This document shows, piece by piece, positions 1 through 64,000 of a DNA stretch of 64,000 nt (its first letter is position 1; the number at the start of each line of letters is the position of its first letter). The notes under the pieces are model-generated. The model was not told the origin of the DNA. It made no database searches and worked only from the letters and a program-made list of their open reading frames with translations. Made by a program: the position numbers and the translations under genes. The DNA is from Eledone cirrhosa (lineage: Eukaryota), in contig OZ024756.1 of NCBI GenBank assembly GCA_964016885.1, positions 27,962,001 to 28,026,000 on the forward strand, in the 5' to 3' direction.

Positions 1-10
1 GTTTATGTAT

Positions 11-78
<68 letters not shown>

Positions 79-257
79 GTGTATATGTATGAATATATAT
101 GTATATATATATATGTATATGTGTGTTTGCGTGTGTGTTTATATACCTTTATATTTATTATTCTTTTTCTCCTTTTCTTATTCTTCCTCCAGCTTCACTT
201 TCATATTTATTATATTTTTGTTTTGCAAATCCACTTTCAATAAACACACCATGATTT

Positions 258-317
258 TTTCATTCTCATGAATGACAGCATATTTGTTTGCTTTCAAGAA
301 ACCACTGGTAAATGAAA
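258..317 (+). ncRNA. Degenerate type I hammerhead ribozyme (family B), core mutated to CUCAUGA
   Basis: TTTCATT-CTCATGA-stem II-GAAA-CCACTGG-TA-AATGAAA. Homologous to the intact copy at 57667-57726 (-). The G5C change probably inactivates it. Confidence 0.6.
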
Positions 318-360
318 TAATTAGCTTATGTTGCTTATTACATAACTATATATATATATA

Positions 361-429
<69 letters not shown>

Positions 430-514
430 AATAAATTATACAATTATCAAAGTTGTGTTCAAATCATTTAATAGCTGACAATCGTTTCTTCCAAACTCTC
501 ATAACTATAAATAG

Positions 515-550
<36 letters not shown>

Positions 551-592
551 CGATATATTAACAAATGTAAACTATATTTATAAAACCATATT

Positions 593-657
593 TATTTCAT
601 TATACATATTTCAAGGACACCAAGTCAAATTATGGTGCGCTTTCATCAGACAAAATA
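593..657 (-). ncRNA. Type I hammerhead ribozyme (family A) in the 3' pLTR
   Basis: Reverse complement: UAUUUUGU-CUGAUGA-AAG.CG.CACCA[loop]UGGUG.UC.CUU-GAAA-UAUGUA-UA|AUGAAAUA. Stems I, II and a minimal stem III all close. Confidence 0.8.
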
Positions 658-1226
658 TAATATAGATCAGTTTTATAAATAAATATTGACATACCCTTAA
701 AAAATGTGACCATTTCTGTTGGAAGCTCCCGGATAGTGGGGTTACTAAATTTATTATGCAAATTAGTGTCGGATATGTTTAAATCACAGTAGATTTAAAA
801 TAGGCCGTTGGAGTATGGAAAAAGAAAAAAGGAAAAAAGGAAGAGAAAGAAAAAGAGAAAAAGAAAGAGCGAACTCTAAGAAGGAAAACAAAAGAAAGTG
901 AAAGAGAAAAAGACAAAAAAGACAGACAGAGAAAAATAAAGAGAAAGAGAAAGAGAAAGCTCTAAGTGATAGTTTGTTGTATTAACGTAAATTTTAAAAT
1001 GAAGCGAAAAAATAAATATTTATTGGACGAGTTAGGCAGAGTAAATAAGCGTGAATAGAAAATAAATAAATAATAATAACCGGAGAATTTTATCTAATGT
1101 TTAAATTCGACTAAATGTTTAGTTTATCAATTAAATTATCAATTAAATTATTGAGATCTTTACATTAAAAATTGAGATCTATATATTATTAAAAAGAATA
1201 TATTCATATATATATACACATACACA

Positions 1227-1260
<34 letters not shown>

Positions 1261-1994
1261 TATACAATAAAAGATTTTTTTTGATTTTTTTATGTTTATG
1301 ATATAGGAATTTTTCTAAACTTATGGAAATTCATAGATTTTTCGGAGAAAAATCGGAGAAAATTCGTTTCTATGTAATAGCAATACAGCATGAAGGAAAT
1401 TAAGTTATTTACTTATATTAAATGTTATAAAAAAGTTAAGATGATAAAAGAAAGTTAATATTATAAAAAACCTTATATTATTTTATAGTAAGTTATAATT
1501 TTATAAATTTTATATATCTCATAAATCCACCTGTTATATAGTTGTGACTGTTATAATATAAGTTTGTTTAAGAAACCTTATATAACAGAGTGTATTCGAA
1601 TTGTATATATACATACATAGAGATATAGACACATTCACCCATAATATATATATATACAGAGATAGACAAACCACATATATATACACACATACATTTATAT
1701 ATACATACATCATATATATATACATAGTTAAATATAAGGTACATAATATAAAATAAAATAAAAAATAAATAAAAATGAGTTATAATTTTAAAGGATTATA
1801 ATTTTAAGAGGAATTACAATTTGGAAATATATTCATATAATTTTAAGCAATATAACTTTAAAACAATATAATTTAAAAAAAATATTTTAAGATATAATTT
1901 TTAAAAATATATATAAAATTCAGTATAAAAATGAATTTTAATTTTTATATAATATTTAACTCTCAGTATGCTTACCTCAAATTTTTATAACCAT

Positions 1995-2105
1995 ACGAGA
2001 AATTTTCAAAAAAAGAGAAATTTTCAGAAAAATAGAAATTTTCAAAAAAATATGAGAAACTTTCAAAAAAATATGAGAAACTTTCAAAAAAATATTTTCC
2101 AAAAA
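1995..2105. repeat. 18-21 bp minisatellite (GAAATTTTCAAAAAAATATGA-like) in the PLE 3' region
   Basis: About 5-6 imperfect units, which produce the RNFQKNM pseudo-ORF. Confidence 0.7.
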
Positions 2106-2259
2106 TCTCTTTCATTCAAAAGCTTTCAGTATGTTTATCTTGAAAAATTTCAAGGAAAAAATTTTTAAGGAGAGTTTTAAGCAGTCAAATGAAGGAATCT
2201 AATGATTTATCGATGGGTTCAATAGATTTAATAGAATGAGTTATATATTACATTTTAAA

Positions 2260-4430
2260 TTTATATTTAAACGTTGAGTTCAATCTATGTCTGCAGCAAC
2301 TGAAAAGATTGTTTCTTACGTTCACGGAATTTTTGCTTTTTAATATAAAGAATATTTCCTCTATACAAAGATGACAATTTTCGGAAGAGGAGTTAAATGG
2401 AGGCGCTTTTGAAATAATATTCCAAAGTAAAGAATATTTAATGTTCTTTGATTTAAGGTCCCATAATAAACTAGATAGAGAAGTTGAAGATTTTTTGTTT
2501 AAATTCGTAAAAGAGCATTTATGGTTATTAAAACGAGATTTAAAGTCTGTGGAAGTAGATCCTACATAATTAAATGAATTTAAATTAGTTTTTACATTAC
2601 AATTATATACTATATATTTTAGCTAAACAATTGTTATTTAACGGACAGTTAGATTTATTTCTACAGTTACATTTATCGAAATTCAAGTTACTAGAAGCTG
2701 TATTATTGAATTGGATATTGCTGGGGTTGTTAGTGGTATTTTGGTTAGGTTTTAAGTTTCTATTATTAATTCTATTAATATTCTGCGCTAAATTATTGGT
2801 GGTTGAATAAGTTAATTTTATAGTATGTCTATTAAATATTGAGTAATATCTATGTGTTCTAGGGAAGCATTTGTCAAGAGCTTTAAAGAATAGTTTAGCA
2901 ATAGGAGTTTTAATATTTAATGAGAAAGGAGGAGCAAACCATAATATATTCCTAGTTCTATTTCTTTTTTTGTTTTCCGAATTATTGTAATGTTTTCTAT
3001 TATAGTTGTTAAAATTGTTAAGATTATGGTTAGTTGTTATATTATTATTCTTATCAATGTATTTAATTTTATTTCTATATCCAACTCTACCTAACGCTTC
3101 GTTTTAATAATGTGCTTTATCATCAAATATATTCCTATTAGCTGAAATTCTAGAAATGCGTTGTTGTACGGAATTCACTATAGTATTTTTAACGGATCTG
3201 GGGTGATTAGAGTTAAAACGTAGTTTAAGTTCTCGTTTAATTTGTGAAATGGATAATGAAGACATGTGTTAAGGTTTAAGGTTACATCTAGAAAATTAAC
3301 TATTTTATGGTTATTCTCTATTTCTACTTTTAGATTAAGGTAATTAAAAAATTGTATAATTTCTTTTCTTTTCTTATTTAATTCACAGTTATTATTTTCG
3401 ATAAGTAATAGCATATCGTCACGATACAAACCTCCGGCCATCTCCGGTATTTTTCTATGTAGAGAATTATTTATAAAAAGCCCCACAATATCCGTTACCT
3501 GAGCGGAATCGGTTGACCCCATAATGATATCGAAATTATTATTTCTATCTGCTCTAGTCCAAAGTTGGTTGTTAAATTCAATTAATGTTTTCCGTGCCGT
3601 TAAGTCTGTATGTTGAAATGCATATGTTAGTGCTTTATTAAGTAGATTAGGAGTGATGGATGAGTAATAATTAGCAATATCCAATTGAATAAACTTATTA
3701 TTATAGTTATATTAATTTCTTTAAACCATTCGATAACTTCATTAGTTCCTTTCCATAATTTTAAATAAGATAATTCCTTAATTTGTAGTATTATTCTGTT
3801 TAAAATATTCTTGCTAAGTATGCCAAGGTCCGATTTAGATGGTGCAATCAATTTCAAAGTTCCTTTTGTGGTCCTTCATATTAATTTTTGGTTTCCTTGG
3901 CATGAAGGGTTGTGTCCTATTTTCAATGTCTAATTCATGCATTATATAAGAGGCATCTGTATTCAATTTTTCAAGGTCGTCATTAGTTGTTATTTTGTAT
4001 TTCTTCCTTAATTCCTTTAATATAAGATCGTTATAGATGTCCTTTTGTATTCCGTAAAGATTATTGGTTTTATCTGACTTGACTAGAATTTTTTCCGTTT
4101 TCTCAAGTTTTCAATATTATTTTTGATATTTCTTAGGTAATCCGAGCCTATAAAGTTTTTTTTTTTTTTTCATTTAATGCTTTGGATGATAGATATGATT
4201 TCGTTTTCAAAATCCATTAGTAGTTTGTTGGAAGGTGGTTTTTTTTTAGATTTGAAGATTTTATCAAGATTGGAAACATTCTCTTTTACATCAGATTTAT
4301 CGAAGTGGAAAGCACGCCACCTGATTCTTCTTATAAAAGAGTCTGATTTTTCTATTAATTGTTTAATAAAGTCTTTATTCCTAGGTATAGGTATGTCTTT
4401 TAGAGAAGAAGAGATCTTAAAAAATTTCAT
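2260..4430 (-). pseudogene. Frameshifted Penelope pol ORF (RT + GIY-YIG endonuclease)
   Basis: ORF-track fragments 4170-4430, 3627-3857 and 3178-3684 in different frames, plus GIY-YIG motifs read by hand at 2280-2680. The 3' end is approximate. Confidence 0.85.
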
Positions 4431-4613
4431 TATTTTTCAGTTATAATATAAAGCGCTCGACAGAAAAGGAGCAGAATATATGTAGAAGTTATATTTAATT
4501 TGTTGGGATACAGCAAGCAAATATTTTTATAACTGATATAAAGCACTCAACAAATTATTGGAGTAAAAATACGATATATTAACAAATGGAAACTATATTT
4601 ATAAAACCATATT

Positions 4614-4678
4614 TATTTCATTATACATATTTCAAGGACACCAAGTCAAATTATGGTGCGCTTTCATCAGACAAAATA
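4614..4678 (-). ncRNA. Type I hammerhead ribozyme (family A) in the 5' pLTR
   Basis: Same sequence as 593-657, located ~190 nt upstream of the pol ATG. Confidence 0.8.
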
Positions 4679-4782
4679 TAATATAGATCAGTTTTATAAA
4701 TAAATATTGACATACCCTTAAAAAATGCGACCATTTCTGTTGGAAGCTCCCGGATAGTGGGGTTACTAAATTTATTGTCAAA

Positions 4783-5299
4783 CCACATCCAGGCAATGCG
4801 ACCCCACATTACTAACACAAGAGAAGTAACACCACAAGAACATGAGGATAGGGAAAAAGCCCTCAATGCCCATATAATGATGTGGACTAATATAATGCAG
4901 CCCAACAAAAGGACTGCCAACAACTTCCAGGCCTGGAACAATGACGTGCCAGCGTTGTATGGGCTTCGAAAAGACCATAAAACGAGCAGTGACCCAGTCA
5001 CAGGACCACCAACACGGCCAGTCTGTGGAGCTAACATTGCTAGTAACTACAGACTTTCCTACTTCCTCTCCCTGATCATACGCCCCATCATTGAAATGTC
5101 CCCAGATATATGTGACAGCACGGAGGACCTCCTCAGCAGAATCGGCGAGAGTAACCGATCTAGGGACCTAACAAACTACATAATAGGTAGTATGGATGTT
5201 GTGTCTCTGTATCCATCTATTGACGTGGATTTTGCTGTGGAGAAATGCGTAGAAATGATCAGTGAGAGCAATGTTGAATTCCATGGGATTGATACCTGA
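4783..5299 (+). mobile_element. RT fragment of a different Penelope-like lineage
   Basis: LYGLRKDHK...PTRPVCGA...IGSMDVVSLYPSID are PLE RT motifs. Higher GC than its neighbours, and it abuts the 5' pLTR of the Naiad-type element. Confidence 0.75.
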
Positions 5300-5389
5300 A
5301 GATACCTATAAATACCATATTTATTTTTTGATACCCAGATTCCTGATGATTTCTAAAGAATGAGACAGTTCTAGTCCTGTACAATCTCA

Positions 5390-5503
<114 letters not shown>

Positions 5504-5618
5504 TATATATATAACAAATGTAATCTGAGTTTTTCGAATGACATGGCTAATATGCAAATCAGGCCAATCAGCCATTATATATTTTAGAAAATATCATATA
5601 TTTTCACTAGCTCTGACA

Positions 5619-5700
5619 GTTGGCAGGTGAACAGTGAACCTCACTGATGAAGGGTAATACCCAGAAACATTAGTGTCTGCGGTTCTGTTTACATGCCAAC
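5619..5700 (+). ncRNA. Type I hammerhead ribozyme with long bulged stem I (family C)
   Basis: GUUGGCA.GUGAACAG.GAACC.CA pairs with UG.GGUUC.UGUUUAC.UGCCAAC. CUGAUGA at 5644-5650, stem II GGG-UAAUA-CCC, GAAA at 5664-5667, stem III ACA-UUAG-UGU, GUC site 5675-5677. Confidence 0.85.
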
Positions 5701-5858
5701 ACAAAAGCAAGAATGAGGGGCTCATTCTACTGACATGGCTTTTAAAAAGAGGCTACAGACGAATCGAATATTATTATTAATATTCGAAAAACTCAGATTA
5801 CATTTGTTGTATTCAGCCATGTAGAGCGATATTTTTTTTTTTTTTTGTTCTATTATTA

Positions 5859-6837
5859 CGTATATACATAAATGGCAATTTCTGTCTGTGTGTGTGTGTG
5901 TTTGTGTGTTTGTTTGTGAACCTAAAACTCAAAAACTACCAAACAGATCTTGATGAAACTTGACACGTGTGTGGGGGCTCATGCCCATTTGATTTCTTAC
6001 GTATATTTCATTTTAATCAAAGGGTTCCACAGGGGCTCAAACCCCGCTGAAAATATTTTCCCTTCGATTTATATGAAATTTAAACCATAGGTAGATGAAA
6101 AGAGATGATGCCTATTTACAAAATTTCAGCAAATTTCAATAATATTAAGACACCCTAATGGGGGTTAAATCCCCTATAGTGAACATTTTGGCTAATAAAT
6201 GGAACAAGATTTCACGAACTCCCCCTATGGTTTTGGAGATAGACCCCCATAACCATATATATTCTGAAACTACATTGCCCAGGCTACTTGGATAAGTATA
6301 TTTCATTTTAATCAAGAGGTTCCCCGGTGGCACAAATCCCCACAAAAAACCCCCGCTGAAAATGTTTTCCCTTCGATTTATATGAAATTTAAACCATAGG
6401 TAAATGACAAGATATGATGTCTATTCACAAAACCTCAGCAAATTTCAATAATATTAAGACACTCTAATGAGGGTTAAACCCCCTATTATGGTTCCCCGGG
6501 GAGACAAACCCCCGCTGAAATTTTTTGCCTTCGATTTATATGAAATTTAAACCATAGGTAAATGACAAGATATGATGCCTATTCACAAAAATTTTGAATC
6601 GATATTTTTTAAATAATTATTTACAAGAAACAAAATAAGAATACAATTTAATAATGTAATTTTGATTTGATATATTACAAAAAAATAATGTTTTCCAATT
6701 TTTCATGCATTACATTTTACATTGGGTAATATTGAAATGCAGAGTTTTTCACCATAAATTATATCACTGATGTAAAATCAATTTCTTACAAAAAAAAAAA
6801 TGTGTGAAACGCAGCAAGGCGCGGGTAATTCGGCTAG
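5859..6837 (+). mobile_element. Non-autonomous Helitron (Lep1-like) with internal subrepeats
   Basis: 5' (GTCT/GTTT)n tract followed by AACTACCAAACAGATCTTGATGAAACTTG. 3' GC-rich hairpin-like segment then CTAG|T at 6834-6838. Three internal copies of an ~85-bp unit at about 6040, 6350 and 6508. The 5' end is degenerate. Confidence 0.7.
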
Positions 6838-6853
6838 TTATATATATATATCT

Positions 6854-6900
<47 letters not shown>

Positions 6901-7531
6901 GTGACATATGGTAACCACTTTGGCTAAATTTTTTGGGAAATGGTAATTTCGCGCAGGATGAACTCTCACAATGGTGTCGATTCTCTGGACAGGAGTTGAG
7001 TCAAACAACAGCTACTTAATCTCTATGTAGCCATGTAGCCATTCAGATAATAATTATAACAGCATATATCTATCTATCTATCTATCTATCTGTCTATCTA
7101 TCTATCTATCTATCTATGTGTCTGTCTATTTAGTGGAATACAATAGTATATATATTTTCTGGAATATACAAATACTTCACGGACTGAATATATACACTGT
7201 TTCCCCATTAATAACAACTAGATTGAAGGAACGTATCTTATAATTTTCTGTGAATAACGTTTAAATATATTTTGGAATACTTGTCTTAACCTATTACATA
7301 ATACATCCAATCAAAAATCTTATCCTTACTCAGAACACGCCCATATCTGTAGATAAATCAATCTTATTGGTTTATCAATTTACCAGTAGATCATAATATT
7401 GGGTCGTATTCAACTGTATATATTTAAAAGTTTTCGCACACTAAGTCATTTCTAAGTCTCCAGTTTACGTTACATAGTCCTATCGTTACTTTGTTACCAA
7501 ACCTCACATATTATCGACAACCACTACAACA

Positions 7532-7675
7532 ATGGATTTTCTACAATTGTCTAGAAATATTTCACAACGTTTTACTATTTCCTCTCTCATAGCTTTCGGA
7601 ATATTTCTCGTTCTCGCCATAACAATTTTCCATCAAGATTCAAGAATAAGAAAAATGGAGCAGAAAACCGAGGAG
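7532..7675 (+). CDS. Orphan first coding exon (signal anchor) of the short-chain-collagen-C4-like gene family
   Basis: [48 protein letters not shown]|gtatgt. Near identical to exon 1 at 30790, 40842 and 52404, with upstream flank 7155-7740 also homologous. No exons 2-4 are seen before the gap. Confidence 0.65.
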
Positions 7676-7780
7676 GTATGTATATAAATTTTTGTAAACG
7701 TGTGTCTTCTTTCTATTGCTTTATACACTTGGTGTTTCGTATTTATACACACACGCACGCGCGCACACGCACGCCCACAC

Positions 7781-7822
<42 letters not shown>

Positions 7823-7824
7823 TG

Positions 7825-8225
7825 AGAAAGGGATAGATATGTTTCTTTATTAGCCACAGGGGCACACAAGAAGGGGACAAATACAAAGGGGGACGTTTAC
7901 ATACAATAAAAACGTGTAAAATACTATCACAAATGCAATTTAAAAATTAATCGATTTTCCCCAATAGGGGGAGACATTTCATATGGGTAACACATACCCC
8001 CGAAAAAAATGTGCAACCCTCATCTCCAGGAGTACGAAGAGTTTGTACCCCTTTCCTCTCTTCCTCTTTTTCCTCAACCTACAGGCTGATATAGAGAGAA
8101 GGCCCATTCACTCGGGCCATTCTCGCCACTTTCACCCACCTTTCATAAAACTTGCTGGGGTACAGCACCTCTCTCTCCATCCTGATTCTTCTTCCAAAGT
8201 GGTATTTGAAAAAAAGAATCAGAAA
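7825..8225 (-). mobile_element. 3' end fragment of an L1/Tx1-like LINE
   Basis: Minus-strand peptide FFKYHFGRRIRMEREVLYPSKFYERWVKV resembles a Tx1/L1 ORF2 C-terminus. It is followed by a 3' UTR with AATAAA near 7840. Confidence 0.45.
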
Positions 8226-8356
8226 GGGATAGATAGATGGATAAATGTAAACATACATAGAAAAGTATGTAAAGATATATTGACTGTGCATATATGTATT
8301 TTGTGGGCATATAAGTATTTAATGTGCTATAATCCGCTTACTCATTTTAAAGAACA

Positions 8357-9728
8357 CTAGCAGAATGGCCCAGCGTTGCTCGGGATTTGCTCTAGGGTTC
8401 TTATATATTTGATATGTATTTATCCTTATCGAGCCTCGTGAAATAAATACGCTTGTTTATATTTTATTATTGTGTATGCAAAAATATCTGTACACGAATA
8501 TATAATTATATATATATAACAGTACAGAGAAGTACGGAATCCCTCGGCCTCGGGATGGTCTCTACATTTTGTGCTTATAAAAGAATTCGTCGTAGATTAC
8601 CAAGGTTTTTTTCAGTGCGAAGAAAATCAATACTTTATCACGAAATAAATACTTTTGTTTATATTTTGTTATTGTGTATGCAAAAAATATCTGTACACGA
8701 ATATATAATTATATATATATATATTAAAATAACAGATTATAGCTTAAACAAAGAATCGCTGCTTTCACCCTTTACGGGATCTTCTGAAACTAAAAAAATC
8801 AATCTGTGAACGCAGAAGTAAATATTTCGAAAAACGTTACACACTATATATATATATACACACTATATATACATACACACACACACACAGACACACCCCG
8901 TCATAATGACGTAATGCAGACAGCCAGGCATACAGACAGACATTATAAGGGCGCTACGTTATATCTATGTATCTATCTAAAAAGAGAAAGACTAAGAATT
9001 ATAGAGAGAGATCGCTAAATCGCCTAATGCGGTCGCTAGGGCATTGAAAATTTTAAATTGTTTTTGCTCAAAACACTGATGGGACCATAAGTATTACATG
9101 TGTAAAGTTTGAAAAAACTCGGTTGGGTGGTTCTCGAATTTTAGTGATTGGACAGACAGACAGACAAACAGACATTCTCTGGTTTAGTAATATAAATATT
9201 TCAAAGGTACCAGTATTTTGGCACGCTTTCGTCAGATGAAATACAATATTTGGTTGAAAGATAATGACATATCCGCATATAAACTTAATGTTATGAGTTC
9301 ACTGCGGATAGTGAATAAATATTCAAAACTCAGGATAAATATGCTAATGAGGATAACGTAAAAACGGAAAAGGATCGTTAAGTTTAGACGCTAGATATAT
9401 TTTAAATAATTATCTAAATTGTTTTTAAAAAAGAGGTTTGCTATTAAAATTAAGGAAAATTTATTTAAAGTTACTTTCGGAATATTTATAGAAATATGCT
9501 TATATACATCCAAACATATTTACATGGGTATAGAAAGAATGAAATAATTATATTTATTTTTATTTATTTAATTTTATAATGTGGAAGTATTTATAATATT
9601 AAGGTGAGAGCTCAAAACACTCACGGGACCATAAGTATTGCATGTGTAAAGTTTGAAAACAATCGGTTGGGTGGTTCTCGAGTTTTAGTGATCGGACAGA
9701 CAGACATTCTCTGTTTTAGATATATAGA
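8357..9728 (-). mobile_element. Composite non-autonomous Helitron with two 5' ends and captured Penelope pLTR DNA
   Basis: A|TC start at 9728; hairpin CCCGAGCAACGCTGGG plus CTAG|T at 8357. 9610-9728 is a 5' end module, 9197-9612 matches PLE sequence 15007-15422, and 8357-9196 matches Helitron 15423-17197. Confidence 0.8.
8741..8791 (-). ncRNA. Variant hammerhead fold (family D, CAGAAGA core) inside the Helitron
   Basis: Reverse complement: AGUUU-CAGAAGA-U.CCC-GUAAA-GGG.U-GAAA-GCA-9nt loop-UGU-UU|AAGCU. Homologues at 15874-15924 (+) and ~24739-24788, 34773-34823, 46372-46422 (-). Confidence 0.6.
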
Positions 9729-9936
9729 TTATGGTTTGCCTGAAAGCGAGTAGCATTTCTTTCCAGAGACTATGTTGAAAAATAAACCCTATTTGATCAT
9801 TCCACGAGAGTATCTTGGTTAGCCTATCTATGACATTTTCAGTTCATGAACTTTTCAGCTGACTCTTGTACCTTAAAATCTGGTTTAACAAAAAAATTAA
9901 GTCTCATATTAATTTGTCCATTATATATATTCCTAG

Positions 9937-10095
9937 ACGGCGAATTGGCAGAGTCGTTAGAAAAACAGATAGAATGCTTTATGGTATTCGTTCCAGCTGT
10001 CTGCTTTCTCAGTTCAAATCCCGCCGAGGTCAACTTTGCCTTTCATCCTTTCGAGGTCGATAAAAAAAGTACCAGTTTAGTATTAGGGTCGATTC
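9937..10095 (+). mobile_element. tRNA-derived SINE with Deu/Nin-like core
   Basis: A box TGGCAGAGTCG, B box GTTCAAATCC, core CTTTGCCTTTCATCCTTTCGAGGTCGATAAA...GTACCAG. Confidence 0.8.
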
Positions 10096-10288
10096 TTCCT
10101 CTATATTTCTTTCTCATTTCCTCTCTCTCACTTTCTGTCTTTCTCTGGAAGAAATCTGCTGTACTCGGGCCTGGAGAGGGATGGGCTCCCCCAGGCTTAA
10201 AATGCCCAGGAAACGCCGTATGTCACTACGGCGTTCCTACGACTGAATCAGGAGTTACGGGACCATACCACATATACACAGTAATAAT

Positions 10289-10473
10289 TGTTTCTACGTT
10301 AGGCACAAGGCCAGCAATTACCCAGTGCATTACTGGTACTTTATTTTATCGACCCCGTAAGGATGAAAGGCAAAGTTAACCTTGGCGGGATTTGAACTCA
10401 GAATGGCAAGGGCCGTAACTCTATACGTCAAAGCATGGCGTCCGACCCTCTACCAATACTGCCAACCCACCGC
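10289..10473 (-). mobile_element. Full-length tRNA-derived SINE with 18-bp target site duplication
   Basis: TSD CATATACACAGTAATAAT at 10271-10288 and 10474-10491. A and B boxes and the Nin-like core are on the minus strand. Confidence 0.9.
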
Positions 10474-10760
10474 CATATACACAGTAATAATATAAGGTGA
10501 TTTTATTCCTTGTTAGGAATGATCATATCTAAAGTCTGTTTTGTACCCAACATGTACACATATGGATTTTTTTCTGGCATTGTCAATGTATTTATTTTAA
10601 CGATCGGAATATCTCTTTTCTTTAGAGCCGTAACTCCAGGTGAAGTCGTCGGGGAGTGCTGTAGCGATATAAGGTGTTTCTTGGACAAATCAAGTATACT
10701 GTCTACCTTCGTTGTAAGCTTTTGGTATAACGATCGAACAAGGTAAATAGATATATATAA

Positions 10761-10869
10761 AATGAGTTACATGCTTTGTTAATGAATATTCAACAGAGTT
10801 AAGTTTATGAAGCACTCTGTTATAAACTTAACTCTGTTGAATATTCATCAACAAAGCATATAACTCATT

Positions 10870-10870
<1 letters not shown>
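10761..10870. repeat. ~50-bp-arm foldback of a PLE pLTR end
   Basis: AATGAGTTACATGCTTTGTT...AAGTTTATGA inverted against TTATAAACTT...CATATAACTCATT. The arm recurs at 11509-11560. Confidence 0.75.
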
Positions 10871-10959
<89 letters not shown>

Positions 10960-10964
<5 letters not shown>

Positions 10965-11236
10965 GAAGTTCTATTTAAATTGTTGGGATACAACAGGCAA
11001 ATATTTTTATAACTGATATAAAGCACTCAACAAATTTTTGGAGTAAAAATACGATATATTAACAAATGGAAACTATATTTATAAAACCATATTTATTTCA
11101 TTATACATATTTCAAGCACACCAAGTTAAATTATGGTGTGCTTTCATCAGATAAAATATAATATAGAGCAGTTTTATAAATAAATATTGACATACCCTTA
11201 AAGAATGCGACCATTTCTGTTGGAATTCCCGGATAG
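10960..11236 (-). mobile_element. Solo Penelope pLTR within (TA)n
   Basis: Near-identical to 4480-4756 and flanked by TA tracts on both sides. Confidence 0.85.
11094..11158 (-). ncRNA. Type I hammerhead ribozyme (family A), best-paired copy
   Basis: Perfect 10-bp stem II AAGCACACCA/UGGUGUGCUU, stem I UAUUUUAU/AUGAAAUA, CUGAUGA and GAAA intact. Confidence 0.85.
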
Positions 11237-11240
11237 CTTC

Positions 11241-11282
<42 letters not shown>

Positions 11283-11358
11283 CGAAGGAAATATGGTAAG
11301 GAACCAGGTGGACCATAACGCACCAAAGTATTCAATACTTGGGGTAGTAGAGTGGGTA

Positions 11359-11469
11359 ATAGGAACCACTAAGACCTCGACGGCTGAGCTCAAGCCGTTT
11401 CGACGGCTAATTCTGGGCGGAATTAGCCGTCGAAACGGCTTGAGCTCAGCCGTCGGGGTCTTACTGGTT

Positions 11470-11474
<5 letters not shown>
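11359..11474. repeat. GC-rich near-perfect palindrome (~55-bp arms, short loop)
   Basis: ATAGGAACC...CGACGGCTAATTC-TGGGCG-GAATTAGCCGTCG...GGTTCCTAT. Confidence 0.9.
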
Positions 11475-11508
<34 letters not shown>

Positions 11509-11664
11509 AATGAGTTATATGCTTTGTTGATGAATATTCAATAGTGTTAAGTTTATAACAGATATGAAGCATTCTACAGTAAATTTTATCTGGAGTATTA
11601 TGATATTAATAAATGGTAAATATCTTTATAACAACATATGTCAATATCTTAACACCAAATATTG

Positions 11665-11724
11665 TATTTTATCTGAAGAAATCATACTATAATTTAGTAT
11701 CCTTGAAATATGTATAATAAAATA
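11665..11724 (+). ncRNA. Type I hammerhead ribozyme (family A variant)
   Basis: UAUUUUAU-CUGAAGA-AA..AUACUA[UAAUU]UAGUAU..UU-GAAA-UAUGUAUA|AUAAAAUA. Confidence 0.7.
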
Positions 11725-12061
11725 AATATGTTGTTATAAAGATATTTTCCATTTATTAATATTATTAATATATATATACATTATATATATATATATATAT
11801 ATATACATATATATAACAAAAATAAAAAATGCTGATGTTACATAAATCGTTTAATTATTATAATTATTTCAACGGTTTTCCCATGCAATCAAGAAGTCTT
11901 TCATGCATTTGTTGGTGTTATAAGAACGGTATCTTCAGATGAAATCCGATCTAGTAATATGCTTCCGTCAGGAAAAAACACACGTCCTTCTGCTCGTGTG
12001 CCCAGCAGACATATGAGTTCCTGAAAGGGACTCCCAGCCTTTTATATATATATATATACGT

Positions 12062-12151
<90 letters not shown>

Positions 12152-12153
12152 CC

Positions 12154-12285
<132 letters not shown>

Positions 12286-12329
12286 ATCAATAATATAAAT
12301 AAATGGAAATATCTTTATAAAACCATATT

Positions 12330-12390
12330 TATTTTATTATATATATTTCAAGGGTACCAGTATTTTGGTACGCTTTCGTCAGATAAAATA
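12330..12390 (-). ncRNA. Type I hammerhead ribozyme (family A variant) in an inverted pLTR
   Basis: Reverse complement: UAUUUUAU-CUGACGA-AAG.CG.UACCA[AAAUAC]UGGUA.CC.CUU-GAAA-UAUAUAUA|AUAAAAUA. Confidence 0.8.
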
Positions 12391-12410
12391 CAAAATTTGG
12401 TTAAAAGATG

Positions 12411-12513
12411 ATTGTTTCTACCTTTGGCACAAGGCCAGCAATTACCCAGTACATTACTGGTACTTTATTTTATCGATCCCGTAAGGATAAAAGGCAAAGT
12501 GAACCTCAGCGGG
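12411..12513 (-). mobile_element. 5'-truncated SINE
   Basis: Nin-like core and tail inserted into the pLTR. Confidence 0.8.
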
Positions 12514-12789
12514 ATGACATCCATATATGAACTTAATGTTATGAGTTCACTGCGGATAGGGAATCTGTTACCTGAGCTGAATCAGACGAATCCATTGTGA
12601 TACGAAATTGTTCTCTCTATCAGCCCTAGTCCAGAGATTATTGTTACATTCAATAAAAGTTTTACGTGCAGTTAAAATAATGTTTATTTCTTCGCTAGAT
12701 AAGTCAGTGTGTTTCGATGCGTAAACTAGTGTTTTATTAAGTAGATTAGGAGTTATTGAAAAACACACTGACTTATCTATAAGAAATAA

Positions 12790-12896
12790 ACCCCGCCGAG
12801 GTTGACTTTGCCTTTCATCCTTACGGGGTCGATAAAATAAAGTACCAGTAATGCACTGGGTAATTGCTGGCCTTGTGCCTAAAGTAGAAACAATTA
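12790..12896 (+). mobile_element. 5'-truncated SINE
   Basis: CCCCGCCGAGGTTGACTTTGCCTTTCATCC...GTAGAAACAATTATT, inserted in the PLE RT region. Confidence 0.85.
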
Positions 12897-15422
12897 TTTT
12901 AACTGCACTATTGTCTGATTCAGCTCAAGTAACAGATTTGGTTGGAATATTCATTCTTAATGCATTACATAGGAAACTGCCGGAGATTGCCAGAGGTTTA
13001 TATCGCGATGATGAGTTGTTTATAGTTGATAAACATAACAATAGTGAATTTAGCAGAAAAAAGAAAATTATCATAGAATTTTTTAATAATTATAACGTTA
13101 AATTAGAAATAGAAAATGATAATAAAATTGTTAATTATTTAGACGCTACATTAAACCTTAACTCAGGCCTGTATTACCCCTTCCATAAGATTAATGAAAA
13201 CCTAAACTACGTCAGCTTCTACTCTAACCACCCTAGAAATGTTTAAAAAAAGCTATAGTCAATAGTGTCCAACAAAGAATATCTAGAATTTCAGCTAATA
13301 AAAATATATTTGATAACAAAGCGGAATATTACAACGACGCTCTACACAGAGCCGGATACAATAATAAAATTAATTACATAGATAAGAATAGCATACACCA
13401 ACATCCTAAAATTTACTATAATACTAATAATAAACAAATTAACCAAAATAATAAATCAAACAAAAAATCTAGAACTAGAAATATAATTTGGTATTCTCCT
13501 CCAATTTCTTTAGGAATTAAGACACCTTTAGAACACCAATTTTTTAAGGCTTTAGATAAATGTTTTCCTAAATCCCATAAATATCACTCTATTTTTAACA
13601 GACATACAATCAAACTCTCTTACTTTACTACTATGAATATAACACAAAATATTAATAGAATTAATAATAGGAATTTAAAATTAAACCCAACCAAATAAAC
13701 CCTAATAGCAATAACAATATTACTAATAACATTACATATGATAATAATAATAACCATACCGTTTCTCTAAACAACAACTCTAGAAAATGTAATTGCAGAA
13801 ATAAAATATCATGGCCTTTACAAATAATTGCCTAGATACAAATTTAGTATACAAATGCACCATAAAGACTAGAGATAGATTATATAATTATATAGGAGCT
13901 ACTTCTACAAAATTTAAGGACCGCTGGTATAATCATAAACATACGTTCAAACGATCGGACAAAAAATTCTCAACCTCACTATCACAATTAATTTGGTCTT
14001 TAAAAGACAATAGTACTAACTATTCGATCTCTTGGCGAAGGATATCGAAAGCGCCTGTTTACCAAAATATGGCTCTCTCAAGAATTTGTCATCTCTGTAT
14101 TGAAGAAATCTTTCATATAATTACCAATCCTAGTAATATCATAAACAAAATAGGAGATATTTAATTCTTGTTTGCATCGATTTTCCAGAACATTTAAAAA
14201 TATTTACAATTTATAGAAAATACTGTACATGGCCTGTATAAGTTTTAATGTTTTTAAAGGTGTTTTTAAAGGTTCTGAAAGGATTTTCTAAAAGTTTTTA
14301 TAAGTTTTTTTTTAATTTATACATACAAATACTTAATATTATCTCATTTATACATAGATATACTTATTGTTATCAAAATCTATACATAGAAAGTTTTATG
14401 TTTTTATTAATATCTTTAACATATTTACTATATGGTGTTCCGAAATCATATATAATTTTTACTTATATTGTAATTATAATATAAATTGTAATTAATTATT
14501 AGGTTAAACATTAGATCAAACTATATATCTTTAAAGAGTTTAAATTAATAAACATTAGAGTTATCTTTTCCTTTGATAAAACCTTGTTTACATTTCACCT
14601 ATACGAGACATTCAAACTTTACATAAATGTTTAAATGTTTAAATTTATATTTCTAACCTTATACAATAATAGATTATACATAATATTATACATCTTCTCT
14701 ATAAAAATATAATTATTTTCACATTCCTAAGCTATATATAGAAAATGCATAAATATCTTCGCTCGGCATATCCTAACTGTTTTCATAAGTAAACAAAATC
14801 TATATTCACGCGTAACTATTTATGTACTAAATAAATGTTTTAATAACGTTATACAATTAATCTCTTATACTAGAATACACTATATTCATAACTGCACTCA
14901 TCATAATATTGAAACATACCCGTAAAATACATCCAATAGTATATATAGATATAGAGAATCTTTCACATATTAAATTAATAGTTCTCATTTTAATACATTA
15001 ATTTATAGCTCTCACCTTAATATTATAAATACTTCCACATTATAAAATTAAATAAATAAAAATAAATATAATTATTTCATTCTTTCTATACCCATGTAAA
15101 TATGTTTGGATGTATATAAGCATATTTCTATAAATATTCCGAAAGTAACTTTAAATAAATTTTCCTTAATTTTAATAGCAAACCTCTTTTTTAAAAACAA
15201 TTTAGATAATTATTTAAAATATATCTAGCGTCTAAACTTAACGATCCTTTTCCGTTTTTACGTTATCCTCATTAGCATATTTATCCTGAGTTTTGAATAT
15301 TTATTCACTATCCGCAGTGAACTCATAACATTAAGTTTATATGCGGATATGTCATTATCTTTCAACCAAATATTGTATTTCATCTGACGAAAGCGTGCCA
15401 AAATACTGGTACCTTTGCAATA

Positions 15423-15766
15423 TTTATATTACTAAACCAGAGAATGTCTGTTTGTCTGTCTGTCTGTCCAATCACTAAAATTCGAGAACCACCCAACCGA
15501 GTTTTTTCAAACTTTACACATGTAATACTTATGGTCCCATCAGTGTTTTGAGCAAAAACAATTTAAAATTTTCAATGCCCTAGCGACCGCATTAGGCGAT
15601 TTAGCGATCCCTCTCTATAATTCTTAGTCTTTCTCTTTTTAGATAGATACATAGATATAACGTAGCGCCCTTATAATTGTTTCTACTTTTGGTATAAGGC
15701 CAGCAATTATCCCAGTACAATATATGTCTGTATGCCTGGCTGTCTGCATTGCCTCATTATGACGCG

Positions 15767-15801
<35 letters not shown>

Positions 15802-15937
15802 GTGTGTGTGTATATATATAGTGTGTAAAATTTTTCGAAATATTTTCTTCTGCGTTCACAGATCTATTATTTTAGTTTCAGAAGATCCCGTTAAGGGTTA
15901 AAGCAGCGATTCTTTGCTTAAACTTTAATCTGTTATT

Positions 15938-15986
<49 letters not shown>

Positions 15987-16707
15987 GTGGAACACTGGAA
16001 GGTAATATCCGTTCCGTAATGGTAGAGCACTCAGTCCAAGGGACGAGTTGGGTAGAAGTGGTTACACAACAGTTAGTTCACCATACCGAGAACAATTCTT
16101 TCATCTTCGCGTATCTTCAGCTCGGAATGGGCATGGTTATAGGAACAGGAAGGACAACCGTACGAACGCGCATGCGCAGAAACCCGGTCTCTTCACACAG
16201 GCAATACTAGACTGCTTTCGAGAGGTGTAAGGGAGATAACTGCGAAAGTCCGAAAAGTTTTTAGGTTGAAAATAAAATTACAAAGAATCAGTTCGGAGGC
16301 TTGTAGTTATGCAATAGGTTTTTGGCGACGTGTGGACAACGTGTGAAAAATTCACTTCTCGTGTTTAGGCAATCACTATTGCGTAATCTGTTTAGAATAG
16401 TTATTCGTTCGTCAATACATAAGCCACGCGTCGGATTTCCCCTTGCGTATGGCTTGGACTTAGTGATGACTTTCCATTGAATAGAGTAGTCTATACTTGA
16501 GTCCTTGAGGCACCATACGTGGCTCGCGAGTTTCGTGGGTGAACGTCTGTCCGGGTATCTGAAGGTAGACTGGTGGTTCAGGAAACGTTCCTTGAATCGG
16601 ACCTCCGCCATGCCCACATTGGATTTGACCTCCTGTGGTTCGTTTGGTCGGTTGGAAGTGACCACAGCTTCATAGATTACAGCTGGTGTGTTGCATTGCT
16701 GTTAAAG

Positions 16708-16806
<99 letters not shown>

Positions 16807-17197
16807 GTGTACAGATATTTTTACATCAACAATTTCACGAGGCTGGACAAGGATAAATATATATCATTTTTGCATACACAATAACAAAATATAAACAAAA
16901 GTATTTATTTCGCGATAAAGTATTGATTTTCTTCGCACGGAAAAAAACCCTGGTAATCTAAGACGAATTTTTTTTATAAGCACAAAATGTAGAGACCATC
17001 CCGAGGCCGAGGGAGTCCGTACTTCTCTGAAATGTTATATATATATAATTATATATTCGTGTACAGATATTTTTGCATACACAATAACAAAATATAAACA
17101 AAGGTATTTATTTCACGAGGCTCGATAAAGATAAATATATATCAAATATATAAGAACCCTAGAGCAAATCCCGAGCAACGTCGGGCCATTCTGCTAG
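15423..17197 (+). mobile_element. Non-autonomous Helitron inserted into the PLE hammerhead, carrying later insertions
   Basis: A|TT 5' end with (GTCT)n, hairpin CCCGA-GCAACG-TCGGG and CTAG|T at 17194-17198. Contains a SINE tail (~15675-15722) and a PLE fragment (15983-16710). Confidence 0.8.
15983..16710 (-). mobile_element. 3' fragment of a third Naiad-type PLE (GIY-YIG + pLTR) inserted in (TA)n
   Basis: [19 protein letters not shown]...TKLASHVW...LNTRSEFFTRCPH. Degenerate hammerhead at 16086-16125 (family E). Confidence 0.85.
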
Positions 17198-17374
17198 TAT
17201 ATAATAAAATAAATATGGTTTTATAAAGATATTTCCATTTATAAATATTATTGATATTATACTCCAGAAGAAACACTGTTGAGTGCTTCTAATCTGTTAT
17301 AAATTAACTTTGTTGAACAACCAATAAAAGAAATAGTTACATATATATATATATATACACGTATATATATACAA

Positions 17375-18765
17375 CTACAACAACAACAACACCAACAGCA
17401 GCAGCACCAACACCAACAACAGCAACACCATCACCAACAACAACACAACCACTACCAACAACAACAACACCAACAACAGAAACAACACAACACCAACACC
17501 ACCACCACCATCACCACCAACAATAACAACAACAACATCACCAACACCAACACCAACAACAGCAATACCACCACCAACAACAACACCAACGACAGCAACA
17601 TCACCACCATCAACAACAAAAACAACACCACCACCAACAACAACAACACCAACACTAACAACAGCAAACCACCACCACGAACACCAACACCAACAACAAC
17701 AACAACAACACCAACACAAACAACAACAGCAACAACAGCAACAGCACCACCAACAACACCACCAACAACACCACCAACAACAACACCACCACCAACACCA
17801 CTACCAACACCACCACTACCACCACCAACAACAACACCAACAACAGCAACAACAACAACACCACCACCAACACCACTACCAACACCACCACTACCACCAC
17901 CAACAACAACACCAACAACAGCAACAACAACAACACCAACACCAACAACACCACCAACACCAACAACAACAACACCAACAACACCAACAGCAGCACCACC
18001 AACAACAACAACAACCCCAACAACAACAGCAGCACCACCAACAACAACAACAACAACACCAACACCACCAACACCAACAACAACAACAATACCAACAACA
18101 ACAACAGCAGCACCACCAACAACAACAACAACATCAACACCAACAACAACAACAACAACAACAAGACCAAGAACAACACCAACAACAACACCAACAACAA
18201 CACCACCACCACCAACAACAACAACAACAGCAACAGCAACACCAACACCAACAACAGAAACACCACCACCACCACCACCAATACCAATAACAACAACACC
18301 AACAACAACACCACCACCACCACTAGCAACAACAACAACAACAACAACAGCAACACCAATACCAACACCAACAACAGCAACACCACCACCAATACCAATA
18401 ACAACAACACCAACAACAACACCACCACCACCACCAACAACAACAACACCAACAACAACACCACCACCACCAACAACAACAATACCAACACCAACACCAC
18501 CAACAACAACAACAACACCAACAACAACACCACCACCAACAACAACAACAACACCAACACCAACAACAACAACAACAACACCAACACCACCACCAATACC
18601 AACAACAACAACAACAACACCAACAACAACACTACCACCACCACCAACACCAACAACAACAACACCAACACCAACACCACCAGCAACAACAACAACAACA
18701 ACACCAACACCAACAACAACACTAGCAGCAACAACAACAGCAGCACCAACACCAACAACAACAAA
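17375..18765. repeat. 1.4-kb mosaic trinucleotide array (CAA/CAC/CAG)
   Basis: Continuous CAN-period repeat, which explains the poly-L/V ORFs. Confidence 0.95.
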
Positions 18766-18904
18766 ATGTTAAATCTGCATGTTTCTAGTTTATGCAAACG
18801 TCACAAAATCTAAACTATAATAAAAGAACGTCTGCAGTCCTGCGTACAGTTTTTTGGTTTTTTTTTTATCCCGTTATTAAAATAAGTTGGATTACTTTGA
18901 ATAA

Positions 18905-19016
18905 ATAATTATTTCTCTTTTGGCACAAGGCCGATAATTATCCCAGTGCATTACTGGTACTTTATTTTATCGACCTCGTAAGGATGAAAGGCAAAGTTAA
19001 CCACGGCGGGATTTGA
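18905..19016 (-). mobile_element. Truncated SINE
   Basis: Nin-like core and B box on the minus strand. Confidence 0.8.
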
Positions 19017-19374
19017 ATGAATATTACATAATTTATCTACTAAATTTCGTAAACAAAAATAATTTCGTAAAAATAAATAATTTAAAATTGACTTCTTTTC
19101 AAAGTTACACTTCCGGTATATCGTTGCCACCACCACCACTACTACAACTACCATATATATAGAAAGAGGGAGTGTGTGATGTCAACACTTCCGGTGGCGA
19201 TCACTTGAATAAACATACTAATTTTCTCCTAATGCAGTTTATATATAATATCGTCATTTTTAAATGTATCATGGATTACGTTACTGATTACAAAAGACAG
19301 TGTAACAACGTCTTCGTTCAATTTCTTTTTGTATTGGCAATTACGATTTTATTTGATGTATTATATCTACATGT

Positions 19375-19630
19375 CAGCTCAAAAGTGACACAGAGGAGAC
19401 TGAGGTTAGCTGGACATGCTCACCGACATCCAGAGTTGACATTGCACTCAGTGCTCCGGTGCCCCTACATGGACACACTGGAAGAGGAAGACTAAAGTTA
19501 ACGTATGTTGATGCCCTAAGGACAGACACTAGTCTGTTGGAGACGCAGGACATGGCAGCGATATTGAGGGACAGAGACCGCTGGAGAGAACTCGTCCATG
19601 GATCTCGGGAATTTTACCCGCACAAGAAAA
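19375..19630 (+). mobile_element. 3' end of an RTE-clade LINE, frameshifted
   Basis: KVTQRRLRLAGHAHRH...GRGRLKLTYVDALRTDT...RDRDRWRELV. Partly duplicated at 22027-22210. Confidence 0.7.
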
Positions 19631-19811
19631 GAGAAAAATATCTACATGTATATATACTTGCGTATAATATCAATATACACACTACAAACGTTAGCAGAAA
19701 ACCACCCAAAGGGTGGTTTTTATGCTAGTTCTTCTAATAAATATGAAAATATAGGTCGATTTATATCTAGTTTCATTATATCTAATTTCCATTTGTCAGC
19801 ATTTTCATACA

Positions 19812-19954
<143 letters not shown>

Positions 19955-20374
19955 CTGTATATATATATATATATATACATCCACACACTTATATTAACAT
20001 ACTTCTGCTCATAGCTTCGTACTTACATGCACACACACTCATTTACTCGCATATACACACACATTTCTTCTTAGCTTCGTACGGACGTATCATAACCCCC
20101 CCCCACACACACACACACGTACACACACACACACACACAAACACATGCTTACGCACGTGCTCAAGTATAGCTCTTTTTACAAAACGGTTTTTTTCCATTT
20201 CAGATAGACGCGCTCCATCATCCACTTTTCTAAAAAAATAAATCATACACAAAACGCCAGCACCAACAGTTTTGCAAGAGATGTCAACACGAATGGACCT
20301 GTTATTTTTACCTAAAGACATTTTATCCAATTCCAACCCGCCCGTCCCCTCAATCTATCTTATTTCTCATTCTT

Positions 20375-20410
20375 TCTTCTGATGAAGGACTAGCCTCCGA
20401 AACGTTAAGA
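20375..20410 (+). ncRNA. Minimal type I hammerhead ribozyme (family F)
   Basis: UCUU-CUGAUGA-A.GGA-CUAGCC-UCC-GAAA-CGUU|AAGA. The palindromic AACGUU stem III is the dimer-type arrangement known from PLE hammerheads. Confidence 0.8.
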
Positions 20411-20977
20411 CCCACTCCCTGCGATATCAAGCGTTAACCTAATATATCCCTTCCATATATTGTACCGATTGTGTTGTTATTTCTGTTAGCATTTTACATA
20501 TATATATATAAATGGAATAGAATGAAACGAAATTTCATTTCTCATTCTTAGTACGGCACTTACTTAATGAAATTTCGTTTCATTCTATTCCATTTATCGT
20601 TTTCGGTGTGCCCGAACGACTGAACTCACTCGATATGCAAATTAGGCTGCTCAGCCGTTAATATGCATAAGGAAAGTATATACTTTCAGACGTTCAACCA
20701 TCTGGCAGGAAGGTATACGATGCTGACGATAGCTAATAAGTTTGAAACTAGTACATCGTTCCTGTGTCAGTGTTCAACAAAAAGGTGACGTGGTTGCCTA
20801 AACACTGTACGGCGTAATTCGGGCTGTTTGTTTGTTTACAAACAAACAAACCGAGCATTATAATAAATGTTCGGTAAACCGATACGTGCATATATATATG
20901 TGTGCATGTATGTATATATATACATACTACTGTACGTCTGTATACATATATGTATGTACGTATACATACATACATAT

Positions 20978-21068
<91 letters not shown>

Positions 21069-21143
21069 TACATATACGCACACACATACATATATATATA
21101 TATATGCATGTATGTATATACTTATATACACACACACACACAC

Positions 21144-21218
<75 letters not shown>

Positions 21219-21349
21219 AGCATATATATACATATATACATATATAAAAAAAGAATATTTCGCTCTACATGGCTGAATACAATAAATGTAATCTGAGTTT
21301 TTCGAATATTAATAATTGTTTCTACTTTTGGCACAAGGCCAGCAATTAC

Positions 21350-21857
21350 CAGCAAACAACAGCAACACCACCACCACCACAAACAGCAACAACAACAACA
21401 ACACCAACACAACAACAACAACAACACCAACAACACCAACAACGACACCAATAACAACAACAACACCACCAACACCAACACCACCAACACCAACACCACC
21501 AACACCACCACCACCACCACCAACAACACCAACAACACCACCAACACCAACAACAACAACACCACCACCACCACCACCACCACCACTACCACCACCAACA
21601 ACAACAACAACTCCACCACCACCAACACCACCGCCACCAACAACAACAACAACAATAACTCCACCACCACCACCACCACCACCACCACCACCACCACCAC
21701 CACCACCGTCACCAACAACAGCAACACAGCCACCACCACCACCAACAACACCAACACCACCACCACCAACACCAACAACACCACCAACACCAACAACAAC
21801 AACACCACCACCAGCACCACCACCGACAACAACAACAACAACACCACCACCACCACC

Positions 21858-21889
<32 letters not shown>

Positions 21890-22412
21890 CAACAACTCCA
21901 CCACCACCAACACCAACAGCAACACCAACAGCAACAAAAGAAACACCACCACCACCACCACCACCACCACCGTCACCAACAACAGCAACACAGCCACCAC
22001 CAACAACAACAACACCAACACCACCAGCACTGGTCTGTTGGAGACGCAGGACATGGCAGCGATATTGAGGGACAGAGCCCGCTGGAGAGAACTCCTCCAT
22101 GGATCTCAGGAATTTTACCCGCGCTAGAAAAGAGAAAAATATCTACATGTATATATACTTGCGTATAATATCAATATACACACTACAAACGTTAGCAGAA
22201 AACCACCCGAAGTGGTGGTGGTGGTGGTGGTGGTGGTGGGGGTGGTGGTGGTGTTGTTGTTGGTGGTGGTGGTGTTGTTGTTGGTGGTGGTGGTGGTGGT
22301 AATGGTGGTGGTAATGGTGGTGGTGGTGTTGTTGTTGGTGGTGGTGGTGGTGGTAATGGTGTTGTTGGTGGTGGTGGTAATGGTGTTGTTGTTGTTGGTG
22401 GTGGTGGTGGTA
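21350..22412. repeat. (CAA/CAC)n array followed by an inverted (GGT/GTT)n array
   Basis: Low-complexity trinucleotide tracts at 21350-22026 and 22212-22412 surrounding a duplicate of 19526-19714. Confidence 0.9.
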
Positions 22413-22491
22413 ATGTGCATGTATGTATATATATACATACTACTGTACGCCTGTATACATATATGTATGTACGTATACATACATACATACT

Positions 22492-22653
<162 letters not shown>

Positions 22654-22767
22654 TACATATACGTACACACATACATATATATATATGCATGTATGTATGT
22701 ATATGTATATATATATGTATGTATATGTATATACTTATATATATATATACACACGCGCGCACACACA

Positions 22768-22848
<81 letters not shown>

Positions 22849-22922
22849 ATATAATGAAAAATTTGAACAGGGACAGAACAGAGAGGCAGTACAATAAATG
22901 TTTATTAATATATATATATACT

Positions 22923-23018
<96 letters not shown>

Positions 23019-23098
23019 ACATATACGCACACACATACATATATATATATATGCATGTATGTATATGTATATACTTATATATACACACACACACACAC

Positions 23099-23175
<77 letters not shown>

Positions 23176-23208
23176 CATATATATACATATATACATATAT
23201 AAAAAAAG

Positions 23209-23408
23209 NNNNNNNNNNNNNNNNNNNNNNNNNNNNNNNNNNNNNNNNNNNNNNNNNNNNNNNNNNNNNNNNNNNNNNNNNNNNNNNNNNNNNNNNNNNN
23301 NNNNNNNNNNNNNNNNNNNNNNNNNNNNNNNNNNNNNNNNNNNNNNNNNNNNNNNNNNNNNNNNNNNNNNNNNNNNNNNNNNNNNNNNNNNNNNNNNNNN
23401 NNNNNNNN
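23209..23408. other. Assembly gap (200 N)
   Basis: Run of N. Confidence 1.
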
Positions 23409-23961
23409 CACTATCAATTAATGCCAGCATTGTGTTCTAGTATGTGTGATGGAGAAGGTGGAGGTTACTAAGTACTAACAGGAATAATGCCGTCTTTAGA
23501 AACACCAGTCATTAATTAAAAATAAAGGATTCTCTACCACATATGTTGTAGTCTATTAAACTGTGCTATTGGACATTGGTCCAAAACCAACCTAGCGTGA
23601 CGGTAGATAGTTAAAAGGTAAAAATATCATAAACAGGAACAGACCTATGTAAATTATATAATATAAGATAAAAGGAATAAATAACAAGAATAAAATAATA
23701 AGAGGTATAAATAATATACAAACATATAAAAAATATAAAGTTCATAAGGTTGCGAGAATAATGAGAATTATATGATTAAAAAACCTTTAAAGTTAATAAA
23801 GCTTACAAAAATTTAAAACATTATCTCCTGAATTAGCCATAAATAAATTAATAAAGTAAATTAGGAAGAATATAACAAAGGCGGTAATATTTAATTCTGA
23901 TGGCCAAGATTCACTAAAGTTCATTATTAGATAATAAAGGGTTGGCAATGCTATTTCATGA

Positions 23962-24011
<50 letters not shown>

Positions 24012-24631
24012 GTGTTTGCATTGGGAATGAAATTGTTGTAATGCTTTTATCGTCCGACGTAGCAGTCTATCTTATCCCTGCAAAGAGGAAAGACAATAAG
24101 TTATTGGTGACCGAGTATGTTCAGAAAATAGAAAGAGGGTTAAGTTGAAAAGTTAATCAATAGCAAGTACTCAAGGTATAGAACCAAAATTTGTTTGAAC
24201 GGTGTGTTAATCAGAAGACAACCCTGGATCGGTCTATGGATTAACGCACTTCCCTAATGGTCACGATACCAATGATATGAATATATATTTTTTCATTTTT
24301 CTTTTTTTTTCTCTTCACTTCTTAAACCTTGTTTGTAAATAACATTCTTTCTGCACCTTCTGTTTAACATGTGCGACACCACACTAATACATTTCACTAC
24401 ATTTGATAATGCATATAAATGCTGAACCGGTAATAGGCAATAATTAAATATATAAATAGATAAATAAATGCCATTGTTAAATAATAAATAAATCAACTAA
24501 TACCTTAACACTTCACACAAATTCAAACATTTCGTTTTAATCATTTCTAACCCAGAAAAAAGAGAGAGAGAAACAAAAAAAGAAAAAATATCTTTTTCTT
24601 CCTCATAATCGGTCTCTTTTCTCACCCTGTT

Positions 24632-24690
<59 letters not shown>

Positions 24691-25177
24691 ATATATATAA
24701 ATTTATATATATATATATTTATTAAAATAACAGATTAAAGTTTAAGCAAAGAATCGCATGCTTTCCCCTTAACGGGATCTCTGAAACTAACCATCAGCGA
24801 CTCTTTGCTTAAAGTTTAATCTGTATTTTAATAAATATTTGCTCTACGGTTCTTATATATGTTATATATATTTATCCTTATCGAGCCCTCTTTGGATTTT
24901 AGTCTTCAAATTTATTATATTACTATATATATATATATATTATATATATATATATATAATATATATATATATTATATATAAAGGTAAAACACTGGAGGTA
25001 ATATACGTTGTGTTAGAGGCATGGGATGCGTCTGGTAGAAGTAGTAACACAACAGTTAGTTCACCATACTGAGAACAATTGTTTCACTTATGTGGTTCTT
25101 CAGCTCGGAGTGGAGACCAGTCCGAGCTGGAAATCCGCATAAGGTGAAACAACTGTATATATATCAATATATATATT

Positions 25178-25226
<49 letters not shown>

Positions 25227-25530
25227 TTTCTTAATAAGAAACACACGCACCAGTTGCTTCACTTCAATTTATTATAATAAATTTATAAATTTAGGAATTT
25301 ATAAATTTCCGGTTGTTGGTTCCGTTCCACAACCAGATGGTTGTTTATATATTGTCAAGTTCTTTCGTCACACATTCTGTGACCTCTTCAGTGACAGGGA
25401 ATTCTTTTCTTTGTTTTTGTGCCTCTCCTTTGTTCTGTCCTACGCCATCTTGGAATGAATGTATATACACATATTTTTGTATATATGTGGGTATATATAT
25501 AAATATAGGTGTATATGTATATATATATTT

Positions 25531-25572
<42 letters not shown>

Positions 25573-25578
25573 GTATAT

Positions 25579-25704
<126 letters not shown>

Positions 25705-26109
25705 ATTAAATAAATGGAAAACTATATTTATAAAACCATATTTATTTCATTATATATATTTCGGGGATATCATATTAACAATATGAAATAATATAATGAA
25801 ATAAATATAATGAAATAAATATGGTTTTATAAATATAGTTTTCCATTTATTTAATATTGTAAATATACTCCAAGTATTTGTCGAGTGCTTTTATATCAGT
25901 TATAAATATTTACTAGTTGTAACCCAACAATTTTAAATATAACTTTACATATATATATATATATATATTTATACATGTAAATGTACGTGTATATAAATAT
26001 ATATGTATATGTTTGTGTCTATATGTATACATAATATATATATATTTATATATATATACATATATATATATATACATATATTTACATATATATACATAAA
26101 TATATATAA

Positions 26110-26218
<109 letters not shown>

Positions 26219-26220
26219 GA

Positions 26221-26271
<51 letters not shown>

Positions 26272-26452
26272 AAACAACAATTTGTTATGTCTTATTGTTT
26301 GGTGACGCGCGTTTCGCTATTGATCAGCTCAAGGTCCAGCCTGCATCCATCTGGCCCGTCTCCGGAATCAAAAGCTCGTCGTCGGACTTCTGCTCTGGTA
26401 ATGAGAAAATGAACACGTAGGGTGAACCTACAGTAACTGCACATTACAATCC

Positions 26453-26604
<152 letters not shown>

Positions 26605-27474
26605 TATATAAGATTGCGAAAATTAAACGAAAATCAAAGAGAATTCTACACAAAAAGAATCGGTATATTATATCGAAAATATACAGTAATTAAACGCTTG
26701 TTATTTTTAAAAAATGACGTTTTTTCTTTCAGAAATTCATCCTTCCTCAGAAAAATGAGAATTACTGTATCTATTTATGAAGCAATTCCACTTAACACAT
26801 AAATTTCATATGATATTCGATTGGAACCCAGTTTAAATAACATATTTTATAACTCATAATCTTCAATATAACATTACTACATCAAACTTTGACAATTTAT
26901 ATAACTATAGAAATATAAACAATCACGAATTTAGTTCTAGCTGTAATTGCAATAATAGGACAACTTCCTTTTGTCGTAGAAATTTCTCTGGAATGATATG
27001 GTTTATACATGTAAGGTGGCTACATCTTCATATAGTAAAGCTTACATAGGGTTAAAATTCATGAGATTCAAACAGAAAATATACATGCAATCTCATTCAT
27101 ATCGAGATCCTTTAAGAAGAAATATAACTTTACTTTCGACCTATATCTAGAGTTTGAAAGACAGAAACATCCGATATATGTTACATTTAGTGGCACTATC
27201 TAACGCTTCATCTTACAGCCTCTATAAAAACCTTGTGATCTTTGTGCTGTTGAAGGCTTAGATATATTCTACGCCAATGTATGTATTTGAAACAAAAAAT
27301 CTGAAATAGTTTTCACTATTAAACATAAACTATATAAACCTTTACTGTGTATTTCAGGCCAACATTTTATCCAAATAGATAAGACTAGTCTACAGCTCAA
27401 CAGAATACACATGATATACGTCATGATGCTATAGTTAACAATTATGTTATATTGGTTTTTATTATATTTTTAGT

Positions 27475-27640
27475 CGATAGAAGGCCGGACGCCATGCTTT
27501 GACGCATAGAGTTACGGCCCTTGTCATTCTGTGTTCAAATCCCGCCGAGGTTAACTTTCATCCTTACGGGGTCGATAAAATAAAGTGCCAGTAATGCACT
27601 GTGTAATTGCTGGCCTTGTGCCAAAAGTAGAAACAATTAT
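27475..27640 (+). mobile_element. SINE (copies at ~37153-37318 and ~48768-48933)
   Basis: B box GTTCAAATCC, Nin-like core and GTAGAAACAATTAT tail. Confidence 0.85.
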
Positions 27641-28989
27641 GTTTTTATACTACATATTATTACACTAAATCACCCTTATAGGCGAATGTCTACGTAGAGA
27701 TATGTATGACAACGAATAGCTTAGCATTACTTCTTCTTCTTCTTGCCTTCGCCTTCTTCTTCTTGTTATCCTTATTATTATTCTCCTTCATCTTCTTCTC
27801 CACGTTCTCCTTCTTCTCCCACTTATTCCGTAGAAGGTGGTGGTGACATGGACCTCAAACACTCCTTCCAGTCGGTCTTGGCAGAGACCACCATTTCCAA
27901 CTGATACGACGTGAACGGACAAGCTCATGGCTGTTCTCCAACTACCTTGCTCGGGGTCTCCTGCCAGTTGGTTTTACCCGTTAAATCAGTCCAGCAATAT
28001 TTTTCTAACATATTCTAACCATATGCCCATAGTATAGGAGCTGTGATCCCCCAATTCGGAAAAGTAGTGCCTCTATCTGGAGTGACTCTCTGATCTTCGA
28101 TCTACGCACTGTATTAAGTAAAGTCCCAAATGATTGTTATTTTTTCAGTCTTAGTTATATTTTCTGTTCCTACCAGTTTTCTGCATGTTCTGCCTTGTAT
28201 TTTATTCATATCATCCAGTGGATATATAGCCGCAGCATATCATGTCTACTCTTATATTCAGTGGGTTCTAGTGTGGGACATCCTCATATTATATGGTCAA
28301 TTGTTTCAAGTTGTACTTACATATCCTGGAAATCCACTCCATTTCTTAGAATACTTGCTTGATAATTCCTAGTAAAGAGACTTCGTTCTTGGACAGCTAA
28401 ACTGAAGCCTTCAGGTTCAGATGTTAATCCTAAAGGTCGTAACCACTGCTGTGTTTCTACTTAATCTATATCAGTATCTTGGGTGTGAGGTTGGAACTGG
28501 CCGAGCAGAGGATTTTGTTACCATCTATATCTAAATGTTCTTAGAACTTCTAGCTTACACTTGCTTCTATGGATTTATTTGCCTTAGTTGGAATTAGGTC
28601 AGCTTCATTATTTAGGTGTATGTCTTCAGTTTTTAGTTATTTCCTCTAAAATCCTGCCTCTGCGTGTACTCAATGGGGTCTCTTTAGGATTTTGTGCTCT
28701 CTTACTAACACCATTATCCACTCCTTGCTGTTCCCTTGGTAGGTTTGTAATTGTATTGCAGCTACTTTGTATGACAGTTCCAGTTGGATTAGTCGCTTCG
28801 CCCTTCTTGTCTTGGCACACATAGGCGATCTACGTCTATCTTGGGGTGATGTATTTTGTTGGCTGTAACGTATTTACGAGTATTTCGAGTATTGGCTGTG
28901 TAGTTGCTATTTAAGGTAACTTAAAATGTAGTGGGAGTACGAAGAAAGCAAGAACATAGGGGGGGGCATCAATTGTCTACTGGGGTCTA

Positions 28990-29023
<34 letters not shown>

Positions 29024-29412
29024 AGATTTGAATGGATACAGTTTAGTTGAAAGGAATTTATTGACACGTGTTTCTATAACAGTTACATAACCTAAAACAG
29101 CTATCTACAAACTTTTAGTTATGCAGACATTCAATATTTCAATGTTATTATTTACTGTCATTTCATCAGAATAATATTACTGAGGACCTATTTAGTTTTT
29201 ATAGAGAATATTAGGAGGGAGGGGTGAAGTTGTTAGAAGAATAGTTGAAGGAGTGGTTTTTCGATAGCAGTGAGAATTCTTGGTGGCAGTGAGTAATTAG
29301 ATTCCCATCTGTTGTTTTGACATTTTTTATAGAATATATTATTGGTTATTTTTCTTATTTTTCTTATTGGTTATTTAGAAAAATAACCAATAATATATTC
29401 TATAAAAAATGT

Positions 29413-29483
<71 letters not shown>

Positions 29484-29504
29484 CTATGTATATACATATA
29501 TATA

Positions 29505-29718
29505 TATATTTGAAAAAAAAGGAAAACAATGACTTCACTTGTAGTGTTTAAAAGATTTTTGATTTAATGTATTATAATATTATGAGTTGGTAGATCCAGT
29601 TGGTAGATCCAGTCCAGACTGGATCTACCAAATCATAATATTATAATATTATAACATTAAATCAAAACATTTTTAACACTACAAGTGAAGTCATTCTTTT
29701 CTTTTTTTTTCAAATATA
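29505..29718. repeat. ~100-bp-arm foldback (copies at ~39593-39807 and ~51222-51434)
   Basis: TATATTTGAAAA...TTGGTAGATCCAGTC inverted against GACTGGATCTACCAA...TTTTCAAATATA. Confidence 0.85.
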
Positions 29719-29747
29719 CCTAACTGTACCAAGGATCTCACACATTT

Positions 29748-29809
<62 letters not shown>

Positions 29810-30050
29810 GTGGGAAAGTAAGAAATCGGAGATTAGACCTTTAAATCATGTTTATTTAAAATACCACCTACGTACGTTTCGCCCAACTGCTTACGCTCTT
29901 CTAACTCTTTAGCCCACTAAATATTAACACTTCGAATATTTAATACTGCCGGCACTAGTATCGAGCACCTTTGGCATACGCTACTTGGCAAATAACTATA
30001 TGTATCACCTATCCTCCCATTTTTTCTCTCACTCTCGATACGTAAATACA

Positions 30051-30108
<58 letters not shown>

Positions 30109-30280
30109 GTACATACATATATGTATACAGACGTACAGTAGTATGTATATATATACATACATGCACAAATATATATATATGTACGTATGGCTTCACCGAA
30201 CATTTATTATAATGCTCGGTGTGTTTGTAAACAATCATCCCGAATTAAAGTGAGAAATTTCATTTCATTTCATTTTTTAC

Positions 30281-30325
<45 letters not shown>

Positions 30326-30789
30326 ATTATTTACTATAGAATATAATTATATATATATAGATTCTGGAATATATAAATAGTTCACCGACTGAATATATAC
30401 ACTGTTTCCCCATTAATAACAACTAGATTGAAGGAACGTGTATGCACATGACGAAATGATATATCTCCTACAATCTGGTAGATTTTTATCTTATAATTTT
30501 CTGAGCATGACGTTAAAATATATTTTGGAATACTTGTCTTAACCTATTACATAATACATCCAATCAAAAATCTTAACCATACTCAGAACACGCCCATATC
30601 TGTAGATAAATCAATCTTATTGGTTTATCAATTTACCAGTAGATCATTGGATAATATTGGGTCGTATTCAACTGTATATATTAAAATGTTTTCGCACACT
30701 AAGTCATTTCTAAGTCTCCAGTTTACGTTACATAGTCCTATCGTTACTTTGTTACCAAACCTCACATATTATCGACAACCACTACAACA

Positions 30790-34007
<3,218 letters not shown>

Positions 34008-34578
34008 ATACAGAATTGAAAAATGTACTGTTTTCTATTTAGTATTCAACTAAGAAATTATCCACGCATATATAACATTATTACTGTAATAAAAATATGA
34101 ATTATATTGTACTCATTTACAAGGTATGATATATTTTTTCTCAGTATAATATTAAATAATGAAAACAAATATATACTAGATTGTATTTCAATGATTGTGT
34201 ATAAAAATAAATGAATTGATTCTGTGTTTCTCTTATTAAATATTGTACTCTGTAAATTTGATTTGGTTCATTGAGGTTTATTGTTGTGAGATATGTAACA
34301 GAAACATATTTTACTCAACAATGCATTGCATGAGGGACATTTCTCCATGTGGTACTGAGTTATATATATGAATATATATATATATATATATATATATGAA
34401 TAACATGAAAAAGATGGTGATATTACATAAATCGTAATATCATTATATATTTTTATGTTATTCTTATACTGAATCTCCATCGTAACTACACACTACTTAT
34501 GTACAGCTCTCTCCTGCTTGCTCCTGTTTTTCAACAAAACGTGGTTTTACTGAACACACGACACGTATATATATATAA

Positions 34579-34734
<156 letters not shown>

Positions 34735-34956
34735 TTATATATATATATATATTTATTAAAATAACAGATTAAAGTTTATGCAAAGAATCGCTGCTTTCCC
34801 CCTTAACGGGATCTTCTGAAACTAACCATCAGCGACTCTTTGCTTAAAGTTTAATCTGTATTTTAATAAATATTTGCTCTACGGTTCTTATATATGTTAT
34901 ATATATTTATCCTTATCGAGCCCTCTTTGGATTTTAGTCTTCAAATTTATTATTAT

Positions 34957-35008
<52 letters not shown>

Positions 35009-35094
35009 GTAAAACACTGGAAGGTAATATACGTTGTGTTAGAGGCATGGGATGCGTCTGGTAGAAGTAGTAACACAACAGTTAGTTCACCATA

Positions 35095-35135
35095 CTGAGA
35101 ACAATTGTTTCACCTTATGTGGTTCTTCAGCTCGG
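35095..35135 (-). ncRNA. Type I hammerhead ribozyme (family E); copies at 25069-25108 and 46698-46738
   Basis: Reverse complement: CCGAG-CUGAAGA-ACC-ACAUAA-GGU-GAAA-CAAUUG-UU|CUCAG, with a palindromic CAAUUG stem III. A degenerate inverted copy follows immediately. Confidence 0.75.
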
Positions 35136-35204
35136 AGTGGAGACCAGTCCGAGCTGGAAATCCGCATAAGGTGAAACAACTGTATATATATCAATATATA
35201 TATT

Positions 35205-35257
<53 letters not shown>

Positions 35258-35382
35258 CGTTTCTTAATAAGAAACACACGCACCAGTTGCTTTCACTTCA
35301 ATTTATTATAATAAATTTATAAATTTAGGAATTTATAAATTTCCGGTTGGTTGGTTCCACAACCAGATGGTTGTTTATATAT

Positions 35383-35426
35383 TGTCAAGTTCTTTCGTCA
35401 CACATTCTGTGACCTCTTCAGTGACA
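35383..35426 (-). ncRNA. Hammerhead fold (family G) lacking one nt at the cleavage triplet; copies at 25353-25396 and 47008-47051
   Basis: Reverse complement: UGUCA-CUGAAGA-G.GUCACA-GAAUG-UGUGAC-GAAA-GAACU-UGACA. Confidence 0.65.
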
Positions 35427-35560
35427 GGGAATTCTTTTCTTTGTTTTTGTGCCTCTCCTTTGTTCTGTCCTACGCCATCTTGGAATGAATGTATATACAC
35501 ATATTTTTGTATATATGTGAGTATATATATAAATATAGGTGTATATGTATATATATATTT

Positions 35561-35607
<47 letters not shown>

Positions 35608-35616
35608 TATGTATAT

Positions 35617-35717
<101 letters not shown>

Positions 35718-35843
35718 CATGTAAATGTACGTGTATATAAATATATATGTATATGTTTGTGTCTATATGTATACATAATATATATATATTTATATATATA
35801 TACATATATATATATATACATATATTTACATATATATACATAA

Positions 35844-35888
<45 letters not shown>

Positions 35889-35890
35889 GA

Positions 35891-35945
<55 letters not shown>

Positions 35946-36126
35946 AAACAACAATTTGTTATGTCTTATTGTTTGGTGACGCGCGTTTCGCTATTGATCA
36001 GCTCAAGGTCCAGCCTGCATCCATCTGGCCCGTCTCCGGAATCAAAAGCTCGTCGTCGGACTTCTGCTCTGGTAATGAGAAAATGAACACGTAGGGTGAA
36101 CCTACAGTAACTGCACATTACAATCC

Positions 36127-36282
<156 letters not shown>

Positions 36283-37409
36283 TATATAAGATTGCGAAAA
36301 TTAAACGAAAATCAAAGAGAATTCTACACAAAAAGAATCGGTATATTATATCGAAAATATACAGTAATTAAACGCTTGTTATTTTTAAAAAATGACGTTT
36401 TTTCTTTCAGAAATTCATCCTTCCTCAGAAAAATGAGAATTACTGTATCTATTTATGAAGCAATTCCACTTAACACATAAATTTCATATGATATTCGATT
36501 GGAACCCAGTTTAAATAACATATTTTATAACTCATAATCTTCAATATAACATTACTACATCAAACTTTGACAATTTATATAACTATAGAAATATAAACAA
36601 TCACGAATTTAGTTCTAGCTGTAATTGCAATAATAGGACAACTTCCTTTTGTCGTAGAAATTTCTCTGGAATGATATGGTTTATACATGTAAGGTGGCTA
36701 CATCTTCATATAGTAAAGCTTACATAGGGTTAAAATTCATGAGATTCAAACAGAAAATATACATGCAATCTCATTCATATCGAGATCCTTTAAGAAGAAA
36801 TATAACTTTACTTTCGACCTATATCTAGAGTTTGAAAGACAGAAACATCCGATATATGTTACATTTAGTGGCACTATCTAACGCTTCATCTTACAGCCTC
36901 TATAAAAACCTTGTGATCTTTGTGCTGTTGAAGGCTTAGATATATTCTACGCCAATGTATGTATTTGAAACAAAAAATCTGAAATAGTTTTCACTATTAA
37001 ACATAAACTATATAAACCTTTACTGTGTATTTCAGGCCAACATTTTATCCAAATAGATAAGACTAGTCTACAGCTCAACAGAATACACATGATATACGTC
37101 ATGATGCTATAGTTAACAATTATGTTATATAGGTTTTTATTATATTTTTAGTCGATAGAAGGCCGGACGCCATGCTTTGATGCATAGAGTTACGGCCCTT
37201 GTCATTCTGTGTTCAAATCCCGCCGAGGTTAACTTTCATCCTTACGGGGTCGATAAAATAAAGTGCCAGTAATGCACTGTGTAATTGCTGGCCTTGTGCC
37301 AAAAGTAGAAACAATTATGTTTTTATACTACATATTATTACACTAAATCACCCTTATAGGCGAATGTCTACGTAGAGATATGTATGACAACGAATAGCTT
37401 AGCATTACA

Positions 37410-38900
37410 CCTTCTTCTTCTTCTCCTTCTCCTTCTCCTTCTTCTTATCCTTATTATTATTCTCCTTCATCTTCTTCTCCACGTTCTCCTTCTTCTCCCA
37501 CTTATTCCGTAGAAGGTGGTGGTGACATGGATCTCAAACACTCCTTCCAGTCGGTCTTGGCAGAGACCACCATTTCCAACTGATACGACGTGACCGGACA
37601 AGCTCATGGCTGTTCTCCAACTACCTTGCTCGGGGTCTCCTGCCAGTTGGTTTTACCCGTTAAATCAGTCCAGCAATATTTTTCTAACATATTCTAACCA
37701 TATGCCCATAGTATAGGAGCTGTGATCCCCCAATTCGGAAAAGTAGTGCCTCTATCTGGAGTGACTCTCTGATCTTCGATCTACGCACTGTATTAAGTAA
37801 AGTCCCAAATGATTGTTATTTTTTCAGTCTTAGTTATATTTTCTGTTCCTACCAGTTTTCTGCATGTTCTGCCTTGTATTTTATTCATATCATCCAGTGG
37901 ATATATAGCCGCAGCATATCATGTCTACTCTTATATTCAGTGGGTTCTAGTGTGGGACATCCTCATATTATATGGTCAATTGTTTCAAGTTGTACTTACA
38001 TATCCTGGAAATCCACTCCATTTCTTAGAATACTTGCTTGATAATTCCTAGTAAAGAGACTTCGTTCTTGGACAGCTAAACTGAAGCCTTCAGGTTCAGA
38101 TGTTAATCCTAAAGGTCGTAACCACTGCTGTGTTTCTACTTAATCTATATCAGTATCTTGGGTGTGAGGTTGGAACAGGCCGAGCAGAGGATTTTGTTAC
38201 CATCTATATCTAAATGTTCTTAGAACTTCTAGCTTACACTTGCTTCTATGGATTTATTTGCCTTAGTTGGAATTAGGTCAGCTTCATTATTTAGGTGTAT
38301 GTCTTCAGTTTTTAGTTATTTCCTCTAAAATCCTGCCTCTGCGTGTACTCAATGGGGTCGCTTTAAGATTTTGTGCTCTCTTACTAACACTATTATCCAC
38401 TCCTTGCTGTTCCCTTGGTAGGTTTGTAATTGTATTGCAGCTACTTTGTATGACAGTTCCAGTTGGATTAGTCTCTTCGCCCTTCTTGTCTTGGCACACA
38501 TAGGCGATCTACGTCTATCTTGGGGTGATGTATTTTGTTGGCTGTAATGTATTTACGAGTATTGGAGTCTATTCTTTAAAGATCAGATAAGTTTCATTTG
38601 ATGATGTTATAACTATATCGTACCAATGGTTTCAAGATCTGATTTATACTTCTGTAATATTCTTTCCGTATTTTCTCCTTCAGTGTGTTTACTTCCATCA
38701 TCTTCGTTTATGCCAAGATATATTGAGGTACATTGGTTGTATCTATATCGAGTTTAAAAGATGATACTTTTGTTAAATTCCTCTTTTATAACGATCCTTT
38801 AGTGCCTTTATCAAGACCAAATTACATGCCAATGTTATCGATACATTGCTTCACAGTTTTAGGTCATCCATAAAACACAAATGGTTAAAGATCTTCCTCT
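37410..38900 (-). mobile_element. Patchwork of decayed LINE fragments (RTE-like 3' end with (GAA/GGA)n tail; R4/Dong-like RT piece); copies at ~27730-28890 and ~49025-50510
   Basis: Minus-strand NHLCFMDDLK and IGM*FGLDK at ~38810-38890 resemble RT domain 5-6 of restriction-endonuclease-type LINEs. There is a simple-repeat tail at the left end. Confidence 0.5.
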
Positions 38901-39109
38901 TACAAGGTATCTCAGGTTTTAGGTTCAAGATTGTTACAACTGTATAGTAAGGGAGCCGTTCCAATACTGACCTCTCCTCAGACACCAGTTACGACGAATT
39001 TTTCCAATGTGTGAAATGTAATAAAATTTCTTTATTTTAAAACAGATCTTTTGAAATAGATTAAGTAATGTTTTTTTCTTAACAATCTATGGATACCCTG
39101 CTATCGGAC

Positions 39110-39173
<64 letters not shown>

Positions 39174-39188
39174 ATATATATATAAATG

Positions 39189-39227
<39 letters not shown>

Positions 39228-39524
39228 ATATGGAGAATAGAAATGGCTGTGTAGTTGCTATTTAAGGTAACTTAAAATGTAGTGGGAATACGAAGAAAGC
39301 AAGAACATGGGGGGGGGGGGGCATCAATTGTCTACTGGGGTCTAGGATATATATATATATGTATAAATATATATACTAGAGTGTGTTGGAGTTAAACACC
39401 CTCTTCATATTATATATAATGTTTAATAAAGAAATGTATAGAAACCATTTCTATATTAAACATTACATAATATATTATGCAGTGAGAACCTTACTTACTG
39501 TGGCTACCCTCGGTTGATCCCGGG

Positions 39525-39562
<38 letters not shown>

Positions 39563-39835
39563 AGACACACACAACTATGTATATACATATATATATATTT
39601 GAAAAAAAGGAAAAGAATGACTTCATTTGTAGTGTTTAAAAGATTTTTGATTTAATGTATTATAATATTATGAGTTGGTAGATCCAGTTGGTAGATCCAG
39701 TCCAGACTGGATCTACCAAATCATAATATTATAATATTATAACATTAAATCAAAACATTTTTAACACTACAAGTGAAGTCATTCTTTTCTTTTTTTTTCA
39801 AATATACCTAACTGTACCAAGGATCTCACACATTT

Positions 39836-39888
<53 letters not shown>

Positions 39889-40341
39889 TGGGAAAGTAAG
39901 AAATCGGAGATTAGACCGTTAAAACATGTTTATTTAAAATACCACCTACGTACGTTTCGCCCAACTGCTTACGCTCTGCTAACTCTTTAGCCCACTAAAT
40001 ATTAACACTTCGAATATTTAATACTGCCGGCACTAGTATCGAGCACCTTTGGCATACGTTACTTGGCAAATAACTATATGTATCACCTATCCTCCCATTT
40101 TTTCTCTCTCTCTCTATACGTAAATACAGTATATATATATATATATGTACACGTACATACATATATGTATACAGACGTACAGTAGTATGTATATATATAT
40201 ATACATACATGCACAAATATATATATATGTACGTATGGCTTCACCGAACATTATTATAATGCTCGGTGTGTTTGTAACAATCATCCGAATTAAAGTGAGA
40301 AATTTCATTTCATTTCATTTTTTACGTATATATATATATAT

Positions 40342-40378
<37 letters not shown>

Positions 40379-40841
40379 TATTATTTACTATAGAATATAA
40401 TTATATATATAGATTCTGGAATATATAAATAGTTCACCGACTGAATATATACACTGTTTCCCCATTAATAACAACTAGATTGAAGGAACGTGTATGCACA
40501 TGACGAAATAATATATCTCCTACAATCTGGTAGATTTTTATCTTATAATTTTCTGAGCATGACGTTAAAATATATTTTGGAATACTTGTCTTAACCTATT
40601 ACATAATACATCCAATCAAAAATCTTAACCATACTCAGAACACGCCCATATCTGTAGATAAATCAATCTTATTGGTTTATCAATTTACCAGTAGATCATT
40701 GGATAATATTGGGTCGTATTCAACTGTATATATTAAAATGTTTTCGCACACTAAGTCATTTCTAAGTCTCCAGTTTACGTTACATAGTCCTATCGTTACT
40801 TTGTTACCAAACCTCACATATTATCGACAACCACTACAACA

Positions 40842-44227
<3,386 letters not shown>

Positions 44228-44675
44228 ATACAGAATTGAAAAATGTACTGTTTTCTATTTAGTATTCAACTAAGAAATTATCCACGCATATATAACATTG
44301 TTACTGTAATAAAAATATGAATTATATTGTACTCATTTACGAGGTATGATATTTTTTTTTTCAGTATAATATTAAATAAAGAAAACAAATATAAACTAGA
44401 TTGTATTTCAATGATTGTGTATAAAAATAAATGAATTGATTCTGTGTTTCTCTTATTAAATATTGTACTCTGTAAATTTGATTTGGTTCATTGAGGTTCA
44501 TTGTTGTGAGATATGTAACAGAAACATATTTTACTCAACAATGCATTGCATGAGGAACATTTCTCCATGTGGTACTGAGTTACTATACACTACTTATGTA
44601 CAGCTCTCTCCTGCTTGCTCCTGTTTTTCAACAAAACGTGGTTTTACTGAACACACATATATATGTATATATGTA

Positions 44676-44733
<58 letters not shown>

Positions 44734-45615
44734 TATATATATATATATATATATAATCATCAAATAAAAATATTTATAGTCATCAAAACAACTACGAAAG
44801 GCCGGAGTAGAGAATTTCCTGACAATTTTAATCCCGCCATACTACTATCGATATATAGCAATAGCAATTGCCCAGCCTTATCAGCCGATCATCATATAAA
44901 ACGATTTCATCGGGTGTTATTTCCGGAATTAGGCAACAGGATGACTTGGAATAAAAACAGAGAATAGAATTTAGAATATAGAAAATAGAGGGGCGATTCG
45001 ATTCGGGGACAGCCTGCCAATTCGGTGTTGTAGACATGGCAGATGGTTCTCGAATGTTGCACTATCAATTAATGCCAGCATTGTGGTCTAGTATGTGTGA
45101 TGGAGAAGGTGGAGGTTACTAAGTACTAACAGGAATAATGCCGTCTTTAGAAAACACCAGTCATTAATTAAAATAAAGGATTCTCTACCACATATGTTGT
45201 AGTCTATTAAACTGTGCTATTGGACATTGGTCCAAAACCAGCCTAGCGTGACGGTAGATAGTTAAAAGGTAAAAATATCATAAACAGGAACAGACCTATG
45301 TAAATTATATAATATAAGATAAAAGGAATAAATAACAAGAATAAAATAATAAGAGGTATAAATAAATATACAAACATATAAAAAATATAAAGTTCATAAG
45401 GTTGCGAGAATAATGAGAATTATATGATTAAAAAACCTTTAAAGTTAATAAAGCTTACAAAAATTTAAAAACATTATCTCCTGAATTAGCCATAAATAAA
45501 TTAATAAAGTAAATTAGGAAGAATATAACAAAGGCGGTAATATTTAATTCTGATGGCCAAGATTCACTAAAGTTCATTATTAGATAATAAAGGGGTTGGC
45601 AATGCTATTTCATGA

Positions 45616-45671
<56 letters not shown>

Positions 45672-46289
45672 GTGTTTGCATTGGGAATGAAATTGTTGTA
45701 ATGCTTTTATCGTCCGACGTAGCAGTCTATCTTATCCCTGCAAAGAGGAAAGACAATAAGTTATTGGTGACCGAGTATGTTCAGAAAATAGAAAGAGGGT
45801 TAAGTTGAAAAGTTAATCAATAGCAAGTACTCAAGGTATAGAACCAAAATTTGTTTGAACGGTGTGTTAATCAGAAGACAACCCTGGATCGGTCTATGGA
45901 TTAACGCACTTCCCTAATGGTCACGATACCAATGATATGAATATATATTTTTTCATTTTTCTTTTTTTTCTCTTCACTTCTTAAACCTTGTTTGTAAATA
46001 ACATTCTTTCTGCACCTTCTGTTTAACATGTGCGACACCACACTAATACATTTCACTATCATTTGATAATGCATATAAATGCTGAAACCGGTAATAGGCA
46101 ATAATTAAATATATAAATAGATAAATAAATGCCATTGTTAAATAATAAATAAATCAACTAATACCTTAACACTTCACACAAATTCAAACATTTCGTTTTA
46201 ATCATTTTCTAACCCAGAAAAAAGAGAGAGAGAAACAATAAAAGAAAAAAATATCTTTTTCTTCCTCATAATCGTCTCTTTCTCCCTGT

Positions 46290-46333
<44 letters not shown>

Positions 46334-46555
46334 TTATATATATATATATATTTATTAAAATAACAGATTAAAGTTTAAGCAAAGAATCGCTGCTCTCCCC
46401 CTTAACGGGATCTTCTGAAACTAACCATCAGCGACTCTTTGCTTAAAGTTTAATCTGTATTTTAATAAATATTTGCTCTACGGTTCTTATATATGTTATA
46501 TATATTTATCCTTATCGAGCCCTCTTTGGATTTTAGTCTTCAAATTTATTATTAT

Positions 46556-46611
<56 letters not shown>

Positions 46612-46807
46612 GTAAAACACTGGAAGGTAATATACGTTGTGTTAGAGGCATGGGATGCGTCTGGTAGAAGTAGTAACACAACAGTTAGTTCACCATACTG
46701 AGAACAATTGTTTCACCTTATGTGGTTCTTCAGCTCGGAGTGGAGACCAGTCCGAGCTGGAAATCCGCATAAGGTGAAACAACTGTATATATATCAATAT
46801 ATATATT

Positions 46808-46884
<77 letters not shown>

Positions 46885-47185
46885 TTTCTTAATAAGAAAC
46901 ACACGCACCAGTTGCTTTCACTTCAATTTATTATAATAAATTTATAAATTTAGGAATTTATAAATTTCCGGTTGGTTGGTTCCACAACCAGATGGTTGTT
47001 TATATATTGTCAAGTTCTTTCGTCACACATTCTGTGACCTCTTCAGTGACAGGGAATTCTTTTCTTTGTTTTTGTGCCTCTCCTTTGTTCTGTCCTACGC
47101 CATCTTGGAATGAATGTATATACACATATTTTTGTATATATGTGAGTATATATATAAATATAGGTGTATATGTATATATATATTT

Positions 47186-47228
<43 letters not shown>

Positions 47229-47237
47229 TATGTATAT

Positions 47238-47342
<105 letters not shown>

Positions 47343-47470
47343 CATGTAAATGTACGTGTATATAAATATATATGTATATGTTTGTGTCTATATGTATACA
47401 TAATATATATATATTTATATATATATACATATATATATATATACATATATTTACATATATATACATAAAT

Positions 47471-47521
<51 letters not shown>

Positions 47522-47523
47522 GA

Positions 47524-47594
<71 letters not shown>

Positions 47595-47775
47595 AAACAA
47601 CAATTTGTTATGTCTTATTGTTTGGTGACGCGCGTTTCGCTATTGATCAGCTCAAGGTCCAGCCTGCATCCATCTGGCCCGTCTCCGGAATCAAAAGCTC
47701 GTCGTCGGACTTCTGCTCTGGTAATGAGAAAATGAACACGTAGGGTGAACCTACAGTAACTGCACATTACAATCC

Positions 47776-47897
<122 letters not shown>

Positions 47898-50731
47898 TAT
47901 ATAAGATTGCGAAAATTAAACGAAAATCAAAGAGAATTCTACACAAAAAGAATCGGTATATTATATCGAAAATATACAGTAATTAAACGCTTGTTATTTT
48001 TAAAAAATGACGTTTTTTCTTTCAGAAATTCATCCTTCCTCAGAAAAATGAGAATTACTGTATCTATTTATGAAGCAATTCCACTTAACACATAAATTTC
48101 ATATGATATTCGATTGGAACCCAGTTTAAATAACATATTTTATAACTCATAATCTTCAATATAACATTACTACATCAAACTTTGACAATTTATATAACTA
48201 TAGAAATATAAACAATCACGAATTTAGTTCTAGCTGTAATTGCAATAATAGGACAACTTCCTTTTGTCGTAGAAATTTCTCTGGAATGATATGGTTTATA
48301 CATGTAAGGTGGCTACATCTTCATATAGTAAAGCTTACATAGGGTTAAAATTCATGAGATTCAAACAGAAAATATACATGCAATCTCATTCATATCGAGA
48401 TCCTTTAAGAAGAAATATAACTTTACTTTCGACCTATATCTAGAGTTTGAAAGACAGAAACATCCGATATATGTTACATTTAGTGGCACTATCTAACGCT
48501 TCATCTTACAGCCTCTATAAAAACCTTGTGATCTTTGTGCTGTTGAAGGCTTAGATATATTCTACGTCAATGTATGTATTTGAAACAAAAAATCTGAAAT
48601 AGTTTTCACTATTAAACATAAACTATATAAACCTTTACTGTGTATTTCAGGCCAACATTTTATCCAAATAGATAAGACTAGTCTACAGCTCAACAGAATA
48701 CACATGATATACGTCATGATGCTATAGTTAACAATTATGTTATATAGGTTTTTATTATATTTTTAGTCGATAGAAGGCCGGACGCCATGCTTTGATGCAT
48801 AGAGTTACGGCCCTTGTCATTCTGTGTTCAAATCCCGCCGAGGTTAACTTTCATCCTTACGGGGTCGATAAAATAAAGTGCCAGTAATGCACTGTGTAAT
48901 TGCTGGCCTTGTGCCAAAAGTAGAAACAATTATGTTTTTATACTACATATTATTACACTAAATCACCCTTATAGGCGAATGTCTACGTAGAGATATGTAT
49001 GACAACGAATAGCTTAGCATTACACCTTCTTCTTCTTCTCCTTCTCCTTCTCCTTCTTCTTATCCTTATTATTATTCTCCTTCATCTTCTTCTCCACGTT
49101 CTCCTTCTTCTCCCACTTATTCCGTAGAAGGTGGTGGTGACATGGATCTCAAACACTCCTTCCAGTCGGTCTTGGCAGAGACCACCATTTCCAACTGATA
49201 CGACGTGACCGGACAAGCTCATGGCTGTTCTCCAACTACCTTACTCGGGGTCTCCTGCCAGTTGGTTTTACCCGTTAAATCAGTCCAGCAATATTTTTCT
49301 AACATATTCTAACCATATGCCCATAGTATAGGAGCTGTGATCCCCCAATTCGGAAAAGTAGTGCCTCTATCTGGAGTGACTCTCTGATCTTCGATCTACG
49401 CACTGTATTAAGTAAAGTCCCAAATGATTGTTATTTTTTCAGTCTTAGTTATATTTTCTGTTCCTACCAGTTTTCTGCATGTTCTGCCTTGTATTTTATT
49501 CATATCATCCAGTGGATATATAGCCGCAGCATATCATGTCTACTCTTATATTCAGTGGGTTCTAGTGTGGGACATCCTCATATTATATGGTCAATTGTTT
49601 CAAGTTGTACTTACATATCCTGGAAATCCACTCCATTTCTTAGAATACTTGCTTGATAATTCCTAGTAAAGAGACTTCGTTCTTGGACAGCTAAACTGAA
49701 GCCTTCAGGTTCAGATGTTAATCCTAAAGGTCGTAACCACTGCTGTGTTTCTACTTAATCTATATCAGTATCTTGGGTGTGAGGTTGGAACAGGCCGAGC
49801 AGAGGATTTTGTTACCATCTATATCTAAATGTTCTTAGAACTTCTAGCTTACACTTGCTTCTATGGATTTATTTGCCTTAGTTGGAATTAGGTCAGCTTC
49901 ATTATTTAGGTGTATGTCTTCAGTTTTTAGTTATTTCCTCTAAAATCCTGCCTCTGCGTGTACTCAATGGGGTCGCTTTAAGATTTTGTGCTCTCTTACT
50001 AACACTATTATCCACTCCTTGCTGTTCCCTTGGTAGGTTTGTAATTGTATTGCAGCTACTTTGTATGACAGTTCCAGTTGGATTAGTCTCTTCGCCCTTC
50101 TTGTCTTGGCACACATAGGCGATCTACGTCTATCTTGGGGTGATGTATTTTGTTGGCTGTAATGTATTTACGAGTATTGGAGTCTATTCTTTAAAGATCA
50201 GATAAGTTTCATTTGATGATGTTATAACTATATCGTACCAATGGTTTCAAGATCTGATTTATACTTCTGTAATATTCTTTCCGTATTTTCTCCTTCAGTG
50301 TGTTTACTTCCATCATCTTCGTTTATGCCAAGATATATTGAGGTACATTGGTTGTATCTATATCGAGTTTAAAAGATGATACTTTTGTTAAATTCCTCTT
50401 TTATAACGATCCTTTAGTGCCTTTATCAAGACCAAATTACATGCCAATGTTATCGATACATTGCTTCACAGTTTTAGGTCATCCATAAAACACAAATGGT
50501 TAAAGATCTTCCTCTTACAAGGTATCTCAGGTTTTAGGTTCAAGATTGTTACAACTGTATAGTAAGGGAGCCGTTCCAATACTGACCTCTCCTCAGACAC
50601 CAGTTACGACGAATTTTTCCAATGTGTGAAATGTAATAAAATTTCTTTATTTTAAAACAGATCTTTTGAAATAGATTAAGTAATGTTTTTTTCTTAACAA
50701 TCTATGGATACCCTGCTATCGGACGCACACG

Positions 50732-50792
<61 letters not shown>

Positions 50793-50807
50793 ATATATAT
50801 ATAAATG

Positions 50808-50846
<39 letters not shown>

Positions 50847-51143
50847 ATATGGAGAATAGAAATGGCTGTGTAGTTGCTATTTAAGGTAACTTAAAATGTA
50901 GTGGGAATACGAAGAAAGCAAGAAGATGGGGGGGGGGCATCAATTGTCTACTGGGGTCTAGGATATATATATATATGTATAAATATATATACTAGAGTGT
51001 GTTGGAGTTAAACACCCTCTTCATATTATATATAATGTTTAATAAAGAAATGTATAGAAACCATTTCTATATTAAACATTACATAATATATTATGCAGTG
51101 AGAACATTACTTACTGTGGCTACCCTCGGTTGATCCCGGGATA

Positions 51144-51190
<47 letters not shown>

Positions 51191-51463
51191 AGACACACAC
51201 AACTATGTATATACATATATATATATTTGAAAAAAAGGAAAAGAATGACTTCATTTGTAGTGTTTAAAAGATTTTTGATTTAATGTATTATAATATTATG
51301 AGTTGGTAGATCCAGTTGGTAGATCCAGTCCAGACTGGATCTACCAAATCATAATATTATAATATTATAACATTAAATCAAAACATTTTTAACACTACAA
51401 GTGAAGTCATTCTTTTCTTTTTTTTTCAAATATACCTAACTGTACCAAGGATCTCACACATTT

Positions 51464-51524
<61 letters not shown>

Positions 51525-51894
51525 TGGGAAAGTAAGAAATCGGAGATTAGACCGTTAAAACATGTTTATTTAAAATACCACCTACGTACGTTTCGCCCAA
51601 CTGCTTACGCTCTGCTAACTCTTTAGCCCACTAAATATTAACACTTCGAATATTTAATACTGCCGGCACTAGTATCGAGCACCTTTGGCATACGCTACTT
51701 GGCAAATAACTATATGTATCACCTATCCTCCCATTTTTTCTCTCTCTCTCTATAGTATGTATATATATACATACATGCACAAATATATATATATGTACGT
51801 ATGGCTTCACCGAACATTTATTATAATGCTCGGTGTGTTTGTAAACAATCATCCCGAATTAAAGTGAGAAATTTCATTTCATTTCATTTTTTAC

Positions 51895-51937
<43 letters not shown>

Positions 51938-52403
51938 ATTATTTACTATAGAATATAATTATATATATATATAGATTCTGGAATATATAAATAGTTCACC
52001 GACTGAATATATACACTGTTTCCCCATTAATAACAACTAGATTGAAGGAACGTGTATGCACATGACGAAATAATATATCTCCTACAATCTGGTAGATTTT
52101 TATCTTATAATTTTCTGAGCATGACGTTAAAATATATTTTGGAATACTTGTCTTAACCTATTACATAATACATCCAATCAAAAATCTTAACCATACTCAG
52201 AACACGCCCATATCTGTAGATAAATCAATCTTATTGGTTTATCAATTTACCAGTAGATCATTGGATAATATTGGGTCGTATTCAACTGTATATATTAAAA
52301 TGTTTTCGCACACTAAGTCATTTCTAAGTCTCCAGTTTACGTTACATAGTCCTATCGTTACTTTGTTACCAAACCTCACATATTATCGACAACCACTACA
52401 ACA

Positions 52404-55529
<3,126 letters not shown>

Positions 55530-55684
55530 ATACAGAATTGAAAAATGTACTGTTTTCTATTTAGTATTCAACTAAGAATTACCCACGCATGTATAACATT
55601 ATTACTGTAATAAAAAATATGAATTATATTGTACTCATTTACAAGGTTTTTATATATTTTTTTCTCAGTATAATATTAAATAAT

Positions 55685-55777
55685 TGTTTCTACTTTTTGG
55701 CACAAAACCAGCAATTATCCCAGTGTATTACTGGTACTTTATTTTATCGACCTTCTACTGATACTGCCAATCCACCG
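55685..55777 (-). mobile_element. Internally deleted SINE specific to the copy 3 3' flank/UTR, with 11-bp TSD
   Basis: TSD TATTAAATAAT at 55674-55684 and 55778-55788. Absent from the homologous site in copies 1 and 2. Confidence 0.85.
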
Positions 55778-56118
55778 TATTAAATAATGAAAACAAATAT
55801 AAACTAGATTGTATTTCAATGATTGTGTATAAAAATAAATGAGTTGATTCTGTGTGTCTCTTATTAAATATTGTACTCTGTAAATTTGCTTTGGTTCATT
55901 GAGGTTTATTGTTGTGAGATATGTAACAGAAACATATTTTACTCAACAACGCATTGCATGTGGGTCATTTCTCCATGTGGTATTGACTTATGTATATATA
56001 ACAACACAACCAGGAGCTGGACATATCGATGTATGGACAGAGTAAAACACACTTCAACAACATGTGTACCTGCCTTTTCCAAACCAATCCGGACTGCCTG
56101 AAGAGTACTATTATTAGC

Positions 56119-56212
<94 letters not shown>

Positions 56213-56447
56213 TAAAGTAGAAAATTGTAGTGAGGTGAAGCCAACAGTATTTCATAATATATAAGTGACTATAGCGTCAAAATGGCAAAATAGTTAACGT
56301 AAGATGTGGGAAAATAATTCAAACTCAATTCAATGAAAATCAAGACAGATTAATCCATAGAATTTTGTGAATTCCAGCGAAAAATCAAGAGCTTTAATTC
56401 AGAATAAGATAAAGTTTATAATATATATATATATTATATATATATAT

Positions 56448-56564
<117 letters not shown>

Positions 56565-56797
56565 ATACTTGGTGAGGGTCATATTTGCGTAATATTGCCA
56601 GAATTAATAACAGAACACACTCACTGTTTGGTTGGTTTTCGCTTCTCGCTGTCTTTTATATCTGCGATCTAACTTACTCGGTCCTCAATGTTGCCATTGA
56701 CTGACAATATTACGCAAATATGACCCTCCCCAAGTATAACAATATCTGTTTCGACACACGATTTCATATAAAAAACCTCACTAAACTAATTCATCGC

Positions 56798-56845
<48 letters not shown>

Positions 56846-56895
56846 GTAGGACAGAACAAAGGAGAGGCACAAAAAAATAAAGAAAAGAATCCCCA

Positions 56896-56938
56896 GTTAC
56901 TGAAGAGGTCACAGAATGTGTGACGAAAGAACTTTGAC
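56896..56938 (+). ncRNA. Hammerhead fold (family G) with intact NUH
   Basis: GUUA-CUGAAGA-G.GUCACA-GAAUG-UGUGAC-GAAA-GAAC-UU|UGAC. Stem III is weak. Confidence 0.65.
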
Positions 56939-57072
56939 AATATATAAACAACCATCTGGTTGTGGAACCAACCAACCAACCGGAAATTTATAAATTCCTG
57001 AATTTATGAATAATTGAAGTGAAAGCAACTGGTGCGTGTGTTTCTTATTGGCAACATGACCCTCCCAAAGTA

Positions 57073-57152
<80 letters not shown>

Positions 57153-57177
57153 TGCAATAAACAACATAAGGTAATTA

Positions 57178-57237
57178 TTTCATTTACCAGTGGTTTCTTG
57201 AAAGCAAACAAATTTTGCTTTCAATCGTCAAAACGAA
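57178..57237 (-). ncRNA. Type I hammerhead ribozyme (family B), core UUGACGA
   Basis: Tandem partner of 57667-57726, 489 bp away. Stem II is UUGAAAGCAAA/UUUGCUUUCAA. Confidence 0.65.
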
Positions 57238-57337
57238 AAAATCCTGGTGTATTTATTGACATTGGATTTTAAAAACAAAAATATAATCTATATGAAAGTA
57301 GGGCTGTAAAAGGAAGTAGGAATGGAAAAATAAACAC

Positions 57338-57393
<56 letters not shown>

Positions 57394-57544
57394 ACACGCA
57401 TATACATACACACATACATATACACATACACAACATACATATAAATAAATACATACACACACACACACATATACACATACACATACATATACATACACAT
57501 ATACATACACATATACATACACATGCATACATACATATATATAA

Positions 57545-57637
<93 letters not shown>

Positions 57638-57666
57638 GTTCTGTAATAAACAACATAAGGCAATTA

Positions 57667-57726
57667 TTCCATTTACCAGTGGTTTCTTAAAAGCAAAAAA
57701 TTTTGCTTTCAATCATCAGAATGAAA
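57667..57726 (-). ncRNA. Type I hammerhead ribozyme (family B), canonical
   Basis: Reverse complement: UUUCAUU-CUGAUGA-UUGAAAGCAAA[AUUU]UUUGCUUUUAA-GAAA-CC-ACU-GG-UA|AAUGGAA. Confidence 0.85.
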
Positions 57727-58533
57727 AAATCGTGGTGTATTTATTGACAATTGGATTCTAAAAACAAAAGTGCAATCTATATGAAAGTGAGGCTGGAGAA
57801 GGAAGAAGGAAAGGAAAAATAAAATAAAAACACACATGCAAACACACACACACACACACACACACAATTATATACATACACATATATATATATATATACA
57901 TACACACATACATACACACACATATACACACACACACACATATATATATGTGTATATATATACATACACATACATATACACATACATACATACACACATA
58001 AATATCAACATATCCATACATACACATACATATATACAACCACACGCATATATATACACATATATATATAGAAATATAAATATATATATATATATGCATA
58101 CACATACACATTCATAGCCATACACACATACATATACATACATGCATACATACACACAATCATACGTATATACACACGTACATACATACACATACATACA
58201 CGCATATATACATGCATACATATGCATGCACAAAAATAGAAAAATATACACACACCTCTACATACTCACACACGCAAATAAATAATAAAAGACATAAAAA
58301 GAAAATAAAGACTATTATAAAGTTGACAGCGATACAGGCAACAAATAAATGAACAAACACACGTGGTAAGCAATACACACAAATGCACGTATACATACAT
58401 ACGTAAAAATAAATACATACACACACTCTCACACATAAATATACATATACAAATACATAAACACATACATACGCATACACAAATACATACACACACACAT
58501 ATATATACATATATACACACACATATACATACA

Positions 58534-58627
<94 letters not shown>

Positions 58628-58820
58628 CATACATAGCCATACAATTATACACATACATATACATACATAGCACAAACACGCACAACCAAATACAAACACA
58701 CATATATATATATGTGTGTGTAAAACTCATTCTTAGATAATTCATATGAACCTTATTTAACTCTAAAATATATATATATATACGATATTAATAAATGGAA
58801 ACTATATCTAAAACCATATC

Positions 58821-58885
58821 TATTTTATTATACATATTTCAAGGATACCATGTTAAATTATGGTATGCTTTCATCAGACAAAATA
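58821..58885 (-). ncRNA. Type I hammerhead ribozyme (family A) in a pLTR remnant
   Basis: Stem II AAG.C.AUACCA/UGGUAU.C.CUU covaries with other family A copies. Core intact. Confidence 0.8.
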
Positions 58886-59043
58886 CAATATATACCAGTT
58901 TTATATATATATATATACACATACACATACATACACATACATACATACTAACATACACATATATACCTACACACACATACATACATACTAACATACACAT
59001 ATATACCTACACACACATATATACATACACATACGTATGCCTA

Positions 59044-59086
<43 letters not shown>

Positions 59087-59364
59087 ACATATACATATAT
59101 AACTCAATATATATATATATATATATGAGAAAGAACATAAATATTATAAGATAAATATTGTATATATAAAAAAATTGGGAATACGACAAATAATAAATGA
59201 AAAAATATATATTTAGAAAAGGGTATAAATGGCCATAGCAGACCTAGAGCACTCAACAAGATTCTGGAGCAAAAGATCAATGAAAATAATCATCAAATCA
59301 CTATATGTAATGATGCACATACATACACCCTTATACATATATACATATATACATATATACATAT

Positions 59365-59395
<31 letters not shown>

Positions 59396-59687
59396 CATAC
59401 ACACACACACAAAAAAACACAACCACAGAAATACAAACACATACAATTACGTATATATACATATATATATATGTATCTATATACACACACATAGGAAAAA
59501 GTCTGACCCTACGGCAGAGCTCAAGCCTTTTCTGAGGCTATTATATAAAAACACACAAAACCATTATATAAAAAAATACACATACACGCACAAATATACA
59601 CACGCCCATACACACATATTAAAGTTATATATACACACATACATACATACACATATATACATACATATGTATATATATATATATAAA

Positions 59688-59720
<33 letters not shown>

Positions 59721-59915
59721 TACATACACACATACATACATATAAATATATACACACACGCGCACAAATACAACAGAAATATATAATATATACGATTAAA
59801 TATACATATACAATTACATACAGATAGATATAAACATACATACACACACATATACATACACATATCCATATACACACACATATACACACACACACATATA
59901 TATACATATATATAT

Positions 59916-59972
<57 letters not shown>

Positions 59973-60199
59973 TACATATACGCAACACAAAAAAAAATGT
60001 TTAATATCTAAAAGTAAAATAAATGTTTGGTATATGAAGGGTAAGGCAAAAAAAATAGGGGGGAAAAGAGGGGGAAAATTACATAGGAAAAGGTATAAAT
60101 ATAAGGGGAGATAAGGGAGAAAGAGAATACAAGAGTACAGAACGTGGATTCAGCAAGTAAAAAAACCGTATTGGATGTAAAGAGCAGAGCAGGAGTTCA

Positions 60200-61285
60200 A
60201 GCTGGTTGAGTTATCATAGAAATGTCAATCCAGTTACAGATCAGATGTGATTTCAGATGAGGACAACATCTGAAGATCTCGGTCTTTGAGTTCAGGCAAG
60301 CAGAAGTGGCTTTCAAGTTTAGCAAAATCCTATATTTTTCTGTGGTACACAAAAAACAATTCTATGTGCCCCTTTGGTACTCCCTCGAATGGTCTAAAAT
60401 AGACCAATCGATAGAGTACGGGATGTTTTTATCCTTGAATTCCCATACCTTACTTGCGAGGGCCGTTGTTGTTCGTTTATCGGAGTGCTTAAAAGAAGCG
60501 ACATGTGCATAAAACCTGGTTTTAAACTTGTCCTGGGTCATGCCGACATATCTCTCACGCCTGGTGTTACTTTAGCCTCATAAACAACAGATTTCGTGTT
60601 ACATTTGCCCTGCAATGGGCATTCATCCAGCTTCCTGCAACTGCATCCTGGATTTGTTCTCGTATGATTTGAATTAGTGATCTTCGACTTCATAGATGGG
60701 CAACAAGAGTAACTGATCTTAACTACATTCCTATTAAATATCTTATAATATCTATGATTAGGAGGAAAATGTTTATCTAAGAGTTCAAGGAATTTCCTTC
60801 CTACATTAGTTTTGACGGTTAGAGAGAAGGGGGTGTAAACCAAATAATTTTCCTTTTCCTATTATTGTGGTTAGTTTTAGGGGGGTAGTAGGTAAATAAT
60901 AAATTTGTTCTGTAAAACCGCTGTTTTTAAGGGCTTTATTATAATAAGGGGCGGCTTTATTAAAAATGTCTATAGACGAAGATAAGGTAGAAATCCTACG
61001 GCTAATGTTGGGATTAAGATTATTAAAAACTATAGGGGCATGTCAAGACTGTATATACCTAAGATTTTCATTAGGTTTATGATAAGGTTTAAAAGAGGCG
61101 GTAAGTAGATCAAGATTAATATCAAGAAAGTTAGCATTGGTAAGGTTCGTATCTATAGTGATTTTAAGGTTAAGATTAGCAAAAGTATTGATTAAATCTT
61201 TACGGAATTTATCAAGGTTATGGCCGTTGGTGGTATGAGAAACAGCCAATCCGTCATCACGGTATAAACCGACGGAATTACTTCA
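60200..61285 (-). mobile_element. 5'-truncated Naiad-type Penelope element (RT C-terminus + GIY-YIG)
   Basis: VGLYRDDGLAV, FLDINLDL, FSLTVKTNVGRKFL, IFNRNVVKISYSC and CSCRKLDECPLQGKC...VVYEAKV. Frameshifted. Confidence 0.85.
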
Positions 61286-61548
61286 TTTATATATATTTTT
61301 TATTTATTAAAATAACAGATTAAAGTTTAAGCAAAGAATCGCTCTACGGTTCTTATATATTTGATATATATTTATCCTTATCGAGCCCTCTTTGGATTTT
61401 AGTCTTCAAAGTTATTATTATTACTATATATATATATATATATATATACATACATATAAATACATACACACACATGTATGTGTGTAAAACTCATTCTTAG
61501 ATGTATTCATTGAACCATATTTAACTCTTAAATAATATACCCACACAC

Positions 61549-61579
<31 letters not shown>

Positions 61580-61696
61580 CAAGAAAATACATAAATATTA
61601 TATATATATATATATAAATAAAATTAAAAAGGTGAACGGGGTAAACAAATAGTTGGGAATACGGCAAATAATAAATAAATTCCGACGGAATTACTT

Positions 61697-61830
<134 letters not shown>

Positions 61831-62061
61831 GAAACACACAGATACATGCGGACACACACATATATACATGAATGCATCCGCACCCAACTGCGAGTTAAGG
61901 GTGCCAACTTCACCGATGTTGCTCAATGAATGACTGGGACAGACCAATTCAGTTTGAACCAGACTGAACCAGTATCAGAGTTAAAAATACATTATGAAGA
62001 GAGAAGAAACATTTAGATATAATTAGTAATAAAATGTATCATACCTAAACTGCTCCTAAAT

Positions 62062-62149
62062 TCCTCGACTACGTAGTTTCGTGGCATAAACAAAAACAAT
62101 ATATCAAAGATATAGAGTCCTTGCGAGGTCTGCCAACTTATCAAGAGGA
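62062..62149 (-). ncRNA. Variant hammerhead ribozyme (family H, U3-A8)
   Basis: Reverse complement of 63232-63319. Confidence 0.8.
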
Positions 62150-62652
62150 TACCTCATTTTACTAGTCTCAAGAACGCGTCTACACGACGTGAGAAAGAAT
62201 CCCAAAAGGCGGAGGGGGAGATAGTCACGCGATATAACGGTCGAGAAACAGAGCTAAGCCTCTTATAACCACAAAGAAAATACCACGGAGGCGGAGGGGG
62301 TATTCATATCGAGGCCGTAGAAGAGGTAGTGAAGAAGGCGAGAAGTACGAGTAATGGAAGCTTTCCAGTTGTCCCCACACTTCAAAGATTGCTCGACCAG
62401 AGGGAGTTATTAATATATTTAGAAACACACAGATACATGCGGACACACACATATATACATGAATGCATCCGCACCCAACTGCGAGTTAAGGGTGCCAACT
62501 TCACCGATGTTGCTCAATGAATGACTGGGACAGACCAATTCAGTTTGAACCAGACTGAACCAGTATCAGAGTTAAAAATACATTATGAAGAGAGAAGAAG
62601 CATTTAGATATAATTAGTAATAAAATGTATCATACCTAAACTGCTCCTAAAT

Positions 62653-62740
62653 TCCTCGACTACGTAGTTTCGTGGCATAAACAAAAACAATATATCAAAG
62701 ATATAGAGTCCTTGCGAGGTCTGCCAACTTATCAAGAGGA
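62653..62740 (-). ncRNA. Variant hammerhead ribozyme (family H, U3-A8)
   Basis: 591 bp from the previous copy, same sequence. Confidence 0.8.
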
Positions 62741-63231
62741 TACCTCATTTTACTAGTCTCAAGAACGCGTCTACACGACGTGAGAAAGAATCCCAAAAGG
62801 CGGAGGGGGAGATAGTCACGCGATATAACGGTTCAAACTGAATTGGTCTGTCCCAGTCATTCATTGAGCAACATCGGTGAAGTTGGCACCCTTAACTCGC
62901 AGTTGGGTGCGGATGCATTCATGTATATATGTGTGTGTCCGCATGTATCTGTGTGTTTCTAAATATATTAATAACTCCCTCTGGTCGAGCAATCTTTGAA
63001 GTGTGGGGACAACTGGAAAGCTTCCATTACTCGTACTTCTCGCCTTCTTCACTACCTCTTCTACGGCCTCGATATGAATACCCCCTCCGCCTCCGTGGTA
63101 TTTTCTTTGTGGTTATAAGAGGCTTAGCTCTGTTTCTCGACCGTTATATCGCGTGACTATCTCCCCCTCCGCCTTTTGGGATTCTTTCTCACGTCGTGTA
63201 GACGCGTTCTTGAGACTAGTAAAATGAGGTA

Positions 63232-63319
63232 TCCTCTTGATAAGTTGGCAGACCTCGCAAGGACTCTATATCTTTGATATATTGTTTTTGTTTATGCCAC
63301 GAAACTACGTAGTCGAGGA
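63232..63319 (+). ncRNA. Variant hammerhead ribozyme (family H, U3-A8)
   Basis: UCCUC-UUGAUAA-G.U.UGGCA[44-nt insert]UGCCA.C-GAAA-CUACGUAG-UC|GAGGA. Predicted cleavage after 63314. Confidence 0.8.
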
Positions 63320-63822
63320 ATTTAGGAGCAGTTTAGGTATGATACATTTTATTACTAATTATATCTAAATGTTTCTTCTCTCTTCATAATGTATTTTTAA
63401 CTCTGATACTGGTTCAGTCTGGTTCAAACTGAATTGGTCTGTCCCAGTCATTCATTGAGCAACATCGGTGAAGTTGGCACCCTTAACTCGCAGTTGGGTG
63501 CGGATGCATTCATGTATATATGTGTGTGTCCGCATGTATCTGTGTGTTTCTAAATATATTAATAACTCCCTCTGGTCGAGCAATCTTTGAAGTGTGGGGA
63601 CAACTGGAAAGCTTCCATTACTCGTACTTCTCGCCTTCTTCACTACCTCTTCTACGGCCTCGATATGAATACCCCCTCCGCCTCCGTGGTATTTTCTTTG
63701 TGGTTATAAGAGGCTTAGCTCTGTTTCTCGACCGTTATATCGCGTGACTATCTCCCCCTCCGCCTTTTGGGATTCTTTCTCACGTCGTGTAGACGCGTTC
63801 TTGAGACTAGTAAAATGAGGTA

Positions 63823-63910
63823 TCTTCTTGATAAGTTGGCAGACCTCGCAAGGACTCTATATCTTTGATATATTGTTTTTGTTTATGCCACGAAACTACG
63901 TAGTCGAGGA
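63823..63910 (+). ncRNA. Variant hammerhead ribozyme (family H, U3-A8)
   Basis: Stem I is UCUUC/GAGGA, where C-G becomes a U.G wobble and pairing is kept. Predicted cleavage after 63905. Confidence 0.8.
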
Positions 63911-64000
63911 ATTTAGGAGCAGTTTAGGTATGATACATTTTATTACTAATTATATCTAAATGTTTCTTCTCTCTTCATAATGTATTTTTAACTCTGATAC

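Follow-up and report, generated by a model that had tools for sequence, protein, structure and literature searches.

How does a Helitron come to carry two 5′ ends, the inner of them joined to host DNA that also lies upstream of a second Helitron nearby? The question is raised by an element at 8357–9728 in the 64-kb stretch of DNA analyzed here (the window), where it occupies the minus strand with the layout A/TC...CTAG/T (slashes mark the borders of the element): read on that strand, its TC start at 9728 follows an A and its CTAG end at 8357–8360 precedes a T. This element, Helitron A, is a non-coding, non-autonomous Helitron-type copy with no open reading frame longer than 120 aa inside. Its counterpart, Helitron B, lies on the opposite strand (Table 1), and the preliminary description of the locus saw in B a copy dead at its 5′ end that had been remobilized, together with its upstream flank, to give A. 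The window is AT-rich and rich in microsatellites, with an abundant retroposon tail (for example at 10283–10381) whose resemblance would suggest octopus, and a separate high-copy repeat at 9756–9830 starts 27 bp outside A's 5′ end. For a gene nearby, Atlas gave eukaryotic clusters in which Chordata or Mollusca are most frequent, a weak indication.

Table 1. Features of Helitrons A and B and of the putative donor locus. Positions are those of the window; pieces called copies are so named under the repair reading favored in the text.
Feature	Position	Strand	Remarks
5′ module of Helitron A, with GACA microsatellite	9610..9728 (119 bp)	-	TC start; A/T target
3-bp microhomology, GCT on + / AGC on -	9610..9612	.	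common to the module end and 15007-15009
Putative copy of the PLE 3′-region flank, 416 bp	9197..9612	-	1 difference from 15007-15422
Putative copy of B's 5′ end, 252 bp	8945..9196	-	1 difference from 15423-15674
A's own 3′ body	8357..8944	-	CA/TA microsatellite; 80-bp internal duplication; GC-rich palindrome; CTAG end, then T; 38/589 differences from B
Broken RT/GIY-YIG-like frames of the likely PLE whose 3′ region is the source of the flank	12836..14164	+	70% DNA match to 2540-3510
Likely donor tract, 416 bp of PLE flank and first 252 bp of B	15007..15674	+	2/668 differences from 9612-8945
Helitron B, A/TT...CTAG/T, without target duplication	15423..17197	+	sits in the palindromic TA of a hammerhead-like motif
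Retroposon-tail insertion, 44 bp, B only	15675..15718	.	marks the right end of the copied tract
Nested insertion, 839 bp, B only	15956..16794	-	second PLE-like fragment, between TA repeats
Extra partial duplication, 48 bp, B only	16819..16866	+	from the alignment with A

The termini were compared with the features that define HLE1 (PMC11417382). A has the 5′ TC, which is lacking both in B and in the internal 5′ end within A, each of which starts with TT. The 3′ CTRR is present as CTAG in A and B, following a short predicted hairpin in both, the last 40 nt having folds of −5.5 (A) and −6.5 (B) kcal/mol in predictions made without a shuffle control. Insertion between A and T without target duplication is evident for B from the continuity of its flanks, and A is flanked by A and T. 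Both termini belong to a dispersed family, since word depth in public reads, which is to be taken as an order of magnitude only and not as a copy number, exceeds 100,000 at 8372 and 9640 and is 8–29 in the left flank. To call B's TT end 'defective', and B 'dead', is an unproven reading, and in the Helitron literature consulted we found no test of TT versus TC 5′ ends.

Most of what had been described in the 5′ portion of A was borne out. The TC module is 119 bp long and is joined to the next piece through an overlap of three bases; the 416 bp that follow depart from 15007–15422 at a single base (9201/15418); and both loci share the TT 5′ end and its junction with the flank, the internal end at 9196 corresponding to B's start at 15423. 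A's own 5′ module is duplicated over 9066–9196, so that there are two 5′ modules 544 bp apart (9066–9162 and 9610–9706 are 92.8% identical). We infer that the outer one is A's own original 5′ end. Against B's 5′ end it shows 11 differences in 119 positions and a 12-bp microsatellite gap; its letters at 9622 and 9624 are those of the family, whereas at the corresponding sites (9078 and 9080) the letters of B and the tract are private. The overlap taken alone is only mildly beyond chance, an overlap of 3 bp or more arising in 2.4% (0.024) of random position pairs; the 22-mer across the junction occurs once within the window and in 0 of 100 shuffles.

The direction of transfer can be read from the flanks of the two elements. 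B's left flank matches 12412–12344 and its right flank continues with 12343–12284 of the same uninterrupted copy; since the two flanks continue each other, B inserted there between A and T without duplication or loss, and the junction of flank and Helitron arose at B. A's 416-bp piece, by contrast, is cut, and ends in the 5′ half of a hammerhead-like motif (identified by motif scan and BLAST of the flank). With B's flanks continuous, as in the PLE-end copies, B's locus is the likely donor of A's tract, and on this point the preliminary description was right. It had given the donor two extra insertions, where alignment reveals three (44, 839 and 48 bp), and A's 3′ part lacks all of them. The 44-bp insertion carries two C-to-T changes relative to all nine other hits in the window (the nearest matching at 35/37), so that it likely predates the copying and is older than the tract, although its source may already have carried both changes. 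An open reading frame at 16288–16701 in the 839-bp insertion is, by eye, like other GIY-YIG-like frames, and has no Pfam match.

Judged from weak sequence hits, the flank itself is likely a Penelope-like element (PLE). The hammerhead-like repeat end at B's flank lies downstream of broken RT/GIY-YIG-like frames, of which none of three (12836–14161) matches Pfam; in Atlas their match, at 0.95, is a cluster in which 11% of the members carry GIY-YIG. At the similar element at 2540–3510, an adjoining frame (2251–2622) matches GIY-YIG with E=0.0007, below the curated cut-off. PLE terminal repeats contain a hammerhead motif with a small palindromic helix III (PMC4209133), and a hammerhead-like pattern (core CUGANGA, helix II, GAAA, palindromic TA stretch) is present in five places. 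Helix II of this pattern folds, but with z=−1.7, and no hammerhead was detected by Rfam over 1–20000; the 63 sub-threshold Rfam matches in that interval, mostly of microRNA models on microsatellites, were dismissed as chance. Helitron B splits one of these motifs in its palindromic TA stretch (15382–15422 / 17198–17260), and related copies adjoin TA repeats, also at 11152, 11671 and 12384. An inverted RT-like piece and two retroposon-tail fragments lie ahead of the PLE frames (12400–12900), and near-perfect hairpin-forming inverted repeats are located between or beside TA repeats at 11381–11452 and 10772–10858. Helitrons and Penelope-like elements are both listed among the repeats of O. vulgaris (PMC13282606).

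The argument turns on how the differences between A and B are distributed. The two form an inverted repeat of 1,257 aligned columns with arms about 5.4 kb apart, in keeping with the length of about 1.2 kb previously given, and alignment of A with B's locus yields the donor match that had been proposed; the likeness is not uniform, however, but a mosaic of 0.3% and 6.5% divergence. The tract 9612–8945 differs from B's locus at 2 of 668 positions (0.30%, 95% interval 0.04–1.08; identity 99.7%), whereas A's 3′ part (8944–8356) differs from B at 38 of 589 (6.45%, 4.6–8.8; identity 93.5%), or at 28 of 461 without microsatellites, a 20-fold higher divergence. The best change point in identity is at 8942, was reached by only 2 of 20,000 permutations, and coincides with B's 44-bp insertion. 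When Helitron sequence alone is counted, the contrast is 1/246 in the tract versus 28/461 in the 3′ part (Fisher p=8e-5). A's TC module and A's 3′ part are similarly distant from B (p=0.22–0.33), and the module is more distant than the tract (p=4e-8). A does not reproduce the whole of B, only 9612–8945 being close to B's locus, and the whole B-like Helitron said to follow the flank gives way to a 3′ part of different standing. This contrast separates the capture from transposition in time. Remobilization of the whole copy in one event is not supported, because it predicts even identity between A and B through B's 3′ end.

Public data from an organism D were placed on 8100–9935 at 88% likeness, using four of nine runs (X4–X6, contigs of one sample, and X7, RAD reads) and leaving runs X1–X3 (share 0.09–0.11) out of the comparison. 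One X4 contig has 0 differences from the flank 9798–9935, which makes organism D the same species or a close one; it may be another individual or species relative to the window. The Helitron family is very abundant, the Helitron bins in X4 having word depths mostly of 36,000–1,100,000 (one microsatellite bin has 1,816). The PLE-part bins (9402–9587) have depths of 140–623, and the composite has therefore not been amplified or spread; the depth of the TT-type end bin, 338–569, is far below the 211,000–255,000 in the TC module, which makes the TC-type end the family norm. An insert-free family form is present: X4, X5 and X6, all from one sample, have contigs that join 9057–9065 to 9610/9611, and X7 joins 9053 to 9610 (87 reads, one start).

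Among the 40 of 178 difference rows shown for these reads, 12 of the 14 in A's 3′ part are letters private to A (examples of private letters are those at 8416, 8452, 8614 and 8773), at which the family sides with B, which gives A's 3′ part a history of its own. In the Helitron part of the tract, the rows shown have A agreeing with B against the family at 9035, 9054, 9078, 9080 and 9081, and at two of these five A's outer module bears the family letter. The letters that A and B have in common at 8541 and 8560 are absent from 99.7–99.8% of the X4 depth, which marks the two elements as unusually close relatives. Among the listed public pieces, the longest of which is 143 bp, none spans A's junction and none is an insert-free allele with A-private letters. 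The window letters at 9256, 9281 and 9460 are in no X4–X6 contig, and such holes in read coverage prove nothing. Exact-pattern scans of metagenome contigs for family motifs gave 0 loci.

These observations probably reflect a repair-mediated duplication, by gap filling, rather than the remobilization of a dead copy. It appears rather likely that A was already resident, and that a 668-bp tract was copied into it from its inverted sister B and the flank upstream of B while a double-strand break was being repaired. A resident A of about 828 bp, bounded by TC and CTAG, would have broken near element position 120, and the end on its 3′ side would have invaded B through homology, with pairing that reached B's 44-bp insertion and heteroduplex mismatches corrected to B's letters. 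Synthesis would then have gone back across the TT end of B and on into the PLE flank for 416 bp, and the released new strand would have annealed at AGC to the other broken end. The net gain to A would be 544 bp, comprising a second 5′ module and host flank within intact outer termini; no transposase step would be required, and a single repair event would account for both ends of the tract. Mosaic identity, donor polarity, microhomology, intact outer termini and lack of amplification are features of the locus as it stands, and the break position and the repair pathway are reconstructed around them. Break repair is further supported by the end of the tract, which falls at a heterology of apparently greater age than the tract itself, and the marks of repair duplication (a single nearby donor, microhomology, neither polyA nor target duplication) are all found within the window. 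Of the earlier proposal that a new 5′ end was gained by template switch or gap repair, then, the microhomology repair join fits the data and the remobilization does not.

Against the repair reading stand the rare letters common to A and B, which also fit an older local derivation, as well as the junction and the insert-free allele with A-private letters that were not found among the public pieces, and a tract and distance just beyond the proximal class of PMC2671141. The rare letters are the basis of an unlikely two-step history, in which an old local copy of B and its flank was joined to a TC module, and much later conversion between the inverted arms made the block uniform between the junction and B's 44-bp insertion. 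The shared letters at 8541 and 8560 lie within a 43-bp identical run, both ends of the tract are homology boundaries and natural stops for conversion, and the lack in A's 3′ part of any of the three B-only insertions would also suit this history. It requires two events, however, and the 411 bp beside the junction are without any old mismatch; moreover, the TC module is not significantly farther from B than the 3′ part is, and the shared letters could reflect a minor subfamily or a short earlier conversion. Far less probable is remobilization in the strict sense, in which rolling-circle transposition set out from the TC end of another copy, changed template to B's flank, continued as far as B's CTAG and led to insertion 5 kb off, and the same holds for a variant starting from a nested source with two 5′ ends (as in the models of PMC3288121 and PMC5148889). 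The intact TC, CTAG and A/T target agree with it, as does the combination of two 5′ termini with one 3′ terminus, known from maize and Fusarium (PMC3288121, PMC5148889). Against this, divergence from B is 20-fold higher in A's 3′ part than in the tract, homology between A and B ends at 15007, A's 5′ module has no match upstream of B other than A itself, the composite shows no amplification, and local hopping is not seen in the Helraiser data (PMC4778049). Strict remobilization is already contradicted unless a later conversion is added to it.

A replication template switch of the FoSTeS/MMBIR type, between the inverted arms of one fork with A resident, entering by homology and leaving by the 3-bp microhomology, would give the same product as break repair and would be suited by the inverted orientation and short distance (discussed in PMC8277862). 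It would leave to chance the landing just left of B's 44-bp insertion, an end that heterology-limited heteroduplex would explain directly, and we regard it as no more probable than strict remobilization. Least probable of all is an assembly or polishing artefact that misplaced B's sequence into A; the very high identity, a junction without an independent read across it, and the N gap and indel-rich sequence at 23209–25150 would be in line with such an error. Yet the tract contains two base differences, of which one is a change on B's side, from GAAA to GCAA in the hammerhead-like core; the register is clean at 8945/8944, and three bases of overlap are too few for an assembler to join.

The repair reading places A near several known systems. 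In human repair-mediated duplications the donor lies within 5 kb in 824 of 1,136 cases (PMC2671141), and A resembles these SDSA products (Pace et al. 2009, PMC2671141) in the insertion inside a resident transposon, the nearby donor on the same chromosome, the microhomology at the breakpoint, and the absence of a polyA tail and of target duplication. Unlike them, it uses long homology to a sister transposon at one end, with part of the acceptor converted; its host is an invertebrate, and its tract (668 bp, at a distance of 5.4 kb) is slightly longer and farther than the proximal class in that study (at most 619 bp, <5 kb). The twist relative to known repair duplications is thus the homology at one end, the microhomology at the other, and the capture of an upstream flank. 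Gap filling in animal DNA transposons is cis-biased and guided by microhomology (PMC8277862), and single-copy Pack-TIRs (Tan et al. 2021, PMC8277862) share with A the single copy, the cis donor and capture after insertion; their microhomology is also short (median 2 bp, against 3 bp in A), but A is a Helitron, and what it captured is a transposon 5′ end and PLE flank, not a gene. The filler-DNA model of Helitron capture (Hel1, PMC6544945) likewise has sequence gained internally when a break is repaired, the junction sharing short homology with the source; in contrast to the cases described there, A's donor is adjacent, the capture is dated by the 20-fold identity contrast, and the composite was not later amplified. 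How Helitrons acquire internal sequence is still called unclear (PMC6544945).

The reconstructed bat Helitron, Helraiser, requires its left end and transduces downstream flanks (PMC4778049). Its 701 events, from one bat element in human cells, are reported without clustering near donors (PMC4778049), which speaks against a jump that ends 5 kb from where it began. End bypass in that system and Helitrons with nested termini (PMC3288121, PMC5148889) resemble A in having host flank inside the ends and two 5′ termini with one 3′ terminus, an arrangement ascribed elsewhere to nesting (PMC3288121, PMC5148889). However, A's flank lies upstream of the donor's 5′ end, beyond the reach of Helraiser read-through (PMC4778049), and B's locus shows no nested outer TC end of the kind described for multi-terminus Helitrons (PMC3288121, PMC5148889).

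End bypass accounts for downstream flanks only, and at A's locus an upstream flank was gained, with donor and acceptor still side by side. Within a partial coverage of the literature, a search of titles and the openings of abstracts found no paper in which a Helitron captures, by homology-primed copying, the flank upstream of a sibling. We suggest only tentatively, as a possibility that may well prove wrong, that homology-primed one-ended repair between neighboring sister Helitrons is a general, transposase-free means of capturing a sibling's upstream flank. If so, a second 5′ end nested inside intact termini would be raw material for later Helitron-borne capture, and A's locus would be a dated snapshot of the flank-capture step in high-copy Helitron families. 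This is one locus in non-coding repeat DNA, and the kind of repair invoked is already well described; the locus suggests a genome-wide screen for Helitrons with two 5′ modules and a spacer matching a sibling's flank within about 10 kb.

Other repeats are found in the right part of the window. A tandem array at 23409–56200 has units of roughly 10–11.6 kb with 93–98% identity, and a 199-aa frame is intact in three copies (33408, 43628 and 54930) that differ in their amino acids; the one copy tested has no Pfam match, and Atlas gives unnamed clusters and C4/ApeC leads. At 23209–25150, a gap of 200 N precedes an array copy that, compared with the other copies, has single-base deletions, which suggests lower base quality there. 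A young tandem repeat at 61822–64000 (591-bp unit, >99% identical) flips its orientation at about 62830, with inverted arms of 730–861 bp at 100%; the flip is either a template-switch inversion or an assembly fold-back. Four short BLAST matches (24687–24887, 34719–35006, 46318–46606 and 61287–61387) belong to a TA-flanked short element in which two Helitron modules of the A and B type are reordered. They were rejected as donors or full copies, having only two modules in common with A and B and these in another order, and were used only by eye, to polarize a few letters. This short element has an internal inverted repeat, and its great abundance is suggested by loose ends at 8385 and 8435, present in each of the four runs.

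Follow-up and report, generated by a model that had tools for sequence, protein, structure and literature searches.

The 88 nt at 63232-63319 (+) of a 64,000-nt stretch of Eledone cirrhosa DNA, the whole of which is called the window here, raise two questions: whether they are a true hammerhead ribozyme, and what kind of element carries them. The window is AT-rich, animal-like DNA laden with microsatellites. The 88 nt are a type I hammerhead with a U3-A8 core and a GUC site, predicted to self-cleave (Table 1). The 3-8 pair, U4 G5 A6, A9, G12 A13 A14, A15.1-U16.1 and the H17 position (here C17) are all present, within three stems of 5, 6 and 3 Watson-Crick pairs of which stem I is open. Stem II is closed by G63244-C63300 and carries a single bulge at 63246. 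The predicted position of the cut (63314/63315) follows from hammerhead numbering. When the repeat unit that holds the motif was dinucleotide-shuffled 2000 times and the window block-shuffled 30 times, a descriptor accepting either a C3-G8 or a U3-A8 core, with a spacer of 8-80 nt between the core halves, matched nothing. The motif is therefore more than chance and can be considered real, its cleavage being predicted.

An earlier, sequence-only reading had given the core as UUGAUAA, with a 44-nt insert (63251-63294) and a palindrome at 63304-13, all of which were recovered at those coordinates; its statement that U3-A8 preserves the 3-8 pair of a hammerhead is likewise accepted. It had also expected standard CUGANGA motif searches to overlook it. 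Rfam indeed gave no match at gathering score across the 64,000-nt window and five weak, unrelated matches on 62800-63500, no hammerhead among them. The miss reflects a library cut-off and is no biochemical criterion: seven more hammerheads of the window, all with canonical cores, were missed too. Among the traits of hammerheads from Penelope-like elements (PLEs; Cervera 2014), the motif has G10.1-C11.1, a short stem I and a palindromic stem III, and lacks an unpaired nucleotide between A9 and 10.1; its bulge follows two stem II pairs, an arrangement shared with the D. virilis variant. Once stem III has its 3 bp, a 4-nt loop that is self-complementary arises by chance in about 6% of cases, so the palindrome alone is modest evidence.

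Table 1. Coordinates of the hammerhead at 63232-63319, of the repeat unit that contains it and of related features of the window.
Feature	Position	Strand	Remarks
GAGGU, 5' flank	63226-63230	+	Predicted pseudoknot partner of ACCUC 63252-56; 5/5 Watson-Crick
Stem I, 5' strand UCCUC	63232-63236	+	5/5 Watson-Crick with 3' strand
Core U3 U4 G5 A6 U7 A8 A9 (UUGAUAA)	63237-63243	+	
Stem II, 5' strand	63244-63250	+	G10.1 = 63244; bulge 63246
Internal loop 6x3, 5' side GACCUC	63251-63256	+	Holds predicted pseudoknot strand ACCUC; except for core pairings, left unpaired in the MFE of the 88-mer (constrained or free)
Long hairpin extending stem II	63257-63291	+	8 bp (3 G-U), 2x2 loop, 6 bp, UUU loop
Stem II, 3' strand ending C11.1, with internal-loop 3' side UUA	63292-63300	+	
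G12 A13 A14 (GAA)	63301-63303	+	
Stem III ACUACGUAGU	63304-63313	+	Perfect palindrome; monomer 3 bp + tetraloop, dimer 10 bp
C17	63314	+	Predicted cut between 63314 and 63315
Stem I, 3' strand GAGGA	63315-63319	+	5/5 Watson-Crick
591-bp repeat unit, first copy of plus arm	62830-63420	+	No ORF, no PLE protein match
Second unit of plus arm, ending at window end	63421-64000	+	Hammerhead copy 63823-63910
Inverted 5'-truncated arm	61822-62832	-	1011 nt, 1.7 units; hammerheads 62653-62740 and 62062-62149
(TA)n tract holding the inverted arm's 3' end	61700-61827	.	6 nt shared with element end
Decayed 5'-truncated PLE ORF, neighbour	60200-61282	-	YRDD, CxCX5C linker, GIY-YIG; stops and frameshifts
PLE ORF remnants	2284-4481(-), 12604-14161, 16294-16710(-), 26980-27329, 36658-37007, 48273-48622, 60200-61282(-)		tblastn
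Second hammerhead family, six type I motifs (first core base)	649(-), 4670(-), 11150(-), 11673(+), 12382(-), 58877(-)		
Third hammerhead family	57719	-	Canonical core, 10-bp stem II, stem III ACCACUGGU

The interior of stem II had been drawn as two sub-hairpins. The second of these stands (UAUAUC/GAUAUA paired with p 0.98-1.0), whereas CCU-CGCA-AGG has p=0.000 with or without enforced hammerhead stems. According to the folding model, the 44-nt insert is one hairpin that continues stem II, with pair probabilities of 0.96-1.0; the single long hairpin has an energy of -20.7 kcal/mol, compared with -11.3 kcal/mol (9.4 worse) for the fold with two sub-hairpins. The insert's own MFE of -11.0 was equalled in stability by 1 of 1000 shuffles. 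ACCUC in the internal loop can be matched with GAGGU, which ends one base 5' of stem I. A complement of that kind in a 10-nt flank is expected by chance in about 1% of cases; the match was noticed in hindsight, and stem I has strands similar to the two involved. Neither the window copies nor sequencing run X1 (see below) show variation in these strands that could serve for covariation. An ACCUC/GAGGU pseudoknot that would dock stems I and II is predicted.

The second question is what element the hammerhead belongs to. The window holds four copies of the motif, one per unit and all U3-A8, in two arms that share a 591-bp period; arms and units are 99.8% identical, and one site in each differs from the first unit. 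The sole change among the window's hammerhead copies is a C>U at 63825, in the copy at 63823-63910, which turns a stem I C-G pair into U-G. The inverted arm starts mid-unit and terminates in (TA)n, and the two arms meet at 62830-32 with 3 nt of microhomology. Tandem copies, an inverted 5'-truncated copy and a microsatellite target are thus found together, as in a PLE-type insertion, a retroelement context that was absent from the sequence-only reading; an inverted 5'-truncated copy and (TA)n targeting are given as PLE hallmarks in PMC8557442. The unit also has the properties of a non-LTR retrozyme: it is a non-coding tandem repeat with one type I hammerhead per unit, its GC content is 0.41 (below 50%), and its monomer is self-paired (63% paired vs 60% in shuffles). 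Folded as a circle, the hammerhead strand is unusually stable (z=-4.5 to -4.9; 0/40 shuffles as stable), whereas the other strand is not (z=-0.6; 12/40). A tblastn search with 33 PLE-type proteins gave no matches in 61800-64000, and the same interval holds no RT + GIY-YIG ORF; the plus arm continues past the window end.

The unit is probably, with some room for doubt, a young non-autonomous PLE partner, that is, a non-LTR retrozyme with a type I hammerhead once per 591-bp non-coding unit. Points against this reading include that the plus arm exits the window, that the active fold is disfavoured in folding models, and that the size exceeds the 150-450 bp given in PMC7229834. It has also been considered whether the locus is a satellite or an assembly fold-back with a chance hammerhead-like string. 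Inverted arms that are 99.8% identical are what such an artefact would produce, but the 0/2000 shuffles, the strand-specific folding and the presence in independent contigs of the head-to-tail joint, the (TA)n end and another inversion joint largely refute this explanation, which is very improbable.

These contigs come from public sequencing runs. Part of the unit is contained in 20 of the 24 runs listed, with no RNA run listed among them, and at least half of its words in 13 of the 24 listed rows (10 organism codes, 9 studies); four runs (X1, X14, X17 and X22) were compared in detail. The unit is covered in 30/30 bins by 1663 contigs of X1, with the head-to-tail joint and at very high depth (1e5-5e5). 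The best-supported loose ends among those listed for X1 are (TA)n at 62968 (10 contigs) and at 63394 (7), the former in the same phase as the window's (TA)n end. Summed contig depth, which is no measure of copy number, drops 2.8-fold in X1 just past 62968, as expected for a preferred start of reverse transcription with 5' truncation. The X1 ends at 63394 and at 62968+591 are 165 nt apart, a distance looked at for the optional PLE tail of 30-40 bp; the other end of the insertion is outside the window. Joint and (TA)n end are both repeated in X14, and X17 has a different, opposite-strand (inversion) joint, each run at a depth of 4-6. The raw reads of X22 (1.9 Gb), which shares its organism code with X9, another run listed with the unit, include five hits, all less than 90% alike and on a simple-repeat stretch, and no true match. 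Horizontal transfer between species was considered, but depth is 4-6 in X14 and X17 against 1e5-5e5 in X1, and X22 gives no true match; carry-over of a very abundant repeat is an equally likely source of the trace depth in X14 and X17, and spread between species is therefore not claimed. A metagenome scan with a pattern left free at positions 3 and 8 returned 16 loci, none with stem I plus element sequence and all of them set aside as chance. The exact motifs had no match in viral contigs and none in genome contigs, and the PLE protein P0022 had no relatives among 7 and 66 candidates.

Twelve of the 17 listed variable sites in X1 were kept, and five at 62937-62949 were dropped because unrelated simple-repeat reads show them too. 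The sequence-only reading had named free variation of the core across copies as evidence against itself. None was found at >=3% in X1 over the 21 positions of core and stem III, an absence that is uninformative with 12 variable sites in 591 nt (p=0.65 by chance). Two variants fall inside 63226-63319, on the bulge and on a hairpin loop, both among the 13 free positions of these 94 (p=0.018); the bulge base 63246 is U in the window and C in 94% of depth in X1. Covariation had been taken earlier to point to selection; since all four window copies are U3-A8, positions 3 and 8 are invariant and selection cannot be inferred from these copies. As a separate observation, CCCTCCGCC occurs twice per unit (63083-63091 and 63165-63173), and a contig of run X17 retains 63072-63104 with 2 differences inside diverged flanks; this may be a sign that a related family has conserved a promoter or protein-binding motif.

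The main rival as to the element is that the unit is the pseudo-LTR (pLTR) of an autonomous PLE with its ORF beyond 64000, the hammerhead then processing the PLE transcript. In the textbook arrangement of a PLE, tandem pLTRs follow an inverted truncated copy. U3-A8 cores are described in PLE pLTRs (PMC4209133), and G10.1-C11.1 together with 10-nt palindromes (acag-ta-ctgt) in Hydra-clade PLE hammerheads (PMC8557442 supplement S2). In addition, an 81-nt stretch of the form GT...CTAAT...pyrimidines...AG (63337-63417) follows the cut site, where Penelope has a 5'-UTR intron. However, the unit contains no ORF end, an identical 591 nt is repeated in both arms, and X1 depth spans the whole unit, its best-supported loose ends among those listed being (TA)n and no coding sequence; an autonomous pLTR is therefore considered unlikely. 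The 81-nt stretch is intron-like in its GTATGA, CTAAT, pyrimidine tract and TTCAG, starts 22 nt after the predicted cut and forms a strong hairpin in its 5' part; it is similar in place and size to the 75-bp intron of Penelope.

PLE ORF remnants occur at about eight places in the window (tblastn, 33 relatives), and no sequence link beyond simple repeats was found between these and the unit. Kinship with the nearest, the decayed ORF at 60200-61282, was examined and rejected, as the two have no sequence in common beyond simple repeats; that ORF is probably a separate insertion. Its CxCX5C linker characterises the Hydra clade of PLEs (PMC8557442). A 17-bp exact direct repeat lies at 61269-61285, the 5' break of the decayed PLE, and at 61682-61698, just before the (TA)n; it could have arisen as a target duplication or through duplication of a short PLE end. 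The other hammerheads of the window belong to two families. Those of the second have a C3-G8 core, an 8-bp stem I and an AU-only palindromic stem III, and their stem II differs in sequence between copies yet stays paired. The identical hammerheads at 4670 and 649 flank the decayed PLE ORF 4481-2284(-) and are thus likely to be its pLTR motifs. The third family has related stretches at 57111-57306 and 187-386. Elsewhere, about 23400-55700 is occupied by a tandem array of three to four units, each about 10-11.5 kb long and 95-97% identical. In three of the units there is an open frame of 199 codons, rich in Cys (33408, 43628, 54930), for which Pfam gave no match; these frames resemble the C-terminal C4 domains of short-chain collagens. 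Long imperfect trinucleotide arrays (ACA, CAC, GTG) lie at 17371-18764 and 21366-22411.

For a retrozyme mobilised by PLEs, the following cycle can be proposed. A multimeric transcript through the tandem units would be cut after C63314 in each, which would yield 591-nt monomers, and these may circularise. Circularisation of such monomers has precedents in coral, mussel and axolotl retrozymes (PMC7229834). A PLE RT-GIY-YIG protein, supplied in trans, would nick both strands of (TA)n, and reverse transcription from a preferred start (unit position 62968) would give tandem cDNAs whose truncated 5' ends would join head-to-head, leaving two arms with outward 3' ends. The PAc protein of Anolis nicks and extends both strands of AT-rich DNA and starts internally (PMC11167929); such two-strand nicking and extension would explain the outward 3' ends and the joined, truncated 5' ends of the arms. 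Within the ribozyme, the long stem II would present ACCUC in its internal loop for pairing with GAGGU upstream of stem I, and the resulting pseudoknot would bring stems I and II together and release stem I from a fold-back hairpin. A monomer may then cleave, the 10-bp dimer being a second route.

Folding energetics bear on whether the hammerhead is active. The active fold accounts for 0.4% of the isolated 88-mer, or 1.7% if the bulge carries the base that predominates in X1 (pseudoknot-free); with flanks it lies at +3 to +8 kcal/mol in the pseudoknot-free model, and in the tandem transcript at +8.9 kcal/mol for one monomer and +14.7 kcal/mol for the cis dimer. In all contexts computed, pseudoknot-free models therefore predict a ground state other than the active fold, although nearest-neighbour models leave out tertiary and pseudoknot contacts, which stabilise hammerheads. 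It is accordingly conceivable, if rather doubtful, that the hammerhead is a slow or inactive passenger, that the element spreads as unprocessed RNA and that the long stem II is a protein-binding or folding element and no catalytic aid, a reading compatible with a retrozyme as well as with a pLTR. Besides the energies in every computed context, it can appeal to PAc hammerhead mutants, which insert normally in vitro, with no reads ending at the site (PMC11167929), and to Xenopus, where 8/9 predicted retrozyme dimers failed to cleave. Published PLE hammerheads are slow, and one of them depends on the PLE protein, while insertion in vitro proceeds without it (PMC11167929). The idea of a passenger is opposed by the intact core positions, three stems and GUC site, by the observed variants, which avoid paired and core positions, and by the stabilising tertiary and pseudoknot contacts that the folding models omit.

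The palindrome does permit a dimer, as had been claimed: a two-strand fold has -57.3 kcal/mol, compared with -41.4 kcal/mol for two monomers. The sequence-only reading went further and proposed that adjacent units activate each other; in its strict form, cleavage would occur only by two adjacent units paired via the 10-bp palindrome. That isolated dimers lie 15.9 kcal/mol below two monomers and that the cis dimer is still 3 kcal/mol better than two monomers in tandem context fits this proposal, and dimer dependence has been published for newt, axolotl and PLE motifs. Against an obligate dimer, a 3-bp stem III with a tetraloop exceeds the 1-2 bp helices that need dimers, and PMC8557442 counts Hydra-type motifs with 4+2 palindromes among the canonical ones. 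Mutual activation is possible, but for the 1011-nt tandem transcript a pseudoknot-free model gives p=0.000 for pairing between the two palindromes. An obligate dimer is thus improbable; from these models, dimerisation appears feasible and not evidently required.

A more specific reading of stem II is tentative and less likely than not. The extension may be a built-in switch in which four GAGG/CCUC strands form two alternative pairings. The hammerhead would then be a fast U3-A8 form, competent as a monomer, and its host element a young parasite of PLEs, present in high copy number, in which priming on two strands of (TA)n has left its record. The active state would combine stem I with the 5-bp pseudoknot between internal loop and 5' flank, and in the inactive state the 5' flank would lie on stem I while its 3' strand would be held by a downstream hairpin. 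In the pseudoknot-free model, GAGG can pair back onto the 5' strand of stem I to form an inactive hairpin (p=0.87-0.90), and when flanks are included a hairpin downstream captures GAGGA if no pseudoknot is formed.

Several known systems resemble the Eledone motif. The motif had been called an unusual variant, a description that does not survive, as both the U3-A8 core and the palindromic stem III are already published (PMC4209133, PMC3088659). About 1,300 U3-A8 motifs occur in Schistosoma PLEs and a palindromic helix III is a general trait of PLE motifs (PMC4209133), and Aedes offers a natural U3-A8 core and a 10-bp dimer stem (PMC3088659). The Cercyon PLE hammerheads of Schistosoma mansoni (Cervera and de la Pena 2014, PMC4209133) share type I topology, U3-A8, G10.1-C11.1, a stem I of 4-5 bp and a palindromic 15.2-16.2 region, and they too occur in pairs 100-700 bp apart on opposite strands. 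They differ in having little or no helix III and a helix II of 7-8 bp; in the motif at 63232-63319, stem III has 3 bp and ends in a tetraloop, the stem II domain spans 57 nt, and a pseudoknot is predicted. Metazoan non-LTR retrozymes are alike in being non-coding tandem repeats with <50% GC, one type I hammerhead per unit, self-paired RNA and co-occurrence with PLEs (PMC7229834; bioRxiv 10.64898/2026.07.22.740005). The retrozymes of 2020 are 150-450 bp long and have canonical cores (PMC7229834), whereas the Eledone unit is 591 bp long and has U3-A8, and its circular RNA is putative; unlike them, it bears a clear PLE insertion signature (inverted arm, fixed (TA)n end). A length of 591 nt falls inside the 51-972 bp of tandem hammerhead repeats related to pLTRs (bioRxiv 10.64898/2026.07.22.740005).

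Hydra-clade and PLE-X1 hammerheads (Craig et al. 2021, PMC8557442) share (TA)n targeting and the G...C base of stem II. Within that set, Penelope-1_SK has a 10-nt palindromic stem III and two spike-moss PLE-X1 motifs have a loop 2 of about 30 nt. In supplement S2, by contrast, all rows are C3-G8 and the Hydra rows have a loop 2 of 3-10 nt, and the hammerheads of that paper are located at the 3' end of the ORF. A link to Naiad is not supported: six motifs searched in the Craig supplement gave no stem II or stem III match, and a 9-mer near the Naiad_Parc start, on the opposite strand, is taken as chance. In about 40% of hammerhead representatives, stems I and II are docked by a pseudoknot (Perreault et al. 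2011, PMC3088659). These pseudoknots resemble the one predicted here in that a loop pairs over 4-6 bp with the sequence flanking the other stem, and that paper also reports natural U3-A8 cores; in Eledone, by contrast, the strand lies in the internal loop of an extended stem II of an animal repeat, and the pseudoknot is predicted. The descriptor of Craig et al. allowed 7-17 nt from one core half to the other (PMC8557442), and the Eledone motif has 57; forms with a long stem II escape both Rfam and short-spacer descriptors and may therefore be undercounted.

Judged against these systems, the headline features of the sequence-only reading, U3-A8 and the palindromic stem III, are known and, as it stated them, ordinary. 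What looks new is only the long stem II with its predicted pseudoknot. Dimeric PLE hammerheads are reportedly the subject of Lunse et al. 2017, which may already contain similar variants. Neither the combination of U3-A8, a long stem II and a pseudoknot nor a pseudoknotted, self-regulating architecture for animal PLE-type hammerheads was found in the literature searched.

For the biology of these elements, the locus matters in two ways. It joins a retrozyme-like repeat with marks of PLE integration (a fixed (TA)n 3' end and an inverted truncated arm), a combination that supports the proposal that PLE proteins mobilise animal retrozymes, and it supplies a defined substrate for that proposal. 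Most animal hammerheads of the PLE type are minimal forms that cleave slowly, and a pseudoknot-docked version, if true, would be another way for them to work. If the stem II extension is indeed a switch, the ribozyme would cut during transcription and be silenced in the finished circle.
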